Shown here: piece by piece, positions 1-64,000 of the stretch | Layout: every line of letters starts with the position of its first letter | How positions within the stretch are numbered: the stretch's first letter is position 1 | Assembly: GCA_023133595.1 (NCBI GenBank) | Contig: JAGLWF010000001.1 | Span: 33,693-97,692 of the forward strand | DNA length: 64,000 bases | Source: Nanobdellota archaeon | Lineage (GTDB): Archaea > Nanobdellota > Nanobdellia > Woesearchaeales > WJKV01 | Direction of reading: 5' to 3' | The notes under the pieces: model-generated | Seen by the model: only the letters and a program-made list of their open reading frames with translations | What the model was told of the DNA's origin: nothing | The model's database searches: none | Program-made: the position numbers and the translations under genes

Positions 1-776
1 TTGCATCTTGAGAGCCCATTTGTTGCTTCCCAGACGCAGGTGTCGTATTCATCGCACAGGCCGAAGGTATGGCCAAATTCATGATCAGCAACATTGACTC
101 TCTGGCTGCATTCTTGCCCTCCCAGATAGATTGCATCACCATATAGGTAAGTAAAACCACAGCCGCACTCATCTACATCCTGCAATAATTTATCTATTGC
201 AAATATTCTATATCTGTACGGGGCTGGAGCTGGAAGAAATTTATCATTCTTTTCCAGGTACCAATCCTCAGCAAATAATGAGACTGCTCCTAGATCAATA
301 TCACACACAGCATCTGTCTCTAATTGTTCATCCAAGATTACAAAAGTAGTATCTGGAAAATGGAATTCTAACTTTAGTTCTTCTTTGATCTCATTTACAC
401 GGGAAATAAACCTGGAATCGTCTGGTTCATAATTCAAAGGTACAAAAAATATCGTGAATGGAAAGTCCTGTTTATTGTCAATCTCTTCACAACTAGACCC
501 CATGCAGGCCATTCCCTCTGGACAGCCGCACCTGGTGCAGTCTTTAACCAAAGCAAGTTCTTCAATCTCAGAGTCATAGGCGCAAAATAGTGGCTTATCG
601 TAGGAGCAAGCTTCAAATACAGTATCATCAGGACATAAGTCTAATTGTACAATATGCGGCTCTGATGTCCCGTTATATAGATATTCGTAGTAAATCAAGA
701 TACTTGCAGATATAACAAGAACCATTCCGATCACAATAAACAAGGCAACCTGTGCCTGTCTATTTTTTCTATTCAT
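1..776 (-). CDS. Putative membrane-anchored zinc metalloprotease (HExxH: HEFGHTFGLCDEY); 3' end runs off the window
   Basis: Read by hand in a frame the ORF track does not list (no stop inside the window). Begins MNRKNRQAQVALFIVIGMVLVIS (N-terminal TM anchor) and contains the HEFGH zinc-binding motif. SD-like GAGAGGGG lies ahead of the ATG at 776. It sits 12 nt downstream of the preceding membrane-protein gene, same strand. Confidence 0.55.
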   Translation of the reverse strand, partial: MNRKNRQAQVALFIVIGMVLVISASILIYYEYLYNGTSEPHIVQLDLCPDDTVFEACSYDKPLFCAYDSEIEELALVKDCTRCGCPEGMACMGSSCEEIDNKQDFPFTIFFVPLNYEPDDSRFISRVNEIKEELKLEFHFPDTTFVILDEQLETDAVCDIDLGAVSLFAEDWYLEKNDKFLPAPAPYRYRIFAIDKLLQDVDECGCGFTYLYGDAIYLGGQECSQRVNVADHEFGHTFGLCDEYDTCVWEATNGLSRC

Positions 777-788
777 AACCCCTCTCAT

Positions 789-2825
789 TTAACTGCACTT
801 CTTAATTTGATTATTGATCAATGTATTATCAGGACATCGAGAATATTGCTCAAATGCCTCCTGGAACGCTTCCTCGCATCTCTGCGGCGGATCTGCTGCC
901 GAACAAACATTAAAATCTGTGACAAACAATGTCAATTTAGAATAACAGTCAGTATCGTATGATTCACAGCCTTCTAGATATTCCTGTCCTAGGTAATGTA
1001 ATAGCAATCTTAATCTCAGAGCCTCGTTCTTTAACACCAAAGTCTCTGAAGGTATCCTGAATTTTTCAATATAATATTCATTCCCAAATTCTTTCTTGAG
1101 TTTTGTATTGAGATTGCTGACTCTTGTCAATGCAAGTGCAAGATTTGTATGCTTGATAAACTCATTCAATGTCTTGCCGAACAGAGTTCCGCTGAAAAAA
1201 GAGATCTGACTGAAAGGAACGAAGTCCTGCTGTTTCTCAAGACCAAATGTAGGAGATAGTTGTTCATACAATTGATCAGAGGCGAATTGCATTTTCTTGA
1301 TATGCTCCTGAAGATCTTTTGTTCTGTCCAGGAAATCTACTTTTCCAACCTTGTTTGCGTTTATTGCTGCAAACTCGTCGACAGCGATCTTTGCCTGGTT
1401 TCTTAACATAGATGTCTGCAGACTCAATCTTATCATACGGTTAGTATTCTCAGCCATGTCATCAAATACTTTTCCAGATACAAAATTAAAAAAAGCTCCA
1501 AACCCAGTAACCCTAGGAATGTAATAATTCTTATAGGACTGGAGTTGAGATTCGTACTGGGTTTGAAGACTCAAAAACATGCTTGGCAATTTGCCTTTTA
1601 CTATTGGATATTTCCATGTCAATTTATGCATATGCTCTTCGATCATCAATGGTTCTGTCGCCTCGATAAGCTCTGCTTTTGTTTCCAGAGCACGTTCATA
1701 AATATTGGAAGCAAATATTGTGCCGGAGATGCCTGCGATAATCAGGATAATTATCATCAGGAAGATGCTGATAAAGATGCCATACATGATTGGATCCCAG
1801 GTTATGCTCCTACGCGGTTTCAGGAGTAATGTCAAAGGATAGGCAGCAGCGAAAAAATTAATCTTTCCTGTTGTACGACCGATAAGAGAGGCACCGATCC
1901 TGATGATGACCGGAAATGTCAGTGCTAATATTATGAAATAAATTATTATCAGGTACATGACAGACATATGCTTGAAAAATGGTAGCAGGACATGCGACAT
2001 GAACAACAGTATCAAGACAAGAAGAGTTACAAAGTAAGTCAGTAGGATCATCCAGCAATTGTAGAGTGCAAAGAAGTTGTGCTTCCTATCGGTTTTGCTG
2101 AAATAGATCCAAGCCTTAAGAAATACAAGGCCAGCAAAGATCAATAAGATATAGGATAGATAAAGTGACAGAAGAAAAAATCCTATGAAAACCAGGATTG
2201 CTAACACTTCATTCTTAGTTTTGTAGGAAATCCCGATCAGATAATTAAATACCAAAAAACCAACGATGAAAATCAATGAAGAATACACTGCTCCTGCAAA
2301 AGCTCCGATAAGAGTGAGGAGAGCAATGAACAGAACCATATGAACATCTCCAGACAATCGCAAGAATTTCATTATATCAAACGGATTCTTGTAGTTCAGC
2401 AATGGTTTGTGCTGGTACGATGGAAGAACATGTTCATGAAAAAACAGCCTGAATAATAATGTGAAAAAGACTGCCACCAGTAACGGGATAACAATTGAGA
2501 TCACAAGATAGAGCAGGATGTTTGGGACTGCTTGCGGTGCTGAATAGATAAAGAATACAAAAGTTATTATTCCAGTCAGAAGACCTACCAAAACTTCGTA
2601 TTTCAAGGAATCTTTTTCTGACAGATGATGCCTTGCACAGGAATATCCCAGGAATGCTGCGATCACTGCAGGATAGATAATTAATATTGAGAAAAATATT
2701 GCATTTGTCATGTCTGGAAGTGATGCGAACTTAAAGAAGAAAAGCAAAACTATAGGCACTAATATCAGTAGCAACAGTAACGGTGCACTCAATACTGAGA
2801 TATGTGAAATCTCTTGATTTTCCAT
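789..2825 (-). CDS. Polytopic membrane protein (>=10 predicted TM helices) with a ~290-aa Cys-containing C-terminal soluble domain; possible secretion/pilus platform partner (FlaJ/TadC-like role not established)
   Basis: 678-aa ORF, first ~390 aa strongly hydrophobic. GAGGT-type RBS ahead of the ATG at 2825. It lies 14 nt downstream of the FlaI/VirB11-family ATPase gene in the same operon. No T2SS-F motif could be recognised by eye. Confidence 0.5.
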   Translation of the reverse strand: MENQEISHISVLSAPLLLLLILVPIVLLFFFKFASLPDMTNAIFFSILIIYPAVIAAFLGYSCARHHLSEKDSLKYEVLVGLLTGIITFVFFIYSAPQAVPNILLYLVISIVIPLLVAVFFTLLFRLFFHEHVLPSYQHKPLLNYKNPFDIMKFLRLSGDVHMVLFIALLTLIGAFAGAVYSSLIFIVGFLVFNYLIGISYKTKNEVLAILVFIGFFLLSLYLSYILLIFAGLVFLKAWIYFSKTDRKHNFFALYNCWMILLTYFVTLLVLILLFMSHVLLPFFKHMSVMYLIIIYFIILALTFPVIIRIGASLIGRTTGKINFFAAAYPLTLLLKPRRSITWDPIMYGIFISIFLMIIILIIAGISGTIFASNIYERALETKAELIEATEPLMIEEHMHKLTWKYPIVKGKLPSMFLSLQTQYESQLQSYKNYYIPRVTGFGAFFNFVSGKVFDDMAENTNRMIRLSLQTSMLRNQAKIAVDEFAAINANKVGKVDFLDRTKDLQEHIKKMQFASDQLYEQLSPTFGLEKQQDFVPFSQISFFSGTLFGKTLNEFIKHTNLALALTRVSNLNTKLKKEFGNEYYIEKFRIPSETLVLKNEALRLRLLLHYLGQEYLEGCESYDTDCYSKLTLFVTDFNVCSAADPPQRCEEAFQEAFEQYSRCPDNTLINNQIKKCS

Positions 2826-2839
2826 CTACCAACCTCTTT

Positions 2840-5800
2840 TTATTTTTTAACTGATTCTTTCTTGACTTCTTTTTTCAGCCAGCGTTCCCATTCATTGTAG
2901 ATCATCTTACTGTCAAGATCACCGACTTCCTCCAATACATTTTCTGAGATAATGTGAAACATATCATTGCATTTTATGACAAATGGAGCTTCTAGTAATT
3001 CGGGATTTCCTGCTTTCAGGGAATAATCCAAGTTAGCCTTCCGGATCTTTGCTCTTAGCATGATATTATCCCAGACAGCATCCCATTTTCCTGCCCACTG
3101 CTTGACATTTGCTGCAATGCTCTTCAAGACATCACTGTCTCCATTCATCAGATCTGGACTTGGTTCTAATTCATCTGTTATTGGATTATAACGAAGAAGA
3201 TCAACAAAACCCTGCTCTCTGTGCGGATCCTCGACCCAATCCTTTCTTACTTCTGTGATGCCTGTCATACGACGCCACCAATGCAGACCGTCAGGACTTC
3301 TGACAGGAGTATTCATAAGTATGATATCAGTTGCTTTGAATGATGTGCGCGGAACTCCGATATCATTGACAACACGATCAAACACACCGTAGGGACTGTC
3401 AGCGTGTATTGTGCCTGCAACAACATTTGCAGCTGCACCGACACGCATTGCTTCGTATAATGCCAGCGCTTCTGTATTGTGGAGTAAAATTCCTCCAAAA
3501 CCACCAATAAACCTCTGAGTGGACTTTACACTTAAATCATAAACATATTCTGGTTTTTTAAGATTAATAACCTCAATAGATTTTACTTTATCAACAAAAA
3601 ACTCACCATGAGCAAAATTATAAATCTCATCACTACATTTAACTTCTTCTGTAATTTTTTTAAGATAATCTTTTGAACAGCATTTTGTTCTTCTTAAATG
3701 CCTATACTTCCTTGGCAATTTTAAATGTTTTTCTAACTCTTTCGGATTAAATGATACTGAATCATCTTTACTATGTGAAAAAGATTTTGTAAATATAGAA
3801 GGCCTCTTATGTGTAAATCCAATATTTTTTAAGAAGAATTCAACATATTTTCTTTGCTTTATTTCAGCAATATATATTTTCTTATGACTTTTATTTATTT
3901 TGTTTCTGCTATGGATTCTACATACAATTCCTACTGATAAAAGTGCATAAGCGACATCTTCAATTAACTTTTTTGATGTTGAGAAATATTGGATCATGGT
4001 TCCAGCGCTTTTCGTTATACTAATAGAGCCATCACCGCTATACATTCCCCTTAATAGAGCACAGATCTTCTTTTCATTTAGGCCATACACAAATTCGGGG
4101 ATTCTTTTATGAAAAGATGTTTTCCCGCAATCTAACTTAAGTAATAAATCAGCAAGAGGTTTACATGTGACAAACATTTGTATTGAAGTCCCATAACCCT
4201 TTATTTTTCTCTTCGAAACAGATAATCCTAATTCTTTTTCACAAATTTGAGTTATATCTTTAATTATTTCTGGTTTTGAATTTGTAATCTGAATTTTGCT
4301 GTTAGTGATGTTACCTTCAGCGAGATAATATCCAATAAATCTTAAAACACTTTCATTTATTGGGAACTTCGTGGGAATACTATTTGAGGTTCCTCTTTTA
4401 ATTCTTAGATTCTCCAGATTAAACTTTATCTTTGCTTTAATCATTAATTTGAGAAAAGCTTTAATAGGAATCCTCGTTTTTTGAGTAGATAACAGATATC
4501 TGTAGATATCAGAAATCCCACAGATCTCGCTACATTTTTTCCAATTAAGTTTTTTGACTGCCTTACGAATATATGGTTCTGCATTTTCCAAACGATAGTC
4601 TTCTTTGAATACTCTTAACAAATCGATAGAACCAATATCATTAAAACCATTTGGCAATTTAGAAGGAATTATTATTGGATCTCCTACTTTTAATTGATTG
4701 GTGTTTATAGCAGCAATTTTAAAATCAACATGAGTAAATACACTATGGTCAGGAGTAACAGTAACTTCTCTTCCTGTTTTAGTAGTAAGTTTGATTAATT
4801 GTTTACGTTTAGGATGCTTTACAAAAGCAGTTAGTTTTTTTAATTTCATTTTTTGTTCCTCACCAAATGTAGGGACAAAAAATGATTTTAAATTCTTATT
4901 TTCTAAGTCTTTTATAGGCATCCGTTTAGTCAATCCATTTTCAACAATTACAACTTCCTCACTACCCTTAAGAGAACTTCTGACCTCACCTATAATCAAT
5001 GAAGAATCTCCCATCCGCAGTGTCGCACGGATTCCATCAGTTGCACTGACTCCTGATTCTTTTGTTGCTGCGAGTGCAGAAGAAACTTTCATAGATTGTA
5101 AATTGAATCCCAATTCACGCAGTGCCTGCGTCGGAAGTTCCAGTGTATCTTCAATCGTGATAATACGATAACGCCGCATGATGTCAACCATTACTGACGC
5201 AAGTACACTTGACTTTCCACTGCTCCTTGTACCTGCGACAAGCATTGTCTTTGTGCCGTCGATAAGAAAACTGATTATTCCTGCTGCAATAGGATTGAAC
5301 ATCTTGTATTTCATGAATAATGGGAGTGTCCACGGTTTATTTCTGTGCCTTCTGAATGCAAACGCAAGACCTGTTGGATTAAGTGGAGGCGAGATCGCAG
5401 AAACTCTTGTACGCGCAGCTGGCAGTGTAAGTTCTGTATCAAGGATAGGGTTTGCTTCATCCAATGGCCTGCCGCTTATCAGACGAAGTTTTGTTGCCCA
5501 ACTTTCTGACTCTGTCGGTGTCGGATAAATGTTTGAGAAACAATTTCCAAAGTCCTGGTGCACTATAAACATCGGAATCCTTCCAAGTGGAGAATTTAAT
5601 GTTACGTCCTGTATCTTTTCATCCTCCATCAGGACCTCGATCAGGCCGAATCCGATTGTGTAACGCATCAATATCTTTGCCAGCAACAAGATATCCTTAT
5701 TCTTCATCTTAATATCTTTTGTTTCTGCCAGTTCTGCCAACAAATCAACGCCAATGTTCATGAAAACTTCGCGCATCCGTTCTGGATCAATGAATTCAGA

Positions 5801-6628
5801 TTTTGTCGGCTTATGCTCTGCCATGATGTTTCTTGCAGTGTCGAGCAATTCGTACTGTTCTTCTGTGAGCCTGAACTCAGGCGGCATGAGATGATAAAGA
5901 TATTGAACATCCTCGGGAAGTTTGAAAACATTCACTTCTGTATCGCCGATAGAATAAGTGTCAAGGATCTCTCCACCGTCTGGATATTGTGCCCGCAGTT
6001 TTGTATACATGAAATCCGGTTTGATCACTGGTCTGAAGATCAGACGATATAGATCACGGGAATCAACAGAATATCCAGGGATTTGCGGAAGTACTGCTTT
6101 GATCATCCGCGTGCGTTCCAATAATTCTTTTACATAACTTAGGATCGCAATATATTTCTCTTCATTCATCAATCTTTTTGTGTCTGTGATTGTTTCTTTT
6201 GCTATCCTCGCCTCCCGTACCAATCGCTTTAGCATCACATAAGCTCCGATCGGATCCTGTTTTAGCCTGACAAATACCAAGTTATTGATCAGATCCTGTT
6301 TCTGCGCATACCATGTGCGGTATTCAGGAATCTTTCCTATCTCGAACAAAGATAGCTGATGCTTGTTCTGCGTGAGATGCGCATAGAGATTAGCAATCTC
6401 CATCAGGATGAGAACCTGGTTCATCTCATATTCAAAATCACGTTTTTGATAGTACACAATCTTTGTTACTTCTTTTACCTGCAATAGAATATCAATTGTC
6501 CTGCTCATCAGGAATGGATCATCTTCTAGGATTGGGATTCGTGAATAGGTCTCGCAATATATACGTAGAATGCGCTCTTCTCCTTCTCTTATTAGCTCAA
6601 ACTCCCAGTCCTTCTTCTGTGGCATCAT
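2840..6628 (-). CDS. FlaI/VirB11/GspE-family secretion or type IV pilus ATPase with a long N-terminal extension and an inserted ~501-aa intein (LAGLIDADG homing endonuclease type)
   Basis: Walker A GTRSSGKSS; PilT/GspE Asp box RIITIEDTLEL; Walker-B-proximal LIIGEVR; His box GTIHADS. Between GEVR and TEALALYEAMRVG lies a segment with intein block B (TPDH), two LAGLIDADG-like motifs (GYYLAEGNIT and LLRGMYSGDGSI), and a terminal ILLHN followed by Thr. Start moved to the MMPQKK ATG at 6628, which has AAAAAGGGGTGG upstream; the ORF-track N-terminus reads through the promoter. Confidence 0.8.
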   Translation of the reverse strand: MMPQKKDWEFELIREGEERILRIYCETYSRIPILEDDPFLMSRTIDILLQVKEVTKIVYYQKRDFEYEMNQVLILMEIANLYAHLTQNKHQLSLFEIGKIPEYRTWYAQKQDLINNLVFVRLKQDPIGAYVMLKRLVREARIAKETITDTKRLMNEEKYIAILSYVKELLERTRMIKAVLPQIPGYSVDSRDLYRLIFRPVIKPDFMYTKLRAQYPDGGEILDTYSIGDTEVNVFKLPEDVQYLYHLMPPEFRLTEEQYELLDTARNIMAEHKPTKSEFIDPERMREVFMNIGVDLLAELAETKDIKMKNKDILLLAKILMRYTIGFGLIEVLMEDEKIQDVTLNSPLGRIPMFIVHQDFGNCFSNIYPTPTESESWATKLRLISGRPLDEANPILDTELTLPAARTRVSAISPPLNPTGLAFAFRRHRNKPWTLPLFMKYKMFNPIAAGIISFLIDGTKTMLVAGTRSSGKSSVLASVMVDIMRRYRIITIEDTLELPTQALRELGFNLQSMKVSSALAATKESGVSATDGIRATLRMGDSSLIIGEVRSSLKGSEEVVIVENGLTKRMPIKDLENKNLKSFFVPTFGEEQKMKLKKLTAFVKHPKRKQLIKLTTKTGREVTVTPDHSVFTHVDFKIAAINTNQLKVGDPIIIPSKLPNGFNDIGSIDLLRVFKEDYRLENAEPYIRKAVKKLNWKKCSEICGISDIYRYLLSTQKTRIPIKAFLKLMIKAKIKFNLENLRIKRGTSNSIPTKFPINESVLRFIGYYLAEGNITNSKIQITNSKPEIIKDITQICEKELGLSVSKRKIKGYGTSIQMFVTCKPLADLLLKLDCGKTSFHKRIPEFVYGLNEKKICALLRGMYSGDGSISITKSAGTMIQYFSTSKKLIEDVAYALLSVGIVCRIHSRNKINKSHKKIYIAEIKQRKYVEFFLKNIGFTHKRPSIFTKSFSHSKDDSVSFNPKELEKHLKLPRKYRHLRRTKCCSKDYLKKITEEVKCSDEIYNFAHGEFFVDKVKSIEVINLKKPEYVYDLSVKSTQRFIGGFGGILLHNTEALALYEAMRVGAAANVVAGTIHADSPYGVFDRVVNDIGVPRTSFKATDIILMNTPVRSPDGLHWWRRMTGITEVRKDWVEDPHREQGFVDLLRYNPITDELEPSPDLMNGDSDVLKSIAANVKQWAGKWDAVWDNIMLRAKIRKANLDYSLKAGNPELLEAPFVIKCNDMFHIISENVLEEVGDLDSKMIYNEWERWLKKEVKKESVKK
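3476..4978 (-). other. Intein (Ser1 ... HN, with Thr at +1) inside the secretion ATPase; contains a LAGLIDADG homing endonuclease domain
   Basis: Boundaries found by residue counting. The extein junction is GEVR|S...ILLHN|TEALALYEAM, which leaves a contiguous GEVRTEALALYEAM. This resembles the FlaI GEIRGEEAYVLFQAM region. Confidence 0.65.
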
Positions 6629-6706
6629 CCACCCCTTTTTATATACTGAAATGAAGCATATATTTAAATATTTCCGACATTTCAGTTTCATAAAAGAGGG
6701 AAGATT
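6629..6706. promoter_or_regulatory. Divergent promoter region with palindromic TATA-like boxes (atatttaaatattt / tatatac)
   Basis: AT-rich intergenic region between the minus-strand ATPase start (6628) and the plus-strand ORF start (6707). TATA-like elements sit about 25-30 nt from both ATGs. Confidence 0.4.
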
Positions 6707-7174
6707 ATGTCTCCATTGTTCAAAAAAACACCAAAAACCGCAGATACTGCAAGAGGTCCTGAAAAGGCAGAATCCAGGTTCAAAAACATATTTGCTGGAA
6801 AAGAAAAAATGCCTGCAATAGGTCATGGTACAGAAACTCTCTTAGGTGACATAGGCAGGCGGTTGCGTGTTCTTGAAGATCGATACAACAGTTTGAGAAA
6901 ACAATTCCAGTTCACAGACCAGATCATGCTGAAAAATAAAAAAGAAATCAATACTGAGATAAAAGCAATGGACCTCACACTGTCCGAGATAAACAAAGAG
7001 ATTATCGAGCTAAAGGATAAAGCTGCAAGAATGTCCTCTGAACTGAAAGGCTGTGCAAGATTATCAGAACTCAAGATTATTGAAAAATACATTGATCTAT
7101 GGAAACCTGTGAATTTCCTTACGAGAGATCAGGCTATCAAGATGATCAAGGAATACGCAAAAAAGAATAAGTAA
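6707..7174 (+). CDS. Hypothetical coiled-coil protein
   Basis: 155-aa ORF with AGAGGGAAG ahead of the ATG. Heptad-like, K/E-rich sequence. Confidence 0.5.
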   Translation: MSPLFKKTPKTADTARGPEKAESRFKNIFAGKEKMPAIGHGTETLLGDIGRRLRVLEDRYNSLRKQFQFTDQIMLKNKKEINTEIKAMDLTLSEINKEIIELKDKAARMSSELKGCARLSELKIIEKYIDLWKPVNFLTRDQAIKMIKEYAKKNK

Positions 7175-7214
7175 GAAAAAGATTTATAAATGAGGGATAT
7201 ATTATTATCGTAGA

Positions 7215-7925
7215 ATGGTAGAGTTGTTTGGTGGTAAAAAAGAGGAGAAAAAGGAGGCTCTTTCTGTTGATAGAATCCTGCAGATGCAGCAGCAGGGCTT
7301 TTCAAACGATCAGATAGTCCAGACCTTGCAGAGAGAGGGCTATAAGAGCAATGAGATATTTGACAATATACAGATGGCAGACACAAGAAAAGGTGTGACA
7401 GGGGCTGCGTACCCGCCACCGCCTACAACACATCCTGCAATGGGCGGAGCACCAGGCATAATCCCTGCAGCAGGAGGCGGAGTTTCTACAGAACAGATCG
7501 AAGAAGTTGCAGAAGCTATTATTGATGAGAAGTGGGATGAATTGGTTGAGAGTGTGAACAAGATCATTGATTGGAAAGAGAAAGTGGAAGCTGATGTTAC
7601 AGCGATAAACGAACGGATCACACAATTGAACAATAATATTCAGACTATCCAGAAATCAGTGCTTGGAAAAGTAGATGAGTACGACAAGACAATGGAAGAC
7701 GTGGGAACTGATGTGAAAGCAATGACAAAAGTTTTCCAGGAGATCCTGCCTGGCTTTGTTGAGAATGTCCAGGAATTATCGCGTGTGACTGCACGAGTGA
7801 AAGGAGAAAAACCAAAAGCATTGCCTAAAATAGAGATGCCAACAGCAAAAAAGAAGAGTTCTAAGAAAACAAAATCAAAGACAGCCGAGATCTTTGGTGA
7901 AAATTCAATAGAAGATATAGAATAG
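7215..7925 (+). CDS. Hypothetical protein: N-terminal domain, Pro/Gly linker, C-terminal coiled coil and a Lys-rich tail
   Basis: 236-aa ORF. Low-complexity PPPPTTHPAMGGAPGIIPAAGGG linker. C-terminal tail KKKSSKKTKSK. Confidence 0.5.
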   Translation: MVELFGGKKEEKKEALSVDRILQMQQQGFSNDQIVQTLQREGYKSNEIFDNIQMADTRKGVTGAAYPPPPTTHPAMGGAPGIIPAAGGGVSTEQIEEVAEAIIDEKWDELVESVNKIIDWKEKVEADVTAINERITQLNNNIQTIQKSVLGKVDEYDKTMEDVGTDVKAMTKVFQEILPGFVENVQELSRVTARVKGEKPKALPKIEMPTAKKKSSKKTKSKTAEIFGENSIEDIE

Positions 7926-7927
7926 AA

Positions 7928-8554
7928 TTATTTTTTCTCTGGTTTCTTGTATATCAATGCACGTATTGCTATTGTGATGATTAATGCAAATGCTCCCAAT
8001 CCTAGAATCTTAGGATGGAACAATACTTTCTGCACTTCCTGCTGATACGCTGCCTGTGCATCTGCTGGAATTCCTATTGTATCTGCAGGCGTGACTCCTG
8101 GACCAAGTGTCGGTGCCTCTGTCACTGCCGGAGCAGTAGTTGTCGCGCCAGCTCCTGCCTGCGGAATCAGGCTCGGACCAAATAATGTGCCAATCGCTGC
8201 AAATATGATAAGGATGATCGACACAAGGATAAGATAATGCACCAGACTCATCTTGCTCATATACTCTGTGATTGCAGTCTCTGGAACTCCAGAGAACCTG
8301 AAAGCCATCATTCCGAACAAGATAAAAATGAACATCACAACAAACCACGGAGAAACATAGAACAATATGGCTGTCACCTGCTTACTCAACAATGTAAGGC
8401 AAGCAACTGCAAACGCGATTATCGCATTCACTCCCTGATCATCTGAGATCAACTTAAATTTATCCAATAGCGCATAAACTATCAAGAACACCAATAAGAA
8501 AATAAATATCGGTGATGCAAACTGAAGTAATCCAATATCAAGGAATGTTGCCAT
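7928..8554 (-). CDS. Integral membrane protein, member of a four-copy tandem paralogous family (most divergent copy; Ala/Thr/Pro-rich insert)
   Basis: 208 aa with about 4 hydrophobic segments. The other three copies share the xLPFLLxF motif at TM1; this copy has only a related SPIFIFLL. Head-to-tail with the next copy; its start overlaps that copy's stop. Confidence 0.6.
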   Translation of the reverse strand: MATFLDIGLLQFASPIFIFLLVFLIVYALLDKFKLISDDQGVNAIIAFAVACLTLLSKQVTAILFYVSPWFVVMFIFILFGMMAFRFSGVPETAITEYMSKMSLVHYLILVSIILIIFAAIGTLFGPSLIPQAGAGATTTAPAVTEAPTLGPGVTPADTIGIPADAQAAYQQEVQKVLFHPKILGLGAFALIITIAIRALIYKKPEKK

Positions 8555-8560
8555 TTTTTA

Positions 8561-9187
8561 TCAGCTAGGTGGTTCCCAGAATTTTGCCCAATCTTTCTTC
8601 CGTTGCTCTTTACGGTCCTTTGAGGTTCCTTCTGGTTCATGTATTATGAAATATATTATGATTCCAAATATCAATATGATCAGCAGCGCGGCCTGATTCT
8701 GCGGTGTGTTGATAAATCTTAATGGTCCAGGCAGATCCTTGAAAAGGCCGGCTGAATTACCAAAGATATAACCTACAACTATGATCGAGCCCCACAAGAT
8801 CCATGATTTGAATGGAAATTCTGTCCATGTTGGTGGTGCGAATATTCCAATCATCAGCATTACCATCAGGATTCCGACAATCCATAGAGAAATTGATGGC
8901 AGTGAATTATTGATTATTTCAACAACATCTGGATAGCCTGTCAATGCTCCGCCTAATCTGCCATCTGTAAAATCAGCAGTTCCATATACAACATGCGGGA
9001 TTATGATCAATAAAGCAATGACCAGAGAAATCACAACATTATACTTTTTGCCTTCCTTGCCCTTGCCAAGAATCTCAGTCTTTTGCAGTGCTGCAAAGAA
9101 TATTACGAATATCAAAAGAAATGGTAAGATAACATCTAAAGCACCTAAGCTTTCAAAGCTTCTTATTGCATCTTCAAAAACAGCCAT
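8561..9187 (-). CDS. Integral membrane protein, paralogous family member 2
   Basis: 208 aa. AGGTGAT RBS. Conserved blocks LDVILPFLLIF, DGRLGGA and NNSLPSIS(L/V)W shared with the 9270-9890 copy. Confidence 0.65.
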   Translation of the reverse strand: MAVFEDAIRSFESLGALDVILPFLLIFVIFFAALQKTEILGKGKEGKKYNVVISLVIALLIIIPHVVYGTADFTDGRLGGALTGYPDVVEIINNSLPSISLWIVGILMVMLMIGIFAPPTWTEFPFKSWILWGSIIVVGYIFGNSAGLFKDLPGPLRFINTPQNQAALLIILIFGIIIYFIIHEPEGTSKDRKEQRKKDWAKFWEPPS

Positions 9188-9269
9188 ATTATCACCTACT
9201 TAAATATATAGGATAGAAGATTCATATATAAAGGTTTCTAAAGGGATTTGTATAGAAAATAAAGAAAAA

Positions 9270-9890
9270 TTAACCTTCGCCTTCAGCTTTGGCTTTGGGT
9301 TTACCGTCGCCTTCTCCACCGCGTATGATAAAGAATATCACAATACCAAACACTAGTATTATCAGCAGCGCAGCCTGGTTGGCAGGTGTCTGCAGGAATC
9401 TTAATGCAGGTGGCAATTGCCTGAACAAGCCAGCTGAACTTCCAAAGATGTAGCCAACAACCACAACTGATACAAGCACTATGAGCCAGCTCCAACTTCC
9501 TAATTGATCTTTTATCGCATCTGGCATGAACAATCCTGTCAGAAGCATCAGCATAAGTATTGCAACAACCCATACAGAGATTGATGGCAATGAATTATTG
9601 AAGATCTCAACAACATCTGGCAGTCCCATGAATGCTCCGCCCAATCTTCCATCTGTCGGGTCAACTGTGCCAAATGCAACGTGCGGAATCACAATAAGCA
9701 ATCCAATAACCAAAGCAACTGTTACATCAAATCCTTTGTTTGGATTGGTATCAGCTTGTTTATGCAATATATTTGTCTTTCTCAATGCTGCATATATAAT
9801 CACAAAAACAAGCAGGAACGGAAGAACAACATCTGTAATACCCATCTGGTCCAGATTTCTTATAGCGTCAGCAAATACTCCTTGTGCCAT
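9270..9890 (-). CDS. Integral membrane protein, paralogous family member 3
   Basis: Start set at the ATG (MAQGV...) with AAGGAG 9 nt upstream. The ORF-track start is a TTG. About 55-60% identity by eye to the 8561-9187 copy. Confidence 0.65.
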   Translation of the reverse strand: MAQGVFADAIRNLDQMGITDVVLPFLLVFVIIYAALRKTNILHKQADTNPNKGFDVTVALVIGLLIVIPHVAFGTVDPTDGRLGGAFMGLPDVVEIFNNSLPSISVWVVAILMLMLLTGLFMPDAIKDQLGSWSWLIVLVSVVVVGYIFGSSAGLFRQLPPALRFLQTPANQAALLIILVFGIVIFFIIRGGEGDGKPKAKAEGEG

Positions 9891-9949
9891 CAATATCAAC
9901 TCCTTTTTGTTTTGAATCGTTTATGGATTTATAAATCTTCTTATTTTTT

Positions 9950-10354
9950 CTATTTAAATTTCTTATCAAACGCATAACAGCGCGAGTCTGACATCTTCAA
10001 GCCATAGCGCTTGAAATGCGGAAATTTCTGGCAGATATTCGGGCGATGTTTGTAGATTATGCATTTGGATTTTCCTTTCGAGATGTTCAGGAATATGCAG
10101 TAATTGTTTATCTTCTTCAATGTATTTTTCTTCTTCTTGACTTCTACAAAATATTTTCTCTTGTATTTGGTATTTTTCTCAATCCTCTTGATATCCTCAT
10201 CAGACAAACGGACCAACAACCTGCAGCAGTGCCCGCATCTCTTGCACTTGAACTTTTTGAAAGAATTGAAATAGGATTTTATCGATGCTCGATGAGAAGC
10301 TATGATAATCAAAGCAAATAATATCAGATATAACACATAATTAAGAGCATTCAT
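9950..10354 (-). CDS. YkgJ/UPF0153-like Zn- or Fe-S-binding protein (CxxCxxCC motif) with an N-terminal TM segment
   Basis: CKRCGHCC motif plus downstream Cys residues. The assignment is motif-level only. Confidence 0.4.
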   Translation of the reverse strand: MNALNYVLYLILFALIIIASHRASIKSYFNSFKKFKCKRCGHCCRLLVRLSDEDIKRIEKNTKYKRKYFVEVKKKKNTLKKINNYCIFLNISKGKSKCIIYKHRPNICQKFPHFKRYGLKMSDSRCYAFDKKFK

Positions 10355-10378
10355 TTAACATCAACTTGGGAATCTTGT

Positions 10379-10945
10379 CTAATCTTTATTTTGATCTGAT
10401 GGTTTGTCACCGCGAACAATTATACCGATGAATATTGCTATGCCTATCAGGAACAGGATTGTTGCGATCCAGTCTTCTGACCAGTGCGCTGAGAGAAACG
10501 TGAATAATTTCTGCAGCCATCCTAGTGCATGCAATATTATGAGCAAGATAACAATGAAAAGTCCTGGAAGAAATATATAGACGAACCATCTGTGTCCTGC
10601 TTCACCCTTTTTTGTAAACTTCAGTATTCCTCCTTCTCCAACAAACAAGCTGATTGTTATCAGGAAGAATGCGACAACAATAATCACAACCACAAAGTTT
10701 GCAATTGCTTCATTGATGATTGCAACAATCTGTGTTGCACCGACAAAGATTATTGCTACAACAAAAGCAACAATCGCGTTCAGACTTCGTCTTGGCTCTC
10801 CTCTGTATTCCTCGCCCAAGATCATAGTCTTGTCAAGGATTGCGTACAATAATGCAAACACAAGAAGAAACGGAAGTACTACATCATAGAATCCAAGTCT
10901 GCGCATGAATTCAACAACACCACCAAATACAGTCTGTTCTACCAT
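10379..10945 (-). CDS. Integral membrane protein, paralogous family member 4
   Basis: Start moved to an internal ATG (MVEQTVFGGVVEFMRRLGFYDVVLPFLL) by analogy with the paralog N-termini. GAAGAGG RBS and catataaaact TATA upstream. Confidence 0.55.
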   Translation of the reverse strand: MVEQTVFGGVVEFMRRLGFYDVVLPFLLVFALLYAILDKTMILGEEYRGEPRRSLNAIVAFVVAIIFVGATQIVAIINEAIANFVVVIIVVAFFLITISLFVGEGGILKFTKKGEAGHRWFVYIFLPGLFIVILLIILHALGWLQKLFTFLSAHWSEDWIATILFLIGIAIFIGIIVRGDKPSDQNKD

Positions 10946-11034
10946 CCTCTTCAGTTTTATATGCGTACTTTGGTTTATAAATGTTTTGGTTGCTAAAGCC
11001 AAGATTTATATACGAAACAGAGATAACATTGTCT

Positions 11035-11607
11035 ATGTTAAACAGAAAATATTTCCAGGAAATAAAAAAAGCAATGGAAAAGTACGATGAAAAAAGAGAA
11101 TCTTTGATCAAAAGAAGCAGGGATGTGATAAAATATTCAAAAGAGATAATCTACGCTGTTCACAGAAAAGATATGAAATCTGCTGAGCAGAGCATCAAGA
11201 AAATAAAAAAAGCTGTTTCTGAGGTCAGCAAAGAAGTGAAGAAAGATCCTAAGCTAGATATTGGAGCATACAAAGTTGCTGTGCAGGAATATGTTGAAGC
11301 TATCTGCTACTACGAATTTGTAAAGCGCAAAAAACTGCCAACACATAAAGAGCTTGGAGTCACGCCAGAATATTACCTTCAAGGGATATGCGACCTTACA
11401 GGAGAACTTGTGAGAAAAGCGATAAACAATGCTATCAAGGGAGACACAAAACCTGCATTTGAGATAAAAGATTTTGTCGAAGAATTATACAATGAACTGA
11501 TGTTGTTTGATTTCCGGGGAGGAGAGCTTAGGAAGAAATTTGATTCTATCAAATACGATCTTGGAAAATTAAGCCAGCTTGCATTTGATATAACTGTTAA
11601 AAAATGA
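11035..11607 (+). CDS. Translin-family protein (predicted nucleic-acid-binding)
   Basis: C-terminal ELRKKFDSIKYDLGKLSQLAFDI resembles the translin signature LKYD...E...YDL. Start moved to the ATG at 11035, about 22 nt after the gatttatatacg TATA (leaderless). Confidence 0.5.
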   Translation: MLNRKYFQEIKKAMEKYDEKRESLIKRSRDVIKYSKEIIYAVHRKDMKSAEQSIKKIKKAVSEVSKEVKKDPKLDIGAYKVAVQEYVEAICYYEFVKRKKLPTHKELGVTPEYYLQGICDLTGELVRKAINNAIKGDTKPAFEIKDFVEELYNELMLFDFRGGELRKKFDSIKYDLGKLSQLAFDITVKK

Positions 11608-11610
11608 TTC

Positions 11611-11853
11611 ATGATGGCAAGATTAGATCCTGAAAAGATAAGAAAGCAAGCTAAAAAGATTATGGATGAGTTTATTTCTGCATTAGACAAATGTCCAGAA
11701 GCCAAAAAATTAAGCTATGGCGCTCGTCGAGATAAAAACCAGAGGAAAGCTGGAAAGAGCAGGTACGAGAAGACAGATTTCCAAGAGAAAATTCTGGACA
11801 ATGCTCCGAAAGTCGACGACGACCAGATAGTTGCAGAGAAGAAGAAATGGTGA
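11611..11853 (+). CDS. gatC: Putative Asp/Glu-tRNA amidotransferase subunit C (GatC-like)
   Basis: 80 aa, immediately upstream of gatA and overlapping it by 7 nt. C-terminal ILDNAPKVDDDQIV resembles the GatC NAP motif. The N-terminal region is only weakly GatC-like. Confidence 0.45.
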   Translation: MMARLDPEKIRKQAKKIMDEFISALDKCPEAKKLSYGARRDKNQRKAGKSRYEKTDFQEKILDNAPKVDDDQIVAEKKKW

Positions 11854-13220
11854 ACATAAAACAAAAACAGGAGATGATAAAAAAAGGAGAGTTGAAAGCA
11901 GAGGACAATATATCTCAATTTCTGGCGACAATAAAAAAGAAAGATAAGTCCATCAAAGCTTTTTTGTATGTTAACAAAAACGCGATCAGCGACGCAAAAG
12001 CAATAGACAAAAAAATAAAGCAGGAAAAGAAAGTTGGAAAATTAGCTGGCCTTGCTATTGCAGTGAAAGCAAACATCAGTGTCAAGGGAATGCCGAGCAA
12101 CTGCGCATCCAAAACTTTAGAAAAATACAAGAGTGCATTTGATGCAGATGTTATTGAGAAGATAAAAGCAGAAGACGGAATCATAATCGGAATCACGAAC
12201 TGTGACGAGTTCGGCTGCGGCGCGTCTGGAGAGAACAGTGCGTTCGGAGCGACTGGAAATCCTGCAGCGCCAGGAAAGATCCCAGGCGGAAGCAGTTCTG
12301 GAAGTGCAGCAGCTGTTGCTGGTGATATGTGTGATATTGCTCTAGGTTCTGATACCGGCGGAAGTGTAAGGAATCCAGCTTCCCATTGTGGCATTGTCGG
12401 ATTAAAGCCAAGCTATGGGCGGGTTTCCCGCTACGGTCTTATCGATCTTGCAATGAGCCTTGACCAGATAGGGCCATTATGCAAAGATGTCTATGGTACA
12501 GCCTTGATGATAGAAGTCATTTCTGGAAAATCAGAATATGATCCTATTACATTTGACAGACCGATCCTGAAGTATACTAAATTCAAGACTCCCAAAGATA
12601 TTAAGATAGGAATCTCAAAAGTTTTCAAGGAATTATGCAAGGATAAACGAATTGCAGAACTTATCGATAAGACAATAAAAAAGATTGCAGATAATCTGAA
12701 TGTAAAACCAAAACAGATCAGGCTAAAATACATAGATCTGGCAATACAGACTTATTATCCATTAGTTTATGTTGAATTTTTTTCTGCAACAAGAAAGTTT
12801 GATGGACGAAGATATGGAAAAAAGATAGAAGACAGTTGTGGAGAAGAAGTCCTTAGAAGGATACTAGGCGGAGAGACAATAGGTGCAGCAGAATATGAAG
12901 GAAGATACTATCGTAAATCTTTAGAAGTCAGAGAGTTGATCAAAAATGATTTTAGAGAAGCGTTTGAAAGTGTTGACATTATCTTGTGTCCGACAGTACC
13001 ATCGCTGCCGCACAGTCTTGGAACTAAACTAAAGGATCCAAAAGTAATGTATGCTTACGACGCGTTCACTGTCCCTGCGAATCTTGCAGGCATCTGCGCA
13101 GGCGTGATCAAAGCTGGAGAGATCGAGGGGATTCCAGTTGGACTGCAGGTCATGGCTGACGTTTTCAGGGAAGATCTTGTTTTGAGTATCATGAAGTTAT
13201 GGGAAGATATGGGGGGATAA
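11847..13220 (+). CDS. gatA: Glu/Asp-tRNA amidotransferase subunit A (amidase family)
   Basis: Amidase signature GGSSSGSAAAVAGDMCDIALGSDTGGSVR. Confidence 0.9.
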   Translation: MVNIKQKQEMIKKGELKAEDNISQFLATIKKKDKSIKAFLYVNKNAISDAKAIDKKIKQEKKVGKLAGLAIAVKANISVKGMPSNCASKTLEKYKSAFDADVIEKIKAEDGIIIGITNCDEFGCGASGENSAFGATGNPAAPGKIPGGSSSGSAAAVAGDMCDIALGSDTGGSVRNPASHCGIVGLKPSYGRVSRYGLIDLAMSLDQIGPLCKDVYGTALMIEVISGKSEYDPITFDRPILKYTKFKTPKDIKIGISKVFKELCKDKRIAELIDKTIKKIADNLNVKPKQIRLKYIDLAIQTYYPLVYVEFFSATRKFDGRRYGKKIEDSCGEEVLRRILGGETIGAAEYEGRYYRKSLEVRELIKNDFREAFESVDIILCPTVPSLPHSLGTKLKDPKVMYAYDAFTVPANLAGICAGVIKAGEIEGIPVGLQVMADVFREDLVLSIMKLWEDMGG

Positions 13221-13222
13221 AT

Positions 13223-14176
13223 ATGGCACATCCAGCTATCGAGAATGTAATTAGGAATTGTATGAAAGTAAAGAAAGGAGAATCTGTTTTAATTCTTGCT
13301 GACACTGAAAGCAGTGATATTGGAATGTTCTTTTTCCAGAACGCAATGCCATTAGCAGGAGAGATTGGTTTCAAACTAGATTATCTAGAGATGCAGCCGA
13401 CAACACACGACGGTGCAGAACCCAAAAAAGAAATCGCTGAACAACTTGACATGTTCCATGTAATTATCATTGTTACAACACACTCCTTAACACATACAAA
13501 CGCTAGGATTAACGCATCAAAGAAAGGTGCACGCATCGCATCAATGCCAGGTGTGACTATGGAAATAATCGAGCGTACAGTCTCAATGGATTATAACAAG
13601 ATTGCAGAATTATCTAAAAAGATCGCAGATACCTACCGCGGAAAAGACAAGATACATATCCGCACAGAAAAAGGAACTGACCTTACTTTCTCAATAAAGG
13701 GGCGCGATCCTGAAGAGGATAATGGGATTTATGATTTTCAGGGAGCCATAGGGAATCTTCCAGCAGGAGAAGTCTGCTTTGCACCAATAGAAGACAGTGC
13801 TAACGGAATTTTAGTTGTTGATGGTTCAATGGAACCAATAGGAAAGATTGAAACCGAATTAAGATTGGAATTCAAGGATGGAAAAGCTGTATCAATTGAA
13901 GGAGAAGGTGCAGATGAAATAAAAAAATATCTGCATACAGATAATGATCGTACAATTGCTGAATTTGGTATTGGAACAAATGCAAAAGCAATAATCACTG
14001 GAAACATTCTTGAGGATGAAAAGGTCTTAGGCACAATACATATTGCAATTGGCACAAATACTAGCTTTCCTGGTGGAAAAAATAAAGCATGCATTCATTT
14101 TGACGGCATAGTGCTGAAGCCGACAGTATTGGCAGACGGATTATGCACTATAAAAGACGGAGAGCTTAATTTCTAG
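13223..14176 (+). CDS. M29 (AmpS/PepS)-like aminopeptidase
   Basis: 318 aa with overall similarity to thermophilic aminopeptidase T-type proteins. Start moved to the ATG after GGGGGGAT. Family-level call only. Confidence 0.45.
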   Translation: MAHPAIENVIRNCMKVKKGESVLILADTESSDIGMFFFQNAMPLAGEIGFKLDYLEMQPTTHDGAEPKKEIAEQLDMFHVIIIVTTHSLTHTNARINASKKGARIASMPGVTMEIIERTVSMDYNKIAELSKKIADTYRGKDKIHIRTEKGTDLTFSIKGRDPEEDNGIYDFQGAIGNLPAGEVCFAPIEDSANGILVVDGSMEPIGKIETELRLEFKDGKAVSIEGEGADEIKKYLHTDNDRTIAEFGIGTNAKAIITGNILEDEKVLGTIHIAIGTNTSFPGGKNKACIHFDGIVLKPTVLADGLCTIKDGELNF

Positions 14177-14217
14177 AACCGAAGAGTTTATTAATGGTCT
14201 CTGATTTTTTATTCACA

Positions 14218-15984
14218 ATGAAAAGGACACACACATGCGGGGAACTCGTGAAAAAAGATGTCAAGAAAAAGGTAGTTCTACAAGGATGGGTCCATAAGAG
14301 AAGGGACCATGGAGGAATCATCTTCATAGATTTAAGAGACCGATACGGATTGACACAAATTGTATTCGACCCAAAGCACGAGAAAAAGACCCACGAACTC
14401 GCAGATACATTGAGAAGAGAGGATGTCATTGAGGTGGAAGGCAAGGTCAGGCCTAGACCAAAGACCATGATCAATAAGAAACTTCATACTGGAGAGATAG
14501 AAGTTATAATCAACCGTCTGGATATTCTGAACAAGGCAGCAACACCGCCGATAGAAGTTGACGATTACAAAGTTGCGAATGATGATCTAAGATTAAGGTA
14601 TAGATACCTGGATCTAAGAAGGCCGATGATGCAGAAATTTTTCATTGCAAGGCATAAGGCAACAATGGCTGCAAGAAATTATCTTGCATCACAAAATTTT
14701 TTAGAAATAGAAACACCGTTCTTTGTAAAGAGCACACCAGAAGGTGCGCGCGATTATATTGTCCCTTCCAGAGTCAATCCAGGACAATTCTATTCACTGC
14801 CGCAATCACCGCAGTTATACAAACAATTGCTCATGGTTGCTGGATTTGATAGATATTTTCAGGTAGTCAGATGCATGCGGGACGAAGACCTGCGTATTGA
14901 CCGGCAGCCAGAGTTCACGCAGATTGATATTGAGATGACATTTGCAGAGCAGGATGATGTTCTTGCTGCGATTGAAGGAACAGTGAAAGCAATATTCAAG
15001 GAAGCAATTGGAAAAAATATCAAGATACCTTTCAAGAGAATGCCGTACAAAGAATCAATGGACAAATACGGCACTGATAAACCCGACTTGCGATTCGGGC
15101 TCGAGCTTACAGAGATAACAGAAGAAGCAAAAGAAAGTGATTATGGAATTTTTAAAGGTGCAATAAAAAACAAAGGCATTGTCAAGTGTATACGTGTTCC
15201 TGTTGAACTATCCAGAAAACAGATAGATGATCTGACTAAATTTGCACAGAAATTCGGTGCAAAAGGTCTTTCATGGATGAGGATCACAAAAAAAGGACCA
15301 GAAAGTTCCATTGTAAAGTATTTTGGAAAGAAAGTTCTTGACAAGATACTGAAGAAAGCAAAAGCTAAACCAGGAACTTCATTATTGTTTATCGCAGACA
15401 AGCCCAGCATTGCAAATGATGTCCTAGCAAGGATCAGGCTTAAGTTTGGTGAAGACCTGAAATTATACAATCCAAAAGACCATAATTTTGCATGGATTGT
15501 TGATTATCCTTTATTCGAATGGAATGATGAAGAGAAGAAATGGGATCCTATGCATCACATCTTTAGCATGCCAAAAAAAGAATGCCTAAAGTATATGGAT
15601 ACTGATCCAGGAAAAGTATTGGCATCATTGTACGATCTAGTATTGAACGGGGTTGAGCTAGGATCTGGAAGCATAAGAAATCATGATCCTACACTGCAGG
15701 AAAAATCTTTCAAGATCATTGGTCTGAAAAAAGCAGAGGCAGAACAGAAGTTCGGCTTCCTACTGGAAGCTTTCAAGTACGGGGCACCGCCGCACGCAGG
15801 CTTTGCAATAGGCTACGATAGATTAGTCGCATTGATGCTTGGATTCCTGGATATCCGGGATGTCATTGCATTCCCAAAAAACAAAGCTGCGCAGTGTCCA
15901 ATGGATGGATGTCCAGGTCCTGTCGAAGACCAGCATCTCAAAGACCTGAATATCAAGCTTGACATGCCAAAGAAGAAAAAATAA
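14218..15984 (+). CDS. aspS: Aspartyl-tRNA synthetase, bacterial type (GAD insertion domain present)
   Basis: Class IIb motifs (FRDEDLRIDRQPEFTQID; GSGSIRNHD; GFAIGYDR). ~590 aa, as expected for the bacterial-type enzyme. Confidence 0.9.
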   Translation: MKRTHTCGELVKKDVKKKVVLQGWVHKRRDHGGIIFIDLRDRYGLTQIVFDPKHEKKTHELADTLRREDVIEVEGKVRPRPKTMINKKLHTGEIEVIINRLDILNKAATPPIEVDDYKVANDDLRLRYRYLDLRRPMMQKFFIARHKATMAARNYLASQNFLEIETPFFVKSTPEGARDYIVPSRVNPGQFYSLPQSPQLYKQLLMVAGFDRYFQVVRCMRDEDLRIDRQPEFTQIDIEMTFAEQDDVLAAIEGTVKAIFKEAIGKNIKIPFKRMPYKESMDKYGTDKPDLRFGLELTEITEEAKESDYGIFKGAIKNKGIVKCIRVPVELSRKQIDDLTKFAQKFGAKGLSWMRITKKGPESSIVKYFGKKVLDKILKKAKAKPGTSLLFIADKPSIANDVLARIRLKFGEDLKLYNPKDHNFAWIVDYPLFEWNDEEKKWDPMHHIFSMPKKECLKYMDTDPGKVLASLYDLVLNGVELGSGSIRNHDPTLQEKSFKIIGLKKAEAEQKFGFLLEAFKYGAPPHAGFAIGYDRLVALMLGFLDIRDVIAFPKNKAAQCPMDGCPGPVEDQHLKDLNIKLDMPKKKK

Positions 15985-16026
15985 TCCAGAGTAAGTTTTA
16001 TAAAGAAGAATCCGATCTGATAATGC

Positions 16027-17331
16027 ATGGCAGATAAAGAATTCATTTCTATCCAAGAAGCAATAGACAAAGGCGAAGGCAAAGTCGCTATTCGGGGATG
16101 GATATATCGTGAAAGAGGAAGTTCTAAGATCAAGTTTATTGTCATGCGTGACGAGACAAACATAATCCAATGTGTAATTGAGAAATCAAAAGTTGGAGAT
16201 GAAAAGTTCGATGTCGCAGACAAGCTACAGATAGAAGCTTCTATGAAGATCCATGGAACGATAAAAGAAGATAAGCGGGCTCCAACAGGATACGAGATAA
16301 ATGTTGATGATTTTGAAGTTGTAGGTCCTTGCGATACTTTTCCAATCTCAAAGGATCAGAGCCCGGAATTTCTGCTTGATAATAGACATCTCTGGATCAG
16401 AAGCAGGAAGATGGTTGCGACCATGAAAATAAGATCAACAATCATAGGAGCAATACATAAATTCTTCAGAGAAAAAGGATATATTGAATTTGATCCGCCA
16501 ATATTCCAGCCAACGCAGAGCGAAGGAGGATCAACAGTATTCAAAGTCGATTATTTTGGCGATACTACGTATCTTGCCCAGACCTGGCAATTTTATGCAG
16601 AAGCTGCGATCTTTGCACTGGGAAAAATCTACGATGTTTCTCCGACTTTCAGGGCTGAACGCTCAAAGACTTCAAGACATCTTACTGAATTCTGGATGGC
16701 TGAGATGGAAGCTGCATGGATGAACCTGCACAGTGTCACTGAAATTGCAAAAGAAGAGATCAGATTCATAATCAAAGAAGTTCTAAAGCATCATCAGAAA
16801 GAGCTTGAGTTACTGAAACGAGACACTAAGATACTTGAACATTATGCTGAAGCAGAATATCCAACAATAACATACAAAGAAGCATTAAAGATATTGAAAG
16901 AGAAATATAACATGGATGTCCAGTGGGGGAAAGATCTGAGGACAATAGAAGAAGAAAAGCTTGCAGATCATTTCAAGGTCCCTGTTGTTGTCACACACTA
17001 TCCTGTCGAGACAATGGCATTCTACAAACCAGAAGATCCAAAAGAGCCAGGGACAGCACTATGTTTTGACATGATCGCTCCAGAAGGATACTGCGAGATT
17101 GTCGGCGGATCACAGAGGAGCACAGATGTAGAAGATATGATCAAAAGATTGAAAGCAATGGGAGAGGATCCTAAGAATTATGAATGGTATTTTGATTTAA
17201 GGAAATATGGCAGTGTACCTCATTCAGGCTATGGTGTTGGCGTCGAACGTGTAATTGCCTGGATATGCGGATTAGAAAATATTAAAGATGCAATCGGCTT
17301 TCCGAGGACAATGCTGCGGAAAACTCCGTAA
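16027..17331 (+). CDS. asnS: Asparaginyl-tRNA synthetase
   Basis: 434-aa class IIb enzyme. RAERSKTSRHLTEFWMAEMEAAW matches the AsnRS-type HLAEFWMxEPE motif. TATA lies about 25 nt upstream of the ATG. Confidence 0.75.
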   Translation: MADKEFISIQEAIDKGEGKVAIRGWIYRERGSSKIKFIVMRDETNIIQCVIEKSKVGDEKFDVADKLQIEASMKIHGTIKEDKRAPTGYEINVDDFEVVGPCDTFPISKDQSPEFLLDNRHLWIRSRKMVATMKIRSTIIGAIHKFFREKGYIEFDPPIFQPTQSEGGSTVFKVDYFGDTTYLAQTWQFYAEAAIFALGKIYDVSPTFRAERSKTSRHLTEFWMAEMEAAWMNLHSVTEIAKEEIRFIIKEVLKHHQKELELLKRDTKILEHYAEAEYPTITYKEALKILKEKYNMDVQWGKDLRTIEEEKLADHFKVPVVVTHYPVETMAFYKPEDPKEPGTALCFDMIAPEGYCEIVGGSQRSTDVEDMIKRLKAMGEDPKNYEWYFDLRKYGSVPHSGYGVGVERVIAWICGLENIKDAIGFPRTMLRKTP

Positions 17332-17333
17332 AG

Positions 17334-17969
17334 ATGGCAAAGAAGAAAGCAAAAAAAAGAGGAAAGAAAAGAAAAGTTTCTGATATTGATTATCCTCTAG
17401 AGTTCAGAAGAGCAGTATTCCATCTCTGCGCAGGGCTCCTAGTCATTATTCTTACTCTCTTGCTCACAAAAGATTTTGTCATTCCGCTTCTAGGAACAAT
17501 CATTGTGATTGGTATTCTTCTGAGCCTGTTATGCAGAAGATACAAGCTTCCTGTCATTGAAACATTCCTTACATACTTTGAGCGGAAAGAGCATCGGAAA
17601 GTACATCCTGGAAGAGGGCCGTTGTTATTACTTGTCGGATGTTTTATCGCACTATTCATTTTCGAGTATAATACTGCGCTTGCCGCGATCATGATATTAG
17701 CGATCGGTGATTCATTCACAAACATATTCGGACCTTTCGGTAAGATGAAGACCAAACTGCACAGAAAAAAATTCTTGGAAGGGACAATCGCAGGAATTAT
17801 CGGAGCCACACTTGGTGCAATGCTTTTTGTTCCATTCGGGATTGCTTTTGTAGCGACATTAGTTGCTATGTTTGCAGAGCTTGTCGATCTGGAAAAATAT
17901 TATCTTGATGACAATATACTTATTCCAGTGGTTGCAGGACTCATAATGACTCTGCTTCTTGCTATTTAG
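17334..17969 (+). CDS. CTP-transferase-family membrane protein (CarS/CDP-archaeol synthase- or dolichol-kinase-like) with a Lys-rich N-terminus
   Basis: GDSFTNIFGPFGKMKTKLHRKKFLEGTIAGIIG fits the GD...G...KK..EG...G pattern of CdsA/dolichol-kinase/CarS proteins. About 5 TM helices. N-terminus MAKKKAKKRGKKRK. Confidence 0.45.
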   Translation: MAKKKAKKRGKKRKVSDIDYPLEFRRAVFHLCAGLLVIILTLLLTKDFVIPLLGTIIVIGILLSLLCRRYKLPVIETFLTYFERKEHRKVHPGRGPLLLLVGCFIALFIFEYNTALAAIMILAIGDSFTNIFGPFGKMKTKLHRKKFLEGTIAGIIGATLGAMLFVPFGIAFVATLVAMFAELVDLEKYYLDDNILIPVVAGLIMTLLLAI

Positions 17970-17974
17970 AGAAA

Positions 17975-19360
17975 GCATAGAAAATAAACTTGTGGCCTTC
18001 AACTTGTCGAGGGATTTCAAACTTTAGGCGAGCTAATATGATTTTGTGAATATTTTAATTTGTTTGTAATACTTATATCCCACTGGCCACTAGACATGTG
18101 CGCATAAGATATAAAAGGGAGTTTGTCCTTAACAATTGTATGATAGTTAACCGAATGTATAAATATCGTCTTTATCCAAATAAAGAACAAGTTAAACTTC
18201 TTACATCCCAACTGAAATCATTATGTAATATTTACAATCATTTATTGAAGATCAAGATCAATGTTTATAAAGAAAATAAGAGATCTCTTTCACGTAAAGA
18301 TCTCAATGCTTTAGTCAAAGCTTGGGATAAACACATTCATTCTCAAGTTCGTCAAAATGTTGCTGATCGAGTTGATAAAGCTTTTAATAATTTCTTCAAT
18401 CGTATTAAACTTAAAAAAAGCTATGCTAAAGTAAAAGTAGGTTTTCCGAGATTTAAAGCAGATCATAGATACAACAGTTTGACTTATCCTCAAAGTGGTT
18501 TTAATCTCTTAAATAATCGGATATTGCATTTATCTAAAATAGGGGATATTATTATTAAATTTCACCGTCCTATTGAAGGTAAAATCAAGACATTGAGTAT
18601 TAAACGCTCTCCAACTGGTAAATGGTATGTTTGTTTTAGCTGTGAAGTTCCTGTCACTAAAAAGCGTCACAAATTTTTAGATAAACAAGTTGGTATTGAT
18701 GTTGGTTTGGAGAATTTTGCTACATTGAGTACTGGTAATGTTATTACAAATCCTAGATATCTTATTAAAAGTGAGAACAAGCTTTCTAAATCTCAAAGAT
18801 GCTTAAGTAGAAAATTTAAAGGAAGTAAAAATCGAACCAAAGCTCGATTAAAGGTAGCGAAATTGCATGAGAAAATCACAAATCAAAGAATGGATTTTTT
18901 ACATAAACAAAGCCATTATCTCTCAAATACTTATAATTATATAGTTGTCGAATCTCTTAATATTAAAAATATGATGAAAAATCGTTATCTTGCAAAACAC
19001 ATTGCTGATGCTTCTTGGAATACCTTCATACAATTATTGTCTTACAAGGCTGCAAGTGCTGGAGGGCAACTCATTTGTGTGGATCCAAAATATACTTCAA
19101 TTAAGTGTAGTTGTTGTGGCAAAAATGTGCCAAAGAAACTTTCAGTTCGAGAACATAATTGCCCTTTTTGTGATTTGAAACTTCATCGCGATCATAATGC
19201 AGCAATTAACATTTTACACTCAAATAAAATACCGTTGGGACGGCGGGAATCTACGCCTGTGGAGATTTTCGATAGAAAATCGCTGAAACAGGACGCTCCG
19301 CAGCTTTAAGAAGGAGTAGTTCACAGAAACCCTTATAAAATCTAAATTATTTTGAACTCC
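17975..19360 (+). mobile_element. IS200/IS605-family TnpB-only (IS1341-type) insertion sequence; ends approximate
   Basis: A single tnpB with no tnpA, inserted between two housekeeping genes (17969 and 19362). About 185 nt of non-coding left end. Only about 50 nt remain to the right of the tnpB stop. Confidence 0.5.
18155..19309 (+). CDS. tnpB: TnpB (OrfB) RNA-guided endonuclease of the IS200/IS605 family
   Basis: N-terminal MYKYRLYPNKEQ. RuvC-I GIDVGLENFA, RuvC-II IVVESLNIKNM, a CxxC...CxxC zinc finger (KCSCCG...CPFCD), and RuvC-III HRDHNAAINI are all intact. Confidence 0.85.
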   Translation: MYKYRLYPNKEQVKLLTSQLKSLCNIYNHLLKIKINVYKENKRSLSRKDLNALVKAWDKHIHSQVRQNVADRVDKAFNNFFNRIKLKKSYAKVKVGFPRFKADHRYNSLTYPQSGFNLLNNRILHLSKIGDIIIKFHRPIEGKIKTLSIKRSPTGKWYVCFSCEVPVTKKRHKFLDKQVGIDVGLENFATLSTGNVITNPRYLIKSENKLSKSQRCLSRKFKGSKNRTKARLKVAKLHEKITNQRMDFLHKQSHYLSNTYNYIVVESLNIKNMMKNRYLAKHIADASWNTFIQLLSYKAASAGGQLICVDPKYTSIKCSCCGKNVPKKLSVREHNCPFCDLKLHRDHNAAINILHSNKIPLGRRESTPVEIFDRKSLKQDAPQL

Positions 19361-19361
19361 T

Positions 19362-20732
19362 ATGGCAGATGTGAAAGTTAAGATTGGGCTCGAGATACAC
19401 GGCTATCTTAAGATGAACGAGTCTAAGAAGAAATTGTTCTGTGATTGTGGTATTGGTGGAGAAGAACCAAATACAAAGATCTGCCCGATATGCACTGGCC
19501 AGCCAGGCAATAAACCAATGCTGCCAAACCAGGAAGCAGTGAAAAAGATTGTTGCCTGCGGTCTAATGCTAGGATGTAAAGTCAATAATTATTTATTATT
19601 CCAAAGAAAACATTATTCCTATCCTGATCTGCCAAACGGATACCAGAAAACTATATCTGGAGCATATTCTCATCCAGTTGGGGTTGAAGGAGAATATTTA
19701 GGGATCAGAATAGAAGAAGTGCATCTTGAGGAAGACCCTGCACGTTACGACCCGATAACTGGAAAAGTTGATTATAACAGATGCGGATATCCATTGATAG
19801 AGATTGTGACAAAACCAGACTTCACATCTTCTGATCAAGTCAGAGATTGGTTAAAGAGTATGTTGCGGACTCTAGGATATGTTAATGCAATCGATGCAGA
19901 TGTTGGAATCAAGTCAGATGTGAATGTTTCTATTGGTCCAAAATTCATACGGGCAGAGATAAAAAATGTTAATTCTATCAAGAGCATAATCGCTGCAATC
20001 GAATATGAGATCGAGCGGCAGAAGGAAGAAAAACCAAAAGTAATGGAGACACGTGCATGGGTTGATGATAAAGGCATTACAAAACATATGAGGAAAAAAG
20101 AGACAATATCACAATACATGTTCATCCCAGAACCAGATCTTCCTGTGATTGAACTAGATGATGATTATATCGATAAGATTGCTTCTAATCTGCCAGAGCG
20201 GCCAGAAGCAAAGATAGAGAAATTCACAAAATTAGGGATTCCTGTCTCTGATGCAACGATCCTAAGTGCAGAAATTGAACTGGCACATTTGTTTGAGAAA
20301 GTCGCAAAGAAGATAAATCCAGTTCTTGCTGCCAAATGGCTGAGGCGTGAGCTACTGCGTGTTCTTAATTATAACGAGAAAACAATATCAGAAGTGAAAC
20401 TTGACGAGAAATATTTGATCGAGCTTCTAAAACTTATTGAAGATAAGAAGATAACAGACAAGACCGGCCAAAGATTGATGGAAAAATTGATTGAGAAACC
20501 ATTCTCTCCAAAGAAATATGTACAAGAGCACGACCTAGCACAAGTGACAGGAACAAAAGACTTGGAGAAATGGTGCAAGGAAGCAATAAAAGAAAATAAA
20601 CAAGCTGTACAGGATTATAAAAAAGGAGAAACAAAAGCACTGAATTTTATTGTTGGAAGTGTGATGAAAAAGAGTAAAGGAAAGGCAAATCCTGGTGAAG
20701 TAACCAAAATACTAAAGAAATTGCTGAAATAA
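19362..20732 (+). CDS. gatB: Asp/Glu-tRNA amidotransferase subunit B
   Basis: N-terminal KIGLEIHGYL...KLFCDC. C-terminal YqeY-like tail (GSVMKKSKGKANPGEVTKILKKLL). Confidence 0.85.
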   Translation: MADVKVKIGLEIHGYLKMNESKKKLFCDCGIGGEEPNTKICPICTGQPGNKPMLPNQEAVKKIVACGLMLGCKVNNYLLFQRKHYSYPDLPNGYQKTISGAYSHPVGVEGEYLGIRIEEVHLEEDPARYDPITGKVDYNRCGYPLIEIVTKPDFTSSDQVRDWLKSMLRTLGYVNAIDADVGIKSDVNVSIGPKFIRAEIKNVNSIKSIIAAIEYEIERQKEEKPKVMETRAWVDDKGITKHMRKKETISQYMFIPEPDLPVIELDDDYIDKIASNLPERPEAKIEKFTKLGIPVSDATILSAEIELAHLFEKVAKKINPVLAAKWLRRELLRVLNYNEKTISEVKLDEKYLIELLKLIEDKKITDKTGQRLMEKLIEKPFSPKKYVQEHDLAQVTGTKDLEKWCKEAIKENKQAVQDYKKGETKALNFIVGSVMKKSKGKANPGEVTKILKKLLK

Positions 20733-20742
20733 GATAATAAAG

Positions 20743-21939
20743 TCATAATTCAAGAATCTTGTCAACATCTTTTCTGACTCGTTCTTCAAAGTCTCGGTTT
20801 GTCTCGCCTTCGTCCTTCTCTTTGTTAAGAAATTCGATCATATCAGGTATTAATTCTTTTTCATTCTTCTTTATCTTAAACTGCCCCATATTCTCTTTGA
20901 TAATAGCCTCTTCTATCTCTTCTATGTTAGATGTCTCTATCTGCACTTCTTCGAACTCTGGAGCTGTAAGTTTTGATGTATTCTTCATGACAAAGTATGC
21001 CCCTTGCGCATTCATCTTTGATACCAAATTCTTGAGATCAACATCAGAAGGTCTTCCTGATGATAATTTTCCAGCAAGGCGCATCAGGATTATTGTATTG
21101 TCAAAATCTTTATCTTTGATCGCCTCTTCAATCTCGCTATCTACTTTGTCGGGTGTTTTATTTCCGCAATCAATCCCAAAAATAAATTTTTTCACCAACT
21201 CCACTGGCTTGAAGATCAGTTCACCATTATCATAAATATAAAATCCTCCTGTTTCTGTTTCTAATTCACTAAAACTGTTAGGAAATAATGGGCCAGGATA
21301 GACTACATTCTTGTAATCAGGAAAACTTTTCGTGTTGCGCACATGGACATGGCCTGCTGCATAGTAATCAAACCCCCTTGGAAGCAAAGATATCGGTGCA
21401 GAATCCATCTTTTCAAGCTCTTTTGGTTTTAATTCTGTCAATGCCGTATGTAGCATGAAGATCTTGAAACCCTCTTCTTTCTCTAAATGCTCGCGATCAA
21501 GAAGTTCGTAGAATTCCCTCTCCAGCATCCCTTTCTTTCCAATCATCCCTGTAATCTTTGCATTTGTCTTTGGATCCACAAAGATCCTCAACCTTAATCT
21601 GCCGTTAACATCTTCTCCTTTTGCAACATTTGTGCAAAGTCCAGCATTCTCAAGAACATCCAGCATTGTCTTTCCAGACGGAGAGAAATCATGCGAGCCT
21701 GCAATGATGTAGACAGGAATGCCAAGATCTGCCAGTTGCTTGAGCTTTGCAACTGTCTCTTTGAGACTGTCAAATGAAGGAAGGGATGTATTGAACAGAT
21801 CACCAGATATCAAAACAAAATCAACTTTTTCTGATATTACTGTATCTACTGCAGAAATGAATGCTTTGCGATTAAGCTCTGCAAGCTTAGGTTCCCTCCA
21901 TGCCCCCATATGGCAGTCTGCCAGGTGTGCAAACTTCAT
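20743..21939 (-). CDS. mre11: DNA double-strand-break repair nuclease Mre11
   Basis: Calcineurin-like phosphoesterase motifs MKFAHLADCHMG, GDLFN, GSHD and GHVH. Confidence 0.85.
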   Translation of the reverse strand: MKFAHLADCHMGAWREPKLAELNRKAFISAVDTVISEKVDFVLISGDLFNTSLPSFDSLKETVAKLKQLADLGIPVYIIAGSHDFSPSGKTMLDVLENAGLCTNVAKGEDVNGRLRLRIFVDPKTNAKITGMIGKKGMLEREFYELLDREHLEKEEGFKIFMLHTALTELKPKELEKMDSAPISLLPRGFDYYAAGHVHVRNTKSFPDYKNVVYPGPLFPNSFSELETETGGFYIYDNGELIFKPVELVKKFIFGIDCGNKTPDKVDSEIEEAIKDKDFDNTIILMRLAGKLSSGRPSDVDLKNLVSKMNAQGAYFVMKNTSKLTAPEFEEVQIETSNIEEIEEAIIKENMGQFKIKKNEKELIPDMIEFLNKEKDEGETNRDFEERVRKDVDKILEL

Positions 21940-22014
21940 AGTCGAGAAAAATGCAGATCTCTATATAAGCTTTGTCGCATAAGCTTTTTAAAGCCCTGTT
22001 CCCTTTTTATAAAA

Positions 22015-22755
22015 ATGAGCAAACTATTCATTGTAACTGGACTTGACGGATTGATTGTAAATAGTGATATTTTCTCTAAAGCGCACGAAGCATGGTTTGA
22101 CCATTTTTGTGCTGTTCTTGGAGATGAAAGTTTCAAAGAATTGATGCATCAGCCGAACTATTGGGATGCTGTCTATGAGATAATGGAAAAACAGCTAGGA
22201 TTATCCCGAGAAATTCCTGAAGAGGCTGCAATGCTGCGAAAATTCGCAAGAGAGACATACAGGAGTCTTGTGATCAGATTTGCAGAGCAATACCGAAAAG
22301 AAGATATACTTTTGCCAGAGGAACATCGGGGAACAATTGATGTCCTTAAATCTCTAAAAGATAGAGCAACACTTATGTTATTAACAACAACTCCAGGAGA
22401 CGTGCTTCCCTTTATATTAAAAAAAATGGACTGTGAAGATTTGTATGATGATATTCTTTCAAGCAAACTTGATGCATATCCTTCTGCAGTTGAGATATAT
22501 GAAAAATTTAGGAATCGAGAGCTAAGACGAACAAGTATGACTCCAGAAATAAAACCAGATTGTTATATAGGAAGCAGCAAAAGGACAATTGAATATTTTA
22601 AAGGATTAGATGTTCCAACGGTATTTCCATCGTGGACTATGAGCGCTGAAGATCAGAGGGAAACTTGCGAAGCTTTTAGAATTGCGGATTATACTCCAAT
22701 AACAGCTTGTATGTTAAAGCAAGTTCTAGAAAATCTTCTCAAACCATCCCAGTAA
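22015..22755 (+). CDS. Hypothetical protein (possibly HAD-like hydrolase fold), on the strand opposite mre11 and herA
   Basis: Start moved to the ATG ([18 protein letters not shown]); the ORF-track N-terminus is implausible. Its ends overlap both flanking genes. Confidence 0.4.
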
Positions 22756-24250
22756 ATTCAGTCTTAACTTTTTTCTCTATCTTAGTATTCTTAACAAAGT
22801 CCGGGAAGAACGGAATCTTGATAGGTGTTGCGAAACGTGCAAAGTTGGATGTGACAATAGCTTCGCCTTTGTCCAATGATGCAATCGCCCTGCTGTCCTG
22901 TGAAAGGTCTTGTGAAGCAGATTCTATGATCGAACTTCTTTCTGGTGCCATCTCTATACCAAGGATGATCTTTGTATTCATGTTCGCCAAGATTGTTCTT
23001 GGAATAAGCGAAGGTAGCTGTGTGATCGCGCACAATCCGATCTGAAACTTTCTTCCTTCACGCGCGATTGTTGAAAAAATATTAGGTCCTGCTTCAAGTA
23101 CTTCTTTTCCAAGCACTCTTGGCGCTTCTTCAATTACAATAGAAATAACTGGTCTCTGTTTTAATTTTCCTGTTTTCAGGTAATATTTGTGTTTATCCAA
23201 TATTTTTGTTGCAATAAGTGATCCAATCAGAATCTCTGCACTGTCAGAGAAGGAAGATGTATCAATGATAACTGTCTTTGCCTGTTCAATCTGCTGTACA
23301 ATATCATTGACTGTGGTTTCACCAGCAATCCTGTCAAAGATCCCTTTAGAAACAAGGTCGCCATCAACAACTCTGATATCAAGAAGGTTTGACAATCTGC
23401 GCTTGATAACTCCAATTGTTGATTCATGAATATTCTCGCTTATGGTATGATCCAGCATGAATGCTTCGATCCATTTATCTCCATATTTCTTGTAACATAA
23501 AGCAAGAGCGTCACGCTGTGCATCTGTCCATGACAAAACACCGCGCAGATGTTCTGGTTCAACGCATTTCAGATTGATCTTAAGGGTATTGCATCCTGGG
23601 GGGGGATTGTTTGAATAGTAAGAAAGCTTTTTGCTTGGATGATCTTTTAGACCAAGATCATTTCTTCCGTAATATTCGTCGTGCGGATCCAGAACAAGAA
23701 AACCGCAATAATCTTTATCCATACAGCTCCATAAAATAACTCGCAATAAGTTTGATTTTCCTTTTCCAGTTGTTGCTGGTATTAAGATATGATGTGATAA
23801 AACTTCTTTTCCTGCAAGAGAGATCGGGACATCAAGAAGCTTGCTTCCGGAACGTAAATTTCCGATAAATAATGGATTTTGAGGTTCTGCGAGAAAACTA
23901 AGATCTTCTTTCTTGATTTCACGGACATGAGAAAAGAAATCAGGCAAAATCTTAGATGTTGAAGCATCTTTCTTGATCGTGATCAGATTTTTCAGCATTG
24001 CCAGCTTATAATTGCGTAATTTTGGGTCCATGAACTGAAAATCAGAGTTTTCTTCAAGATTTAGACCAGAAATTAATTCTAAGTTCTGCTGTGAGATCTG
24101 GGAACCATATAAAAGATCATAGACTTGAAGCAAAATCTTAGCATTTTCATTTTCTGCGACCAATAATTCTCCTAATTCAATGTTCTGGTCACTTTTCTGC
24201 CTAATGCATATCTCTCCGAACTTCCCAGAAATGACCTGCCCCAATATCAT
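22739..24250 (-). CDS. herA: HerA-type FtsK/HerA-family hexameric helicase/ATPase
   Basis: N-terminal beta-barrel-like region. Walker [11 protein letters not shown]. Walker [15 protein letters not shown] about 25 nt ahead of the ATG (leaderless). Confidence 0.8.
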
Positions 24251-24346
24251 CTATCAGAAGACCGATAATGGGTATATAAATATTGCTAATACCATTTATA
24301 AAAAAAGGATTTGTGGATATATAAAAATCCACAAGAACTAAAAAAT

Positions 24347-24619
24347 TTATCTCCTTTTTCTCCTTCGAGTTGTTCTTCTCTTTGTAGTTTTTCTTTTGGT
24401 TGTTTTTCGCTTAGTTGTTCTTCTCTTTGCTGTTTTTCGCTTAGTTGTTTTTCGTTTAGTTACTTTTCTTTTGGTTTTTCTCTTTGTAGTTTTTCTTTTG
24501 GTTGTTTTTCGCTTAGTTGTTTTTCTCTTTACTGTTTTTCTTTTGGTTGTTTTTCTTTTCTTAGTTCTTCGCTTAGTTGTCTTTTTCTTTGCTGTTTTTC
24601 TTTTTCTTCGTGCTGCCAT
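24347..24619 (-). CDS. Small Lys/Arg/Thr-rich basic protein (KRKTTKRKT repeats); putative nucleic-acid/chromatin-binding protein
   Basis: Start at the ATG (MAARRKRK) with AAGGAGGTG 7 nt upstream. About 60% K+R. Built from imperfect tandem DNA repeats. A consensus BRE/TATA promoter lies upstream. Confidence 0.6.
   Translation of the reverse strand: MAARRKRKTAKKKTTKRRTKKRKTTKRKTVKRKTTKRKTTKRKTTKRKTKRKVTKRKTTKRKTAKRRTTKRKTTKRKTTKRRTTRRRKRR
24380..24600. repeat. Imperfect tandem repeats (~27-30 nt units) encoding TTKRKT-type repeats
   Basis: Units such as cgcttagttgtttttc and ctttggttgtttttc recur throughout the gene. Confidence 0.6.
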
Positions 24620-24715
24620 CGTAATAAGCACCTCCTTTTTTTAAAATTGAACCGGTATAAACATAATAGAACTCACTATTTTTAGTCCTCACCTCTGTTT
24701 TTAATCACCAGTTCT

Positions 24716-24760
24716 TTTAATTATTATATAAATACGAAAAACTCATATATAAATGTTTCG
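24716..24760 (-). promoter_or_regulatory. BRE/TATA promoter (cgaaacatttatata and tatttatata) driving the KR-rich protein gene
   Basis: Read on the minus strand. Matches the recurring motif cgaaacaTTTAtATA seen at six other gene starts in this window. Confidence 0.5.
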
Positions 24761-24868
24761 TAAATTTTCAGTGTTTTTTGTTATTTTTCCTGAAAATTTG
24801 TTTTTTCATCTAATTTTATTATTTTTTCAAATTTTTTTAGAAATTGCATCTAGAAAAGTTTTTATTCA

Positions 24869-26011
24869 TTATTCAAGATTTTTTCGCACAGTTTCAAAAA
24901 AATCTTCGATCTTTTTCTCTTGTTCGAGCCTTCTTTTTCTTGTCGGAGATGTATATTCTCCTTCTTTACCATAATAATCTTCTAATTCCACGTCTTTTGT
25001 TTCTTCTTTTTTATCTTCTTCTTTCTTTTCCTTTTTCTCTTCTCGTGTTTCTTCCTCTTCTTCTTTTCTTCCTTTCCTCTCTCGATCTTCACTCTCTTTT
25101 TCAACTTCGCCTTCAGCTTCAAATAATTCTTTTTCTTCTATCTCTCTTGCACGTTCTGCCTGTTCTTCTTCTTCTTTTCTCTTGCGCCATCGTTCAAGCG
25201 CGATCTCTGCTGCACAATTATATGCAAAACCAAGAAGTGCTTTAGGATTATTGTCAGTTTCCTTGCATATTCGCTTCAATAAGCTCTCTGAAATCGGCTT
25301 GATATCTTTCCCACCAACAGATTCAATACGTTTCTTGATCATCTTTCGTAGATCAGGATATTTCATTCCTGAAAGTTCAATCTTAAGATGATCCAGCTTT
25401 GTGAAAGGTAAAAGTTCTTTTTTCTTCAAATCTTCTTTGCTCCCGTTTATGATTAATTGAAAATTTATGTTTGCTGTAAATAACTCTTTCAACAATAGTA
25501 AAGCTAAATCAGATATTTCACTGATATCATCAATCAAAAGTATCAGACGTTTATCTTTTGCAAGCTTATTTCGAAGATAATTAGTGACAGTGGCAATTGT
25601 CATTGTCTGCCATGGTTTTGTTATGAACCGTTCTAACGGGTTCATGACAGGTAATATTATCTGCTTGATCGCATGTTTCTCTCCTGTAAGTTTATTTCCA
25701 TGGATCATACGAGCCCGAACTTGTTTTTTATATTTTTTCAGTTCATACTCCATCCATTTCAATATTGTGCTCTTTCCAGAGCCAGGCGGGCCAGCAATGC
25801 TTCCAAAATTGAATTTTTTTATCACAAAAAGATTTATCTGCAGCCTGTCTTTATCATATCCAACTATAAAGTCTTCAATCGGCTTCAAAATCTTTGTCTC
25901 AAACGGATTTTTTGACCATTCGAACTCTTTATACCAGTCAAGCATGAACTGGTCTTTAGAAGTCTGTGATTTTTCTTCCTTGTCACCCAAGATCTTGATG
26001 CGTATGTTCAT
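24869..26011 (-). CDS. Orc1/Cdc6-like AAA+ ATPase with an acidic K/E-rich C-terminal tail (no winged-helix domain recognised)
   Basis: Start moved to MNIRIK, about 25 nt downstream of aacatttatatatg (leaderless). Walker A GPPGSGKST. Walker B LILLIDDISE. Lid-like NNPKALLGFAYNCAAEIA. About 110-aa E/K/R-rich tail. Confidence 0.6.
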   Translation of the reverse strand: MNIRIKILGDKEEKSQTSKDQFMLDWYKEFEWSKNPFETKILKPIEDFIVGYDKDRLQINLFVIKKFNFGSIAGPPGSGKSTILKWMEYELKKYKKQVRARMIHGNKLTGEKHAIKQIILPVMNPLERFITKPWQTMTIATVTNYLRNKLAKDKRLILLIDDISEISDLALLLLKELFTANINFQLIINGSKEDLKKKELLPFTKLDHLKIELSGMKYPDLRKMIKKRIESVGGKDIKPISESLLKRICKETDNNPKALLGFAYNCAAEIALERWRKRKEEEEQAERAREIEEKELFEAEGEVEKESEDRERKGRKEEEEETREEKKEKKEEDKKEETKDVELEDYYGKEGEYTSPTRKRRLEQEKKIEDFFETVRKNLE

Positions 26012-26102
26012 ATTAAAGTAATACATAAAGAATTCATATATAAATGTTGCCAGAGATATAGAAGGGTTTTTAAATTGGTTTGTTTCTCGGTTCTCAGGGA
26101 TT

Positions 26103-27203
26103 ATGAAAAAAAAACTTTTAGATCTTGTTGTATGCCCAATATGCAAAGGCAATCTAAATCTGATTATTTTCAAGACCGGAATAGGCAAAAATCCCGAAAT
26201 AATTGACGGTCTTCTCCATTGCAAGTGCAGCTCTTGGTACCCCATCATCAGAGGGATCCCTAGAATCTTGCCCATGCCTCTGCAAAAGAAGATTCTAAAG
26301 CAGGATTGGAGTAAATTTATCATGATATACAGAGAGAAGTTTCCTAAATCGATCGAATCAGAGTTCAAATCAGAATCAGACAGATTCGATCATGTCAAAA
26401 AAAAGACTGCACAAGCATGGGGGTATCAATGGACTTATTTTGATTATCTCATCAAAGAAAGCAAAGCCCAATTCCTAAAATTCCTGCGCCCAGTTAACAA
26501 AGAATTTTTCAGGAATAAACTTGTCCTGGATGCTGGCTGCGGCACTGGGAGGCACGTCTATTTTTCCAGTCTTTTTGGCGCTGAAACTATCGGACTGGAT
26601 CTAAGCTATGCTGTTGAAGCTGCTCAGAGATATAATAAAGATCCAAAGACTCACATTGTCCAGGCAGATATTTTCAACATGCCATTTAAGGACGGAACTT
26701 TTGATTATGCTTTTTCAATCGGTGTGCTTCATCATCTTCCAGATCCAGAAAAAGGATTTTCAGAGATGGTGAAAAAGATCAAAAGGAATGGTTCTGTTTC
26801 AGCATGGGTCTATGGAAAAGAAAATAATGAATTTATCACGCATATTATCGAACCATTAAGAAAGACTATAACTACAAATATGAACCTCAAAGTTTTGAAT
26901 GCCATCAGTTTTTTCATTACCATCCCTTATTTTTTATTGACAAAATTTGTCTATCGCCCTATAAATAAATTTGGATTGACCAAATCTATACTGAACATAC
27001 TGCCTTATTCAGAATATTTTTTACAGTTCTCTAATTTTAGCTTTAAACATCATTGGGTGAATGTCCTTGACAAGTTTGATGCCCCTCTTGCAAATTATTA
27101 TTCAAAAAAAGAATTTGAGCAATGGTTTGTCAGAGAAAAATTAAAAAACATATCTCTTCTTCCAGTTAATAACATCAGCTGGGCTGGTTATGGCAAAAAA
27201 TAA
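26103..27203 (+). CDS. SAM-dependent methyltransferase with an N-terminal Trm112-like zinc-ribbon domain
   Basis: LLDLVVCPICKGNL...LLHC (Trm112p-like). Motif I VLDAGCGTGRH. Motif post-I GLDLS. Confidence 0.65.
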   Translation: MKKKLLDLVVCPICKGNLNLIIFKTGIGKNPEIIDGLLHCKCSSWYPIIRGIPRILPMPLQKKILKQDWSKFIMIYREKFPKSIESEFKSESDRFDHVKKKTAQAWGYQWTYFDYLIKESKAQFLKFLRPVNKEFFRNKLVLDAGCGTGRHVYFSSLFGAETIGLDLSYAVEAAQRYNKDPKTHIVQADIFNMPFKDGTFDYAFSIGVLHHLPDPEKGFSEMVKKIKRNGSVSAWVYGKENNEFITHIIEPLRKTITTNMNLKVLNAISFFITIPYFLLTKFVYRPINKFGLTKSILNILPYSEYFLQFSNFSFKHHWVNVLDKFDAPLANYYSKKEFEQWFVREKLKNISLLPVNNISWAGYGKK

Positions 27204-27209
27204 TAAAAA

Positions 27210-28640
27210 ATGGCAAAAATTTTACTGATAAATCCACCAATGACACAAGCAGAATTATATTCTGACTATGGGGCAGGCGCAGCTGTATTGGCGCCGTTAG
27301 GGCTCTGTTATCTGGCCTCCTTCCTAGAAAAAGAAGGACATACTATCAAAATCATAGACGGAGTTGCAGAAAAAACATCGCAAAATGAGCTGAAGCAGCG
27401 AATATTGGAATTCAACCCAGATATCATCGGTATAACCGCAATGACTGTTGCATACAACCGGGCAGTCGAGACTGCAAAGTTCATCAAAGAATTCAAACCT
27501 GATTCTGTGCTTTTGCTTGGAGGCCCGCATATCAGCTCTGTTCCAATAAAAACATTCCAAGAACATGATTGTTTTGATATTGGTGTGACCGGAGAAGGAG
27601 AGCTGACAATGAAAGAGTTGACAGAATACCTTGAGAAAAGAAAATTCAAGAATTACAAGAAAGATCTCAAGGATATCAAAGGGATTATCTTCAGAGATGA
27701 CGCAGGGGATATAATATTAATGCCCAGAAGAGAACTGATAAAAGATCTGGATTCGCTACCATTACCAGCAAGACATCTATTGCCTGACATAGAATTGTAC
27801 AATAGTCTACCAATAGGGGGCCAGAAACCCAATGTTGCTTCGATAATTCCTAGCAGAGGTTGTCCATTTCAATGTGTATTTTGTGACCAGAATGTTTTCG
27901 GACATAAATGGAGATCATTCTCTGCAGAATATGTTATCAAGGAAGTGGAAGAACTTGTTAACAAATACGGTGTGAACACAATACAAATACAGGATGATCT
28001 TTTTACTCTAAAACGTGATCGGGTCATAAGATTCTGCAATCTACTTTTAGAAAAGAACATAAAGATTATCTGGAACTTAAGCTCACGAGTAGATTCAATC
28101 GATGAAGAAATTGCAAAGTTGATGAAAAAAGTAGGGTGTGACATTGTTTATTTTGGGATAGAAAGCGGTGATCAAGAAGTTCTTAATAAGATCAAAAAGA
28201 AAATAACTCTAGAACAAGTAATAAAAACTGTAAAGATGATTAAGAAAGTCGGACTAAGACCTAGCGGTTCTTTTATCATTGGATTACCTTTTGACACAAA
28301 AGAGACTATTGAAAAAACAATAAGGTTTGCCCTATCTTTACCATTAGATGCTGTAAGTTTTCACATAGCAACACCATACCCAAACACAGAGTTTGAAAGC
28401 ATTGCTGCAAATTATGGAACACTCTATACTCCTGACTGGTCCCAATATAGAGGCCATCCTGATGAAGTTATGTACACACCAGAAGGCATATCAAAAGAAT
28501 ATCTTCTCAATAAACAGAAAGAAGCCTACAGGCGATTTTATCTAAGACCAAGATTGATATTTACCAAGATTCTGGAAATAAGAGATCCCAGAACATTCTT
28601 CAATTATATCAAAGGTGCTTTTGCTGTAATCAGACCTTAA
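27210..28640 (+). CDS. B12-binding-domain radical SAM protein (class B radical SAM)
   Basis: N-terminal B12-binding-like region (MAKILLINPP...LLLGGPH). Radical SAM CPFQCVFCD cluster. 6 nt downstream of the methyltransferase gene. Confidence 0.75.
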   Translation: MAKILLINPPMTQAELYSDYGAGAAVLAPLGLCYLASFLEKEGHTIKIIDGVAEKTSQNELKQRILEFNPDIIGITAMTVAYNRAVETAKFIKEFKPDSVLLLGGPHISSVPIKTFQEHDCFDIGVTGEGELTMKELTEYLEKRKFKNYKKDLKDIKGIIFRDDAGDIILMPRRELIKDLDSLPLPARHLLPDIELYNSLPIGGQKPNVASIIPSRGCPFQCVFCDQNVFGHKWRSFSAEYVIKEVEELVNKYGVNTIQIQDDLFTLKRDRVIRFCNLLLEKNIKIIWNLSSRVDSIDEEIAKLMKKVGCDIVYFGIESGDQEVLNKIKKKITLEQVIKTVKMIKKVGLRPSGSFIIGLPFDTKETIEKTIRFALSLPLDAVSFHIATPYPNTEFESIAANYGTLYTPDWSQYRGHPDEVMYTPEGISKEYLLNKQKEAYRRFYLRPRLIFTKILEIRDPRTFFNYIKGAFAVIRP

Positions 28641-28736
28641 GAAATACATGCCAGTTATCTTTTGGGGATCTTGTCTTCCTCTTATTTAATGGATAAACAA
28701 AATGATATATAAAAATTGTGTTTAACTGTTCAGTGT

Positions 28737-30119
28737 CTATTTCTTCTTTTTCAGTTTTGTCCCGCATTTAACGCAGAAACGTTCGTGTGCAAAGATCTCT
28801 GCTTTGCATTTAGGGCATTTGCCTTCTCCGCCAATATCCTCAATCTCTGTTCCTTTCTTTTTCTTTGTCTTCTCTACTTTTTCCTTCTTTGCTTCCTTTA
28901 TTTTCTTTGACTTTTTCAGAAGCTTCAGTTTCTTGAAAAAAGAGAAATCAAAACGTTTTCTTTTCTTCATAACGACAAAAATAAAGTAAATCGCTCCGAA
29001 GAATATCAAAATTACCACTACAGTGATGATAATCAACTTCATAGGCGCTTTTGTGGTTGTTGCATCAACCTTGATCTCTTTAGGGGTTAAGCCTTCTTCT
29101 TCTGTTATCTTGCTCAGATAATCGTTATGATTGTCACGCAAAGCTTTCAGATCAAGGTCAGAAGTGAACCATTCTTCTTCATCTGCCTCGCGCATATCTT
29201 TTAATTTCCATTCTCCGTCCTCTTTTACTAATTTGAACTGGTGGGATTTTTCATCTACAACTGCATTCACAATAGCATTTCCATCTGTCATCTCGTCAAG
29301 TTCAGCAGAGATGCTTTCAAACTGGAATTTTGGAAGAAGTTCATTCTCTTTATCTATACCCAGCATATCTATTGATTTCTGGAATTCTCGCTCAAAACGC
29401 TTGAATTCATCATAATATGCCTTGAAGTCTCCTGTTGTGATATCAACAAGAGCCACAAAATCATTCTCCTGCAATAGTCTGAAATATTCTTCTGCCCTCT
29501 CTTCTACTGTGGTGATATCTCCCTCGCAGAAGCCGCAATCCTTGCTGCATGTTTCGCAGGTCTCTTCTGCATTGCATTCATCATCTCCGCACCAGTCACA
29601 ATCCTCTGCGCAGTATCCGCTCTCTCCTTCTTCGCATACCCCATCTCCGCAAGTTGGTCTATATATCTCGACAAGAATATCAAACTTTCCAGCTCCGCCT
29701 GTTGCTTTTCTGATCTCATCTTTTGAGTTTACTGCAAAAAACATAAAACCTGGTTCACTAGGTGTTGCCTGGTTTTCTTCTCCTATGAGAAAGCAATTCC
29801 CATATTTTCCTATCTTTGCAATCAAACTATACGCCGGAAGATCCGGACAATTGAAACCTTCTCCTGCTCCTTCCTCTCCAAGTCCTGCTGGACCGATCAA
29901 TGGAGACTCTTTTGTCGGCTTGACAAAACCAGAACCTGTAAATCTCACAACTTCCCCGACATCAATATAGGAAAGCGTGTTTGTCCAATTGCTTCTCACA
30001 GGCATAGAATATTTAAATTTCTCGTACGCTGGCTTCTCACTACCAATCGCAGATGCTGCATAGATAGAAAATGATAGTACAAATATAAAAACAATAATGG
30101 TCGCAATTCCTCTTTTCAT
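28737..30119 (-). CDS. Single-pass membrane protein with a secreted beta-rich N-terminal domain, an acidic Cys-rich segment, and a cytoplasmic Lys-rich tail ending in a zinc ribbon
   Basis: Signal peptide MKRGIATIIVFIFVLSFSIYAASA. Cys cluster CGDGVCEEGESGYCAEDCDWCGDDEC. TM segment LIIITVVVILIFFGAIYFIFVV. C-terminal CPKCKAEI...CVKCG. Confidence 0.55.
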   Translation of the reverse strand: MKRGIATIIVFIFVLSFSIYAASAIGSEKPAYEKFKYSMPVRSNWTNTLSYIDVGEVVRFTGSGFVKPTKESPLIGPAGLGEEGAGEGFNCPDLPAYSLIAKIGKYGNCFLIGEENQATPSEPGFMFFAVNSKDEIRKATGGAGKFDILVEIYRPTCGDGVCEEGESGYCAEDCDWCGDDECNAEETCETCSKDCGFCEGDITTVEERAEEYFRLLQENDFVALVDITTGDFKAYYDEFKRFEREFQKSIDMLGIDKENELLPKFQFESISAELDEMTDGNAIVNAVVDEKSHQFKLVKEDGEWKLKDMREADEEEWFTSDLDLKALRDNHNDYLSKITEEEGLTPKEIKVDATTTKAPMKLIIITVVVILIFFGAIYFIFVVMKKRKRFDFSFFKKLKLLKKSKKIKEAKKEKVEKTKKKKGTEIEDIGGEGKCPKCKAEIFAHERFCVKCGTKLKKKK

Positions 30120-30202
30120 AAAAGACTTGGAGGGATTCTAGTATATAAAGGTTTTTGAAAATAAAAAAGATTTAATAAGAACCATGCCTACCTGATTAGC
30201 TA

Positions 30203-30886
30203 ATGGGTAAAAAGAAAAAGATCAAAACAAAAACAAGTAAAAAGAGAAAAAGGAAATTTGAACGCCCTGCCTGGGTGCTTGCGGCAATTATATTTGCATC
30301 TGTCCTTCTGATCACACCATTTGAATTAATGCTTTATTTCAGACCACTATATCAGATACAGTTCGACAGTCTAGGTGTATATGATAAGCTTGGAAAGGAA
30401 AAAGCTGATTCAATGCTTTGGGATGTTCTTGAATTTATGGATGGACAAACAGATAGAATAGAAGATTTTTCAGACAAAGAGATCCTGCATATGATAGATG
30501 TACGAGATATCCTCGAAAAAATAATATGGATCTTCTTTCTCTTTAAGATATTTCAAATATTCTTATGGTTCTATCTCACCAGTATGAATAAGATAATGTC
30601 CTCTGTTTATTATGCAGGACTGATTGGAGTTTGTGTGATCGGAATCTTCTTGATCCTCTCCACTTGCTGTTTTAATTTCATGTTCAGTGGATTTCACGAG
30701 ATTTTCTTTTCGCAGGGAAATTATACATTTGATCCAGATTTCTCTTTGATGAAGACAATGTTTCCTGACAAGTTCTTCAGGAACTTTGCAATCATAAACG
30801 CTATCTTTTCTCTACTTATATCTCTTGGTGCAATGCTTGTCGGACATCTATATTTTAAGTACGTGGCCGTATCTACTCGAAAATAG
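30203..30886 (+). CDS. Integral membrane protein with a Lys-rich N-terminus
   Basis: 227 aa with 4 hydrophobic segments. N-terminus MGKKKKIKTKTSKKRKRK. Confidence 0.5.
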   Translation: MGKKKKIKTKTSKKRKRKFERPAWVLAAIIFASVLLITPFELMLYFRPLYQIQFDSLGVYDKLGKEKADSMLWDVLEFMDGQTDRIEDFSDKEILHMIDVRDILEKIIWIFFLFKIFQIFLWFYLTSMNKIMSSVYYAGLIGVCVIGIFLILSTCCFNFMFSGFHEIFFSQGNYTFDPDFSLMKTMFPDKFFRNFAIINAIFSLLISLGAMLVGHLYFKYVAVSTRK

Positions 30887-30910
30887 AAAAATATATATAC
30901 CCAGCTCGAT

Positions 30911-31555
30911 TTGTCAGAAAACATGATAGGTGTGTTTAGAAAATTAATAAATAAAGTATTCAAGAATCTGTTTAAAAGAAAAAAGCATCTCCGGATTGGA
31001 ATCTACGGTCCGCCAAACGCTGGAAAAACAACACTGGCGAACAAGATATGCAAGGATTGGCTCGGTGAAGAGATGGGTTCTACTTCTAGTATGCCGCACG
31101 AGACGCGCGAAATACAAATCAAAGAGCAGATCAACATCCAGAGCAATGGAAAAGAACTGAGTTTCAATCTTGTGGACACTCCTGGAATTGCAACAAAGAT
31201 AGATTACGAGGATTTTATGAAGAAAGGTTTAAATAAGAAGAAGGCTAAACTAAGAGCTAAAGAAGCTACAAAAGGCGTGATAGATGCGATCAAGTGGCTT
31301 GACGATATGGATACTGTTGTCGTAGTATTGGACTCGACCATTGATCCATATTCACAGGTTAATATCACAATTGTCGGTAATTTGCAGGCAAGGGATATCC
31401 CGGTTCTTATTGTAGCTAACAAGATTGATTTGAAGCGAAGCAATGTGAAGAAACTAGAAGCAGCCTTCCCTCAATATGATATTGTCGGAATAAGCGCACA
31501 GTACGGAAACAACATTGACAAGTTTTATAACGCATTGCTTACAACAGCTGAATAA
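30911..31555 (+). CDS. Small P-loop GTPase (G1 GPPNAGKTT, G3 DTPG, G4 NKID)
   Basis: Motifs read directly from the sequence. 214 aa. Confidence 0.7.
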   Translation: MSENMIGVFRKLINKVFKNLFKRKKHLRIGIYGPPNAGKTTLANKICKDWLGEEMGSTSSMPHETREIQIKEQINIQSNGKELSFNLVDTPGIATKIDYEDFMKKGLNKKKAKLRAKEATKGVIDAIKWLDDMDTVVVVLDSTIDPYSQVNITIVGNLQARDIPVLIVANKIDLKRSNVKKLEAAFPQYDIVGISAQYGNNIDKFYNALLTTAE

Positions 31556-31568
31556 AAAGAGGATAAAA

Positions 31569-31967
31569 ATGTTAACTCTACAATACGTCCCATTTGCAGA
31601 GATTGCTGGTCTGGATTCTGACGCGCGAATTAAGAAATTACTGAAACTGGCAAAGGATGAAAAGATTGTCCTTCTTGAGGGAAAACTGAAAAAAGAAGAA
31701 GAAACATATCTTATCCAAAAAACAATGGAAGCGATCGATGAATCATTTAAAGGAATCGAGATCGCATCGATCAATCCAAATGTCAAAGGACAAAAACCAT
31801 ATCATCTGATCAAGAATACTGTGATAAACCTGTTTCTCAGAGAGAGGACAGGAATAACAATCATCGGTCCTGCGACAATTATCAAACAAATAAAACGGGA
31901 TCCTGAAAAGATCCAGCTTCTGACAAAAAAAGCAAGGAAAAGAAGCAAACGAAAAAAGAAACAATAA
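31569..31967 (+). CDS. Small conserved-hypothetical protein (possibly DUF2073-like) with a basic tail, downstream of the GTPase
   Basis: Start moved to the ATG after AGAGGA. C-terminal KKARKRSKRKKKQ. Confidence 0.4.
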   Translation: MLTLQYVPFAEIAGLDSDARIKKLLKLAKDEKIVLLEGKLKKEEETYLIQKTMEAIDESFKGIEIASINPNVKGQKPYHLIKNTVINLFLRERTGITIIGPATIIKQIKRDPEKIQLLTKKARKRSKRKKKQ

Positions 31968-31976
31968 AAGGTAAAA

Positions 31977-32372
31977 ATGCCGCACCAATGCGTAAGATGC
32001 AATACATTATATGATGATGGAGCAAACGAGCTCCTTGCAGGCTGCAGTTGCGGTGCAAAACTTTTCTTCTACGTGCGCAAGGATAATATTTCTACAATCA
32101 AAAAGACAACAGAGAGGCTGACAAAAAAAGAGATCAAACGAATAGAACAGGATGTTCGTGAGATGGTCGGCACAGATGGCGGAGAATCCCCAGTGATCCT
32201 TGATTTTGAATCGATCCGGATCCCAAAACAAGGCCAGTACCATCTTGATCTAGTGCATCTTTTCAAGGGAGAACCGCTTGTCTATCGTCTTGAAGATGGC
32301 AAGTATATAATAGATATCCCTAGTTCTTTCCAGATGGCTAAGCACAAGCAAAAGGACACAAAAAAAGAATAG
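31977..32372 (+). CDS. Zn-ribbon-containing small protein (DUF2072-like)
   Basis: N-terminal CVRCN...CSCG zinc ribbon. 131 aa. Confidence 0.45.
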   Translation: MPHQCVRCNTLYDDGANELLAGCSCGAKLFFYVRKDNISTIKKTTERLTKKEIKRIEQDVREMVGTDGGESPVILDFESIRIPKQGQYHLDLVHLFKGEPLVYRLEDGKYIIDIPSSFQMAKHKQKDTKKE

Positions 32373-32450
32373 GGGCTTGTTCTACAGTTTAAAAATCACC
32401 ACCAAAACACTTATAAATTGGATTAGAATTTTCAAGTTGGGTGATTTATT

Positions 32451-32897
32451 ATGAGCATAATTGGTTTTAGTTTTGCAAAAATCAACGCTGAAAAAAATGA
32501 AGGCGTGAAAGGACGTATAAATATTAAGAATAATATCACAGTCAAGAATGTTTCTGCGCATGCTCTTGCTTTTGGTGGCAAAGACAATAAAGGTCTAAGG
32601 ATAGATTTTGAGTATGAATCTGTTTACGAACCAAAATTAGGAAAAATCGTCATCGAATCAAATATAATGTCGATGCTTCCAGAAAAAGAAGTTGACAAGA
32701 TAAACTCTGAATGGAAGAAATCAAAAGTTCTTCCAGATGAACTGATGAGATCAATGTTCGGATTCGTTATGAGAAAATGTAGCATAAAGGCTCTGAATCT
32801 TGCAGAAGACCTTAATTTGCCGAGTCCGGTCCCAATGCCGCGTGTAGCGAGCGGACCAGGCCCAGAACCTCAAAAAGAAACCGCCAAGAAGGCGTAA
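32451..32897 (+). CDS. Hypothetical protein
   Basis: 148-aa ORF. No motif recognised. Confidence 0.4.
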   Translation: MSIIGFSFAKINAEKNEGVKGRINIKNNITVKNVSAHALAFGGKDNKGLRIDFEYESVYEPKLGKIVIESNIMSMLPEKEVDKINSEWKKSKVLPDELMRSMFGFVMRKCSIKALNLAEDLNLPSPVPMPRVASGPGPEPQKETAKKA

Positions 32898-32963
32898 GTT
32901 TTAAATAAGGTTCTCTTCTGAATCTCTTGATTTTACATATAATTTAATAGATTATATACAAAA

Positions 32964-35273
32964 ATGGCAGACGAGAAGCAAAAAAAAGAGATAAAGCTGA
33001 AAGTTACTGAAGCTGTACAGGATGATGTAAATAAAGGTATAGTCAGAATTGATTCTAATTTTATGCAGCAGATTGATGTCAAGCCAGGGGATATTGTAGA
33101 GATAGAAGGCGGAAGAAAGGCTGCAGGCATTGTTGGAAGGGCATATCCAGGGGACATTGGCTTCAATATTATCAGGACAGATTCTCTTATCAGGAGAAAT
33201 GCAAAGACTGGTATTGGCGAGATGGTCACTATCAGAAAAGCAGATGTTCTGGAAGCACAGAAGATTACAATCGCACCTGCGCGAAAAGATGTACGGATAA
33301 GTGCTTCGCCTGTTGTTTTCAAGCGCGGACTTTTAGGTCGTGTTGTTCGAAGAGGAGATCTTGTATCATTAGGCGGTGCAATCAACAGAAAGACAACAAT
33401 GGCTGATAATCCTTATTTTGATGATATATTTTCAAGCATGTTTGATGATAACTTTGGATTCGGAGGGTTTGCTCTGGGAAGTATCAAGTTCATGGTCACA
33501 GATGTAAAACCATCAAAAGCTTTTCTGATTGTCACTGAGAATACAGAGATCGATTTCAGACCAGAAGCAGTTGAGATCGGAGATGATGATGAAGAAAAGA
33601 CAATCGAGATTGCATACGAAGACATTGGCGGACTTGATGAAGAAATCAAAAAGATACGAGAGATGGTAGAACTGCCATTAAAACATCCAGAAATTTTCCA
33701 GAGATTAGGAATCGAACCGCCGAAAGGAGTCTTGCTCCATGGTCCTCCTGGAACTGGAAAGACTTTGCTGGCTAAAGCTGTTGCGAACGAGACAAACAGC
33801 AACTTCATATTGATCAATGGTCCAGAGATCATGGGAAAATTCTACGGACAAAGTGAAGAAAACCTAAGAAAGAAGTTTGCAGACGCAGACAAGCATGCAC
33901 CTTCGATCATATTCATTGACGAGATTGATGCGATCGCGCCAAAAAGAGAGGAAGTGCACGGAGAAGTGGAGAGAAGAGTTGTTGCTCAACTGCTCGCGTC
34001 TATGGACGGTCTGAAGAGCAGAGGCAAAGTTGTTGTCATTGCTGCAAGCAATATGCCAAATTCACTTGATCCTGCTTTGAGAAGGCCAGGAAGATTTGAT
34101 CGTGAGATCGAGATAGGTGTTCCAAAGGCAAGTGGAAGATTGAAGATTCTTAAGATTCATACACGAAACATGCCGCTCGATAAAAAAGTTGATCTTAAAA
34201 AGATAGCAGATATAACACACGGTTTTGTCGGAGCAGATCTGGCTGCGCTAGCTAAAGAAGCTGCAATGATTGTTCTTAGAGAAATATTGCCAGATCTAAA
34301 ATTAGATGAGGAAGAACCGATCCCAAGAGAAATTCTGGAAAAGATGACGATAAAACAAAGTGATTTCATTGACGCGCTTAAAGTTGTGCGTCCATCTGCA
34401 CTGAGAGAAGTACTGATCGAGATTCCAGATGTTTCATGGGATGATATTGGTGGACTGGATCATGTGAAGCAGGAACTGAAAGAAGCTGTTGAATGGCCTT
34501 TGAAATTTTCAGAATCATTCAGACGTCTCGGAATAAAACCGCCAAAAGGTGTTCTGATCTACGGTGCGCCTGGAACTGGAAAGACTTTGCTTGCAAAAGC
34601 AGTAGCTCACGAATCAGAAGCTAATTTCATACTAGTCAAAGGGCCTTCAATGTTATCCAAGTGGGTTGGAGAATCTGAAAAGGGTGTACGAAAAATATTC
34701 GACAAAGCCAGACAGTCAGCACCATGCATCATATTCTTTGACGAGATTGACAGTATTGCCCCAAAACGCGGTCAGAGCAGTGATAGCCAAGTAACTGAAA
34801 GAGTTGTCAACACATTGTTGACAGAGATGGATGGACTAGAAGAATTACATGATATTGTTATCATAGCAGCGACAAACAGACCAGACATCCTAGATACTGC
34901 ACTATTACGGCCTGGAAGATTCGACAGGATCATAATGGCAGATGTCCCAGATCTTGAGACACGAGAAAATATCTTTGCAGTGCATACAAAAAGTATGCCT
35001 CTAAAGGTTGTGGATATTAAGGAATTGGCAAAAAATACAGAAGGCTATGTTGGAGCTGATATTGAAGCAGTCTGCAGAGAAGCTGCAATGCTTGCTTTGC
35101 GTGAGGATATAAAAGCAACAAAAGTCACAAAGAAACATTTTGAAGAAGCCATTCAAAAAGTCAATCCAAGTGCAACAAAAGATATCCAAGCAGCGTATTC
35201 CAAGATGATGAATAAGTTTAAGCAAGCTACTGCAAAAGAAATGCAGGAAGAAAAACCTAGTTATTTAGGATAA
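32964..35273 (+). CDS. cdc48: Cdc48/VCP/p97-like AAA+ ATPase with two AAA domains
   Basis: N-domain followed by two Walker A sites ([13 protein letters not shown] and [13 protein letters not shown]), Walker B DEID, and SRH regions. Confidence 0.9.
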
Positions 35274-35283
35274 ATCCTTATCG

Positions 35284-35388
35284 TACATGCATAGCACGCT
35301 CCACTAGATCAATAATATGAGTTAGAAGACGAGTCTAGGGAACTAGCCTGTTTGATCTGAAAGCTACGCTTGGTGCTATGCACATACT
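35284..35388 (+). repeat. ~105-nt element with 15-nt imperfect terminal inverted repeats (GTACATGCATAGCAC ... GTGCTATGCACATAC) and a central agaagacgagtcta motif; copy A
   Basis: A second, inverted copy lies at 42267-42368 with conserved ends and a similar length. Both copies end 43-44 nt upstream of an ATG, with a TATA box in between. Confidence 0.6.
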
Positions 35389-35431
35389 TCCTATCAAAAG
35401 GTTTATATATCGATTTGCTCTTTTTCTTTTC

Positions 35432-36754
35432 ATGATTGCAAAGATAGGTGATAAAGTCCGGATCAAAACAAAAGACCGGGAGATTCTTGGAGTTGTGATG
35501 CCTAACGAGACAGATACCTTAGTGCTAAAGCTTGATAGCGGGTATAATGTTGGAATCGACAAAAGAAAGATCAAGAAAACTGAGATTGTTGAAAAATACA
35601 ATCCTGGAAAAGAGGGGCCGCTAAAAACCAAGAAACCAAAGAAAGATCTGCCTGAGATTGCGATTCTCCATACTGGAGGAACCATTGCTTCTAAAGTTGA
35701 TTATAGGACTGGAGGTGTTGTTTCAAAGTTCACACCAGCAGAAATCCTGAAGATGTTCCCTGAATTGAAAGATATTGCAAATATTTCTTCAAAACTTTTG
35801 TTCAATATCTGGACAGAAGATATGCGTTTTGCAAATATCAAAAAAATAGCACAAGCAATCATGGACGAAGCAACAGATATTGTAGAAGGAAGAAGTGGAG
35901 TCAAGGGAGTTATTTTAACATTAGGGACTGATATACTGCCTATTGTTTCTGCTGCTCTTGCTTTCATGCTACAAAAATTACCAATTCCAGTAATACTTGT
36001 CGGTGCACAACGTTCTTCAGATAGGGGAAGTAGTGATGCTGCAATGAATCTTGTATGTGCAGCTGAATTCATTAAACAATCTGACTACAAAGGGATTGCA
36101 ATCTGTATGCACGCTTCATCTGACGATAAAGGATGTCATATTCTGCATCCCTGCAAAACAAGAAAGATGCATACCTCAAGAAGGGATGCTTTCAGGCCGA
36201 TCAATTGCAAGCCAATAGCAAAAATTGATTATCATACGCGAAAAATAGTATACCTTCAGGGATTTGATGTATATGACCCTGCGATATCTGAAAAATTAGC
36301 ACTAGAAGAAAAAGTTGGGCTGGTAAAGACCTATCCAAACATGTTTCCAGGACTAATTGACGCTTTCAAAGGCTTCAAAGGTCTTGTGATAGAAGGCACT
36401 GGTCTGGGCCATATGCCTGCTGCTTCTCAAAATAAAGAGAATAAATTGAACATTAAAATATTTGATGCTATAAAACGTCTAATCAAGAGTGGTTGTGTTG
36501 TTGTGATGACAAGTCAATGCGTCTATGGTGGAGTTCAGATGCATGTATACTCCAAAGGCATTGATCTGGTGAACGCAGGAATAATTCCAGCAAAGATGCT
36601 TCCAGAGACTGCATATATCAAACTTGCATGGTTATTAGGCAATTATTGCAAGAAAGGTGCAAAGAAAGATATTGAGAATGTCAAGAGGATGATGCAGCAA
36701 AACCTCGTCGGTGAAATGTTCGAAGTTATTGAGAAAGACACTTTTCTGATTTAA
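35432..36754 (+). CDS. gatD: Glu-tRNA(Gln) amidotransferase subunit D (asparaginase-like)
   Basis: Start moved to MIAKIGDKVRI. The ORF-track ATG lies inside the repeat element. Asparaginase motifs ILHTGGTIAS and GVILTLGTDIL. Confidence 0.8.
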   Translation: MIAKIGDKVRIKTKDREILGVVMPNETDTLVLKLDSGYNVGIDKRKIKKTEIVEKYNPGKEGPLKTKKPKKDLPEIAILHTGGTIASKVDYRTGGVVSKFTPAEILKMFPELKDIANISSKLLFNIWTEDMRFANIKKIAQAIMDEATDIVEGRSGVKGVILTLGTDILPIVSAALAFMLQKLPIPVILVGAQRSSDRGSSDAAMNLVCAAEFIKQSDYKGIAICMHASSDDKGCHILHPCKTRKMHTSRRDAFRPINCKPIAKIDYHTRKIVYLQGFDVYDPAISEKLALEEKVGLVKTYPNMFPGLIDAFKGFKGLVIEGTGLGHMPAASQNKENKLNIKIFDAIKRLIKSGCVVVMTSQCVYGGVQMHVYSKGIDLVNAGIIPAKMLPETAYIKLAWLLGNYCKKGAKKDIENVKRMMQQNLVGEMFEVIEKDTFLI

Positions 36755-36824
36755 TTTCTTGTTTTGAATATTATTACTTCTTATCTATATTGGATGATAG
36801 AAAATGAAAGAATTCTTGTTGTAA

Positions 36825-36862
36825 GTTTGCCCCTTTGCGGGGCAGACTTAAAGATTTTTTTA
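36825..36862 (+). terminator. Hairpin (GUUUGCCCC-UUUGC-GGGGCAGAC) followed by a T7 tract
   Basis: 9-bp stem with one G-U pair, about 70 nt after the gatD stop, then ttaaagatttttttag. Confidence 0.5.
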
Positions 36863-37105
36863 GCGTCTCTATTTATCTTTTCTTTTTCTTCTTTTTCTTT
36901 TTGGTTGCTTTCTTTTTCTTTGCCATAACTATCACCTCAATTTGTATTTAAATATGTATAATTATATTTAAATGTTTCGAAAATTCGTATATGATTTCTA
37001 AAAACTATTAATCGTTTTGATTTTTTTCAGGATCAGAGCGAAAAAATCCGAAAACCAGAAGAAATTATCAAAATCTATATAAACAAGCAAATCTCATTGA
37101 AGATT

Positions 37106-38536
37106 ATGAAACGTGATTACAAAAAATTAGGGTTCAAGAGCGGACTTGAAGTGCATCAACAACTAGAAACTCATAAATTATTCTGCAATTGCCCGTCGCT
37201 GGTGCGCGGCAAAAAGAAGGATGTCAAGGTTGAAAGGCAACTGCGTGCAGTTGCTGGAGAAATGGGCAAAATCGATATTGCTGCAGCGTATGAGATGGAG
37301 AAAGGAAAAAAATTCATCTATGTTGGAGATTCTGATGATGTCTGTCTTGTTGAATTAGATGAAGAACCGCCGCATCCAATCAACCAAGAAGCACTGCAGA
37401 TCGCGCTTCAGATCGCAAAGATGATGAATGCTACAATTGTTGATGAAATCCAGGTCATGCGAAAGGTTGTTGTTGACGGCTCTAATGTTTCTGGGTTCCA
37501 GAGAACTATGCTGATAGCTACAGATGGCTTTATCGAAACTTCCAAAGGAAAAGTACGGATTCCTGGAATTTATCTTGAAGAAGAGGCCTGTCAAAGGCTA
37601 GATGAGGATAAAACATCCATAACCTGGGGCCTTGATCGATTAGGGATCAGTCTAATGGAAATAGCAACAGATACAGACATCAAGGATGCAGAACATGCAA
37701 AAGAAACAGCAGAAAAGATCGGTATGATCATGCGATCGACAGGGAAAGCAAAGAGAGGGATAGGAACTATCAGGCAGGACGTGAACATGTCTATCAAAGG
37801 ACATCCGCGGGTTGAGATCAAGGGTTTCCAAGACCTGAAATCAATGCCGAAGATTATTGAGAATGAGATAAAACGCGAGCTAAAAGAGATGAAGAAGAAA
37901 AAGAAGCTGGAGCCACACGTAAGAAAGGCAAATGCTGATGGCACAACAGATTATCAGCGGCCAATGCCTGGTGCTAAGCGTATGTATCCTGAGACTGATA
38001 TTGCTCCGATCAAGCCAGAAGCAAAAGGAATCAAGAAAGTTGAATTAATCGCAGATAAGGCTGAAAAAATAAAAAAGCTGGGGCTTGGAAAAGATCTTGC
38101 GAATCTTATTGCAAAAGAAGGATTGACAGACAAAATATCTGTGTTTGCAAAGAAATTCAAGAATGTGAAACCTGCATTTATTGCAGAAACAATGCTTCCG
38201 ACAATGAAAGAATTAAAACGAAAGTTTAATGTCGCGATTGAAAATATCACTGACAAACATTTTGAAGCAATATTTGATGCTGTTGACAAAGGAAAGATTG
38301 CAAAAGATTCTGTAATCGAAGTCATGAAGCGCATTCCAAAAGAGAAAGATGTTGTGAAGATAATGAAAGATTACACCCAGATGTCTGAGAAAGATCTTGA
38401 GAAAGAACTAAAGAAGATCGCAGAAGAGATGAAAGGCGCTCCATTCGGCGCAGTAATGGGAAAAGCAATGGGCAAGTTCAAAGGCAAAGCATCAGGCCAA
38501 AAAATAAGCGAGATATTGAAGAAGCTGTTGAAATGA
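37106..38536 (+). CDS. gatE: Glu-tRNA(Gln) amidotransferase subunit E (short form)
   Basis: N-terminus MKRDYKKLGFKSGLEVHQQLETHKLFCNCP is GatE-type. Start moved from the TTG to the ATG. The YqeY-like tail is present. It is about 140 aa shorter than typical GatE. Confidence 0.7.
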   Translation: MKRDYKKLGFKSGLEVHQQLETHKLFCNCPSLVRGKKKDVKVERQLRAVAGEMGKIDIAAAYEMEKGKKFIYVGDSDDVCLVELDEEPPHPINQEALQIALQIAKMMNATIVDEIQVMRKVVVDGSNVSGFQRTMLIATDGFIETSKGKVRIPGIYLEEEACQRLDEDKTSITWGLDRLGISLMEIATDTDIKDAEHAKETAEKIGMIMRSTGKAKRGIGTIRQDVNMSIKGHPRVEIKGFQDLKSMPKIIENEIKRELKEMKKKKKLEPHVRKANADGTTDYQRPMPGAKRMYPETDIAPIKPEAKGIKKVELIADKAEKIKKLGLGKDLANLIAKEGLTDKISVFAKKFKNVKPAFIAETMLPTMKELKRKFNVAIENITDKHFEAIFDAVDKGKIAKDSVIEVMKRIPKEKDVVKIMKDYTQMSEKDLEKELKKIAEEMKGAPFGAVMGKAMGKFKGKASGQKISEILKKLLK

Positions 38537-38567
38537 AGATAAGAAAAGCAAAAAAAGAGGGTATAAG

Positions 38568-39692
38568 ATGCATGTGCTATATCTGAAATGTTTTGAATGC
38601 GGAAAGACTTATCTTGATACAAGACCAAGATACAGATGCGATTGTGGAGATCCTCTTGATATTGTTTATAATTATAATGAAATAAAAAGAAAAATCAGCT
38701 GGACTAAATTAAGAAAAAGGAAATTTGGCCACTGGCGTTATATAGAATTTTATCCAATAATCAAGAACAAAAACATCATTTCTCTTGGTGAGGGTGCAAC
38801 GCCACTTGTGAAAGCTAGAAGATTGTGCAAAAAGAAACCAACATTGAACAACCTATACTTTAAATGTGAAGGTGAGAATCAAACTGGTTCATTCAAAGAT
38901 AGAGGGACTACAGTAGAATTATCAAAAGCATTGGAATTCGGTGCAAAAAAGATTGTTGTTGCCTCGACAGGAAATATGGGCGCATCAATTTCAGCATATT
39001 CTGCAGCAGCTGGAATCAAAGCAAAAATCTATGTGCCAAAAGGCGCTCCAAAAGAGAAACTGCAACAAATCAAGAATTATGGTGCCAAAGTCGTTAATGT
39101 GGATGGCACATATAAGAAAGCAGCAGAACTGGCCTACAGAGATTTTAAGTCTGGCAAAGCATACCTCATGGGAGATTATGCTTATCGTGGAGAAGGAGAA
39201 AAATCTATTGCTTATGAAATAATGGACAAGATCAATGCCAAGTATATCATCTGTCCAATCGGCAACGGAACTTTGATAAGTGGTGTATGGAAAGGTCTAA
39301 AGGAGTTGAAAGCTGTTGGTCTTATCAAGAAACTGCCCATACTTATTGGTGTCCAGGCTACTGGTTGTTCTCCTGTTGTCACAGCATATCAAAAATATAA
39401 AGAAATCGTTCCTGTCAAGCCAAGGACAATAGCTTCTGCAATTGCATGCGGAGATCCGTCTGACGGAGATAAAGCACTTGTTGCATTATTCGAGAGCAAA
39501 GGTCATGGTGTGACTGTGGATGATAAAGATATATTAGCTGCTCGAAGAGAAATGGCAAAGAACGAAGGATTGGATTGTGAACCTAGTGGTGCTGTTGCAT
39601 ATGCTGGATTGAAGAAATTGAAATTGCCAAAGAATGCAATAAAAGTAGCTGTTGTGACTGGGCATGGCCTTAAAGATTTGAAGAATGTCTGA
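38568..39692 (+). CDS. thrC: Threonine synthase with an N-terminal zinc ribbon
   Basis: PLP-lysine motif GSFKDRG. N-terminal CFECG...CDCG. Fold-type II PLP enzyme layout. Confidence 0.8.
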   Translation: MHVLYLKCFECGKTYLDTRPRYRCDCGDPLDIVYNYNEIKRKISWTKLRKRKFGHWRYIEFYPIIKNKNIISLGEGATPLVKARRLCKKKPTLNNLYFKCEGENQTGSFKDRGTTVELSKALEFGAKKIVVASTGNMGASISAYSAAAGIKAKIYVPKGAPKEKLQQIKNYGAKVVNVDGTYKKAAELAYRDFKSGKAYLMGDYAYRGEGEKSIAYEIMDKINAKYIICPIGNGTLISGVWKGLKELKAVGLIKKLPILIGVQATGCSPVVTAYQKYKEIVPVKPRTIASAIACGDPSDGDKALVALFESKGHGVTVDDKDILAARREMAKNEGLDCEPSGAVAYAGLKKLKLPKNAIKVAVVTGHGLKDLKNV

Positions 39693-39700
39693 TTTTACTA

Positions 39701-40762
39701 TTATTTCTTTATCACTTTCAGGAATCGTTTCACACTTTCTCTTGAATCCTGCTGTTTGAATCCAGGATATTTCCTTGCGATTTGAACATCACGCTTCAGC
39801 TTCAGCTTCTTTTGAGGTACTGAATAATACGTTCCCATGCGCTGATGATAATCACTCAAGTAGATTTGTTCAGTCTGCCCAAGTGTAGGAATGTATAAAG
39901 CTTTTTTACCTAAATGCGCTAGATCCATCATTGTTGTATATCCTGAGCGGGAAATTACTAATTTTGCACGATTCATCATCTCCTGCTGTTGCTTTACACT
40001 CAAACACGAGTGAATAAGAACATTATCTTTTCTTTTTGTAAATTCCAGTTCTGGCTTTCCCAGTGTTATAACCACATCTCCATCAAGATCTTTTGCTTGC
40101 TTGAGAACTTTCTCCTGAAAGATTGTTCGCTGCGGTTCTGGACCAGAGATAGAGATGAAATAATCAATATCTTGCTTTACCTTCATCCTTTCCATTGAAG
40201 ATAAGATCCCTAGATATTCAACGTCGTATTCGTCAAAGAATTTGAGATTATGTGATAAGTCCCCAGTCATATTAAATCCCTTATTATCTGGAACAAGAAC
40301 TTTTTTAAATTCACGAGAAAGTGCATAATTCATCACTTCCATTGTATTTTCAGCAAACTTGATCCGTTTTGGCACAATAAACCTTAGTTGATGTGACATA
40401 AAATAGCATGGAACCCGTTTGCTTGAAAAACCATATCTACAATCAGCAACAACAAGATCGTATCTATTTTTATGGAGCAATTGTCTGAACCGGCGTCTTT
40501 CCTGCTTCACAGCTTTAAACATCCTAGGAAGATAACTTGTGAATTTAATCGGAAAAAGCATTGCTTTCTTAGTATATGGCAAAGGATAGTCTGGGAAATC
40601 TATGAAATGGCATTCTGGAACTTCTTTTTTTAAGAATTCGAGCGAGCGTCCGCTTGTCGCAATAGTCACACTATGCTTTTTACGCAACAATGCCTTGATC
40701 AAAGGCAAATCTCGAGTTGCGTGACCTAACCCCCAGGTACATGTTCCAAAAAGTACATTCAT
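39701..40762 (-). CDS. GT-B-fold glycosyltransferase (MurG/UGT-like, family 1/28)
   Basis: N-terminal TWGLGHATR (a G-x-G-H loop). C-terminal SRSGYTTMMDLAHLGKKALYIPT resembles the MurG/UGT donor-binding region. Confidence 0.5.
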   Translation of the reverse strand: MNVLFGTCTWGLGHATRDLPLIKALLRKKHSVTIATSGRSLEFLKKEVPECHFIDFPDYPLPYTKKAMLFPIKFTSYLPRMFKAVKQERRRFRQLLHKNRYDLVVADCRYGFSSKRVPCYFMSHQLRFIVPKRIKFAENTMEVMNYALSREFKKVLVPDNKGFNMTGDLSHNLKFFDEYDVEYLGILSSMERMKVKQDIDYFISISGPEPQRTIFQEKVLKQAKDLDGDVVITLGKPELEFTKRKDNVLIHSCLSVKQQQEMMNRAKLVISRSGYTTMMDLAHLGKKALYIPTLGQTEQIYLSDYHQRMGTYYSVPQKKLKLKRDVQIARKYPGFKQQDSRESVKRFLKVIKK

Positions 40763-42222
40763 TTGCTAACTCCCAATACAACACAGTATCTATCTTCAAA
40801 GACTGGTGCTATTCCCTCCGAAGACAACAAATATTTAAGCATGTCGGGCAGTGTCTTTTTCATTATTACAAAGCGGGAATCAAAGTCTTGGCTGATGGTT
40901 TTTGCTGGATTCGGGTCCTTCATTGTAGTCAAATCATTGTATTTTTCGTACAGGACAGGATCATATTCCCAAAGATATAATGGATCAAGACCATAGACGT
41001 AAGTATTCTTATCATTGAAAAAGAAGATCGGAGGAAAATCTGAATACAGTGTAAAAATTGTCTCACCTCTTTTAGTCTGGCCTGCTGTCCATAACGCACA
41101 GGGCTCAAACAGATATGATGGATAGCTTTCAGCATCCTTTTTTATTATCTTCACTGTCTTATCCAGATTCAGGTAAATGAACGGAGCTGAAATAAGTATT
41201 AGGATTATTAATAATATGGGCATCGAGAGTTTTATCTTCTCCTTGTTTTTTTCAATAAAATTCTTAATGTCCATACTAGATATCAAGCCCAAACCAATCA
41301 GTGTGAATGGAACCCAGTATTCAAAGAACCTTTTTGCCTTAAATGTCATGATCAAAAATACCAAGGCAAGAAGAAACAAAGAAGCATATTCCTTGAACCT
41401 TCTTCTTCGGATAAACACTAGAAAACTTATCAGGAAACAGATGGCTGTGAACCAAAATATTGTTATTGCCAGCCACCAGGGATCAAAAGGTATTGAATCC
41501 AGAGAACGGAATAACAGCTGGACCGGCCATAATAATACTTTGATCTGTATCCATAAAAGAGAGAGATTATGCGGAAAATATGGATGAATACTGCTTCCTG
41601 TTGCAAGCCCCAGAAAGCAGTATAATGGTAGCTTATAGTTTAATTTCTTTTTATATAAAAGGTTCACAAGAACAACCAGAACGCATGCTCCAAACAGCAG
41701 GGGAAAAGAGGAATATGCCCATGCAAATAGAATTGAGAGTACGAACAAATGCTTATATCTCTTCTCAAGAATAAAATCCAAGCCTAATATCAGGAATATC
41801 ACGCCGACCTGGAATCCGCGCGAAAAGCTTGCTCTTGCAAGGTATAATGGAGAAGATGCAAAAAATAGGAGCGACCAGAAGAATGCCAGATCAACCTTTC
41901 TTTTCCGCAAGAACCAATATATCAATGTTGGGACTAAAGCTGAGAGAACAACAGCTGCCAGTTTTGCACCATAATTAAGATTAAAGTAGGTAAACGGAAT
42001 AAGGAAGAAATGGTACAAAACATTAGTATCTGCTTCTGAAAAAACAGAGAACTTCCAGAACGGCTGGCCAGAGAAAAGGCCGTTATCTTTCAGATATTCT
42101 GCATATTTGATATGAAAATAACTGTCATTGCCAATCACTGTTGGAACTGAAAATTGCACATAATAAAGCAGTGCAAAGAAAAGAATGAATGCCAATATTA
42201 TCTTGAGATCAGACTTATTCAT
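40759..42222 (-). CDS. Polytopic membrane protein, possibly a GT-C-fold glycosyltransferase (ArnT/PMT-like)
   Basis: 487 aa with about 11 TM helices. Overlaps the downstream GT-B gene by 4 nt. No OST WWDYG motif. Confidence 0.4.
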   Translation of the reverse strand: MNKSDLKIILAFILFFALLYYVQFSVPTVIGNDSYFHIKYAEYLKDNGLFSGQPFWKFSVFSEADTNVLYHFFLIPFTYFNLNYGAKLAAVVLSALVPTLIYWFLRKRKVDLAFFWSLLFFASSPLYLARASFSRGFQVGVIFLILGLDFILEKRYKHLFVLSILFAWAYSSFPLLFGACVLVVLVNLLYKKKLNYKLPLYCFLGLATGSSIHPYFPHNLSLLWIQIKVLLWPVQLLFRSLDSIPFDPWWLAITIFWFTAICFLISFLVFIRRRRFKEYASLFLLALVFLIMTFKAKRFFEYWVPFTLIGLGLISSMDIKNFIEKNKEKIKLSMPILLIILILISAPFIYLNLDKTVKIIKKDAESYPSYLFEPCALWTAGQTKRGETIFTLYSDFPPIFFFNDKNTYVYGLDPLYLWEYDPVLYEKYNDLTTMKDPNPAKTISQDFDSRFVIMKKTLPDMLKYLLSSEGIAPVFEDRYCVVLGVSK

Positions 42223-42261
42223 ACCCTAGAATTTGGTGTTTTTGTATATAAATTTATGTGT

Positions 42262-42480
42262 ATAATGTATGTGCATAGCACCTAGCGTAGTCTTAGAAGG
42301 ATACACTTTAGTAACATAGACTCGGCTTAATGATATATTTCTGATGCGAACGAAGCGTGCTATGCATAAAAGCAATTGCTGCGTCCTGCTCGACGTTGCT
42401 CTTAGCTTTGGAAGACGAGTCTATATATCTCGCACAAAAAGTCAGAAGGCGACACTGGGCAGCAATTGCTATGCACATAC
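42262..42480. repeat. Composite copy B of the palindromic-ended element: an inverted full copy (42267-42368) plus a 5'-truncated direct copy (42365-42480) sharing a central arm
   Basis: gtatgtgcatagcac at 42267-42281 is the exact reverse complement of ttgctatgcacatac (42466-42480), apart from 1 nt. The internal arm is gtgctatgcat at 42355-42365. The ggaagacgagtcta motif is present. Confidence 0.55.
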
Positions 42481-42510
42481 CGTATAATAAAAAGAAAAAA
42501 GAAAAAGAAT

Positions 42511-43050
42511 CTATTTTATCAGAACCAAATTTGTTGCTACCATCTGATTTTTTCCTGCTTTTTTTAGGTCAAACTTGACATGGTCGTATCTGTTGAAATC
42601 CTCATGGGTTGCCACAAATCCAAATTTGAAAGCACTGTTATCTTTTTTGATAAAACCATAGTCATATCTGCCATTATAACTTAATCGTACGATTCTACCA
42701 GTTCTTTTGCCAGTAAAGGTTTTTGCTTGCGGTTTTTCTGTCTGTGCTATCAATCTTGCAGGAATCTTCTTTATCCTGACTGGTATTGGTTGCTTCAAGA
42801 CCGGTTCTATCTGATCTTTTTCTGGCCCGTAAGTTCCAAACCGCGATGTTGATGTCGGGGTCCATTTTTTGGACCGGATTGCCTTAAAGACTTTCTTTCC
42901 AGAATAACTTGGAACTTCAATATACCTTTCTTCGTATTGCTCTTTTTCTGCAGGCACATTATATTTATGATAGTCTGTTATTGCTAAAGCGCCTGTTGAA
43001 AGAACTAATAAGAAAACCAGTAATACTCCTGCAATCAAATGTATTTTCAT
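42511..43050 (-). CDS. Secreted hypothetical protein with an N-terminal signal peptide
   Basis: MKIHLIAGVLLVFLLVLSTGALA followed by a hydrophilic Lys-rich domain. Confidence 0.5.
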   Translation of the reverse strand: MKIHLIAGVLLVFLLVLSTGALAITDYHKYNVPAEKEQYEERYIEVPSYSGKKVFKAIRSKKWTPTSTSRFGTYGPEKDQIEPVLKQPIPVRIKKIPARLIAQTEKPQAKTFTGKRTGRIVRLSYNGRYDYGFIKKDNSAFKFGFVATHEDFNRYDHVKFDLKKAGKNQMVATNLVLIK

Positions 43051-43149
43051 GGTATTACACCCCCTTTTAGAGAAAAAATGTCCCTATAGTATATAAATGT
43101 TATGATAAGTTAGAGAAGAAAAAAGAAAAAAAATAAAGAGATTTTCTAT

Positions 43150-43635
43150 TTACCTTCTCCTCTTTTTTCTCTTGGTGGTTTTCTTTTTCTTCTTTACTTT
43201 CTTCTTTGTCTTTCGCTTTACTTTTCTCTTCTTCACTTTCTTCTTTGCTTTTCTCTTAGGTTTCTTCTTTGCCTTTCTCTTCTTCACTTTCTTCTTTGCT
43301 TTTCTCTTAGGTTTCTTTTTTGCTTTTCTCTTCTTCACTTTCTTCTTTGTCTTTCGCTTTACTTTTCTCTTCTTTGCCTTTTTCTTAGCTTTTTTCTTTC
43401 GTCGCTTTCCACCACGAGCCATCTTTACCATAGCTACATCTCCAGCTTTGTCGATGAAGTATAGATAGCCAGGTTTTCGCTTTACGCCAACTTTAGCAAC
43501 TATGGTTTGCCTCTGTTTGCCTTTTTTACCGCCACCTCTGGACATTTTAGCCATAGCTACATTTCCTCTCTTGTCCAAGAAGTAAAGGTATCCTTTTTTT
43601 CGTTTGACACCAACTTTTGCTACTTTTGTTGCCAT
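43150..43635 (-). CDS. Basic protein with a duplicated ~35-aa N-terminal motif (VAKVGVKRKxGYLYFxDKxGxVAMxKMxRGG) and a long Lys/Arg-rich tail; putative nucleoid/chromatin protein
   Basis: 161 aa. GAGGTGAT RBS. The tail contains the direct repeat KKKVKKRKAKKKPKRKAKKKVKKRK. A consensus promoter (aaacatttaaatatg) is at 43650-43690. Confidence 0.6.
   Translation of the reverse strand: MATKVAKVGVKRKKGYLYFLDKRGNVAMAKMSRGGGKKGKQRQTIVAKVGVKRKPGYLYFIDKAGDVAMVKMARGGKRRKKKAKKKAKKRKVKRKTKKKVKKRKAKKKPKRKAKKKVKKRKAKKKPKRKAKKKVKKRKVKRKTKKKVKKKKKTTKRKKRRR
43190..43400. repeat. Tandem DNA repeats encoding the KR-rich tail
   Basis: The ~54-nt unit tcttcactttcttctttgcttttctcttaggtttctt... occurs twice, with partial copies flanking. 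Confidence 0.6.
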
Positions 43636-43766
43636 TGGATATCACCTCTCAAATATATAAAAAACAGAAATCATATTTAAATGTTTTCCTTTTTTCTCGT
43701 CGAGCCCTCGTCGGAACACCGAGGAGATCTCGAGGAAGATTAGTAATTGCACGATAGTGTCAAAAA

Positions 43767-43901
43767 CGGACCTGGGGGGATTCGAACCCCCGACCTACAG
43801 CTTTCCACCAAAAAGTTAGGAGGCTGTTGCCCTATTTACCCTACCGGGCAAATCCGACAAATCCTGTCGAATTTGTAGTATCCAGGCTAGGCTACAGGTC
43901 C
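43767..43901 (-). tRNA. tRNA-Arg (anticodon CCU) containing two introns: ~46 nt in the D-loop and ~14 nt in the anticodon loop
   Basis: Acceptor GGACCUG/CAGGUCC with discriminator G. T-arm GGGGG-UUCGAAU-CCCCC. Variable loop AGGUC. Anticodon stem ACAGC/GCUGU enclosing CUCCUAA plus 14 nt. D-stem GCCU/GGGC separated by 55 nt. Total length 135 nt. Confidence 0.65.
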
Positions 43902-43935
43902 ATAAAACAAAAAGAGAAGCAGTGGATTAAAAAGT

Positions 43936-45300
43936 TTACCTCTTTTTTCGAGGCTTTTTCGCCTTTTTGACAAGCTTTTTCTTTGCTTTTGGCTTGACCT
44001 TTACTTTCTTCTTTTCTTTCTTTGCTTTGCCAATTACCTTGATTCCATTCATATAGGGCACTAAAACTGCTGGAACCTTGATTGTACTGTCTTTCTGCTG
44101 GTAATTCTCAAGAACAGCGACTAAGGCTCTTGATGTCGGAAGGGCGGTTGCATTCAGCGCGTGTACCAGAGCTTTCTGACCACCAACTCTTCCAGATTTT
44201 ATGTTCAATCGCCTGGTCTGATAATCTGTACAATTCGACGCAGAAAAGATCTCGCAATACTTTCCCTGGCGCGGAGACCAGTATTCAGTATCATACTTTT
44301 TTGCAGCAACCTGACCGAAATCTCCAGCACATACATTGACAACGCGATATGGAATCTTTAGCGCCCTCAGTATCCCTTCACCATTCTTTACTAATTCTTC
44401 ATGAAGCTTCCAGCTATCCTCTGGCTTGCATATTATCACCTGTTCAACTTTATTGAACTGGTGCGTCCTAAATAATCCTTTTGTATCGATTCCGCGAGAA
44501 CCGATCTCACGCCTGAAGCACATGCTATATCCTGTTAGCTTGATCGGAAGAGATTTGTCATCTATAACCTCGTTCATGTACTGCCCTACTAAAGGATGCT
44601 CTGAAGTAGCAATAAGATAAAGATCATTGCCATCAATCTTGTACATAACAGTCTCAAAGTCTCCTAGATCAACCACTCCTTCGTATGATTTACGATTCAT
44701 CATCAAAGGAGGCTCTACCAAGGTATATCCTTTTTTGATCATGAAATCTATTGTAAACCTCAATAATGCCTGATTCAACATTGCTAATCCTCCTTTCAGG
44801 AAATAGAAACCACGGCCAGCTAATTTTGCGCTTCTCTCAAAATCAAGGATGTTTAATTGCTCCCCAAGCTCGACATGATTTTTCAATGGAAATTTTGATT
44901 TCTTTGCAACACCCCATTTCCGCACTTCAACATTATCTGCATCATCCTTGCCATAAGGTACAGATTCGTGCAAAAGATTTGGAATAGCCATCATATCTGC
45001 TCGAATCTCCTTCCTAAGCTTCAGCTCTTTTGCATCTGCATCTATAATCTTCTTTGGAAGAGCTTTCATCTCTTTGATCTTTGTATCGATCTTCTTTCCT
45101 TTCTTCTTTAGTTCGCGGATCTCAAGTGTGATAGAATTCTTCTTGTGCCTCAATTGCTGAAGCCCGTATGTCAATTTGCGCCATTCTGCATCCTTTTTTC
45201 TGACATCATCAACTTTCTTCAGAAGTTCAGGTTGCTTTCTTTTTTTCAGGTTTTTCTTGACCTTTTCTGGCTCATTACGTATCAGATTTATGTCTATCAT
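43936..45300 (-). CDS. serS: Seryl-tRNA synthetase with a ~30-aa Lys-rich C-terminal extension
   Basis: N-terminal coiled-coil arm. Class II motifs (FRREIGS; GLFRTHQF). Tail GKAKKEKKKVKVKPKAKKKLVKKAKKPRKKR. Confidence 0.85.
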   Translation of the reverse strand: MIDINLIRNEPEKVKKNLKKRKQPELLKKVDDVRKKDAEWRKLTYGLQQLRHKKNSITLEIRELKKKGKKIDTKIKEMKALPKKIIDADAKELKLRKEIRADMMAIPNLLHESVPYGKDDADNVEVRKWGVAKKSKFPLKNHVELGEQLNILDFERSAKLAGRGFYFLKGGLAMLNQALLRFTIDFMIKKGYTLVEPPLMMNRKSYEGVVDLGDFETVMYKIDGNDLYLIATSEHPLVGQYMNEVIDDKSLPIKLTGYSMCFRREIGSRGIDTKGLFRTHQFNKVEQVIICKPEDSWKLHEELVKNGEGILRALKIPYRVVNVCAGDFGQVAAKKYDTEYWSPRQGKYCEIFSASNCTDYQTRRLNIKSGRVGGQKALVHALNATALPTSRALVAVLENYQQKDSTIKVPAVLVPYMNGIKVIGKAKKEKKKVKVKPKAKKKLVKKAKKPRKKR

Positions 45301-45343
45301 TATCTTAAATAGTACAAAAGGATGGTATATAAACTTTTTGCTA

Positions 45344-46330
45344 TTATTCTACGTCCTCAAGAAGCCAGTCAAGCACCTGTCTGAACACATTCTGGCTACA
45401 TTTCTTCTTTGCTTTCTTCTTACCTTTGGTCACTGTTTTTGCTTTGCTTTTCTTCTCAACCTTTTCCAGATGGGATATTCTTCGCTCAAGTTTATCTAAA
45501 TCTTTCTCAACAGAAGTAAGATCCGAATCCATATCTTTTAATCCTTTTGAATATCCAGAGAATTGCTCTTTATTGTTTTGCAGAAGTGCCTTAAACTCAT
45601 TTCGCAAAGGCAAAACATTCTGGACATCTTTCTTCAGTTTGATGAATTCTCCAGTATTCTTGTTGAATCCACGTCGCATATCATCTACTTCTTTGATAGA
45701 AGCAAGCATATCAACTTTTTTCTTCAACGCGACAAGAACAAGAACATCTTTCTCTATCTCTTTTATCCATTTTTCAAATTTATCAAAATTATACTTTGTC
45801 AGTGCTTTTTTCTTGAAGTCGATGAAATCTTCTTTTAGAACATTGAATGATTTACCTGCGGAACCCAAAGCTTCCAACTCTTTCTTAAGATTATTGACCT
45901 GGCTTTCGACTTTTGCCAAATCTATCTTTCGGACATGGCGAGAAGAAAGTATGTCATCGATCTGCTTGATCTTTTCATTGTATTCTTTTTTATCGACAGT
46001 CTCTGCTAATTTTTTTGTGACATTCTCAAATTTGTTTTTTACCTCTTTTTCTGATGCTGATGTCTTGAGCAAAGTTGTCATATCACCCACTTTCCTCTGA
46101 AGATTGACAAAATCTTTATTGAAGTTAAATAATACTGCAACACGCTCGTCTGCAAGAAGCAGTTTGCCAAATTCTTTTGTCACAAACTTTTGAAAGCCTG
46201 AAAATTCCCCGCGAAATTGATTTACATCTTTGTTTACATTCTTGAAAGCCTGCTTTAGTTTCTTATCTAAGAATGTAAGTTCAAATTTTGGATTGAATTC
46301 TTCTCCATTATTCATCTTTTCCCCCTCCAT
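45344..46330 (-). CDS. Hypothetical coiled-coil protein with a Lys-rich C-terminal region
   Basis: 328 aa, heptad-rich. C-terminal KKSKAKTVTKGKKKAKKK. Confidence 0.5.
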   Translation of the reverse strand: MEGEKMNNGEEFNPKFELTFLDKKLKQAFKNVNKDVNQFRGEFSGFQKFVTKEFGKLLLADERVAVLFNFNKDFVNLQRKVGDMTTLLKTSASEKEVKNKFENVTKKLAETVDKKEYNEKIKQIDDILSSRHVRKIDLAKVESQVNNLKKELEALGSAGKSFNVLKEDFIDFKKKALTKYNFDKFEKWIKEIEKDVLVLVALKKKVDMLASIKEVDDMRRGFNKNTGEFIKLKKDVQNVLPLRNEFKALLQNNKEQFSGYSKGLKDMDSDLTSVEKDLDKLERRISHLEKVEKKSKAKTVTKGKKKAKKKCSQNVFRQVLDWLLEDVE

Positions 46331-46354
46331 AGATAGATAAAATGAAAACTATGA

Positions 46355-46864
46355 TTATTTGACCAGCGCTAATTTTCTCTCGAGTTGAAGGACTTTGCGC
46401 GACAATTTCATTAATTCGTTTTCCACTTTTGATAATTTTTCTAATTCCTTCCTCAGCTTGATAAGCTGCGCTGTTTCTTTTCTGAATTTGTCAACCTGGC
46501 TGCTGAAATGAGAATATTGCTTTTTTGTCAGCGACACTTTGTCTAATTGTGAAAAATGTTCAAGCATATAGTTGAATTGTTCATTTTTTGAGAGCAGTTT
46601 ATCAAATTGTTTTATTTTCAGCATCTGATTCTTGATAGCATTTATCTTAGATTCTATTTTTTTCAGGACAGCTGCAATCACCGCTTCTTTTGTCGGCATC
46701 TGAGCTTGCAGTTCTACTACTTTCTTTTTTAATTGAGAATTCTCACGAGATATTTTCTGAATCTGTTTATCTTCTTTCTCTTTAAATTCATTGAATTCTT
46801 TTCTCAATTCAGAAACAACTTTTGTTAAATCATCCCCCTTTCCCATACTACTCCGAGGTAGCAC
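46355..46864 (-). CDS. Hypothetical coiled-coil protein
   Basis: 169 aa, heptad-rich. SD-like sequence ahead of the ATG. Confidence 0.5.
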   Translation of the reverse strand: MLPRSSMGKGDDLTKVVSELRKEFNEFKEKEDKQIQKISRENSQLKKKVVELQAQMPTKEAVIAAVLKKIESKINAIKNQMLKIKQFDKLLSKNEQFNYMLEHFSQLDKVSLTKKQYSHFSSQVDKFRKETAQLIKLRKELEKLSKVENELMKLSRKVLQLERKLALVK

Positions 46865-46935
46865 ACAAATATATAAGCTTTTTGTTTTGATTCTAGCAAG
46901 ATTTATAAAAAGATAATTTTACTAAATCATATTAT

Positions 46936-47009
46936 GGGGACATAGTTTAACCTGGCTAGAGCGGCCGGCTCCAGACCGGCAAATCGGGGTTCAAATCCCC
47001 GTGTCCCCA
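46936..47009 (+). tRNA. tRNA-Trp (anticodon CCA), no intron, CCA not encoded
   Basis: Acceptor GGGGACA/UGUCCCC with discriminator A. Anticodon arm GCCGG-CUCCAGA-CCGGC. T-arm CGGGG-UUCAAAU-CCCCG. aaatatataagc TATA about 55 nt upstream. Confidence 0.8.
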
Positions 47010-47076
47010 TTTTATAGTCCCAGTAATTTTAAATAATGAAGATATTTCTCTCGAAAAGTGGAGCGGGGGTTTAAAA

Positions 47077-48090
47077 ATTAAAAAAGCATTAATTACTGGA
47101 ATAAGCGGACAGGATGGATTTTTTTTAACGCAGCTTCTTCTTGGAAAAGGATATGAAGTTCACGGACTTTTCAGGAGAAATAGCCAGGCATCATTAGGTT
47201 CATCAGAAGGCTTGGAAGATAAAACCAAAGTAATTGTTCATTGGGGAGACATGACTGATCATCAATTCATAAACGATCTAATCAAAAAACACGGGTTTGA
47301 TGAAGTATATCATCTGGCAGGGCAAAGTTTTGTCTGGCTTAGTTTTTCAAATCCAATTTATACCCATAATGTCAATGCAATGGGAACCCTAAATTTGGTC
47401 GAGGCCATCAGAGAAGAATCTCCAAGGTCAAAAATGTATTTTGCCGCAACATCTGAATTGTATGGTAAAGTCAAAGAAATACCCCAGAATGAAGAGACCC
47501 CATTTCATCCAAGAAGTCCATACGCAACATCAAAACTTGCAGGCTTCTGGACCATGAAAAATTATAGGGAGAGTTACAATCTATTCTTGTGCAATGGAAT
47601 ACTGTTTAATCATGAAAGCGAGATGCGGGGACCAGAATTTGTAACAAGAAAGATTACACTGGCAGCTGCCAAAATCAGTTTAGGAATGCAAGATCATCTC
47701 GAACTAGGAAATCTCGATGCAAAGAGAGACTGGGGCTATGCAAAAGATTATGTCTATGGCATGTGGCTGATTCTTCAACATGATAAACCTGATGATTTTG
47801 TCCTGGCAACAAACGAGGCACATAGTGTAAGAGAGTTTGCTGAAGCTGCGTTTGGACATGCAGGCATTGATATTGAATGGCAAGGTCAAGACGAGGATAC
47901 AGTCGGATTAAAAAGAGGCACTGACCAAGTTTTAATCAAGATAAATCCAGAATTTTACAGGCCTGCTGAGGTTGATGTCCTGCAAGGAGATTATTCAAAA
48001 GTTAAGAAAGTTCTTGGATGGGAACCAAAAATCAAATTTAAAGAGTTAGCCAAATTAATGGTTGAGCATGACTTATCTCTATTTAGATAG
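47077..48090 (+). CDS. gmd: GDP-mannose 4,6-dehydratase (SDR family); no canonical in-frame start codon, so the 5' end is uncertain
   Basis: In-frame IKKALITGISGQDGFFLTQLLLGKGYEVHG is the canonical GMD N-terminus. Also GILFNHES, LGNLDAKRDWGYAKDYV and PDDFVLAT. The ORF track begins at an internal TTG at 47212. The coordinate 47077 assumes an ATT start after GGAGCGGGGG. Confidence 0.7.
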   Translation: MKKALITGISGQDGFFLTQLLLGKGYEVHGLFRRNSQASLGSSEGLEDKTKVIVHWGDMTDHQFINDLIKKHGFDEVYHLAGQSFVWLSFSNPIYTHNVNAMGTLNLVEAIREESPRSKMYFAATSELYGKVKEIPQNEETPFHPRSPYATSKLAGFWTMKNYRESYNLFLCNGILFNHESEMRGPEFVTRKITLAAAKISLGMQDHLELGNLDAKRDWGYAKDYVYGMWLILQHDKPDDFVLATNEAHSVREFAEAAFGHAGIDIEWQGQDEDTVGLKRGTDQVLIKINPEFYRPAEVDVLQGDYSKVKKVLGWEPKIKFKELAKLMVEHDLSLFR

Positions 48091-48257
48091 GCAGGCAGAA
48101 ATGTTGTCTCCCATATGGGATTAACGTGTGCCTATTATAGAGTGGCAAATCTAGCGAAACCTTTAAATAATAATTGCTACTTCTTAATGCTAACACAGTC
48201 GTATCTGCGAAGGGGTTGAGCGGCTGAAAATCGATAATGCTTTTTGGGGGTAAAAAA

Positions 48258-49751
48258 ATGGAACATATTCAACACGGATTATATTCGATGTTTGGTAGAG
48301 GTTATAATTTCTTAAAGAGAACTGGATTGGGTCTTGCTACAGGAATCGGTCTTGGAACTGTATTATTCTTTGGCAGTGCTGATGAAGCAAATGCCCAAGA
48401 TGTGGATCTTAGTGATCTGGTAGATGATGTTTTCAGAACAAAACAAACTCCTGAAGAATCTACCCCAAGTGTTAAAACTGAAAATCAGAGACGATTTTCA
48501 GAAGTATATGATGAGATGGATAGCAAAAGCGGACTTCAATACGGATATTTTGCAGAAGCGCGCGTGAAAGGATCAACAAACAGAGAAACAGAATATGACA
48601 GTTTCAGAGGCTCTATTGAAATAGGAAAATTCCTTTGGGGCGATAGCAAATGGAATGGAAGAGTTAAATTCGAATATAATGATACTGATGGAAGAGAAGA
48701 ATTCTTCGAAATTTCTGGAGGTGCAGATTATAGACTTTCTGATGCTCTTACAGCTGGATTCAAAGCATTTGGCGGAGACCATAGTATTGGTGGAGAAGGA
48801 AGAATAAGATTAACAATCGATCTTGGAAGCTATTTTAAAGATGCAACAGCAACTGTTTTTGGCAGAGCTGGTGGAAGCAATAGAGACGATAGAATAAGAA
48901 GCATAACACACAGTTTAATTGACAGTGATCAGGAAATCAGAGATGGATATGGTGAAATCGGACTGAAAGTAACCACAAAAAACGGTTCTTATTTCACAAT
49001 CTCAGATATTTACAAATGGATTCATTCTGAGATGTGGGCAAATATGCCAACAAGTGCTGATGCAGACATCGAAGTTGGAACCAATGCTTTGATAGCATCC
49101 CTCGGACATAAAGCAAAAGATTATTCTGTAGATTTTACAGGAATCTGGACACATACCAGGACAAATAATAAACTTAAAGTTGCAGATGCTATAGACGAAT
49201 CTGAACTCTTAAGAGGACAGGCAACTGGATTCTACCATCTAAGAGGAAAAGGCCATAGTGTTGGTCTAATGGTTGGTGGAGACAAGAACGGCTGGGATGT
49301 CAGAGGTATTTACATTTTCCAAGACAATAAATCTGCAAGCATTGCAAAAGAGCTTGAAAAATTAAAGACAGAAACAGATGCGATCTCAAAAGAAGAGATC
49401 CAGAACAGACTGGAAAAATTATCACTTGTCAGCGCACTGGTTCACAAAGTTGAAGTTGGTGGGCGAAGAAGTGAAGTTTCAGGTGCTCGTAGCTGGGAAG
49501 CTTTTGCAGGATACGAACTGACTCTAAGTATGAACAGCAAGTTCGTCAAGCAATTCAATCTAGATTTTGAATTGACGTATGGAGAACTGTATCCAACATA
49601 CGGATCGCACAGAGGCTATTTCAGAGGAAGAGCAAATGCAGAAGCCCGATTCGGAAAAGGCTGGTACCTGCTTGGAGGCGCTAACGGAAATTCATACGAG
49701 GGCCAGAAGCCAAGCTGGAACTTTGAAGGCGGCTTTGGAAAACGGTTTTAG
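48258..49751 (+). CDS. Secreted beta-strand-rich protein with amphipathic alternating patterns and a C-terminal Phe (outer-membrane-protein-like beta-barrel candidate)
   Basis: Signal peptide n-region MFGRGYNFLKR, h-region TGLGLATGIGLGTVLFF, c-region GSADEANA. Gly/Tyr/Asp/Arg-rich alternating hydrophobic pattern, e.g. RIRLTIDLGSYF, VDFTGIWTHT, FNLDFELTYGELY. Ends ...FEGGFGKRF. GGGGGT RBS. Confidence 0.5.
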   Translation: MEHIQHGLYSMFGRGYNFLKRTGLGLATGIGLGTVLFFGSADEANAQDVDLSDLVDDVFRTKQTPEESTPSVKTENQRRFSEVYDEMDSKSGLQYGYFAEARVKGSTNRETEYDSFRGSIEIGKFLWGDSKWNGRVKFEYNDTDGREEFFEISGGADYRLSDALTAGFKAFGGDHSIGGEGRIRLTIDLGSYFKDATATVFGRAGGSNRDDRIRSITHSLIDSDQEIRDGYGEIGLKVTTKNGSYFTISDIYKWIHSEMWANMPTSADADIEVGTNALIASLGHKAKDYSVDFTGIWTHTRTNNKLKVADAIDESELLRGQATGFYHLRGKGHSVGLMVGGDKNGWDVRGIYIFQDNKSASIAKELEKLKTETDAISKEEIQNRLEKLSLVSALVHKVEVGGRRSEVSGARSWEAFAGYELTLSMNSKFVKQFNLDFELTYGELYPTYGSHRGYFRGRANAEARFGKGWYLLGGANGNSYEGQKPSWNFEGGFGKRF

Positions 49752-49862
49752 ATTGACTATTATAGAGTAGTTAAAACTACGAAACATTTATATATTGAAT
49801 GCGATTGACTCGTATGATTTGAGGCATTTATGTTTAAAATAAACAATTGGGGGTAATATAAA

Positions 49863-51224
49863 ATGAAGCCACTTGATTTCATAGCGAAAACAACAAGAAT
49901 AGCAATACCTGTAGGATTAGGTTTAGCATTATCATTAGGAGGAACAGCTTTTGCAGGAGAAGGCCCAGCAGAAGAAAGAACTCCAAAGAAGTTCAAAGTT
50001 AAGATTAAGAAGAAAAAACCTGTAGAAAAACCAAAAGAAACTCCTAAAGAAACTCCAAAGGAAACTCCTAAAGAGACACCAAAGGAAACTCCAAAGGAGA
50101 TACCAAAAGATTTAGGATATCATGTTTTCAAAGTATTTGGAGAAGAGATTGATGGAAATGAAAAAGATTATGTTCCAGCTCTAGAAAAATTTAGAGAAGA
50201 AATCGTAAAATTAACAAAAGGAACAGAAAATTGTCCAGATGGAGAGTTTCAATTCTACAAGTTTAAACTGGCAAAAGAGGGTGTACGGCTTGAGATCCAT
50301 CATAAAAAAGGTGACAAAACTGTTGTATATACTAATGGTCTTAAGAAAGGAGATTGGGAAGCTATCAGGTCTGCAATTGAATTAGGAGAGAAGACAGCAA
50401 CAAGAATTGAAAAAGAAGTTGAAGGCAAGAAAAAGAGCTTTGTTCTTCCAAGAGAGATCAGTGATTGTGCTGATGTAGAGATTATCGGAGATAAAGCATA
50501 CTTGAAGTTCAAGAATCTTCCTGGTTTCAGAGCAAATGGTTCTTACGAACTTAATGCAAGACTTGCAGCTGAATACATTGGATTATCATTTGCAGAAGAC
50601 AGTCTTATGAAATTAGACAAAGAAGCAAGAGCTGCAAAGATCAAGAAACTAAGAGCGCTTTACGATACACTGACAAAAGTAAGATTCGGTGTAAATGAAA
50701 AAGGAGAATATTCACTAGAGATGTACCAGACAGGAAAAGAAGAACCTACTGTTGTTCCATTGAACAGAGAAGCAGTTTCAACTTTCCTTGAAAGAGTTAA
50801 AAGAGTTGGACAGTGGAAACAAGTGAAAGAAGCAGAATACAAGAAAGCTGGTAACTCCTTGAAACAAAAAGATGATCACAAAAGTCCAGGCACAGAGTTT
50901 GGAAAACGTAATGAAGACATGTTAGTCATAGGAGACGAATATGTTTGGTCTGATCTTCTAGCAGTTGCTAATGAAGATGCAGATGTCAAATATGTTGTTG
51001 GACTAATGAAAAAGCTTCAGAATTCAAAATGGACTGCTGGAAAAGAACTGCAGATAAGAAGAGATAAGAATCCAGTTGATGAAGCTCGAAGTGTATTCCA
51101 CTTCAAAGCAGGCGATAAGGATGACTGGCACGAGTTCAGACTGCCGCAAGCAGAAAAATTCAATGCTGGTTACAAGAAGCTGGTAGGGCTTTACAAACCT
51201 GCAGAAGAAAAATCAAAAGATTAG
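49863..51224 (+). CDS. Secreted protein with a (KETP)n tandem repeat linker
   Basis: Signal peptide IAIPVGLGLALSLGGTAFA. Linker KETPKETPKETPKETPKETPKEIPK. GGGGGTAA RBS. Consensus promoter cgaaacatttatatat about 70 nt upstream. Confidence 0.6.
   Translation: MKPLDFIAKTTRIAIPVGLGLALSLGGTAFAGEGPAEERTPKKFKVKIKKKKPVEKPKETPKETPKETPKETPKETPKEIPKDLGYHVFKVFGEEIDGNEKDYVPALEKFREEIVKLTKGTENCPDGEFQFYKFKLAKEGVRLEIHHKKGDKTVVYTNGLKKGDWEAIRSAIELGEKTATRIEKEVEGKKKSFVLPREISDCADVEIIGDKAYLKFKNLPGFRANGSYELNARLAAEYIGLSFAEDSLMKLDKEARAAKIKKLRALYDTLTKVRFGVNEKGEYSLEMYQTGKEEPTVVPLNREAVSTFLERVKRVGQWKQVKEAEYKKAGNSLKQKDDHKSPGTEFGKRNEDMLVIGDEYVWSDLLAVANEDADVKYVVGLMKKLQNSKWTAGKELQIRRDKNPVDEARSVFHFKAGDKDDWHEFRLPQAEKFNAGYKKLVGLYKPAEEKSKD
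50031..50109 (+). repeat. 6-7 tandem copies of a 12-nt unit (ccaaaggaaact) encoding KETP
   Basis: Direct read. Confidence 0.7.
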
Positions 51225-51264
51225 ATTTCAAAATTGTAAAAAAGAAATAAGGGGGAAAATTATA

Positions 51265-53019
51265 ATGAAGAAAACTATTTTCGCAACAATCTTGGTTTTT
51301 ATGCTATTGGTACAAATAGTTCCAGTATTGGCAGATAATTATGCGCCTATTGTTACCATAATCACATCTGCAGATCATGGAGAAACACCAATGTCTGTTT
51401 TCTTTACATCTCATGTAATTGATGAAAATCCAGACGCACTAGAATATTCATGGGATTTTGGAGACGGAGCAACTTCTGATTCAGAGGATGGCTTTAACAT
51501 CTATATGATTTCAGGAACATACACTGTTACATTATCAGTACGAGATGACACTGGAAATATAGGAATGGACCAAGCTACAATTGTTGTCGAAGAAGAAAGC
51601 ATAAACAATTATGCACCTATTGTAAATATTCTTCCAAGCCAGAAAAAAGGCAATGCACCTTTATCTGTTGCATTCACAGCAGCTATCATTGATGAAAATC
51701 CAGAGACGCTACAATACTCATGGGATTTCGGAGATGGAGCAACATCAGATTTTGAAGATACTATTAATACATACATGATCCCTGGAACATACACAGTCAC
51801 TCTAATGGTTAGAGATGATAATGGGAACATAGGAATAGACCAGGTTGAGATTGTTGTTGAAGATAAAACAAACACACCTCCAGTTGCTACTATAGTCGCA
51901 AGTCCTGTTTATGGAGGAGCGCCATTGAATGTTATTTTCAATGGAGAAGCTAGCATAGATGCTGATGGTGACTTCCTTACATTTACATGGGATTTTGGAG
52001 ATGGTGAAGGAAGCTCAGACAGAATGCCAGTTCATACTTACACAAGTCAAGGAACTTACATTGCAACACTTACTGTAGACGATGGACACAGAGCAAGATC
52101 AACTGATACAGAATTGATTGTTGTTGGAAACACATTCAATGTTCCACCAATCGCTATTGCAGATGCAATTCCAAGATCAGGAAACGTGCCTCTTGTTGTA
52201 ACATTCCTTGGACAAGGAATTGATACTGATGGAGAAATCGAAAGATACTTCTGGGATTTTGGAGATGGTACTACATCTGATTCACAGAACCCGGTCCATA
52301 CTTATGCGATCGAAGGAACTTTCAGAGCAGAACTTATTGTTTATGACGATTTTGGAGGAATTGGAAAAGACGAGATCCTAATCACAGTTGGTTCTCCAGC
52401 TGGAGTTGATCCATTCATTACACCAATCCCAGACCAGACAATCGAATTCAATCAACCATACAATTACCAAGTTGTTGCATTCGATCCATTAAATGATCAA
52501 CTGACATATGCAATGACAAACCAACCAGCTGGTGTTGACATTGATCCAAATACTGGTTTGATCAGTGGATTCCCAAGCCAGCTAGGAATTTTCAATGTTG
52601 CTGTTATTGTCAGCGATGACAATGGCGGAGAAGCAAGAGACGAGTTTATGCTTGAAGTTGTAGTTGTGCAGATCATTGAAAAGCCTAAGAAATACAGGCC
52701 AAGCTTGCTTTCAGTTGACAGAATCTTCCTGACAAGCGGAGAAATCCTAACTGTCAATGACTTGATCGAAGCTGGAGTTTTGGTCAATAACGATGCAGAC
52801 TTTGATATGGAGAATATCAAAGTGACTGTATCAGTTCCAGAACTGGGGTTATACGGTTCAAGCTTAATCGAGGATCTTGACAACAATAGGGATTATCTTG
52901 CAAAGATTGCAATCATCGACCCTATTCCGCAAGGAGTAAAGGGAGATTTCATTGTTAGAATCACTGTAAGCAATGATCATCTTAGAAGGATACTCCACAG
53001 AGAGATCACTGTAATTTAA
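51265..53019 (+). CDS. Secreted protein with four PKD-type domains plus additional beta domains
   Basis: Signal peptide. Repeated YSWDFGDGATSD...GTYTVTL.VRDD.GN blocks (four times), the classic WDFGDG PKD motif. Confidence 0.8.
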   Translation: MKKTIFATILVFMLLVQIVPVLADNYAPIVTIITSADHGETPMSVFFTSHVIDENPDALEYSWDFGDGATSDSEDGFNIYMISGTYTVTLSVRDDTGNIGMDQATIVVEEESINNYAPIVNILPSQKKGNAPLSVAFTAAIIDENPETLQYSWDFGDGATSDFEDTINTYMIPGTYTVTLMVRDDNGNIGIDQVEIVVEDKTNTPPVATIVASPVYGGAPLNVIFNGEASIDADGDFLTFTWDFGDGEGSSDRMPVHTYTSQGTYIATLTVDDGHRARSTDTELIVVGNTFNVPPIAIADAIPRSGNVPLVVTFLGQGIDTDGEIERYFWDFGDGTTSDSQNPVHTYAIEGTFRAELIVYDDFGGIGKDEILITVGSPAGVDPFITPIPDQTIEFNQPYNYQVVAFDPLNDQLTYAMTNQPAGVDIDPNTGLISGFPSQLGIFNVAVIVSDDNGGEARDEFMLEVVVVQIIEKPKKYRPSLLSVDRIFLTSGEILTVNDLIEAGVLVNNDADFDMENIKVTVSVPELGLYGSSLIEDLDNNRDYLAKIAIIDPIPQGVKGDFIVRITVSNDHLRRILHREITVI

Positions 53020-53064
53020 TGTTAACAAAATACTGTTCCAAGAGAATAGTATTTGTCAAAGAAA

Positions 53065-53117
53065 CCTTCCCAGAGTGCTCAGAATATGAGGACTTTATGT
53101 TCCCTGCTTTGGGAAGG
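53065..53117 (+). other. Stable hairpin (11-bp stem CCUUCCCAGAG/CUUUGGGAAGG, 31-nt loop) 45 nt after the PKD gene stop
   Basis: Direct read. One G-U pair. No T-tract follows, so it is not a classic terminator. Confidence 0.45.
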
Positions 53118-53285
53118 AAGCTTGAGTGAAGTTGTGATTTGTAGTCACTGCGAAATACTAAATAAATCGAAAGATTTATATACTGCTTTGATTACTGATG
53201 AATAATAACACTTAAGATCAAAAGAACCTTTTATCGGGGGTAAAGGGAATCAAGTCCAAAAAGGAATTTCGGAGGAAAATATAAA

Positions 53286-54560
53286 ATGGAGACAAAGAAA
53301 ACTGCTGTTTTAGGCATTTTAGCACTATTAGTCTTTAGTATGGTAGCTTTAGTTTCTTTATCAGCTACTGTTTCAGCAGTTCCTGTTGCAGTTGATTTTG
53401 TAAAAATCGACGGTGATATTGTTTCAGGAAATGAACTTATCGAGGTAGACAGGAACACAAACCTTGACATCAAGGTTAAATTGCTTGCTTTGGCAAACGC
53501 AGAAGACGTTAGAGTCGAAGCAATGATTCAAGGATTCGAGCACGGAGTAATATCTGATGAATCTGACATCTTTGACATCGACGCTGGCAAGACATACACA
53601 AAGAAACTTTCAATGCATCTTCCAGATGAAATGGAAAGAAACAACTACATGTTAAGAATAATCATAAGCGACAGAGACAGTGAATTATTCCAACAAAACT
53701 ACAATCTTGACATTGACACTGCAAGACACGCATTGAAGATTGAAGACGTTGCTTTCAGTCCTGGAACAGAAATCCAAGCAGGTAGATCCTTGCTTACGAC
53801 TGTTCGCCTTGAAAACAAGGGAGAACAAGACGAAGAAGTAAAAGTAACTGTTGCAATTCCAGATCTAGGAATCCAGCAATCAGACTTCATTGATGAAGTT
53901 GAGAGCGATGAAACAGTTACATCTGAGGAACTGTTCCTTAGAATACCAGCATGTACAGCACCTGGTCAGTACACAGCTGAAATCACATTGTCCTACAATG
54001 ACGATTTTGACAGTGTATCAGAACAGAGAACAATCACTGTTATAGACGGTGGTCTTTGCAATGTACAAGCTGCTCCGCAAGCAGATAAGACACTTATCGC
54101 AATTGCAACAGAAGGAAACGCAAACATCAAAATTGGTCAAAAAGCAATCTATCCAGTTACATTAACAAATGCAGCTGGAGAAGCTAAGATCTACTCAATC
54201 GCAGTAGACGGTGCTGATTGGGCAACTGTTGAGGTAAGCCCTTCAAATGTTGTTGCTTTAGCTCCTGGTGAGATCAAGACTACATTCGTAGCTCTAACAC
54301 CTAACGAGGGCACAAGCGGAACACAACTATTCAACATTAACATCAAAGCTGGCGAAGAGACACTTAAACAAGTGAACATGTCAACAAATGTTGAAGCTGG
54401 TCAAGCGAAATCAACCCTAGTAAGAGGCCTTACAATCGGTCTGATAATCATCATAGTTATCCTAGTTATCCTAGGATTAATCCTTGCATTCAGCAGAATG
54501 AAAGGCGGAAATGATGACTTTGAAGATTTCGAAGACGAAGGTCAAAAAACTTACTACTAA
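53286..54560 (+). CDS. Surface (S-layer-like) protein: signal peptide, Ig-like beta domains, C-terminal TM anchor and a short acidic tail ending YY
   Basis: Paralog of the 54833-56095 protein: shared blocks NYNLDID, SLLTT and the TLTNAG..AK.Y.I...D.DWA block, plus the same topology. GGAGG RBS. Confidence 0.6.
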   Translation: METKKTAVLGILALLVFSMVALVSLSATVSAVPVAVDFVKIDGDIVSGNELIEVDRNTNLDIKVKLLALANAEDVRVEAMIQGFEHGVISDESDIFDIDAGKTYTKKLSMHLPDEMERNNYMLRIIISDRDSELFQQNYNLDIDTARHALKIEDVAFSPGTEIQAGRSLLTTVRLENKGEQDEEVKVTVAIPDLGIQQSDFIDEVESDETVTSEELFLRIPACTAPGQYTAEITLSYNDDFDSVSEQRTITVIDGGLCNVQAAPQADKTLIAIATEGNANIKIGQKAIYPVTLTNAAGEAKIYSIAVDGADWATVEVSPSNVVALAPGEIKTTFVALTPNEGTSGTQLFNINIKAGEETLKQVNMSTNVEAGQAKSTLVRGLTIGLIIIIVILVILGLILAFSRMKGGNDDFEDFEDEGQKTYY

Positions 54561-54832
54561 ATTTTTTTTATTTTCTTTTTTCTCTTATTCTTTTTATCCT
54601 GAAATCCTAGATTAAAGACTATCTTAAAGCCTACCCTCAATTGACTCAATAACTCGCTAAATAGGTCGCTATTTCTTTGGTTATTTTCCCCAGAATTCCA
54701 TATACAAATAAGGCTCTCATATGTCCCAGGGCAGTGATTAATACCCCATAAGCTTTATATACTTCTTGTTACTCTACAGTGATTACATAAGAAACAGGGG
54801 TTGTAGAGAACATATTGGGGTTGATAAAAACA

Positions 54833-56095
54833 ATGAAGGGGAATAAAATTGTTGGAAGTTTAATATTACTAGCTATACTAGTAATCTCTGTTCTGCCTAG
54901 TGCAGCAGCAGTAGGAATCCTTTTCGATAGTGTCAAAATAAACGGCGATATTGTCGCAGACGATGAGATTATAAGCGTAGAAAGAGATTCTGACCTGAAT
55001 ATCAGGCTGCGGATTTTAGGCCTTGATAATGTCGAGAATGTGCGTATAGAAGCACTTATCTCAGGTTTCGAATACGAGCTGATTAGAGACAGCACTGCTT
55101 CGTTTGAAGTCGATGCTGACGAGATCTTCACAAAGGACCTGACACTTCATATCCCCGCAAATATGCCAAACGATGATTTCCTATTAAGAATATTAGCATA
55201 CAATCGTGACGATCTGACATATGAGCAGAACTACAATCTGAACATTGATTCAAAACGGCACGATGTACGTATCCTGGACATAATATTTTCACCAGGAGCT
55301 ACACTTGAAGCTGGTACATCCTTGTTGACAACTATCAAGACATGGAACGCTGGAAGCAAGTTCGAAAGTGGAAAGCTTACCATAAGCATCCCAGATCTTG
55401 CAATCGAGCAGGCTGCTTTCATATCAATGGAGCCTGGACAAGCAAAAGTCAGTGAAGAATTGTTCATGCGGATCCCTAAATGCGCAGAAGCAAAGGAATA
55501 CACAGCTGTTATCGAATATACATCTTCAACTGTCTCTGACAGAAAAGAGAAGCAGATCAATGTATTGGCAAGCGACCAGTGTCCTGCAAACAGCCAACCT
55601 GTAGAGGACAAGACAATGGTCTCTATCGGAACCACAAACCAGGTTATCCAACATGGAGAGACAATGAGCTATCCAATAACATTGACAAATGCAGGATCAG
55701 AAGCTAAACAATACCAGATCAAGGTTGCAGACGATGATTGGGCAGTTTCACAGGTCAGTCCAATTGGAGATATCTTTGTAAACCCAGGAGATTCACAGAC
55801 AGTCCATGTCACAATCTCACCGTTAGAGACAGCAGTTGGAAAGAATGTCTTTACAGTGAAGATTCTTTCAGACGGAAGTCTTCTGAAATCAGTTCCTCTT
55901 GCAGCAGAGATCGCTGGAAAAGCACCAAAACAGGAAAGCAAGACAAGCACCACAATCCTTGCACTAGAGATTGTCCTTGGAATAATCATTGTTATCCTGA
56001 TACTGATCGCTTTCACAGCAGTTGCAAGGAAACGAAGAGAATCCATGGATGAAGGATACGATGAACAGGAAGAGATAGACACTTCCTACTACTGA
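54833..56095 (+). CDS. Surface (S-layer-like) protein, paralog 2
   Basis: Start moved from the TTG to the ATG after ttgggggttg. C-terminal TM LALEIVLGIIIVILILIAFTAV and tail ...EEIDTSYY. Confidence 0.6.
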   Translation: MKGNKIVGSLILLAILVISVLPSAAAVGILFDSVKINGDIVADDEIISVERDSDLNIRLRILGLDNVENVRIEALISGFEYELIRDSTASFEVDADEIFTKDLTLHIPANMPNDDFLLRILAYNRDDLTYEQNYNLNIDSKRHDVRILDIIFSPGATLEAGTSLLTTIKTWNAGSKFESGKLTISIPDLAIEQAAFISMEPGQAKVSEELFMRIPKCAEAKEYTAVIEYTSSTVSDRKEKQINVLASDQCPANSQPVEDKTMVSIGTTNQVIQHGETMSYPITLTNAGSEAKQYQIKVADDDWAVSQVSPIGDIFVNPGDSQTVHVTISPLETAVGKNVFTVKILSDGSLLKSVPLAAEIAGKAPKQESKTSTTILALEIVLGIIIVILILIAFTAVARKRRESMDEGYDEQEEIDTSYY

Positions 56096-56182
56096 ACTTA
56101 TATTTTTCCCCCTTTTTTTCTTTTTTTTGTTTTTTATTTCTGACACATACTTTTAAAAACAGAAGAATTCTTGCATATAAAC

Positions 56183-57301
56183 ATGAAAGCTTCAATAACA
56201 GGCCTGGAACTGCACTATCTTGTCCAAGAGTTGCAGAAACTAAAAGATGCTAGAGTAGACAAGGTGTACCAGCCAGAGAAAAAAGAGCTGCTTATTGCCT
56301 TCCATGTCTCTGGAAAAGGCAAGCATCTATTGAAGATCGTGGCTGGCAAACACCTCTATCTTACTAATTACAAGGATGTTCCTCAGGAACCTACCAGTTT
56401 CTGCATGTTTCTTAGAAAGCAATTGGGAAATTCGCGCCTGAGAACAATCGAACAGTTGGGAGAGGAGCGTATTGTCAAGCTGGCTTTTCAAGGTGCTGAT
56501 GATAAAATCCTTTACATCGAGCTGTTTGGCAAAGGCAATATCATATTGTGCGATTCCCGGGATGTGATCCTTGGAGTCGAGCAGATGCAGAAATGGAAGG
56601 ACAGGATATTGAAGAAAAGTGAAAAGTACAAATATCCGAAAAAAGCATTCCTTTTTTCAAAAGTATCAAAGAAAATGATCCTGGAGATCGCAGAAAAGAA
56701 TATTGAAAGTATTGTCAAGGCATTGGCTACATCTCTTGGGTTAGGCGGGGTATATGCAGAGGAAGTTTGCTTGCTGGCAAAGATTGACAAGAAGACTAAA
56801 TGCAAGGATATTAGTGACAAAGAAGCAAAAACTATTGCGTCTGCTGTGAAAGATATCGTCTCAAAAGAGCTCGATTCAATAGGAATATATGAAGAAGGTG
56901 TGCTTGTAGATGCAACACCATTCCATCTTGAACTGAACAAGGACAAAGAAGAAAAGAAGAGCAAATCATACTGCATGCTATTAGATAAGATATTCACAGA
57001 TATTACTGTTAAATCAAAAGAAAGGGAAGGGACAAAGAAATATGAACAGAAGATTGCAAAGATAAAGAAGATCATTTCTGTGCAGGAGAAAAGAATCTCT
57101 GAACTAAAACAAGAGTATGAGATGAACACAGAAAAAGGCAACAAGCTTTACGAGAATTACCAGCTTATTGATTCTATCTTAAAACAGTTGAACAAAGTAT
57201 GGAAAGAAAAGAAGTTCGAAGAGATCAAAGAAAAACTAAAGAAGCATAAGACAATCAAGAGGATCAAAAGAAAAGGAGAAATTACTGTTGAATTAAAATG
57301 A
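56183..57301 (+). CDS. NFACT-N domain protein (RqcH/NEMF/FbpA-like N-terminal domain) with a coiled-coil C-terminus; short form
   Basis: MKASITGLELHYLVQELQ...VDKVYQP.KKELLIAFH...HLYLTNY matches the NFACT-N pattern. 372 aa, so the central and C-terminal NFACT domains are missing. Confidence 0.5.
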   Translation: MKASITGLELHYLVQELQKLKDARVDKVYQPEKKELLIAFHVSGKGKHLLKIVAGKHLYLTNYKDVPQEPTSFCMFLRKQLGNSRLRTIEQLGEERIVKLAFQGADDKILYIELFGKGNIILCDSRDVILGVEQMQKWKDRILKKSEKYKYPKKAFLFSKVSKKMILEIAEKNIESIVKALATSLGLGGVYAEEVCLLAKIDKKTKCKDISDKEAKTIASAVKDIVSKELDSIGIYEEGVLVDATPFHLELNKDKEEKKSKSYCMLLDKIFTDITVKSKEREGTKKYEQKIAKIKKIISVQEKRISELKQEYEMNTEKGNKLYENYQLIDSILKQLNKVWKEKKFEEIKEKLKKHKTIKRIKRKGEITVELK

Positions 57302-58170
57302 ATCTAAAAAAGAGGCATGAATTCTTAGGGGGGAAATTTGTAAGATTACAATTGCCCAACACTATCAGGATCAATACATTAAAGCTCGACGAGAAAAAGA
57401 TAATCCAAAGATTGAAGGAAAGAAAAATCAAACTGAAAAAAGTTTCCTATTTAGACCATGGTTATATCGCAGAAGCAAAGTTCTCTGTTGGTTCGACACA
57501 GGAATATCTTCAGGGCTATTATTATCTTCAACAGAAAGCACCCCAGCTGCCAGCCCAGATATTAAATCCAGAAGCAGGCGATCTTGCGATTGATATGTGC
57601 GCGAGTCCTGGCGGAAAGACAACACAGATTGCGCAGCTGATGAAGAACAAAGGAAAGATAATTGCTCTAGATATTGGAAAACGGACTGAAAAGCTTGCGC
57701 AGAACATCGAAAGAATGGGCGCTTCTAATGTCATGGTCTATAAAAGAGATGCCCGTTTCTTTGAACTGCCAGATAAATCAAAGGCAGACAAGATCTTGCT
57801 CGATGCTCCATGCTCTGGAAATTTTGTGATTGAAAAGGATTGGTACAAAAAGAGGACTGTAGATGATGTCAAAGCTTGTGCGCGTACGCAGAAAGAACTA
57901 CTGACTGCAGCAATAGACAATCTGAAGAAAGGAGGGATATTAGTTTACAGCACATGCTCTCTAGAACCAGAAGAAAATGAACTTATCATTGACTGGGCTC
58001 TTTCTGAATTTAAGGTTTCTCTGGAAAAAATCAATCTAAACATTGGAGATCCTGGATTGATAGAATTTGAAGGAGAAAAATTGAATCCAGAAATCAAGAA
58101 ATGCGAACGTTTTTGGCCTCATAAAACAGGAACACAAGGTTTCTTTATCGCGAAGATAAAAAAGAAATAG
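57298..58170 (+). CDS. NOL1/NOP2/Sun-family RNA cytosine-C5 methyltransferase
   Basis: Motifs DMCASPGGKT, LLDAPCSG, YSTCSLEPEENE. Confidence 0.8.
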   Translation: MNLKKRHEFLGGKFVRLQLPNTIRINTLKLDEKKIIQRLKERKIKLKKVSYLDHGYIAEAKFSVGSTQEYLQGYYYLQQKAPQLPAQILNPEAGDLAIDMCASPGGKTTQIAQLMKNKGKIIALDIGKRTEKLAQNIERMGASNVMVYKRDARFFELPDKSKADKILLDAPCSGNFVIEKDWYKKRTVDDVKACARTQKELLTAAIDNLKKGGILVYSTCSLEPEENELIIDWALSEFKVSLEKINLNIGDPGLIEFEGEKLNPEIKKCERFWPHKTGTQGFFIAKIKKK

Positions 58171-58175
58171 AAAAT

Positions 58176-58931
58176 CTATTTTCTTAATACAAATATCATG
58201 TCACTTCCTATTTTTGGAAACCAGTCTCCCAAGCGAATCGCTATCTCTTTCAAAAATTTAGGAGCAAATCTTGATCTCATTGGAAAAGTGACATTGGAAG
58301 TTACAATCGAGATGATATTTAATTTATACTCCTTAAGCTGCTGTTTCAGTATCGGGACTGTATAAGCTCTGATGTGACCTGCTCCGCCAGGTATGCGATA
58401 TTCAGGGACAAAATTCGGATATTTTCCAAACAATATCCTAACACGGTTTGTCAGAGAAACCAGGTTTGGGGTTGTCAAGATTAAGATCCCTCCTTTTCTT
58501 AATACTCTTTTCAGTTCTGAAATGAAAAAGTCAGTGTCATACAGATGCTCGATTACTTCAGATGCCAGAACTAGATCAAAAGACCCGTCGGGATACGGTA
58601 TGGCTTTCTCAAGATTATGCACTTTAGCCTTGACACCCCTATTATTGGCTGATTTAACTGCATTTTTAGAGATATCAATACCATGCGTCTCAAATCCAAA
58701 GTCTTTTTTTAATTTTGCAGAAAAAGAACCATCAGCACATGCGACATCTAAGGTTTTTTGAAATCTATATTTTCTATTTAATCTTCTAATGATCCTATAG
58801 ATCTTAAAGATGTAGTATTTATGCTTGTCAAACGCACGATATTCTGAATATCTTTTATCCTGGTCAGTCTCAGCATTGATAGCTTTCTTCATATGTTCAG
58901 CAAAAAATATCCAATTAATAAATATATTCAT
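58176..58931 (-). CDS. Class I SAM-dependent methyltransferase (start uncertain: 58931 or 58892)
   Basis: LDVACADGSF (motif I), GIDIS, and LVLASEVIEHL (type-11 MTase-like). The ORF-track start (58970) would overlap the 5S rRNA. Confidence 0.6.
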   Translation of the reverse strand: MNIFINWIFFAEHMKKAINAETDQDKRYSEYRAFDKHKYYIFKIYRIIRRLNRKYRFQKTLDVACADGSFSAKLKKDFGFETHGIDISKNAVKSANNRGVKAKVHNLEKAIPYPDGSFDLVLASEVIEHLYDTDFFISELKRVLRKGGILILTTPNLVSLTNRVRILFGKYPNFVPEYRIPGGAGHIRAYTVPILKQQLKEYKLNIISIVTSNVTFPMRSRFAPKFLKEIAIRLGDWFPKIGSDMIFVLRK

Positions 58932-58944
58932 TAGAAAATAAAGG

Positions 58945-59057
58945 TGGACAGTTTTCCTAGTTTCCCGCATATAAATGCAGTACAGCTAAAAACGGTAACC
59001 TGCTTAACTTCCGAGTTCGAAATGGGATCGGGTGAACCAGGTCCCTATGACCGTCCA
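58945..59057 (-). rRNA. 5S ribosomal RNA (stand-alone, ~113 nt)
   Basis: The minus strand reads ...CCCGAUCCCAUUUCGAACUCGGAAGUUAAGC..., the universal 5S loop C/helix III core. Terminal helix I UGGACGGU/ACUGUCCA. Confidence 0.75.
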
Positions 59058-59102
59058 TATCGAGATATCTAAGAGGTATTTATAAAGGTTTTGGATATAA
59101 AC

Positions 59103-60083
59103 CTAATGGCCAATACAATTCTTACATAACGGGATCTTATCCTTTTGCCCTGTCAGAAGGCATCTTATCATCTTTTTTCTTATCGGAGATCTATAGATTG
59201 AATAAAGATCCTGTTCTGAAAGATTCCCAACAACCCCTTTAGAATTTAAGTCTGCACAGCAAACAGTCACATCCCCATTAGGTAATATGACCAAACTATG
59301 CATTAGGAAGTAACAACCATAGTATTTATACCTCATCTTTCGAAATTTATCAGAAATATCCAATTTCTGTTCTCCATTAAAATCATGAGGATATCTCAGT
59401 TCATAAGTATCAACCAGGTTGAGTAAATTTCTAAATTCTTCTGACATCCAGCTTGTATTGAGTTTTTTTTCATAATCAATTATGCAGATTATATCTGTTT
59501 TTGTTCTACCATGGCTCATTTCCTGAAAATTAGAAATATTTTTGAAGATCATATCCCATTTTGCGCCCCTGCGGATTTCTTCGAATGTTTCTCGTGAACC
59601 TCCATCGATACTGAATCTCATTACATCTATAACATTTAGATTGAGTATATCCCTTGCGATTTTTTTATCCAAAAGCACTCCATTAGTCAATAAAACTATT
59701 TTTGGGAAATATACCCTTTTATTATGTGCAATCTCTTTGTATTCTTTTATTATTTTCAGCATCCCAATCAGATTAGGGTGAAGTAAAATTTCTCCGCCAT
59801 TCCATAAATAAAGAAATTCAACTTTTCTAAATCGATTATCAGAGATAAGATTATTTAAAAATTTATGAAGTAAACCCTCACTCATAATCTCTTTTTTTTT
59901 TGAATGATCCAATGTACACCATTTACATCTCAGATTACAGAAACTAACAAATTCTAAATTGATTTCTTTAATACCAGAAGGAGTAAATATTTTAGATGAA
60001 CGATGTAAGAATTCTAAAGATTTTTTTAAAGTAGAGCCTCTGGGGATTTTCTTATTGATTAGATCTCTGACTCTCTTTCGCAT
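59103..60083 (-). CDS. Radical SAM protein with a C-terminal Cys-rich SPASM/twitch-like region
   Basis: CNLRCKWC CxxxCxxC cluster. C-terminal CCADLN...C..C...CKNC. Confidence 0.65.
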   Translation of the reverse strand: MRKRVRDLINKKIPRGSTLKKSLEFLHRSSKIFTPSGIKEINLEFVSFCNLRCKWCTLDHSKKKEIMSEGLLHKFLNNLISDNRFRKVEFLYLWNGGEILLHPNLIGMLKIIKEYKEIAHNKRVYFPKIVLLTNGVLLDKKIARDILNLNVIDVMRFSIDGGSRETFEEIRRGAKWDMIFKNISNFQEMSHGRTKTDIICIIDYEKKLNTSWMSEEFRNLLNLVDTYELRYPHDFNGEQKLDISDKFRKMRYKYYGCYFLMHSLVILPNGDVTVCCADLNSKGVVGNLSEQDLYSIYRSPIRKKMIRCLLTGQKDKIPLCKNCIGH

Positions 60084-60169
60084 TTTTGTATATGCCTTGA
60101 TGGAATTTATAAATCTTTTGATATATAATTTAATAATCTTTATAAATAATGTCTTATTGAAAGGAAATA

Positions 60170-61663
60170 ATGTCTAACTATACAAAACGTGCAATAAAAG
60201 GGAGCATGATTGTTCTAATAATGAATCTTCTAGCAGCTGTTGTGGCATATGCTACCCGGATGATTCTTGCTCGTAGCCTCACAGTGACTGAATTTGGATT
60301 ATTCTATGCAGTGTTCTCTCTTCTTGGATTTTTGCTGGTCTTCAAAGACCTGGGGATGAGCCAGGCAATGCTTCGTTTTATTCCGCGACTAGAAGTCAGG
60401 AAGAAACGAAGTGATATCAAAACATACATAACAACTGCATCTGCTGTCCAGTTAATTTCTTCTGGCGCCATAGCTATTGTTTTGATACTTATTTCTGGAT
60501 TTCTTGCTGAAAATTATTTTCATAATTCAAAAGCAAAATGGGTCCTTATTATTCTTGCAATTGGATACTGGATTTCATCACTCGATAATCTATTAGGAAT
60601 AATCTTTCAAGGATTCCAAAGATTTTTCATTTACACCTTACACAATCTGATAAGAAACATCATAATTCTTTCAATGATTATTATATTCTTATTCCTGGGC
60701 TATAATGTGCTTGCACCAAGTCTGGCAAATCTTTTTGTCTTTTTCATCACTATACTTATTTTTGGGTTTGTATTTGTAAAATATGTCTTCAAAGACTATT
60801 TCAAGCATAAGTTTAAGGTTTCTTCAAAATCCTTTAAACACTTGATGTGGTTTGGAATACCAAGCACCTTCATGGTCCTAGGACAATCTCTTATATTGTA
60901 TACAGATTCTGTGACAATTACTTACTTTATAGATTTGAATGCTGTTGCATTATATAACGTAGCCATTCCTATTGCAACATTAATATTATATGTTGCACAT
61001 TCATTGGGAGCGGTTTTATTTCCCTTCAGTTCCGAATTATGGGCGAAAAAACAGATTCAGACACTGAGGCATGGAATTAAACTAATCCACAAATATGTTC
61101 TGGCAATAATCATTCCACTGGCTTTGACTGTTTTTGTCTTCCCAGAAATTGTCATAAATATCTTCTTCGGGCAAAATTATATAGGAGCTGCACCAGCCTT
61201 GCAAATCCTCTCTATTGGGATTATCATCTATACAATTGCTCATCTTAACATCTGCATGCTGCTTGCGATCGGAAAACCAAGGACAAATATGTGGATCATA
61301 CTGAGTGCTGCGATCTTAAATCTAATTTTAAACATAATCCTTATTCAATTCTTTGGAATTATTGGAGCTGCACTGGCAACCAGCATATGCTATCTGATAA
61401 TTTTTATCTTATCTAACGCATATCTCAATAAATTAGTACAGGTCAAGTTTGATATAAAGAATATAATCAAGTTCTTTTTCGCTGGTGTTATTTTTGTCCT
61501 TATAATCGATGCAATAAAGAGATATTTGGTTCTTCATTATCTGATCGAATTGAGCATATGCATTATAATTGGATTAATTGTTTATTGCTTAATTATATTT
61601 ATCCTTAAAGCAGTGAGTATGCATGAAATTTTGGATATGAAGAAGAAATTTTTCAAGAAGTGA
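60170..61663 (+). CDS. wzx: Polysaccharide/oligosaccharide flippase (Wzx/MOP superfamily)
   Basis: 497 aa with about 12-14 TM helices. N-terminal motif typical of polysaccharide biosynthesis protein family members. Confidence 0.65.
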   Translation: MSNYTKRAIKGSMIVLIMNLLAAVVAYATRMILARSLTVTEFGLFYAVFSLLGFLLVFKDLGMSQAMLRFIPRLEVRKKRSDIKTYITTASAVQLISSGAIAIVLILISGFLAENYFHNSKAKWVLIILAIGYWISSLDNLLGIIFQGFQRFFIYTLHNLIRNIIILSMIIIFLFLGYNVLAPSLANLFVFFITILIFGFVFVKYVFKDYFKHKFKVSSKSFKHLMWFGIPSTFMVLGQSLILYTDSVTITYFIDLNAVALYNVAIPIATLILYVAHSLGAVLFPFSSELWAKKQIQTLRHGIKLIHKYVLAIIIPLALTVFVFPEIVINIFFGQNYIGAAPALQILSIGIIIYTIAHLNICMLLAIGKPRTNMWIILSAAILNLILNIILIQFFGIIGAALATSICYLIIFILSNAYLNKLVQVKFDIKNIIKFFFAGVIFVLIIDAIKRYLVLHYLIELSICIIIGLIVYCLIIFILKAVSMHEILDMKKKFFKK

Positions 61664-61665
61664 TC

Positions 61666-62427
61666 TTATACCAGCTGTCTTTTCTTTAATTTTATTTTCG
61701 AAACTTTCAACCATACAACAAGATTATATACTGATGAGGATAGTGCAATCCGCCATTTATGATATCTACCCAGATCCAATCCAAAATATAATCCAAACCA
61801 AATAAATGCTTTGAAAAAATAAGGTATTGCTCCTCTTTTTGCTATGTTCTTATCACATAAGTATTTCGAATGTGCGTCAGACCATGTTTTGATCTTTCGT
61901 GTCATATATTTCCAAGTAAAACAATCTTGGGGTTGTATATGAACTAATTCGTAATCTACATTTAGAACCTTGCCATTCAGTTTAACACCTTCATGAGGGA
62001 TTCCCAAAAATGGTTTTAGTTCATCCTTTCTAAAGAAACATAATTTTGGTTCATAAAGATGCTTGCCTTTATAGCAATAAGTATCCCATTTGCACCCATA
62101 TCCGACAATGCCCTCCTTGTTATCAGCCATTTTCCTTAAATTTGCTCTTAATTCAGGAGAAAGATGTTCATCAGGATCGATCTGCAAGATCCAATCACCA
62201 GTAGCTGCTGCAAATGAAAAACCTCTATGAGGTTCAGCATTCCCAATGCGCTCTCTTTCATAGATTTTAGCACCATATTCCCTGGCAATGTTCAAGGTAT
62301 TATCCTGGCATTTTCCATCATGGACAAGAATAATTTCGTCTACTACATCTTTGAAGCTCTCGATACTGTTTCGGATAAATTTCTCTTCATGATAGACTGC
62401 GAGACATGCTGAAATTTTTGGCTTCAT
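61666..62427 (-). CDS. Family 2 glycosyltransferase
   Basis: ISACLAVYHEEKFI...LVHDG...DPDE (DxD-type) pattern. Confidence 0.65.
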   Translation of the reverse strand: MKPKISACLAVYHEEKFIRNSIESFKDVVDEIILVHDGKCQDNTLNIAREYGAKIYERERIGNAEPHRGFSFAAATGDWILQIDPDEHLSPELRANLRKMADNKEGIVGYGCKWDTYCYKGKHLYEPKLCFFRKDELKPFLGIPHEGVKLNGKVLNVDYELVHIQPQDCFTWKYMTRKIKTWSDAHSKYLCDKNIAKRGAIPYFFKAFIWFGLYFGLDLGRYHKWRIALSSSVYNLVVWLKVSKIKLKKRQLV

Positions 62428-62529
62428 TTTAATTCAAAAATAAATGTTGTATTTATATATGTTTCGTTTAAATAGGTGAACACAAGATATTTATAATCAA
62501 AGCAATTCCGCTGCAAAAGGTGATGCAAA

Positions 62530-63255
62530 ATGAAAGGAGTGATATTAGCTGGGGGAACTGCTACGAGGCTAGCCCCTTGTACAGATGTTACAAATAAACA
62601 TCTTTTACCTGTTTATAACAAACCAATGATCTATTTTCCACTGGAGACTTTGATCAGCGGCGGGATCAGAGATATTATGATTGTCTCTGGAAAAGATCAT
62701 GCTGGAGATTTTGCAAAACTGCTGGCTTCTGGACAAGAGTTCGGCGTGAACTTGAGCTATAGAGTGCAGGAAGAAGCAGGAGGGATTGCGCAAGCACTAT
62801 CCTTAGCTGGAGACTTTGCTGATGACGATGGCATTACTGTCATTCTTGGAGATAACATCTTTGAAGATGAGATACGTCTACACGTTCAAGCATTCAAAAT
62901 ACAAGGTGACGGAGCAAGGATCTTCCTAAAAGAAGTTAATATGGAGTCTGCACGCCGTTTTGGGATTGCAGTTGTGGAAGGGGATAGAGTAACTTATGTC
63001 GAGGAAAAACCAGAAAATCCTAAATCAAACCTTGCAATGACTGGATTGTACATGTTTGATAAAAATATCTTTCATTTTATCAAAGATCTTAAACCTTCTG
63101 AGAGAGGAGAATTTGAGATCACAGATGCTATCGACATTTATTGCCAAGCAGGAACTTTAGGGTACAACATGATCCAGGGCTTCTGGTCAGATGCAGGGAC
63201 ATTTGAAAGTCTTTACAGGGCATCTACATTGGTAAAAGAAAAAAAATCAAAGTAA
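62530..63255 (+). CDS. Sugar-phosphate nucleotidyltransferase (RmlA/glucose-1-phosphate thymidylyltransferase-like, short form)
   Basis: N-terminus MKGVILAGGTATRLAP...NKHLLPVYNKPMIYFPLE, the G-x-G-T-R-L signature. Confidence 0.7.
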   Translation: MKGVILAGGTATRLAPCTDVTNKHLLPVYNKPMIYFPLETLISGGIRDIMIVSGKDHAGDFAKLLASGQEFGVNLSYRVQEEAGGIAQALSLAGDFADDDGITVILGDNIFEDEIRLHVQAFKIQGDGARIFLKEVNMESARRFGIAVVEGDRVTYVEEKPENPKSNLAMTGLYMFDKNIFHFIKDLKPSERGEFEITDAIDIYCQAGTLGYNMIQGFWSDAGTFESLYRASTLVKEKKSK

Positions 63256-64000
63256 TTCTTTTATTTTTTCTGCTATCATTATCGCATCTTCATCTGCTAG
63301 AAGAGGATAAATTGGTAGTGTGATGATTTCTCTGACTACTTTCTCTGTTACTGGTAACGAAGATATTTCCCCCCTGTCTCGCATAGCTCTTTGTTGATGA
63401 CAAGCAATTGGATAGTGAATTCCGCAGAAAACATTGTATTTTTTCATTCCTTCAATAATACTGTCTCTTTTATCTGCATCAACCTGGATAACATAAAGAT
63501 GATATACATGCCGGCAACCTTCTCTTTCAACAGGCAACCTTACTGGTGCGTTTCTCAGGCATCGGTTGTATATTTCTGCGATCTCCCTTCTTCTTTGAGT
63601 GAATTCATCAAGCAATTTTAATTGTTCAATGCCGATAGCGCTTGGGATCTCGCCCAGACGATAATTATGCCCCAATATGACATGATTATTGACTCCATCT
63701 TCGCCATGGTTCATCAGCAATCTAGATCTTTTAGCAACTTCTTTACTATTTGTGATTATCATACCACCATCCCCGCAAACAGTCATGTTCTTCGACGGAT
63801 AAAAACTAAAACAACCTGCAACTCCAATAGTTCCAACCTTCCTGCCATTGTATTCTGCGTTATGTGCCTGGCAGCAATCTTCTAACAAGGAAATACTATG
63901 CTCTCTACAGATATCAAGCAAACCTATCAGATCTGCAGGATGTCCATAAATATGAACAGGAAGTACTGCCTTGGTTTTTTCAGTGATCTTTTTCCGAACT
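63247..64000 (-). CDS. DegT/DnrJ/EryC1/StrS-family PLP-dependent sugar aminotransferase; 5' end beyond the window
   Basis: Hand translation continues in frame to the window edge: ...TKAVLPVHIYGHPADLIGLLDICREHSISLLEDCCQAHNAEYNGRKVG...FSFYPSKNM. The ORF-track start is an internal TTG. Confidence 0.75.
   Translation of the reverse strand, partial: VRKKITEKTKAVLPVHIYGHPADLIGLLDICREHSISLLEDCCQAHNAEYNGRKVGTIGVAGCFSFYPSKNMTVCGDGGMIITNSKEVAKRSRLLMNHGEDGVNNHVILGHNYRLGEIPSAIGIEQLKLLDEFTQRRREIAEIYNRCLRNAPVRLPVEREGCRHVYHLYVIQVDADKRDSIIEGMKKYNVFCGIHYPIACHQQRAMRDRGEISSLPVTEKVVREIITLPIYPLLADEDAIMIAEKIKELL

What the first reader, a model, noticed from the sequence alone, without database searches (positions are those of the whole stretch)
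1..6628. Three-gene operon: secretion ATPase, 10-TM membrane protein with Cys-rich C-domain, membrane-anchored HExxH metalloprotease
The genes are co-directional with 12-14 nt spacers and SD-like sites, so co-transcription is likely. The membrane partner is not a recognisable FlaJ/TadC; all its TM helices come first, then a 290-aa soluble domain. Archaeal pilus and archaellum systems use an aspartic prepilin peptidase, not a zincin. The unit may be a non-canonical secretion or surface-assembly system whose substrate processing uses a HEFGH protease.
Basis: inference. Interest (0 to 1): 0.55.

Follow-up and report, generated by a model that had tools for sequence, protein, structure and literature searches.

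The report
Split pilus-motor operon with protease cassette
These are the first three genes of a five-gene operon from a tiny Woesearchaeota archaeon: a pilus/secretion-type motor whose membrane platform gene lies just outside the window has three surface-protein genes, one a zinc protease with a pilin-like leader, wedged between its two parts, so this is a new variant of a known machine and not a new kind of system.

Summary

- **ATPase:** it is a T2SSE/PilB-type enzyme interrupted by a 500-aa LAGLIDADG intein (window 3476-4975). Spliced, it is 762 aa, the length of its intein-free orthologues.
- **Operon:** it runs off the window. On the source contig it has five genes: ATPase, 678-aa membrane protein, 331-aa HExxH protein, 204-aa anchored protein and 740-aa membrane protein.
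- **Core pair:** the ATPase and platform genes are adjacent in 67 of 71 sampled Woesearchaeota species.
- **Cassette:** the 678/HExxH/204 genes were inserted between the core genes in one subclade.
- **HExxH protein:** it has a metzincin fold, is cysteine-rich and so probably extracytoplasmic. In most orthologues its N-terminus looks like a class III (prepilin) signal. It is more likely cargo or an accessory of the motor than its processing peptidase.
- **678-aa protein:** it remains a fast-evolving orphan.

Verdict: a new variant of a type IV filament system, of moderate interest.

The parts
2840..6628 (-). T2SSE/PilB-GspE-FlaI-type secretion ATPase gene. 1262 codons including the intein; 762 aa after splicing.
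   Evidence: Pfam T2SSE 2.3e-15 on the spliced sequence. Best solved relatives are A. fulgidus GspE2 2oap at 1e-27, CpaF at 5e-20 and FlaI at 1.5e-14. Intein-free orthologues of 762 aa occur in L001 and L002.
3476..4975 (-). 500-aa intein with a LAGLIDADG homing endonuclease, inserted directly after the Walker B motif (LIIGEVRS | S...LLHN | TEAL).
   Evidence: Pfam Intein_splicing 2.7e-20 and LAGLIDADG_3 2.7e-19. The orthologue in L001 reads straight through as ...GEVRSTEALALYEAM.... GC is 0.295 against 0.425 in the exteins. The same intein sits at the same site in L072.
5207..5233 (-). Walker A motif (GTRSSGKSS) of the ATPase. The Asp box IEDTLE is at 5138-5155, Walker B LIIGEVRS at 4976-4999, and the His-box remnant GTIHADSP at 3392-3415.
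   Evidence: Motif positions were computed. The first His of the usual TGH is replaced (VGA) in this family.
789..2825 (-). 678-aa polytopic membrane protein of an orphan family. It has about 10-11 TM segments, then a ~300-aa C-terminal domain that ends in a 6-Cys cluster (window 795-968).
   Evidence: ORF; hydropathy. No Pfam or NCBIfam hit. Only 18 cluster representatives reach E<=1e-3 among 1.84 billion proteins. No PDB relative. No profile similarity to the platform family.
1..776 (-). 5' part (258 of 331 codons) of the gene for a Cys-rich metzincin-fold HExxH protein. It includes an N-terminal hydrophobic helix. The class-III-signal-like stretch RQAQVALFIVIG is at 761-726, HEFGH at 83-69 and D242 at 53-51.
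6629..6706 (.). 78-nt AT-rich divergent intergenic region between the ATPase gene and the 155-aa gene. TATA-like TTTAAATA is at 6668-6661 and the SD-like GGGGTGG at 6635-6629.
   Evidence: Sequence read directly. Promoter function is inferred and was not tested.
6707..7174 (+). 155-aa coiled-coil protein gene, divergent from the ATPase gene and a conserved neighbour of it.
   Evidence: Orthologues lie at the same place in L001, L002, L007-L009 and many of L012-L091.
7215..7925 (+). 236-aa protein with an N-terminal ~40-aa three-helix module, a Pro/Gly linker and a coiled coil. A conserved neighbour.
   Evidence: The module was found in orthologues at more than 30 loci.
7928..11002 (-). Four paralogous ~200-aa multi-TM membrane protein genes (7928-8554, 8561-9187, 9270-9899, 10379-11002), interrupted by a CxxCxxCC gene at 9950-10354. 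This block lies upstream of the operon and is conserved.
   Evidence: ORFs; no Pfam hits. The same block of 3-5 paralogues occurs in L007, L008, L009 and L097.

Best explanation
Window 1-6628 is the upstream three-fifths of a five-gene operon of a Woesearchaeota (DPANN) archaeon.

**Core motor.** The first gene is a PilB/GspE/FlaI-type ATPase, here carrying an intein that must splice out. The fifth gene is a 740-aa membrane protein just beyond the window edge. Together they form the motor of a type IV filament-like machine. The 740-aa protein is a very diverged GspF/PilC/TadC-type platform on which the hexameric ATPase would dock. This pair is conserved throughout the Woesearchaeota, usually as adjacent genes.

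**Cassette.** In one subclade, three genes for membrane and surface proteins were inserted between the two core genes and have been kept since:
- a fast-evolving 10-11-TM protein with an extracellular helical, disulfide-capped domain;
- a Cys-rich metzincin-fold zinc protease whose N-terminus looks like a class III (prepilin-type) signal in most orthologues;
- a Sec-signal protein anchored by a C-terminal TM segment, whose gene overlaps the HExxH gene by 4 nt (suggesting translational coupling).

**Proposed working.** The protease is inserted by its N-terminal helix. It is then displayed on or released from the cell surface with the help of the ATPase/platform motor, as bindosome proteins and type II secretion cargo are. 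The 204-aa protein would act as its membrane-anchored partner (chaperone, inhibitor or tether). The 678-aa protein would be a lineage-specific membrane accessory.

**Shown:** gene order, the intein, the ATPase family, the platform fold, the metzincin fold and motif, and the distribution and single origin of the cassette.
**Inferred:** co-transcription, cleavage of the class III signal, dependence of the cassette proteins on the motor, and the roles of the 204-aa and 678-aa proteins.
For: **ATPase**
- Pfam T2SSE hit.
- Nearest solved relatives are archaeal GspE2, CpaF and FlaI.
- Walker A, Asp box and Walker B are intact.

**Intein**
- Pfam intein and LAGLIDADG hits.
- The spliced length of 762 aa equals that of the orthologues, which read uninterrupted through the junction.

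**Full operon**
- Established on the source contig and in L001, L009 and L097.

**Platform**
- The AF2 model has pLDDT 79.5 and pTM 0.77.
- The protein has about 9 TM segments flanking two cytoplasmic helical bundles.

**Core pair**
- More than 3744 homologues at >=52% identity.
- 546 hits in GTDB species genomes.
- The ATPase lies upstream on the same strand in 71 of 80 loci and is adjacent in 67 of them, with a median gap of 67 nt.

**Cassette**
- All loci that carry it (L003, L012, L013, L014, L097, L010, L096) form one clade in an NJ tree of the platform protein.
- Gene order is kept while the platform has diverged to about 52-63% identity and the 678-like protein to about 20%.

**Protease**
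- HExGHTxGLC[D/E]EYDTC is conserved, along with 19 invariant Cys.

**Class-III-like N-terminus**
- [KR][GA] followed by [QA][IV][ST][LIV][FY]IIxG occurs in 8 of 11 full-length cluster representatives and in L097. This fits the archaeal rule of a basic residue at -2 (PMC3387779).

**Partner gene and precedents**
- The 204-aa gene overlaps the HExxH gene by 4 nt and always accompanies it, including in L011.
- Non-pilin class III proteins that depend on a PilB/PilC-like pair have a precedent in the Sulfolobus bindosome (PMC3387779).
- One metzincin hit, CpaA (6o38, 'chaperone-substrate complex'), is a secreted protease solved in complex with a chaperone. From memory, it is type II-secreted and its chaperone CpaB is membrane-anchored.
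Against: - Pfam and NCBIfam give no T2SSF hit at E<=1.
  - A PDB profile search found nothing.
  - hhalign against E. coli GspF/HofC gave 0.4% probability.
  - A whole-chain Foldseek search found nothing significant.
  - No internal sequence repeat was detected.
- **Signal peptide:** the window's own HExxH protein has Gln at -2 (NRQA|Q) and its closest relative has Asp (NKDA|Q), not Lys or Arg. Processing of this particular copy is therefore doubtful.
- **Peptidase and pilins:**
  - No A24 prepilin peptidase motif occurs in the 64-kb window.
  - No pilin gene cluster lies within 10 kb of the pair in most species; strict class-III-like N-termini number 9 in 1.19 Mb.
- **Linkage:**
  - The HExxH/211 pair also occurs without the motor (L011).
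  - A distant relative of the 678-aa protein sits among housekeeping genes (L092).
  - Other species carry unrelated genes, some on the opposite strand, between the ATPase and platform genes (L054). The slot may simply tolerate insertions.
- **Retention:** because the cassette clade is monophyletic, its retention could be inheritance rather than selection.
- **Model quality:** the HExxH model is weak (pLDDT 67, with residues 241-302 below 50).
Confidence: 0.58

Rival explanations
1. **Hitch-hiking cassette.** The ATPase and the 740-aa platform form a pilus-type motor, but the three genes between them are functionally unrelated to it. On this view the HExxH protein is an ordinary signal-anchored ectoprotease inserted by Sec/YidC, the 204-aa protein is its substrate, inhibitor or tether, and the 678-aa protein is an unrelated membrane protein. 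They sit there only because the site tolerates insertions and is well expressed.
For: - The HExxH/211 pair stands alone in L011.
- A distant 678-family member stands alone in L092.
- Unrelated genes fill the same slot in L006, L054 and L080, some on the opposite strand.
- The window's own copy lacks the basic residue at -2 expected of archaeal class III signals.
- The cassette has a single origin, so its retention may be inheritance alone.
Against: - The order and tight packing (overlaps of 4 and 17 nt; a 4-nt ATPase/678-like overlap in L097) are kept across lineages whose platform proteins are only about 52-63% identical.
- The [KR][GA]Q motif followed by a conserved IIxG is more than a generic anchor would need.
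- Most 678-family members and the conserved 236-aa neighbour of the ATPase share a ~40-aa three-helix module.
Confidence: 0.3
2. **The first reader's model.** The 678-aa protein replaces FlaJ/TadC as the membrane partner of the ATPase, and the HEFGH zincin replaces the aspartic prepilin peptidase as the enzyme that processes the system's substrates.
For: - The genes lie next to the ATPase gene.
- The 678-aa protein is not a recognisable T2SSF protein.
- No A24 peptidase motif occurs in the window.
Against: - A GspF/PilC-fold platform is encoded in the same operon.
- That platform is the ATPase's direct neighbour in 67 of 71 sampled species, which lack both the 678-aa and the HExxH genes.
- L010 has the HExxH gene but no 678-like gene.
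- The protease domain follows a single N-terminal helix and has 19 invariant Cys. This suggests an extracytoplasmic location, on the wrong side of the membrane for leader removal.
- The HExxH family has only 12 clusters.
Confidence: 0.04
3. **A different kind of motor.** The ATPase/platform pair belongs not to a pilus-like system but to an archaellum or to a VirB11-type DNA-transfer apparatus, with the cassette as its accessory genes.
For: - The best NCBIfam hit is the FlaI model.
- TrbB and VirB11 models also hit.
Against: - The FlaI score is 117 bits against a cut-off of 550, and the VirB11 and TrbB scores are also far below cut-off.
- No FlaH, FlaF/G, archaellin, VirB4 or coupling-protein genes were called in any of the annotated loci.
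- GspF/PilC-fold platforms go with type IV filament machines, not with VirB-type systems (established knowledge).
Confidence: 0.05

Closest known systems
Archaeal type IV pilus assembly pairs (PilB/PilC, such as Haloferax PilB3/PilC3 and Sulfolobus AapE/AapF and UpsE/UpsF) and A. fulgidus GspE2 (PDB 2oap)
   Same: - A T2SSE-family ATPase is encoded next to a polytopic platform protein whose cytoplasmic helical bundles have the GspF/PilC fold.
- The best solved sequence relative of the ATPase is 2oap at 1e-27.
- Pilin genes need not be adjacent to the pair (PMC6098224).
   Different: - The platform (740 aa) is invisible to Pfam T2SSF and to profile comparison.
- The ATPase has about 200 extra N-terminal and about 150 extra C-terminal residues, and the first His of its His box is replaced.
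- No pilin cluster and no A24 peptidase lie nearby.
- The two core genes are split by a cassette in this lineage.
Sulfolobus bindosome assembly system (BasEF plus sugar-binding proteins with class III signal peptides)
   Same: Functional, non-pilin surface proteins carry prepilin-type signals and depend on a PilB/PilC-like pair for surface localisation (PMC3387779). This is the model proposed here for the metzincin.
   Different: - It is not a member: the BasE model scores 40 bits against a cut-off of 1000.
- The cargo here would be a zinc protease, not a substrate-binding protein.
- Dependence on the motor has not been shown.
Acinetobacter type II-secreted metzincin CpaA with its dedicated chaperone CpaB (PDB 6o38)
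   Same: - A metzincin-fold protease is encoded next to a small dedicated partner and is associated with a GspE/GspF-type machine.
   Different: - CpaA is a large four-domain bacterial protein secreted through an outer-membrane secretin.
- Here the protease is 331 aa, has an N-terminal hydrophobic helix and no secretin partner, and sequence similarity is negligible.
- The biology of the CpaA/CpaB pair is recalled from memory. Only the PDB entry title ('chaperone-substrate complex') was seen here.
Small metzincins: archaemetzincin (PDB 2x7m, 3zvs) and snapalysin (M7; PDB 1c7k, 4hx3)
   Same: - The motif HExGHxxGLxD aligns with snapalysin HETGHVLGLPDHY and with archaemetzincin HELGHTFGLGH.
   Different: - Sequence scores are far below the family cut-offs.
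- There are extra Cys-rich N- and C-terminal regions and an N-terminal hydrophobic helix.
- Archaemetzincins are cytoplasmic.
- The residue at the third-ligand position is D in 12 clusters but E in L097.
Inteins in archaeal T2SSE/VirB11-type ATPases (the KlbA inteins of Methanococcales and Thermococcales; recalled from memory)
   Same: A class 1 intein with Ser1, penultimate His, terminal Asn and +1 Thr, plus a LAGLIDADG endonuclease, sits in a conserved ATPase motif.
   Different: Whether the insertion site is the same as in KlbA was not tested. This ATPase family has at least two insertion sites: after Walker B (window, L072) and in the Asp box (L019).

Membership tests
Type IV filament superfamily motor (T4P / T2SS / Tad / archaellum) | Hexameric secretion ATPase of the PilB/GspE/FlaI (T2SSE) family with Walker A, Asp box, Walker B and His box | tested here: met
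   - Pfam T2SSE scores 56.6 bits against a cut-off of 24.9 on the spliced protein.
- PDB relatives are 2oap at 1e-27, CpaF and FlaI.
- GTRSSGKSS, IEDTLE and LIIGEVRS are present. The His box keeps only its second His (GTIHA).
Type IV filament superfamily motor (T4P / T2SS / Tad / archaellum) | Platform protein recognisable by sequence as T2SSF (PilC/GspF/TadC/FlaJ) | tested here: not met
   For the 740-aa protein:
- no Pfam or NCBIfam hit at E<=1;
- a PDB profile search was empty;
- hhalign against E. coli GspF+HofC gave 0.4% probability.

The 678-aa protein has no hit either.
Type IV filament superfamily motor (T4P / T2SS / Tad / archaellum) | Platform protein with the GspF/PilC fold (cytoplasmic helical bundles flanked by TM helices), encoded with the ATPase | tested here: met
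   - Model of the 740-aa protein: pLDDT 79.5.
- The gene is adjacent to the ATPase gene in 67 of 71 species.
- Caveats: this rests on a predicted structure and domain-level matches. The whole-chain Foldseek search was not significant.
Type IV filament superfamily motor (T4P / T2SS / Tad / archaellum) | Substrates with class III (prepilin) signal peptides | tested here: inconclusive
   - The HExxH family fits [KR][GA]|[QA] plus a hydrophobic helix in 8 of 11 full-length clusters and in L097. The window copy has Q at -2.
- No other convincing candidate occurs in the window.
- Seven pilin-like genes lie next to the platform gene in L053.
- Cleavage was not tested.
Type IV filament superfamily motor (T4P / T2SS / Tad / archaellum) | A24 aspartic prepilin peptidase (PibD/FlaK) in the genome | not testable with these tools
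   No GxGD-type motif occurs in any window ORF of 100 aa or more. The rest of the MAG could not be read.
Archaellum | FlaI equivalog together with FlaH, FlaJ, FlaF/G and archaellins | tested here: not met
   The FlaI model scores 117 bits against a cut-off of 550. None of the companion genes was called in the annotated loci.
Metzincin zinc endopeptidases | HExxHxxGxx(H/D) zinc-binding motif | tested here: met
   HEFGHTFGLCD lies at window 83..51. H232, E233, H236 and D242 are invariant and G239 is nearly invariant across 12 clusters. The last position is E in L097.
Metzincin zinc endopeptidases | Metzincin catalytic fold | tested here: met
   [not shown]
Metzincin zinc endopeptidases | Met-turn below the zinc site | tested here: inconclusive
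   An invariant M294-G-S is present. It lies in the low-confidence part of the model (residues 241-302 below pLDDT 50) and outside the window.
Metzincin zinc endopeptidases | Membership of a curated peptidase family (M6, M7, M10, M12, M54) | tested here: not met
   All Pfam and NCBIfam hits are motif-only and below cut-off: Peptidase_M6 16 bits against 22, snapalysin 16 against 300, archaemetzincin 13.6 against 145.
   The protein has a single N-terminal helix followed by a Cys-rich globular domain. It is absent from most genomes that have the motor.
Class 1 intein with homing endonuclease | N-terminal Ser/Cys, block B TxxH, two LAGLIDADG motifs, C-terminal HN, +1 Ser/Thr/Cys, and an uninterrupted host protein after removal | tested here: met
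   - S1 (SLKGSEE), TPDH, LAEGN / YSGDGS and LLHN|T are all present.
- Pfam intein and LAGLIDADG hits.
- Intein-free orthologues have the predicted junction.
Bindosome assembly system (Bas) | BasE/BasF orthologues | tested here: not met
   The BasE model scores 40 bits against a cut-off of 1000. This is an analogy only.

The most novel reading that the evidence does not exclude
The ATPase/platform pair is a Woesearchaeota-wide surface-display or secretion motor, not only a pilus assembler. The slot between its two genes would then serve as a swap-in site for lineage-specific cargo:
- here, a prepilin-signal metzincin with its anchored partner and a dedicated polytopic membrane adaptor;
- elsewhere, large adhesin-like proteins.

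A shared ~40-aa cytoplasmic three-helix module would recruit membrane partners to the motor. This would amount to an archaeal counterpart of type II secretion, used by these small, probably host-dependent archaea to deliver enzymes to their surface or to a host.
Probability: 0.2. Interest if true: 0.75.

Novelty: new variant of a known kind. Interest (0 to 1): 0.45.

Why it matters
- **An unannotated platform family.** Woesearchaeota and other DPANN archaea have very small genomes and are thought to live attached to other cells, yet their surface machinery is almost entirely annotated as 'hypothetical'. This locus shows that a highly conserved 740-aa family, with thousands of members and no Pfam domain, is the missing PilC/GspF-type platform of a pilus-type motor that nearly all of them keep.
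- **A candidate enzyme cargo.** One subclade has placed a zinc protease with a pilin-like leader inside that operon. If the protease does depend on the motor, it would be an archaeal case of enzyme display or secretion by a type IV filament machine, and a candidate effector for cell-cell interaction.
- **Annotation.** The platform family could be given a profile and a name.

Tried and rejected
**The 678-aa protein as a diverged FlaJ/TadC: rejected**
- No Pfam, NCBIfam or PDB hits.
- No profile similarity to the platform family.

**Sequence-level proof that the 740-aa protein is T2SSF: failed**
- Pfam and NCBIfam at E<=1 gave nothing.
- The PDB profile search gave nothing.
- hhalign against E. 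coli GspF/HofC gave 0.4%, although the top alignment pairs LFQLGNRMADGIPAEIAF with the T2SSF-typical FTRQLATLSAAALPLEESL.
- An N-half against C-half comparison found no repeat.
- Whole-chain Foldseek against the PDB found nothing with E<=0.001.
- The afdb50 library was not available.

**Other searches that led nowhere**
- Prepilin peptidase or further HExxH genes in the window: none.
- A pilin gene cluster near the pair: a strict class-III scan found 9 hits in 1.19 Mb, several of them false.
- Recent horizontal transfer of the cassette: GC and GC3 resemble the flanking genes. Only the intein is deviant.
- Literature: no description of this Woesearchaeota system was found in four searches. The 2016 census of archaeal T4P does not cover Woesearchaeota.

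**Readings rejected**
- Archaellum or VirB-type system (and the gene content of the loci).


Full report
**1. What is in the window**

Three ORFs follow one another on the minus strand.
- The ATPase ORF runs 6628..2840. Its ATG at 6628/6625 is preceded by GGGGTGG. The longer ORF from 6826 overlaps the divergent gene, and public gene calls do not use it.
- After 14 nt containing GAGGT comes a 678-codon ORF, 2825..789.
- After its stop, an ORF runs off the window start. It begins at 788 or, more plausibly, at 776, which is 12 nt downstream and behind GAGGGG.

**2.
- Pfam finds Intein_splicing (2.7e-20) and LAGLIDADG_3 (2.7e-19) inside the 1262-aa product, with T2SSE split around them.
- The boundaries are LIIGEVRS | SLKGSEE ... 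GGILLHN | TEALALYEAM. In window coordinates the intein is 3476-4975.
- Removal gives 762 aa. The orthologues in two other Woesearchaeota MAGs (L001, L002) are 762 aa. L001 reads ...LIIGEVRSTEALALYEAM... without interruption.
- The intein has GC 0.295 (GC3 0.206) against 0.425 for the exteins, as expected of a mobile element.
- The same intein sits at the same site in L072. L019 has an intein at a different site, in the Asp box: IED | ... AHN | TLELP.
- The spliced ATPase scores 56.6 bits on T2SSE. Its closest solved relatives are A. fulgidus GspE2 (2oap, 1e-27), CpaF (5e-20) and FlaI (1.5e-14).
- It falls far below every NCBIfam equivalog cut-off: FlaI 117 against 550, TadA 110 against 373, BasE 40 against 1000.
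- Walker A, the Asp box and Walker B are intact. The first His of the His box is replaced.

**3. The operon continues beyond the window**
- An exact-sequence look-up places the window on a 300-kb contig of a Nanoarchaeota/Woesearchaeota MAG, GCA_030630885.1. Window position x corresponds to L003 position 12826-x.
- On that contig the HExxH gene is 331 codons. It is followed by a 204-codon gene that overlaps it by 4 nt, then a 740-codon gene that overlaps the 204-codon gene by 17 nt. A convergent small gene and IleRS come next.
- The same five genes, plus a divergent 155-aa gene, occur in L001/L012, L009/L013 and the more distant L097. L002 shows the divergent gene, the ATPase and the 678-like gene, but its contig ends there.

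**4. The fifth gene encodes the platform**
- The 740-aa protein has no Pfam or NCBIfam hit even at E<=1, and NCBI calls it hypothetical. It nevertheless has more than 3744 homologues of at least 52% identity, all from Woesearchaeota/Nanoarchaeota-type sources.
- An AlphaFold model built from 38 sequences is good: pLDDT 79.5, pTM 0.77. It shows about nine TM helices flanking two cytoplasmic helical bundles.
- I take this as fold-level evidence that the protein is a very diverged GspF/PilC/TadC-type platform.
- All sequence-level tests failed, and whole-chain Foldseek found nothing. The assignment therefore rests on a predicted structure.

**5. The conserved unit is the ATPase plus the platform**
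- A scan of one genome per GTDB species found at least 546 stretches that encode a relative of the platform.
- In the 80 best loci, the ATPase gene lies upstream on the same strand in 71. It is directly adjacent in 67 of these, with a median gap of 67 nt between tblastn matches. Annotated examples are L007 and L008.
- Four loci have inserts of more than 3 kb. L012 and L013 carry the cassette seen in the window. L054 and L080 carry unrelated genes. L006 carries yet another set, of Sec-signal adhesin-like proteins.
- In an NJ tree of the platform protein, all loci with the HExxH cassette (L003, L012, L013, L014, L097, L010, L096) form one clade (no bootstrap). L010 (HExxH + 211 aa only) and L096 (upstream sequence not available) branch near its base.
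- The cassette thus looks like a single, old insertion, kept while the platform diverged to about 52-63% identity.

**6. The HExxH protein**
- The family is small: 12 clusters, all Woesearchaeota.
- The alignment shows invariant HExGHTFGLCDEYDTC, an invariant MGS further on, and 19 invariant cysteines. L097 has E in place of D242.
- Profile alignments put the motif on archaemetzincin HELGHTFGLGH and snapalysin HETGHVLGLPDHY, but without statistical significance.
- The N-terminus is a 35-residue helix in the model. In 8 of 11 full-length cluster representatives and in L097 it reads [KR][GA] then [QA][IV][ST][LIV][FY]IIxG. Examples are MKKA|QVTIFIIIG and NKKG|QVSVYIIVG.
- This fits the archaeal class III rule, in which positions -2, -1 and +1 matter and a basic residue at -2 is typical (PMC3387779).
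- The window's own copy (NRQA|QVALFIVIG) and its nearest relative (NKDA|Q) lack the basic -2 residue. I report this as a weakness.

**7. The partner and the orphan**
- The 204-aa protein has a Sec-type signal, a beta-rich domain, a CxxDxxCxxxExxxxCPxDC motif and a C-terminal TM with a basic tail. It accompanies the HExxH gene everywhere, including the solitary pair in L011.
- The 678-aa protein has about 10-11 TM segments and a ~300-aa C-terminal domain that ends in six conserved Cys.
- An exhaustive HMM search of 1.84 billion representatives found only 18 relatives at E<=1e-3.
- Relatives at about 20% identity hold the same position after the ATPase gene in L097, while another (P0128) stands among housekeeping genes.
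- Most relatives, but not the window copy, begin with a ~40-aa three-helix module that gives a weak, sub-threshold RecX_HTH1 hit.
- The same module occurs in the conserved 236-aa neighbour (window 7215-7925), in that neighbour's orthologues at more than 30 loci, and in the tails of some nearby surface proteins.

**8. How it most likely works**

Shown:
- a PilB-type ATPase that needs protein splicing;
- a GspF/PilC-fold platform;
- their near-universal pairing;
- a single-origin cassette of three extracytoplasmic or membrane proteins that includes a metzincin.

Inferred:
- the five genes are co-transcribed;
- the metzincin is inserted by its N-terminal helix, possibly trimmed by a prepilin peptidase encoded elsewhere;
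- it is displayed or released with the help of the motor, as Sulfolobus bindosome proteins are (PMC3387779), or as type II cargo such as CpaA is with its chaperone (PDB 6o38 title; the biology is from memory);
- the 204-aa protein is its anchored partner;
- the 678-aa protein is a lineage-specific membrane accessory.

I put about 0.85 on the motor assignment, about 0.55-0.6 on a functional link between the cassette and the motor, and about 0.45 on class III processing.

**9. Rivals**
- The main rival (0.3) is that the cassette merely hitch-hikes. The pair of core genes tolerates unrelated inserts, the HExxH/211 pair and 678-family members occur elsewhere, and a monophyletic cassette can persist by inheritance alone.
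- Archaellum or VirB-type readings fail on scores and on gene content (0.05).

**10. Novelty and limits**
- This is a new variant of a known kind. The machine is a type IV filament motor. What is new is a Pfam-invisible platform family conserved across Woesearchaeota, the split of the core pair by a cassette, and a metzincin with a pilin-like leader.
- I found no description of it in four literature searches. The 2016 archaeal T4P census does not mention Woesearchaeota or DPANN.
- Limits:
  - all structures are predicted;
  - there are no expression data;
  - the rest of the genome could not be read, so the presence of a prepilin peptidase and of pilins is unknown;
  - the tree has no support values;
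  - the 678-aa protein has no model.

Noticed in passing
window 3476-4975 (-); L072 about 7836-9317; L019 about 7387-8901: The ATPase family hosts inteins at two or more sites. One site follows Walker B (GEVRS|...HN|T), in the window and in L072, whose inteins have near-identical C-terminal blocks. The other lies in the Asp box (IED|...AHN|TLELP) in L019. The window intein has GC3 of 0.21 against about 0.4 in the host gene.
   Followed up: partly
window 7215-7925 (+), residues about 15-55; L001:2997-5162 N-terminus; L006:3109-5127 C-terminal repeats; other loci listed: A ~40-aa three-helix module (consensus about xxIxxxxxxGYSxxQIxxxLxxxGYxxxxIxxxI; weak sub-threshold RecX_HTH1 hit) recurs in three places: the conserved 236-aa neighbour of the ATPase (more than 30 loci), the N-terminus of most 678-family proteins, and the cytoplasmic tails of large surface proteins near the platform gene. 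It may be a docking module. Genome-wide enrichment was not tested.
   Followed up: partly
window 7928-8554, 8561-9187, 9270-9899, 10379-11002 (all -): Four paralogous ~200-aa, roughly 5-TM proteins with no Pfam hit lie upstream of the operon. Blocks of 3-5 such paralogues are conserved at this position in L007, L008, L009 and L097. They may be further parts of the system.
   Followed up: no
L012 and L042 (both from assembly JAHWHI01, isolate FT6_98): One MAG holds both a cassette-bearing operon (L012) and a plain adjacent ATPase/platform pair (L042, about 53% identity). This means either two paralogous systems in one genome or a mixed bin.
   Followed up: no
L053:84-7221 (-), next to the platform gene at 7362-9614: Seven or eight consecutive genes have short basic leaders and hydrophobic N-termini (for example MQKRG|ATVINFVLIFG and MKKKG|SVFMTAFVIAV). 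They lie divergently next to a platform homologue that has no ATPase gene within 7 kb. They may be the pilins of this motor in that species.
   Followed up: partly
window 18059-19309 (+): An IS200/IS605-type TnpB gene (OrfB_IS605 1.4e-31, Cas12f1-like TNB 1.2e-22) lies in a low-GC stretch (0.343 for window 18001-20000).
   Followed up: partly
window 48228-56095 (+): A run of five genes encodes signal-peptide surface proteins. One has four PKD domains plus He_PIG (51187-53019), and two have FixG_C-like Ig folds.
   Followed up: partly
window 58943-59058 (-) and 46935-47010 (+): A stand-alone 5S rRNA gene (70 bits) and a single tRNA-Trp. No other RNA family reached its gathering threshold.
   Followed up: yes
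L003:19419-20822 (-), outside the window: A 467-aa ORF with no Pfam hit lies between the RNA polymerase subunit N gene and the ribosomal protein S9 gene on the source contig. It is absent from the same position in L001 and L008 and may be another insertion.
   Followed up: no
L013-L091 record titles: Many loci that encode this Woesearchaeota-type pair come from MAGs labelled 'uncultured Methanosarcinales archaeon' or 'Euryarchaeota archaeon'. Given the gene content, these are probably taxonomic mislabels.
   Followed up: no

Follow-up and report, generated by a model that had tools for sequence, protein, structure and literature searches.

The Mja KlbA intein (MJ0781; PDB 2jmz/2jnq) is a 168-aa mini-intein whose host belongs to the broad VirB11/KlbA-like secretion ATPase superfamily, and it follows the class 2 pathway, in which the intein starts with Ala1 and Cys+1 attacks the N-terminal junction directly (PMC2807308). 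In a published survey, 21 inteins were counted in archaeal VirB11/COG0630 proteins (Novikova et al. 2016; PMC4760082, Table 3), and beyond this survey and the KlbA work we found no literature that connects either these ATPases or DPANN archaea with inteins. Larger inteins, such as PI-PkoII (Pko Pol-2, PDB 2cw7), TliVMA (7qss), and PI-PfuI (1dq3), which interrupt a DNA polymerase, a V-ATPase, and an RNR, respectively, carry class-1 splicing residues and consist of a HINT domain into which a two-motif LAGLIDADG endonuclease, with additional regions for DNA recognition, is inserted. Among the ATPases, the solved structures most relevant here are those of afGspE (PDB 2oap) and FlaI (PDB 4ii7/4ihq), with their common two-domain secretion-ATPase fold and four conserved motifs.

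We analyzed a 64,000-nucleotide stretch of DNA from a Nanobdellota archaeon (GCA_023133595.1 JAGLWF010000001.1:33693-97692; hereafter, the window), in which one minus-strand gene (table 1) encodes a 762-aa ATPase of the T2SSE superfamily together with a 500-aa intein. All of the motifs quoted in an initial annotation of this DNA lie in a single unbroken ORF (2840..6826), which extends too far on its 5' side. We placed the true start at ATG 6628 or the adjoining ATG 6625, because a GGGGTGG sequence sits just upstream and because the NCBI copy and the homologues begin with MP. The NCBI copy, deposited independently from a 188-kb contig, is 100% identical, begins at ATG 6625, and is 1261 aa long. 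The deposited copy carries only the name 'TadA', and its intein is not mentioned.

Table 1. Positions of the intein-containing ATPase gene, its parts, and the neighboring membrane protein gene in the window
Feature	Position	Strand	Description
Whole precursor gene	2840..6628	-	1262 aa, 145.1 kDa; stop codon 2840-2842
N-extein	4976..6628	-	551 aa; clade-specific N-terminal extension of ~200 aa, ATPase N-terminal domain, Walker A, Asp box, Walker B; ends ...IIGEVRS
Walker A / P-loop GTRSSGKSS	5207-5233	-	Extein residues 466-474
Asp box IITIEDTLEL	5135-5164	-	Extein residues 489-498
Walker B strand SLIIGEVRS	4976-5002	-	Extein residues 543-551; catalytic Glu; final residue is the -1 Ser
Intein	3476..4975	-	500 aa, 57.4 kDa, Ser1 to Asn500; HINT splicing domain and double-motif LAGLIDADG homing endonuclease
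Intein block A SLKGSEEVVIV	4943..4975	-	Ser1 nucleophile
Intein block B VTVTPDHSVF	4736..4765	-	T74, H77
First LAGLIDADG motif LRFIGYYLAEGN	4310..4345	-	Acidic E220 (YYLAE220G)
FHKRIPEF	4091-4114	-	Conserved K290
Second LAGLIDADG motif ICALLRGMYSGDGS	4025..4066	-	Acidic D315 (YSGD315G)
Intein blocks F and G, PEYVYDLSV ... FGGILLHN	3476..3553	-	D480, H499, N500
C-extein	2843..3475	-	211 aa; opens with Thr+1, TEALALYEAM at 3446-3475; helical C-terminal extension
His box AGTIHADS	3395-3418	-	Precursor residues 1071-1078
Polytopic membrane protein	789..2825	-	678 aa; downstream, co-oriented with the ATPase gene

The initial annotation had read this gene as a FlaI/VirB11-type ATPase split after GEVR (Walker B) by a LAGLIDADG intein, and this reading was borne out by the location of the motifs, by Pfam matches too strong to be due to chance, and by the continuity of the GspE/FlaI-superfamily host once the segment was removed. 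The TPDH block B and the two LAGLIDADG-like motifs that it named were found in the segment, as was the terminal ILLHN, which ends at 3476 and is followed by Thr+1. In Pfam searches with the precursor, Intein_splicing (E=3e-20), LAGLIDADG_3 (E=3e-19), and T2SSE (E=8.5e-10) all passed their curated cut-offs, and the excised segment alone gave 2.6e-21 and 6.5e-20 for the first two. The corresponding scores were 73-76.5 bits for PF14890 (cut-off 35.8) and 69.5-71.6 for PF14528 (22.5), the latter over two stretches. The NCBIfam models for the N- and C-terminal parts of inteins likewise exceeded their cut-offs (TIGR01445, 42 vs 24.5; TIGR01443, 17 vs 15.6).

The boundaries were fixed by intein-free homologues. 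The homologue P0002 (87% identical, 762 aa) reads IIGEVRS↓TEALALYEAM (arrows mark the insertion point), which is exactly the predicted ligated junction, and the DNA of its empty site is near-identical to the flanks in the window. When residues 618-1117 of the ORF were removed, a 762-aa protein remained that was collinear with P0002, and its alignments with P0002 and with afGspE 2oap ran without a gap over the splice junction. The window reads GEVR-S-S-LKG, and Ser was found at -1 in 119/119 intein-free homologues; because these keep one Ser (GEVRS↓TEAL), the first Ser belongs to the extein and the intein has 500 aa. The initial annotation had proposed 501 aa (3476-4978), a boundary that would leave a one-residue gap; of the junction it proposed, GEVR-TEALALYEAM, the C-terminal side was correct and the N-terminal side lacked this extein Ser.

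All residues expected of a class-1 intein were present: Ser1, T74-P-D-H77, D480, H499-N500, and Thr+1. In 12 alleles inserted at the same site, 41-76% identical to the intein of the window, S1, G4, H77, E220, G221, K290, G314-D315-G316, D480, H499, and N500 were invariant and T74 was nearly so. The AlphaFold model of the intein (pLDDT 90.1, pTM 0.90) found PI-PkoII 2cw7 (E=2e-29), TliVMA 7qss, PI-PfuI 1dq3, PI-SceI, and I-DmoI as its best structural matches. Residues 208-372 of the model fit the pseudo-dimeric alpha-beta-beta-alpha-beta-beta-alpha pattern, and Foldseek matched this endonuclease fold to I-DmoI and I-Tsp061I (TMt 0.65-0.71). Sequence and predicted structure thus confirmed the segment as a class-1 (canonical) intein bearing a double-motif LAGLIDADG homing endonuclease, with splicing and cleavage as predicted activities. 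None of the ten largest other ORFs of the window, including those for CDC48, AspRS, and GatB, contained a further intein.

Compared with the described systems, the intein shares its architecture with PI-PkoII, TliVMA, and PI-PfuI (fold matches at E=2e-29 to 1e-19, TM 0.63-0.71), and 2cw7 was also its best sequence match in the PDB (E=1.9e-18); however, the sequence identity to these three is only 15-19%, the window's intein uses Ser1 and Thr+1, and both the hosts and the insertion sites differ. The KlbA intein showed weak similarity in the HINT domain (E=5.5e-7 over block B), but the Ser1/Thr+1 chemistry, the length of 500 aa, and the endonuclease set the window's intein apart from that class 2 mini-intein. 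Allelism with KlbA was likewise rejected: 2jmz shares only the -1 Gly with the flanks of the GEVRG/EA or FQAMAT/GH site, and its own flanks (…G↓ALAY…N↓(C)S…) aligned neither upstream with IVGEVR nor downstream with EAYVLF, so the KlbA insertion site differs from that of the window. Related inteins also occur at the FQGMA↓SGH site, which is ~13 residues further downstream in the host, between the FQGMA helix and the conserved Gly-His behind it. These are paralogous to the window's intein (30-40% identical over residues 1-380) and have the SxxG[DN]EE N-terminus and the endonuclease type in common with it. Their hosts belong to the same ATPase superfamily but to another subfamily of ~550-aa, FlaI-like proteins, with Ser or Thr at +1 followed by GH.

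In the host, the four motifs (Walker A, Asp box, Walker B, and His box) follow one another in the expected order, and they were invariant in 50 homologues (in particular G466, T467, R468, S469, G471, K472, and S474 of Walker A, and E493, D494, and E497 of the Asp box). Removal of the intein improved the T2SSE match to 2.3e-15, and the match then ran across the junction; the spliced protein scored 56.6 bits against PF00437 (cut-off 24.9). Its closest solved relatives were afGspE and FlaI (phmmer E=1e-27 and 1.5e-14; Foldseek E=2e-20 and 9e-19, respectively), which supports its assignment, by sequence and fold, as a probable DPANN-clade hexameric motor ATPase of the secretion/pilus type within the T2SSE superfamily. 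To the common fold the host adds a helical C-terminal extension and a folded N-terminal extension (pLDDT 82-93). Because residue 203 aligns with residue 15 of afGspE, and residue 323 with residue 123 of FlaI, the N-terminal extension measures ~200 aa and not the ~300 aa initially estimated; nor is it atypical as had been supposed, since it was conserved in 119/119 homologues examined, all of 748-792 aa.

The host is not a FlaI orthologue: it scored 94.4 bits against the NCBIfam equivalog NF058587 (cut-off 550), and the neighboring ORFs match no family; thus, it should be filed as 'FlaI-like fold'. The TadA/CpaF Flp-pilus assignment implied by the NCBI name was rejected as well (TIGR03819, 88.9 bits vs a cut-off of 373), and the 678-aa membrane protein encoded downstream has no T2SSF match. 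No Pfam or NCBIfam model matched this protein or any of four 208-aa membrane proteins encoded in tandem, and no archaellum or pilus family was recognized among the neighboring genes with either collection. The 678-aa protein had only three homologues in a 5.8-billion-protein database; the order of the ATPase gene and this gene was repeated beside an intein-free homologue, and it is possibly a partner of the ATPase.

The insertion separates Ser551 from Thr552 (numbered as in the mature protein). In the host model it falls between a strand (542-548) and a helix (551-563), in the turn that joins the Walker B beta-strand (SLIIGEV) to the next helix (STEALALYEAMR). The site had been described as P-loop-proximal; it is ~78 residues past the P-loop in sequence, directly behind Walker B and three residues past the catalytic Glu. 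We consider it highly probable that the gene encodes the precursor of a DPANN secretion ATPase with a class-1 intein that splices, homes, and has spread patchily. The gene would be translated as a 145-kDa precursor, in which an N-to-O acyl shift at Ser1 would generate an ester open to attack by Thr+1; cyclisation of Asn500, with His499 assisting, and an O-to-N shift would then join the exteins into an active 87.7-kDa ATPase, with STEALALYEAMR as the ligated junction peptide, and free the 57.4-kDa intein. The predicted cleavage site of the freed intein in intein-free alleles is about GGTGAGGTnAGAAGT↓ACAGAAGC, and recombinational repair would copy the intein into the cut allele, which would account for its patchy distribution in DPANN archaea. 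That the intein splices, cleaves DNA, and is mobile today is read here from intact residues and allele distributions.

Among the best 79 GTDB loci, 62 carried an insertion at the identical point, GEVR[S/G]↓S…HN↓[T/S]EA, and Thr or Ser occupied +1 in all 62. All of these loci are DPANN according to their titles or likely mislabelled, and they represent at least 62 species-level genomes. The inteins begin with S[LIV][RKP]G and end with LHN, are 483-528 aa long (14 alleles measured end to end), are 41-77% identical to the window's intein, and share its catalytic residues; they are alleles of it, with no difference in kind. In addition, related ATPases are interrupted by two to five full-length inteins of homing-endonuclease size, at about six sites. 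The initial annotation had regarded a full homing-endonuclease intein in this ATPase as notable, a view that does not survive the number of DPANN genomes sharing it, the presence of up to five in sister ATPases, and the 21 inteins already counted in the family.

The similarity of the inteins and that of their hosts were discordant. The nearest relative of the intein was 77% identical, and the N-extein of its host only 57%; over ~15 hosts, the inteins were 69-77% identical and the N-exteins only 44-61%. By comparison, no intein interrupted the hosts most similar to that of the window (87% and 72-73% identical). That intein similarity exceeds host similarity, with the closest hosts empty, fits horizontal spread among DPANN archaea by a presumably active homing endonuclease. 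Conservation of the intein above the extein could partly reflect strong purifying selection and not transfer; with identities of 76% for amino acids and 77% for nucleotides, a dN/dS comparison would suffer from saturation of the synonymous sites. No stop codon was found in any of the 38 same-site inteins checked. At +1, the intein-free homologues most often had Lys (61/119) or Thr (43/119). The intein was low in GC (0.295 vs 0.425) and in GC3 (0.21 vs about 0.40). An equal GC offset was observed in two other same-site alleles split at the junctions, one of them inside a 55% GC gene, and intein GC was below extein GC in 37/38 GTDB loci, by 0.005-0.16. We therefore did not accept the low GC as proving a recent transfer; since the offset recurs across alleles, at least part of it is a property of the intein itself, a protein rich in Lys and Ile.

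Several other explanations of these observations were weighed. That the segment is an ordinary inserted domain, or an artefact of assembly or frameshift, is hardly conceivable: the sole point in its favor is the origin of the sequence in a metagenome-assembled genome, whereas the segment is in frame within the single ORF, the independent deposit is identical, the architecture recurs in at least 62 other genomes, orthologues lack precisely this segment, and both sequence and structure match inteins with homing endonucleases. It is less improbable, but still unlikely, that the intein splices while its endonuclease is no longer mobile, being a domesticated or decaying resident that is inherited vertically and repeatedly lost. 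Lineage by lineage, intein GC follows that of the host, as would be expected after long residence, and there is no obvious vector, the only relative in the viral contigs of IMG/VR being a weak one (30% identical); the Thr at +1 of intein-free homologues could also be the scar of precise loss. A decaying endonuclease gene, however, would not be expected to keep E220, D315, and K290 invariant in alleles down to 41% identity or to be free of stop codons, and vertical descent alone would hardly produce the discordance between inteins and N-exteins.

The intein might instead be kept as a post-translational switch, with conditional splicing governing activation of an attachment or pilus ATPase. The precursor should be inactive, as its Walker B region is disrupted so close to the catalytic Glu; intact copies of the allele are widespread among DPANN archaea; and other archaeal inteins, such as that of RadA, have been proposed to splice conditionally (PMC11409957). 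Nevertheless, close relatives work without the intein, so the host has no need of it, and since Ser and Thr take the place of Cys as nucleophiles at the junctions, the known redox and disulfide switches do not apply. We consider such a role quite improbable, and a splicing intein that spreads by homing remains the preferred reading.

With this reading, the window's intein is an ordinary example of a known mobile element, the same insertion being present in dozens of related public genomes, and the current understanding of inteins and of secretion ATPases is unchanged. With 62 or more alleles, a non-replicative ATPase family in DPANN archaea appears heavily colonized by inteins that move between lineages. 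A bolder proposal, which we hold only tentatively and regard as rather doubtful, is that the secretion and attachment ATPases of DPANN archaea form a major, largely undescribed intein hot spot in which the Walker-B allele is still homing between distant lineages; if so, that allele could trace DNA exchange among DPANN episymbionts or conditionally switch their machinery for attachment. For annotation, the mature protein should be recorded as 762 aa instead of 1261, and for intein catalogues and endonuclease mining the locus offers a LAGLIDADG intein of the Ser1/Thr+1 type that is well delimited and apparently intact, and for which a natural empty target site is available.

The ATPase gene lies in one unbroken minus-strand open reading frame that spans the whole region (see table), and the 66 leading codons of this frame are probably untranslated. 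Its 5' part overlaps a divergent gene; GGGGTGG stands upstream of tandem ATGs at 6628 and 6625; and MP.. is the N-terminus of the homologues and of an identical deposited protein (P0001, 1261 aa, labelled 'TadA, Nanoarchaeota archaeon MAG', on a 188-kb contig). The intein-free relative's locus, L001, has a 156-aa gene in the position of the divergent frame.

Features of the ATPase locus, and the CDC48 gene, in window positions
Feature	Position	Strand	Remarks
Polytopic membrane protein	789-2825	minus	678 aa; directly downstream of ATPase; Cys-containing C-terminal soluble part
Open reading frame	2840-6826	minus	1328 codons
ATPase precursor gene	2840-6628	minus	1262 aa
Codon +1	3473-3475	minus	extein residue 552
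Intein	3476-4975	minus	500 aa
Leading codons	6629-6826	minus	probably untranslated
Divergent frame	6707-7174	plus	155 aa, coiled-coil-like
Tandem predicted membrane protein	7928-8554	minus	~208 aa; adjoins ATPase locus
Tandem predicted membrane protein	8561-9187	minus	~208 aa; adjoins ATPase locus
Tandem predicted membrane protein	9270-9899	minus	~208 aa; adjoins ATPase locus
Tandem predicted membrane protein	10379-11002	minus	~208 aa; adjoins ATPase locus
CDC48	32964-35273		769 aa; no intein

The junction reads ...IIGEVR-S-S-LKGSEEVV...GGILLHN-TEALALYEAM..., and the sequence alone permits either Ser as residue 1. Because the intein-free homologue P0002 (762 aa, 87% identical) reads IIGEVRS↓TEALALYEAM (empty site ATCATTGGTGAGGTAAGAAGT↓ACAGAAGCGCTTGCATTGTAC; arrows mark insertion points or intein boundaries), because Ser occupies -1 in all 119 intein-free homologues examined, and because afGspE (2oap: IVGEVRGREAQTLFQAM) aligns without a gap only when one Ser is left in the extein, the intein is 500 aa, with Ser at -1, Ser1, His499-Asn500 and Thr+1. 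The 501-aa segment of the initial annotation was thus one codon too long; its quoted motifs were all found in place. Removal of the intein yielded a product of 762 aa, exactly the length of P0002, and improved the Pfam T2SSE match from 8.5e-10 on the unspliced frame (already over the curated threshold) to 2.3e-15 at residues 406-598, now across the junction. Computed masses were 145.1 kDa for the precursor, 87.7 kDa for the spliced host and 57.4 kDa for the intein, and the predicted ligated tryptic peptide is STEALALYEAMR. At the +1 position, Lys was present in 61 and Thr in 43 of the 119 intein-free homologues, and occupied alleles always had Thr or Ser; Lys+1 would be incompatible with splicing, and some of these alleles may be less suitable as homing targets too.

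The open reading frame matched Pfam Intein_splicing (3e-20) and, in two stretches, LAGLIDADG_3 (3e-19), both above curated thresholds, as well as the NCBIfam N- and C-terminal intein models. Splicing blocks A, B (T74-x-x-H77), F (D480) and G (H499-N500) are intact. The acidic residue of each LAGLIDADG motif is retained (E220, D315), as is a conserved Lys290. Across 12 aligned same-site alleles (41-76% identity to the window's intein), the catalytic residues were invariant, T74 nearly so. An AlphaFold model built from 25 sequences (pLDDT 90.1, pTM 0.90) had PI-PkoII as its best PDB fold match (E=2e-29), with TliVMA, PI-PfuI and PI-SceI also among the best and the free-standing LAGLIDADG enzymes I-DmoI and I-Tsp061I ranking after these intein endonucleases; PI-PkoII also led the PDB sequence matches (1.9e-18). 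We conclude that a DPANN-clade secretion ATPase carries, at its Walker B site, a class-1 LAGLIDADG intein that is real, precisely delimited and apparently functional.

The closest solved relative of the host is the archaeal secretion ATPase afGspE (1e-27), followed by CpaF/TadA (5e-20) and FlaI (1.5e-14), and a fold search returned the same order. The NCBIfam FlaI, TadA, TrbB and VirB11 models gave sub-threshold matches; the host was rejected as an orthologue of FlaI (94 bits vs. a cut-off of 550) and of TadA (89 vs. 373). Walker A, Asp box, Walker B and His box showed no variation across 50 homologues. The N-terminal extension, initially put at ~300 aa and considered atypical, measures ~200 aa relative to afGspE/FlaI and is conserved in 119/119 homologues examined (748-792 aa long); it is a clade trait, not peculiar to this gene, and its confident model shows a small alpha/beta unit and, after it, a helical bundle (pLDDT 82-93). 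In the predicted structure, the insertion point falls in the turn that joins Walker B strand 542-548 to the following helix, 551-563; in sequence this is ~78 residues past the P-loop. Conserved active-site spots are typical intein positions.

The Mja KlbA intein (2jmz) is a 168-aa mini-intein, in contrast to the 500 aa found here. Some Pyrococcus KlbA inteins may be ~520 aa, in which case the initial description of all KlbA inteins as mini-inteins would also be inaccurate. Allelism with the KlbA intein was rejected on both site and mechanistic class: of the GEVRG flank, only the Gly at -1 recurs in the 2jmz construct, neither the EAYVLF flank nor either FQAMAT/GH flank aligns with it, and KlbA inteins belong to class 2 (Ala1, Cys+1; PMC2807308).

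With only the intein as query, a word-indexed search gave 43 relatives, ~30 of them with flanks GEVR[S/G]↓S…HN↓[T/S]EA and labelled Nanoarchaeota, Aenigmarchaeota or Micrarchaeota. When 1.84 billion cluster representatives were scanned exhaustively with HMMER, 92 matches fell below 1e-30. The top ones were secretion ATPases of 1170-2011 aa with two to five inteins each, at sites that include the P-loop (GSGK↓T), IED↓T, GEVRx↓xEA and FQGMA↓SGH. At least six insertion sites are in use among the homologous or FlaI-like DPANN secretion ATPases that hold two to five inteins per gene (P0164-P0166, P0168-P0175; P0170, for example, has 2011 aa). The GTDB species representatives contain 215 stretches that code for intein relatives, all sites together; among the best 79 loci, 62 are exactly at the window's site, 12 at FQGMA↓SGH and 5 in CDC48. 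Same-site titles were Woesearchaeota, Nanoarchaeota, Aenigmatarchaeota, Micrarchaeota and Diapherotrites; the Pacearchaeota and Iainarchaeum titles (one each) belong to other sites. The loci include SCGC AAA011-G17 (a 2013 single-cell genome) and GW2011_AR18. The intein is thus one allele of a widespread intein. A full-length endonuclease intein, initially considered notable here, is not unusual in this ATPase family, because same-site and multi-site relatives are widespread and a published survey recorded 21 inteins in archaeal VirB11/COG0630 and five in CpaF (Novikova et al. 2016, PMC4760082, Table 3). The host family is heavily colonised and already on record as an intein host; only how far inteins have colonised the secretion ATPases of DPANN archaea, and been exchanged among them, is of mild interest.

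Nine GTDB loci titled 'uncultured Methanosarcinales archaeon' (L004, L005, L010, L014, L015, L020, L031, L053, L081) carry a DPANN-type ATPase with the intein (66-77% identity), which suggests that these TPA assemblies are taxonomically mislabelled. The nearest intein relatives outside secretion ATPases are in CDC48/VCP AAA ATPases of DPANN genomes (L076, L079-L082). A predicted 496-aa protein (P0148) has an SMC-like P-loop N-terminus, a FlaI-like C-terminus and fragments of inteins; it is probably a chimera that arose at intein sequences by misassembly or recombination.

The distribution is patchy: the intein is absent from the host's nearest relatives (87% and 72-73% identical), and inteins 69-77% identical to the window's occupy hosts with N-exteins just 44-61% identical (intein vs. 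N-extein: 74% vs. 44% in L007, 72% vs. 45% in L009 and 69% vs. 44% in L018). Against the same-site allele P0099, protein and DNA identities are 76% and 77% for the intein, and 62% and 68% for the exteins. Stop codons occurred in none of 38 same-site inteins examined, and at the empty site the DNA of P0002 hardly differs from the flanks of the window's intein. Patchiness, intein/host mismatch, intact frames and the near-identical empty site agree with repeated horizontal gains through homing. A search for a viral carrier found none. The intein is Lys- and Ile-rich and low in GC (0.295 vs. 0.425; GC3 0.21 vs. ~0.40); this dip was rejected as independent evidence of acquisition, since two other junction-split alleles have the same deficit, and in 37 of 38 GTDB loci intein GC lies below that of the exteins by 0.005-0.16.

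Neither the 678-aa membrane protein nor the four tandem 208-aa proteins had a Pfam or NCBIfam family match. The former is syntenic, L001 having the same arrangement with a 713-aa protein. Among 5.8 billion database proteins it had only three homologues; it may be a rapidly evolving ATPase partner. Two of the tandem proteins are 57% identical over 203 aa, and most other pairs have only a common N-terminal module of ~60 aa (36-38% identity).

What the first reader, a model, noticed from the sequence alone, without database searches (positions are those of the whole stretch)
35284..35388. Palindromic-ended ~105-nt element sitting exactly 43-44 nt upstream of two unrelated start codons
Copy A (35284-35388) and the inverted copy in B (42267-42368) share 15-nt terminal inverted repeats (GTAC/TGTGCATAGCAC ... 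GTGCTATGCACATAC) and a central agaagacgagtcta-like motif, but diverge in between. In both cases the element ends 43-44 nt before an ATG (gatD at 35432; the GT-C membrane gene at 42222 on the other strand). A TATA box sits in the gap, which places the element just upstream of the core promoter. Copy B carries an extra 5'-truncated direct copy. Possible identities are a MITE that donates an upstream activating site, a structured sRNA with a 15-bp closing stem, or a transcription-factor operator pair. The ORF-track start for gatD lies inside the repeat (ATGCACATAC), a trap for automated annotation.
Basis: seen in the sequence. Interest (0 to 1): 0.6.

Follow-up and report, generated by a model that had tools for sequence, protein, structure and literature searches.

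The report
Small transposon relic beside archaeal promoters
The repeat is most likely a miniature, non-coding transposable element (a MITE) that inserted just upstream of two promoters in a tiny DPANN archaeal genome; this is an ordinary kind of element, and its identical distance to both start codons largely follows from promoter geometry and the element's 8-bp target duplication.

Summary
The window holds three related copies at two sites: A (35283-35387), and B1 (42267-42371, inverted) fused head-to-head with B2 (about 42362-42480). They share the 15-nt ends GTATGTGCATAGCAC, a GACGAGTCTA core and a 3' tail.

My best reading is a MITE-like non-autonomous transposon (confidence 0.72).
- Both units have 15-bp terminal inverted repeats: the 105-nt A and the 214-nt B1+B2 composite.
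- Both units are flanked by an imperfect 8-bp direct repeat (6/8, p=0.007; 7/8, p=0.0015). Only k=8 gives a peak.
- The closest relative (GatD 86% identical) and two more distant ones keep the same CDC48-gatD junction and promoter in a 37-43 nt spacer, without the element. This is an empty site.

The 44-nt distance to both ATGs breaks down as 8 (duplication) + 6 (BRE) + 30 (TATA to ATG). The 30-nt spacing is general among leaderless genes in this genome.

There is no Rfam match and no conserved internal RNA fold, and the gatD promoter exists without the element in the relative.

I found no further copies in about 83 kb of the genome or in public collections, and no partner transposase, so copy number and mobility remain untested. 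MITEs are already reported in DPANN archaea. Interest is low.

The parts
35283..35387 (+). Copy A, a 105-nt element. It lies between the CDC48 stop codon (35271-35273) and the gatD promoter.
   Evidence: It is absent from the orthologous spacer in L007, L008 and L010.
35283..35297 (+). Left terminal inverted repeat of A (GTACATGCATAGCAC).
   Evidence: 2 mismatches to the arm consensus.
35373..35387 (+). Right terminal inverted repeat of A (GTGCTATGCACATAC). It contains the ATG at 35378 that starts the longest gatD ORF.
35324..35337 (+). Conserved core motif AGAAGACGAGTCTA in A.
35275..35282 (.). Left copy of the putative 8-bp target-site duplication of A (TCCTTATC).
   Evidence: 6/8 match with 35388-35395, empirical p=0.007. 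Other lengths from 4 to 10 give at most 4 matches.
35388..35395 (.). Right copy of the putative 8-bp target-site duplication of A (TTCCTATC).
35396..35409 (+). gatD core promoter: a purine-rich BRE-like AAAAGG (35396-35401) plus the TATA box TTTATATA (35402-35409), 30 nt before the ATG at 35432. It is ancestral, not part of the element.
   Evidence: The same sequence is present in L007, which lacks the element. The 30-32 nt spacing class is shown.
42267..42480 (.). B composite, 214 nt: B1 and B2 fused head-to-head. The outer ends are GTATGTGCATAGCAC and TTGCTATGCACATAC (14/15 as inverted repeats).
42267..42371 (-). Copy B1, 105 nt and A-like. Its inner end (TTTT instead of GTAC) is not a complete terminal repeat.
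   Evidence: 71.6% to A.
42362..42480 (+). Copy B2, a diverged subfamily. It shares the palindrome TATGCATA (42361-42368) with B1 and has its own inner stem, AGCAATTGCTGC (42371-42382) paired with GCAGCAATTGCT (42459-42470).
42259..42266 (.). Left copy of the putative 8-bp target-site duplication of the B composite (TGTATAAT).
   Evidence: 7/8 match with 42481-42488, empirical p=0.0015. B1 alone and B2 alone have no flanking repeat.
42481..42488 (.). Right copy of the putative 8-bp target-site duplication of the B composite (CGTATAAT).
42245..42252 (-). TATA box (TTTATATA on the minus strand) of the 487-aa membrane gene, 30 nt before its ATG at 42222 and 14 nt from the element end.

Best explanation
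The repeats are copies of a miniature inverted-repeat transposable element (MITE-like, non-autonomous DNA transposon) in a Woesearchaeota/Nanoarchaeota (DPANN) MAG.

**Structure.** A unit is non-coding and bounded by 15-bp terminal inverted repeats (consensus end GTATGTGCATAGCAC).

**Mechanism (inferred).** A transposase encoded elsewhere binds the two ends, excises or copies the unit, and inserts it at a staggered 8-bp cut. This leaves an 8-bp target duplication.

**Events.** I see two insertion events. The first is a 105-nt unit (A) between the CDC48 stop codon and the gatD promoter. The second is a 214-nt head-to-head fusion of two diverged units (B1+B2) that appears to have moved as one piece, landing in front of the promoter of a 487-aa membrane-protein gene.

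**Why both sit 44 nt from an ATG.** In this compact genome the spacers are about 40 nt and consist almost entirely of the promoter. The only tolerated insertion point is therefore just upstream of the BRE/TATA. Both copies end 8 (duplication) + 6 (BRE) + 30 (TATA to leaderless ATG) = 44 nt from the start codon.

**Consequences.** The elements are most likely neutral passengers. They are probably transcribed as hairpin-forming 3' tails of the upstream genes, which is inferred and not shown.

**What is shown and what is inferred.** Shown: inverted repeats, flanking 8-bp repeats, homology of the copies, the empty site in relatives, and the pre-existing promoter. Inferred: transposition by a trans-acting transposase, neutrality, and transcription.
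For: 1. **Terminal inverted repeats.** They match 13/15 (A) and 14/15 (B composite). Such a pair at that spacing occurs only once in the 64-kb window.
2. **Flanking direct repeats.** They appear at exactly 8 bp in both units: 6/8 (empirical p 0.007) and 7/8 (p 0.0015). No other length from 4 to 10 gives a signal, and neither B1 nor B2 alone has one.
3. **Empty site.**
   - In L007 (GatD 86% identical) the spacer from the CDC48 stop to the gatD ATG is 43 nt. In L008 and L010 (62% and 60%) it is 37-39 nt.
   - Removing the element and one duplication copy from the window gives a sequence that aligns colinearly with L007 through the stop codon, BRE, TATA and ATG.
4. **Homology of the copies.** The copies are homologous but diverged: A/B1 71.6%, E 5e-12; A/B2 64%, E 0.005. 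This is what an old repeat family looks like.
5. **No coding capacity.** Nearly every reading frame through each copy contains stop codons. The two frames that stay open, both through B2, are not shared between copies.
6. **Location.** The copies are intergenic, in AT-rich sequence.
7. **Promoter geometry.** A TATA-to-ATG spacing of 30-32 nt recurs at 7 or more genes in this genome.
8. **Literature.** MITEs are defined by TIRs of at least 10-15 bp and TSDs of 2-10 bp, and they have been found at high density in DPANN genomes, including a Woesearchaeon (PMC11602168; PMC10969869).
Against: - **Copy number.** I found only three copies at two sites in about 83 kb of this genome (window plus about 19 kb of flanks).
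- **External searches.** Exact-pattern scans of genome, metagenome and viral collections found only chance matches. Multi-copy status is therefore not established.
- **No partner.** I found no transposase or full-length element with the same ends.
- **Imperfect duplications.** The flanking repeats match 6/8 and 7/8, not perfectly.
- **No empty site for B.** The closest relative lacks the whole 487-aa gene as well, so no empty site is available.
- **Assembly evidence.** An independent assembly reads through copy A without breaking. This argues against many near-identical copies.
- **Same offset from the TATA box.** The identical 14-nt offset in both insertions has roughly a 1/17 to 1/40 chance under pure selection, and neutral insertion does not fully explain it.
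Confidence: 0.72

Rival explanations
1. The element is a small structured non-coding RNA gene, possibly itself mobile or duplicated. The 10-15 bp terminal stem would close a functional RNA and the GACGAGUCUA core would be a functional loop or binding site.
For: - Each copy folds with a long closing stem.
- The strand of A opposite to gatD folds best (-36.4 kcal/mol, z -4.5), because the two arm mismatches become G-U pairs on that strand.
- B2 has a different closing stem that changed on both sides.
- A 10-nt core is conserved in all three copies while the flanking interior diverges.
Against: - There is no Rfam match, even at E<=10.
- The consensus folds of the three copies are weak on both strands (-4.4 and -5.9 kcal/mol), and no internal helix is kept beyond the terminal stem.
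- B1 and B2 abut head-to-head, leaving no room for upstream promoters.
- A single transition in any stem gives G-U on one strand and C-A on the other, so the strand asymmetry in A carries almost no weight.
- Coordinated change of both arms is equally expected for transposase-recognised ends.
- An RNA gene does not explain the 8-bp flanking duplications or the empty site.
Confidence: 0.1
2. The arms are operators for a transcription factor. Each arm contains the quasi-palindrome GTGC-N3-GCAC, with sites spaced 86 bp apart, and the element acts as an upstream regulatory module that co-regulates gatD and the membrane gene.
For: - Both copies end exactly 14 nt upstream of a TATA box.
- The arm contains GTGC..GCAC half-sites, visible directly in the sequence.
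- The two arm sites are 86 bp apart in both A and B1.
Against: - The gatD promoter (BRE, TATA, spacing) is intact and nearly identical in the closest relative without the element.
- B2 faces the 3' end of a gene, not a promoter.
- The 70% similarity across the whole interior shows common descent of the entire unit rather than convergent binding sites.
- gatD and an orphan membrane gene have no evident functional link.
Confidence: 0.04
3. The copies are not products of transposition. They would be remnants of some other process, such as ancestral spacer sequence independently deleted in the relatives, recombination scars, or DNA acquired together with the 487-aa gene and then copied once by gene conversion.
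For: - Only two sites are known.
- The B region lies next to a gene that the closest relative lacks and that has no close homologues.
- The duplications are imperfect.
Against: - Three relatives at two phylogenetic depths all have the short spacer, so insertion is the parsimonious reading.
- The same 8-bp flanking-repeat length at two unrelated sites, together with 15-bp inverted ends, is the specific signature of DDE-type transposition.
Confidence: 0.08

Closest known systems
Prokaryotic MITEs in general, including those reported in archaea (Sulfolobus, Halobacterium and Haloquadratum MITEs, and census MITEs in DPANN/Woesearchaea; PMC10969869, PMC11602168)
   Same: It is small (105-214 nt), non-coding and AT-rich, and it sits in intergenic DNA. 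It has 15-bp terminal inverted repeats and short flanking direct repeats (8 bp). Its presence varies between related genomes, and units can be fused or nested.
   Different: I have no sequence match to any described family, and I could not query ISfinder. Copy number in the genome and the partner transposase are unknown. Only two insertion sites have been seen.
Correia elements (CREE) of Neisseria and RUP/ERIC-type bacterial MITEs
   Same: They are about 100-150 nt units with terminal inverted repeats, typically lying just upstream or downstream of genes. They are transcribed into hairpins and sometimes affect neighbouring gene expression (PMC10969869).
   Different: From my own knowledge, Correia elements have 26-bp repeats and duplicate TA. 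They carry sigma-70 promoters and IHF sites and are restricted to Neisseria. Here the host is an archaeon with TATA/BRE promoters, the duplication is 8 bp, and no promoter function is shown.
IS66 family / ISBst12 group insertion sequences, as a possible parent of the ends
   Same: IS66 members have terminal repeats starting GTAAGCG and make 8-bp direct repeats (PMC11946415). An ISBst12-group member has ends GTGACTACTCAGCA / GTAACTGCTCAGCA with an 8-bp repeat (PMC12898284). The element here begins GTATGTGC / GTACATGC and has an 8-bp duplication.
   Different: Only the first three bases and the duplication length agree. No IS66-type transposase was found in the 83 kb examined. Other families (IS256, ISL3, IS6, hAT) also make 8-bp duplications. 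This is a lead, not an assignment.

Membership tests
MITE (non-autonomous class II element) | Small size (about 50-800 bp) and no transposase or other coding capacity | tested here: met
   The units are 105 nt and 214 nt. Nearly every reading frame contains stop codons, and the two frames that stay open through B2 are not shared between copies.
MITE (non-autonomous class II element) | Terminal inverted repeats of at least 10-15 bp | tested here: met
   13/15 (A) and 14/15 (B composite). This is a unique occurrence in the window at that spacing.
MITE (non-autonomous class II element) | Target-site duplication of 2-10 bp flanking the element | tested here: met
   The repeats are 8 bp, matching 6/8 (p 0.007) and 7/8 (p 0.0015). 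The peak occurs only at k=8 in both units. The repeats are imperfect.
MITE (non-autonomous class II element) | Insertion polymorphism: an empty site in a related genome | tested here: met
   Met for copy A. L007, L008 and L010 have 37-43 nt spacers with the same promoter and no element. It is not testable for B, because the relative lacks the neighbouring gene too.
MITE (non-autonomous class II element) | Multiple dispersed copies in the genome | tested here: inconclusive
   I found three copies at two sites in about 83 kb.
MITE (non-autonomous class II element) | A partner autonomous element with matching ends, encoding the transposase | not testable with these tools
   No arm-like sequence occurs outside the three copies in the window and its flanks. 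The whole genome could not be scanned.
IS66-derived element | Ends starting GTAAGCG-like, with an 8-bp direct repeat | tested here: inconclusive
   The ends start GTATGTGC / GTACATGC, so only GTA is shared. The 8-bp repeat is present (family features from PMC11946415).
Any described RNA family (Rfam 15) | A covariance-model match at or near the gathering score | tested here: not met
   No match overlaps the element at the gathering threshold or at E<=10.
Archaeal C/D box or H/ACA guide RNA | C (RUGAUGA) and D (CUGA) boxes in the proper arrangement, or a pseudouridylation pocket plus an ACA box directly 3' of the lower stem | tested here: not met
   By inspection there is no C box on either strand. 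An ACA follows the stem in A and B1, but the spacing from the upper stem to ACA would be about 22 nt, and in B2 the ACA is displaced from the stem. No snoRNA-type Rfam hit overlaps the element.
IS200/IS605-type palindrome-associated elements (PATE/REP-like) | No target duplication, and insertion 3' of a fixed tetra- or pentanucleotide | tested here: not met
   8-bp flanking repeats are present. The left flanks differ (..TTATC versus ..ATAAT).

The most novel reading that the evidence does not exclude
The element family targets archaeal promoters. In both independent insertions the 8-bp staggered cut spans exactly positions -14 to -7 relative to the TATA box, directly abutting the BRE. This could mean that integration is steered by TBP/TFB-bent promoter DNA, analogous to Ty3 or Tf1 targeting in yeasts. 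Alternatively, the inserted hairpin element may be retained because it insulates or modulates the promoter, for example by terminating read-through from the upstream gene. Either would be a new behaviour for an archaeal mobile element.
Probability: 0.07. Interest if true: 0.6.

Novelty: new member of a known kind. Interest (0 to 1): 0.25.

Why it matters
If this reading is right, it adds one uncharacterised MITE family to a Woesearchaeota-type DPANN genome. It gives a clean filled-site versus empty-site pair, showing that even genomes with about 40-nt spacers tolerate insertions in the few bases between a stop codon and the next BRE.

In practice it matters for annotation. The right arm supplies an in-frame ATG that lengthens the gatD ORF by 18 codons. 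The hairpin-forming unit may also break assemblies.

It does not open a new biological question unless more copies show the same promoter-proximal offset.

Tried and rejected
- **Rfam searches.** I searched the whole window at the gathering threshold and both loci at E<=10. Nothing overlapped the element.
- **Exact-pattern scans of public collections.**
  - I scanned the genome and metagenome collections for GAGTCTA-N30-50-GCTATGCACATAC, and the viral collection for the 15-mer arm.
  - All hits matched only the pattern itself when re-scored with a profile of the three copies, so they are chance matches.
- **BLASTN of the B composite.** Against phage and plasmid records I found one irrelevant 28-nt hit and otherwise nothing.
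- **Profile (nhmmer) search of nearby and related sequence.** The window, about 19 kb of extra flank from the same contig, and the loci of four relatives gave no further copy at E<0.2.
- **Consensus RNA folding.** Folding the three copies on both strands gave weak results. Because of that I did not build a covariance model.
- **Protein search with a translated element.** I considered this as a way to find miscalled ORFs over other copies. I rejected it because no open frame is shared between copies.
- **Walking along the contig through paralogous proteins.** I considered this and rejected it, because the paralogues in reach are all tandem.
- **Assembly break.** I asked whether the break of an independent assembly inside B1 (contig L003 ends at window 42351) indicates a repeat. 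This is inconclusive, because the same assembly reads through copy A.
- **MITE census supplements.** The supplementary tables of the MITE census paper are not held, so I could not look up the relatives' MITE content.
- **Guide-RNA readings.** I checked C/D-box and H/ACA readings by eye and dropped them.

Full report
**What is there.**

The window is part of contig DAOVMF010000002.1 of MAG GCA_030630885.1, an AT-rich DPANN archaeon labelled Nanoarchaeota/Woesearchaeota. The reported repeat is real.
- **Copy A** spans 35283-35387 (105 nt). Its arms are GTACATGCATAGCAC and GTGCTATGCACATAC.
- **Copy B1** spans 42267-42371 on the other strand, with the same arms.
- **Copy B2** lies head-to-head against B1 and runs to 42480. 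It shares the core GGAAGACGAGTCTA and the 3' tail TTGCTATGCACATAC. It has a different inner stem, AGCAATTGCTGC / GCAGCAATTGCT.
- **The junction.** B1 and B2 overlap at the palindrome TATGCATA (42361-42368).
- **Similarity.** A and B1 are 71.6% identical over 102 nt (E 5e-12). A and B2 are 64% identical over 73 nt (E 0.005).
- **Chance.** The arm 15-mer has 5 matches at up to 3 mismatches against 1.09 expected. An inverted 15-mer pair of this quality and spacing occurs only once in the 64 kb.
- **Other copies.** A profile of the three copies finds nothing else in the window.

**Context.**

Copy A begins 9 nt after the stop codon of a CDC48-type ATPase gene (32964-35273) and ends 44 nt before the gatD ATG (35432). 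B1 ends 44 nt before the ATG (42222, minus strand) of a 487-aa membrane protein. B2 points toward the stop codon of a 179-aa gene (42511-43050, minus strand). In both A and B1 a TTTATATA box starts 14 nt beyond the element and 30 nt before the ATG.

**It is an insertion.**

I fetched the gatD loci of the closest available relatives.
- In L007 (GCA_019323305.1, GatD 86% identical) the CDC48 stop and the gatD ATG are 43 nt apart.
- In L008 and L010 (62% and 60%) they are 37-39 nt apart.
- The L007 spacer reads TAAAGTCATCAAAAAGTTTATATATCGAACTGCTCTTTTTCTTCTTATG. This is the same BRE-like purine run, TATA box and spacing as downstream of copy A, but without the element.
- Removing 35283-35395 (the element plus one flanking repeat) from the window gives a sequence that aligns colinearly with L007 across the stop codon, promoter and start codon.

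Three relatives at two depths share the short spacer, so gain in the window's lineage is the parsimonious reading. For B no empty site is available. L007 lacks the 487-aa gene altogether, and that gene has no homologue above 31% identity.

**Signature of transposition.**

The 8 nt on either side of A are TCCTTATC and TTCCTATC (6/8). The 8 nt on either side of the whole B1+B2 composite are TGTATAAT and CGTATAAT (7/8).
- Against all positions of the window at the same spacing, these matches have empirical p values of 0.007 and 0.0015.
- For flank lengths 4 to 10, only 8 gives a peak, and this holds in both units.
- Neither B1 alone nor B2 alone has flanking repeats.

The outer ends of the composite are again the family's terminal repeat (14/15). 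So A and the 214-nt composite each look like one transposed unit with 15-bp inverted ends and an 8-bp target duplication. These are the defining features of MITEs as given in PMC11602168 and PMC10969869. The units carry no usable reading frame.

**Why 44 nt.**

I tabulated TATA-like motifs upstream of the called genes in about 57 kb of this contig. This showed two promoter classes.
- One class has the TATA box starting 30-32 nt before the ATG. It has 7 genes, including gatD and the 487-aa gene, and is presumably leaderless.
- The other class has the TATA box at 40-47 nt and a GGTGAT-type ribosome-binding site.

The 44 nt therefore break down as 8 (right copy of the duplication) + 6 (BRE-like hexamer) + 30 (a genome-wide constant). 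In the CDC48-gatD spacer only about 9 nt lie between the stop codon and the BRE, so a tolerated insertion could hardly fall elsewhere. For B the pre-insertion spacer was about 66 nt, so the same offset there is a mild coincidence. I estimate 1/17 to 1/40, which two sites cannot resolve.

**RNA and operator readings.**
- No Rfam family matches at the gathering score or at E<=10.
- Each copy folds with a long terminal stem. The consensus fold of the three copies is weak on both strands (-4.4 and -5.9 kcal/mol), and no internal helix is kept.
- The better fold of A on the strand opposite gatD comes from two adjacent transitions that read as G-U on that strand. This carries little weight.
- The coordinated change of both arms in B2 is expected equally for transposase-bound ends.
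- B1 and B2 abut with no room for promoters.
- The gatD promoter exists unchanged without the element in L007, which argues against an upstream activating site or an ancestral operator.

**What could not be shown.**
- I could not reach the rest of the MAG.
- Pattern scans of the genome, metagenome and viral collections returned only chance matches.
- Phage and plasmid BLAST found nothing relevant.
- The extra ~19 kb of flank from the same contig and the relatives' loci hold no further copy and no transposase with these ends.
- An independent assembly (Logan, SRR13892600) ends inside B1 at window 42351 but reads through A. This gives no clear verdict on copy number.

The parent family is unknown. 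IS66-type elements start GTAAGCG and make 8-bp repeats (PMC11946415; PMC12898284), which agrees with only the first three bases and the duplication length here. This is a lead only.

**Verdict.**

This is a MITE-like element (confidence about 0.72). It belongs to a class already reported at high density in DPANN genomes, including a Woesearchaeon (PMC11602168). I rate it a new member of a known kind, with low interest.

The residual curiosity is the identical offset from the TATA box in two independent insertions. That would be worth a look once all copies in the genome can be listed.

Noticed in passing
window 35378-35431: The longest ORF for gatD starts at an ATG inside the element's right arm (35378), 18 codons upstream of the start used in the deposited annotation. 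The 86% homologue also supports the start at 35432. This mobile element creates a spurious N-terminal extension.
   Followed up: yes
window 40759-42222 (- strand): This 487-aa membrane protein has no Pfam hit. Its best homologue anywhere is 31% identical. It is absent from the closest relative's otherwise syntenic locus. A distant homologue sits among several similar-sized membrane proteins and glycosyltransferases (L047).
   Followed up: partly
window 42351 / L003 position 1: The contig from an independent Logan assembly (SRR13892600_264528) ends 20 nt inside B1, while the same assembly reads through copy A. The cause could be a near-identical copy elsewhere, strain polymorphism at B, or a coverage drop at the inverted dimer.
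   Followed up: partly
window 2840-6826 (- strand): A large (about 1260-1330 aa) T2SSE/VirB11-type ATPase gene carries an intein with a LAGLIDADG homing-endonuclease domain (Pfam list of L040 6198-9986).
   Followed up: no
window 24327-24635 and 43150-43400: Long runs of degenerate 12-15-nt tandem repeats (TTTCTTCTTT-type) lie inside coding regions. They encode K/E-rich low-complexity stretches and dominate the repeat finder's output.
   Followed up: no
window 38568-39692: A PALP-domain (pyridoxal-phosphate enzyme) gene between gatE and the glycosyltransferase is present here and in the 60% relative L010, but missing from the 86% relative L007. This is local gene-content flux around the B site.
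   Followed up: no
window 8561-9890 (- strand) and L040 1881-4898: There are four tandem paralogues of a 190-208-aa membrane protein with no Pfam family (26-59% identical to each other).
   Followed up: partly
window 58943-59058 (-) and 46935-47010 (+): A 5S rRNA gene and a tRNA-Trp(CCA) gene are the only RNA genes detected in the window. The upstream sequence retrieved for the 264-aa methyltransferase gene (window 58176-58970) reads like the 5S gene, so that gene call may overlap the 5S rRNA.
   Followed up: no
window-wide (L040, L043, L001, L002 gene starts): Two promoter-to-start classes are visible. In one, the TATA box is 30-32 nt before the ATG (leaderless type). In the other, the TATA box is 40-47 nt before the ATG, with a GGTGAT/GGAGGT ribosome-binding site.
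   Followed up: partly

Follow-up and report, generated by a model that had tools for sequence, protein, structure and literature searches.

A tRNA-Arg(CCU) gene with two predicted bulge-helix-bulge introns, one of them in the D-loop, in a Woesearchaeota-type DPANN archaeon

The main result of this work is the assignment, at a probability that we put at about nine in ten, of a 135-nt locus to a functional gene for tRNA-Arg(CCU) in a DPANN archaeon of the Woesearchaeota type; the precursor transcribed from it would carry two protein-spliced introns of the bulge-helix-bulge (BHB) type. The locus lies on the minus strand of a 64-kb stretch of DNA that was analyzed as a whole and is here called the window. 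Directly observed are the geometry of the splicing motifs, the restoration of the cloverleaf, the conservation of the exons, covariation, and the presence or absence of introns. A first-pass annotation had already read the locus as a tRNA-Arg(CCU) gene whose D-loop and anticodon loop each hold an intron, and this assignment is borne out by the BHB geometry, by the tRNA finder ARAGORN, by an ortholog (L014) that is devoid of the anticodon intron and by covariation across 43 introns.

Gene layout and detection by tRNA finders

Positions within the gene are counted along the 135-mer from G1 (43901) on the minus strand, and this count is referred to as the gene index. The gene and its immediate surroundings comprise the following features.

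43767..43901, minus strand: pre-tRNA-Arg(CCU) gene, 135 nt (sequence; ARAGORN on spliced forms; 75/75 exon identity with L014)
43882..43901, minus strand: exon 1, gene index 1-20, with the acceptor 5' strand, U8 and A9, D-stem GCCU and D-loop AGCCUGG to G19 (sequence and ARAGORN)
43836..43881, minus strand: intron 1, 46 nt, gene index 21-66, in the D-loop between G19 and A20 (strict hBHBh'; ARAGORN after removal; homologs)
43817..43835, minus strand: exon 2, gene index 67-85, with A20, U20a and A21, GGGC, A26, ACAGC and CU-CCU-A37 (sequence and ARAGORN)
43803..43816, minus strand: intron 2, 14 nt, ACUUUUUGGUGGAA, gene index 86-99, at the canonical position 37/38 (ARAGORN; register scoring; indel against L014)
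43767..43802, minus strand: exon 3, gene index 100-135, with A38, GCUGU, variable loop AGGUC, T-arm, CAGGUCC and discriminator G (sequence, ARAGORN and T-arm scan)
43926..43939, minus strand: putative promoter, BRE-like GUAAAC followed by TATA-like TTTTTAAT, at -38 to -25 from G1 (read from sequence)
43762..43766, minus strand: TTTTT adjoining the discriminator base, probably an archaeal transcription stop

The gene extends from G1 (43901) to the discriminator G73 (43767) and does not encode the CCA end; its anticodon, CCU, occupies 43820-43818 on the minus strand. In the precursor RNA, the 5' part reads GGACCUG-UA-GCCU-AGCCUGG, then intron 1 (AUACUACAAAUUCGACAGGAUUUGUCGGAUUUGCCCGGUAGGGUAA), then AUA-GGGC-A-ACAGC-CUCCUA, and the 3' part consists of intron 2 followed by A-GCUGU-AGGUC-GGGGG-UUCGAAU-CCCCC-CAGGUCC-G. 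The acceptor stem (GGACCUG/CAGGUCC), the T-arm (GGGGG/CCCCC, with loop UUCGAAU) and the anticodon stem (ACAGC/GCUGU, with loop CU-CCU-AA after splicing) are Watson-Crick in all of their 7/7, 5/5 and 5/5 pairs, in agreement with the perfect stems described in the first-pass annotation. The sizes that it had given (135 nt for the gene, about 46 and 14 nt for the inserts and 75 nt for the mature tRNA) are likewise correct, as judged from the sequence and from ARAGORN on spliced forms, and the D-stem halves it had named, GCCU and GGGC, are indeed separated by a normal D-loop plus the 46-nt insert.

Once spliced, the 75-nt tRNA has a normal D-arm, GCCU/AGCCUGGAUA/GGGC, and carries U8, A14, G18 and G19, A20 and the UUCGAAU T-loop (ARAGORN). 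Its identity as an arginine isoacceptor follows from CCU at positions 34-36 of a 7-nt loop and from A20 in the D-loop, the latter being a classical identity element for ArgRS. The gene is also richer in G+C than its surroundings (53% versus 37.8% for the window). Since its three exons are colinear within 135 nt, it is neither a split nor a permuted tRNA gene. Neither intron contains a C box (RUGAUGA) or a D box (CUGA), as a C/D guide RNA of the tRNA-Trp type would. Group I introns are self-splicing ribozymes with a core of roughly 200 nt or more, and this class was rejected for inserts of just 46 and 14 nt with no Rfam intron match.

Standard tools do not see this gene. ARAGORN reports no tRNA in the unspliced 135-mer, even in intron mode; when the 46 nt are removed it returns tRNA-Arg(cct) with a 14-nt canonical intron, i(40,14), and when both inserts are removed it returns an intron-free 75-nt tRNA-Arg(cct). 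Run with default settings on the window, it does not report the tRNA-Arg. Rfam yields no tRNA at the locus either at the gathering threshold (window) or at E<=10 (43650-44000), and a permissive Rfam search of 43650-44000 gives T-arm fragments alone, scored under unrelated families. Together, default ARAGORN and Rfam recover only a tRNA-Trp (46935-47010) and a 5S rRNA from the window, in which combined T-arm and BHB scans found no further hidden tRNA beyond tRNA-Trp and tRNA-Arg(CCU). The identical locus is present in three independent assemblies, namely an NCBI MAG (GCA_030630885.1, contig DAOVMF010000002.1), an ENA assembly and the Logan assembly of SRR13892600, and it is thus not an assembly artefact.

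The rest of the window provides some genomic context. The tRNA-Trp(CCA) gene at 46935-47010 (plus strand) is intron-free, and the stand-alone 5S rRNA gene at 58943-59058 (minus strand) shares 28 nt with the start of a methyltransferase ORF (58176-58970) as defined by its ATG, which suggests that the ORF probably starts further downstream. Two stretches, 11847-20732 and 35378-38536, form a tRNA-charging cluster with a GatA-like amidase, AspRS and GatB, and with GatD and a GatE-like gene farther along; both amidotransferase systems appear to be present in the window. The AspRS has a GAD domain (bacterial type), and the next gene is a second class-II one, AspRS/AsnRS-like. At 31569-32372 (plus strand), OapB adjoins OapC (origin-associated proteins), upstream of Cdc48 (32964-35273), and a replication origin may lie near this pair. 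A 1328-aa ORF at 2840-6826 (minus strand) encodes a type II/IV secretion (VirB11/T2SSE-like) ATPase split by an intein with a LAGLIDADG homing-endonuclease domain (Pfam), and 18140-19309 (plus strand) encodes a TnpB / IS605 OrfB transposon-associated nuclease with HTH and Cas12f-like TNB domains, a mobile element in a small DPANN genome.

The two introns and their proposed splicing

To place the introns, every pair of cut sites was scored for the archaeal 3-4-3 bulge-helix-bulge geometry. The D-loop insert has AUA at both of its ends, and four cut registers therefore give one identical product. The BHB geometry selects a single one of the four, 19/20, with cuts at 20|21 and 66|67, where it forms a strict hBHBh' motif with a 4/4 central helix H, a 4-bp outer helix h and a 4-bp inner helix h'. 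In gene-index numbering, the motif and the hairpin that it encloses are made up as follows.

43877..43891, minus strand: D-loop BHB 5' strand, gene index 11-25, with h C11-A14, H G15-U18, bulge G19 G20|A21 and h' U22-U25
43831..43845, minus strand: D-loop BHB 3' strand, gene index 57-71, with h' G57-A60, H G61-U64, bulge A65 A66|A67 and h U68-G71
43849..43875, minus strand: inner hairpin of intron 1, gene index 27-53, 11 bp CAAAUUCGACA/UGUCGGAUUUG with loop GGAUU (MFE fold)

The outer helix consists of the pairs C11-G71, C12-G70, U13-A69 and A14-U68, the central helix of G15-U64, C16-G63, C17-G62 and U18-G61, and the inner helix of U22-A60, A23-U59, C24-G58 and U25-G57, next to which comes the 11-bp hairpin. 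When strictness is defined as H 4/4 with h and h' of at least 4 bp each, 8% of the 135-mers shuffled by dinucleotide contain a motif of this kind at some site, with a mean of 0.09 over some 7,900 site pairs, and the probability of meeting it by chance at the single register that restores the D-arm is thus on the order of 1e-5. The minimum free energy fold of the precursor is not the BHB, the D-arm being paired differently with the intron, and the BHB-enforced fold lies only 3.4 kcal/mol above it (-53.8 versus -57.2).

The hairpin that the first-pass annotation had quoted inside the D-loop insert, CGACAGGAUUUGUCG, is present and constitutes the tip of the CAAAUUCGACA/UGUCGGAUUUG stem. The 3' part of intron 1 also contains a tandem near-repeat, GGAUUUGUC / GGAUUUGCC (43849-43862, minus strand), and the upstream CAAAU is able to pair with either copy, giving two alternative hairpins. 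The doubled arm is seen also in the related loci L013, L014 and L055, and it may be a trace of intron growth. A blastn-short search with the 46-nt intron found no further copies in the window and, among the fetched loci, matched only L001-L003, which hold the same locus, and 16 nt of L013; this lack of dispersed copies gives no sign of a mobile intron here.

The BHB of intron 2 is relaxed. Register scoring gives it an h of 5 bp (the anticodon stem), an H of 3/4 (C-G, U-G, a C x U mismatch and C-G), an h' of 1 bp, and bulges UA|A and AA|A. Among related genes, roughly every second canonical intron is as imperfect as this one. BHB motifs thus flank both introns.

The splicing endonuclease EndA recognizes the pseudo-symmetric BHB independently of the tRNA body and cuts each bulge between its second and third bases. 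We infer cleavage, ligation and the enzymes involved from the sequence, and on that basis the path to the mature tRNA would run as follows. In the precursor, the repeat in the 5' half of the D-arm (GCCU-A-GCCU-GG) would pair in a shifted register, leaving the D-stem unformed: CCUA would pair with UAGG of the 3' exon as the outer helix h, GCCU with GGGU at the 3' end of the intron as the central 4-bp helix H, and the intron ends with each other (UACU/GGUA) as h', with GG|A and AA|A left over as 3-nt bulges. EndA would cut each bulge after its second base, and the 3' cut would leave A20 at the start of the 3' exon. An RtcB-type ligase would then join the exons, after which GCCU(10-13) would pair with GGGC(22-25) and the D-loop AGCCUGGAUA would form. 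Intron 2 would be removed likewise, from the relaxed BHB at 37/38. A tblastn and phmmer search with M. jannaschii EndA (query sequence verified against PDB 1A79) found no EndA in the 64-kb window or the 76 fetched loci, and in Pfam scans that took in 50 of the 55 window ORFs there was no EndA or RtcB domain.

Homologous genes and alternative readings of the locus

The ortholog L014, from Candidatus Woesearchaeota FT6_98, shares with the window the gene order SerRS - tRNA - Lys-rich ORF, with SerRS proteins that are 83% identical and Lys-rich ORFs that are 95% identical over the N-terminus. In the window, the SerRS gene (43936-45300, minus strand) has a Lys-rich C-terminal extension of about 30 aa, and the 161-aa Lys-rich ORF (43150-43635, minus strand) shows an internal duplication of its N-terminal segment, has a poly-K/R tail and matches nothing in Pfam. 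The exons of the two tRNA genes are identical at 75/75 positions. Their D-loop introns are homologous and diverged (36/46 identical, two indels); among other differences, L014 has U-A in place of a U.G pair of h' and G-C in place of a G.U pair of H. The 14-nt anticodon intron is missing from L014 as a clean indel, a presence/absence polymorphism between the two genes. The flanks are only 63-70% identical (43/68 upstream), and amid this diverged upstream DNA the block AAACTTTTTAATC is kept; at the 3' end, L014 has CTTTT where the window has TTTTT. Both the block and the 3' T-run would fit an archaeal BRE/TATA promoter and terminator. The L014 pattern is the one to be expected of a functional gene with two dispensable introns, and it also assigns the organism of the window to the DPANN archaea of the Woesearchaeota type.

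This comparison bears directly on the possibility that the locus is a decaying pseudogene or relic, in which the inserts are junk and the whole is non-functional. Such a reading would account for the failure of standard tools to call a tRNA at the locus and for the imperfect BHB of the anticodon intron, but the exons have remained identical to those of L014 while introns and flanks diverged by 22-37%, which points to purifying selection on the exons. Every stem is perfect, moreover, a conserved TATA-like box and T-run flank the gene, and the BHB is maintained by compensatory changes in 43 homologs. We consider a pseudogene very improbable and retain the reading of a functional tRNA-Arg(CCU) gene.

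The homologs were collected with a pattern of this D-arm, then an insert, then a T-arm, which gave 35 loci in a scan of one genome per GTDB species and 38 loci in a scan of metagenomes. Each locus was solved by BHB scoring combined with ARAGORN, and those left unsolved, among them L016, L035, L044/L070, L045, L054, L059 and L063, were not counted. The scans yielded 52 other tRNA-Arg(UCU/CCU) genes with a D-loop intron at the identical site in Woesearchaeota, Asgard archaea and metagenomes, or 53 with the window gene. In all 53 the 5' cut falls after G19 and the 3' exon begins with A, with intron lengths of 17-47 nt. The D-loop intron is the sole one in 26 genes, is accompanied by an intron at 37/38 in 20 and belongs to a set of three in 7. 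The third intron lies at a fixed T-loop site, about 59/60, in 6/7 of the three-intron genes, and in one further gene with a T-loop intron the solver picked a slightly weaker register. The carriers of T-loop introns (L042, L043, L050, L052, L057, L066 and L074, from metagenomes) have them at mature index 61, with lengths of 15-84 nt, H 4/4 and an h of 5 bp, and 6/7 have the D-loop and 37/38 introns as well. L069 and L076 show an extra intron at mature index 44/45.

By record label, the genes from the genome scan come from 8 Woesearchaeota MAGs, 13 Asgard MAGs (Promethearchaeota, Hod-, Hermod- and Thorarchaeota), 1 unclassified archaeon and 2 MAGs labelled Methanosarcinales. Four MAGs in all (L004, L005, L016 and L024) bear the label 'uncultured Methanosarcinales archaeon'; they hold tRNA-Arg(UCU) genes with exons like those of Woesearchaeota and metagenome genes, and the D-loop intron was solved in two of them, only a canonical intron was found in one, and L016 was left unsolved. 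The taxon labels or the binning of these MAGs may be wrong. Among tRNAs with this D-arm in the genome scan, D-loop introns are confined to tRNA-Arg (24 solved genes). The matches other than tRNA-Arg with a D-loop intron, all with the same D-arm, are tRNA-Met, tRNA-Leu, one tRNA-Arg and a few unresolved ones, and the nine among them that were solved or recognizable have anticodon-side introns only.

Covariation was measured on 43 distinct versions of the intron, as gapless, fixed-length pieces around the two splice sites, by counting the 12 pairs of the BHB. U8-G19 is identical in 43/43 aligned homologs, but that stretch was set by the search patterns. Over the 43 sequences, 89% of BHB cells are paired, as opposed to 26-53% when the partners are slid by 1-3 columns. 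The inner helix h' changes on both sides at 4/4 of its pairs, in 82 cells versus 25 +/- 5 in shuffles, none of 500 reaching as high a count. Both strands of h' are intronic and took no part in the choice of introns, and the covariation of this helix is therefore an independent test. The central helix H varies on the intron side only (GGGU, GGGC, AGGC, AGGU and others), nearly always remaining complementary to the exon GCCU, and the interior of intron 1 is free to vary in both length and sequence. The motif is thus kept by compensatory change as the interior drifts, the pattern looked for in a BHB intron.

The same data weigh on the idea that the 46-nt insert is retained and enlarges the D-arm of the mature tRNA. 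The insert ranges from 17 to 47 nt without a conserved interior, and the parts that are conserved and covary are exactly the BHB-forming ends; retention would, in addition, break the contact of G18/G19 with the T-loop and displace A20. For published D-loop introns of this form, splicing has been seen both in vivo and in vitro (PMC5829648), and we regard retention as highly implausible.

Equally hard to credit is an alternative cloverleaf that starts inside intron 1 at gene index 46 (43856), after a 45-nt leader, with acceptor CGGAUUU and D-arm GGUAGGGUAAAUAGGGC: ARAGORN does report a tRNA-Arg at [46,122] when the anticodon intron alone is removed, and a similar one at [45,120] in L014, but its acceptor would have to include two G.U pairs and draw the discriminator base into the stem, CC replaces U8-A9, the D-stem has 3 bp with a mismatch, and the perfect and invariant tRNA 5' 20-mer upstream is left unexplained. 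L014, with the same exons as the window, offers this cloverleaf no independent support, and L013 keeps the intron segment GGATTTGCC although its acceptor, GGGCCCG/CGGGCCC, cannot pair with it; the index-46 acceptor, therefore, does not covary. The spliced cloverleaf with its two BHB introns is thus the structure that we carry forward.

Relation to known tRNA introns and evolutionary meaning

Multi-intron tRNAs with D-loop introns have been described before, and the window gene hence belongs to a known type. The pre-tRNA-Glu(UUC) of Methanopyrus kandleri similarly has two EndA-type introns, one in the D-loop (20b/21) and one at 37/38 (Kaneta et al. 2018, PMC5829648). Its mature tRNA is confirmed. 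The two genes differ in tRNA identity (Glu versus Arg). The D-loop intron of M. kandleri lies two to three nt further 3' and has a relaxed HBh' motif; in the window gene, the strict hBHBh' belongs to the D-loop intron and the relaxed motif to the canonical intron. Their hosts are a hyperthermophilic euryarchaeon with an (alpha-beta)2 EndA and a low-GC DPANN archaeon, respectively. The pre-tRNA-Thr(UGU) of Aeropyrum pernix also resembles the window gene in its D-loop BHB intron, which is excised efficiently in vitro by archaeal endonuclease (PMC3241643, as cited in PMC5829648). It differs in its crenarchaeal host, in an (alpha-beta)2 EndA with a Crenarchaea-specific loop, in having a single non-canonical intron and in being another tRNA. 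More generally, tRNAs of Thermoproteales, ARMAN-2, Asgard and DPANN archaea share with the present gene short BHB introns at non-canonical sites that are missed by standard finders, and across them sites such as 20/21 and 59/60 are used, with up to three or four introns per gene (PMC4033280, PMC3239211, PMC11291895, PMC5829648).

The first-pass annotation had held that multiple, non-canonical tRNA introns are restricted to a few archaeal lineages and imply a broad-specificity endonuclease. The first of these statements is overstated and out of date. Descriptions exist for Crenarchaeota (above all Thermoproteales), N. equitans, M. kandleri, K. cryptofilum and ARMAN (PMC4033280), with intron positions 20/21, 22/23, 59/60 and others on record (PMC4090602), and such introns are documented across TACK, Asgard and DPANN archaea, M. 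kandleri, Hadesarchaea and others (PMC5829648, PMC11291895, PMC4033280), and our scans add 52 genes. Introns interrupt 92-95% of the tRNA genes in some Asgard genomes, often several to a gene (PMC11291895), and the survey of PMC5829648 took in DPANN genomes, one Woesearchaeota genome among them. The second statement is justified only in part. It is the canonical 37/38 intron that has the relaxed motif and the D-loop intron that has the strict one, and a strict 3-4-3 hBHBh' is what alpha4 and alpha2 (also written alpha'2) enzymes need (PMC3239211); the D-loop motif would accordingly be acceptable even to them. The same paper, however, has the typical alpha4 enzyme acting at the canonical position only, and the strictness of the BHB thus does not settle the question of broad specificity. 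Alpha4-type EndAs with an 'L3' insertion have been linked to increased tRNA gene disruption (PMC5829648).

The two-intron structure itself is ordinary and common in this lineage. For the G19/A20 intron of tRNA-Arg(UCU/CCU) that recurs in Woesearchaeota and Asgard archaea, we found no dedicated description in a literature search that was incomplete and is hence no proof of novelty. One interpretation, which we hold to be possible but rather unlikely, is that it constitutes one orthologous intron of great age, which DPANN (Woesearchaeota) and Asgard archaea have in common at one fixed site. The constancy of the site is plausibly explained by the repeat in the D-arm of tRNA-Arg (GCCU-A-GCCU-GG ... 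A-UAGG), which supplies half of the splicing motif. As an alternative to common descent, the intron may have been inserted repeatedly at a site predisposed by this exon repeat, and the data from the 53 genes fit both scenarios.

The gene does not change the understanding of what archaeal tRNA introns do, but it adds a clean example of a textbook strict BHB at a non-canonical site, and the comparative set documents the use of one D-loop site in the tRNA-Arg of two distant archaeal superphyla. Because default ARAGORN and Rfam miss the gene, routine annotation would call tRNA-Arg(CCU) missing, here and in many DPANN and Asgard MAGs, and such misses would underestimate genome completeness or lead to wrong inferences on codon usage. 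If the intron did prove to be old and orthologous, it would rank among the most widely conserved non-canonical tRNA introns and would serve to trace deep relationships among archaea or the gain and loss of introns.
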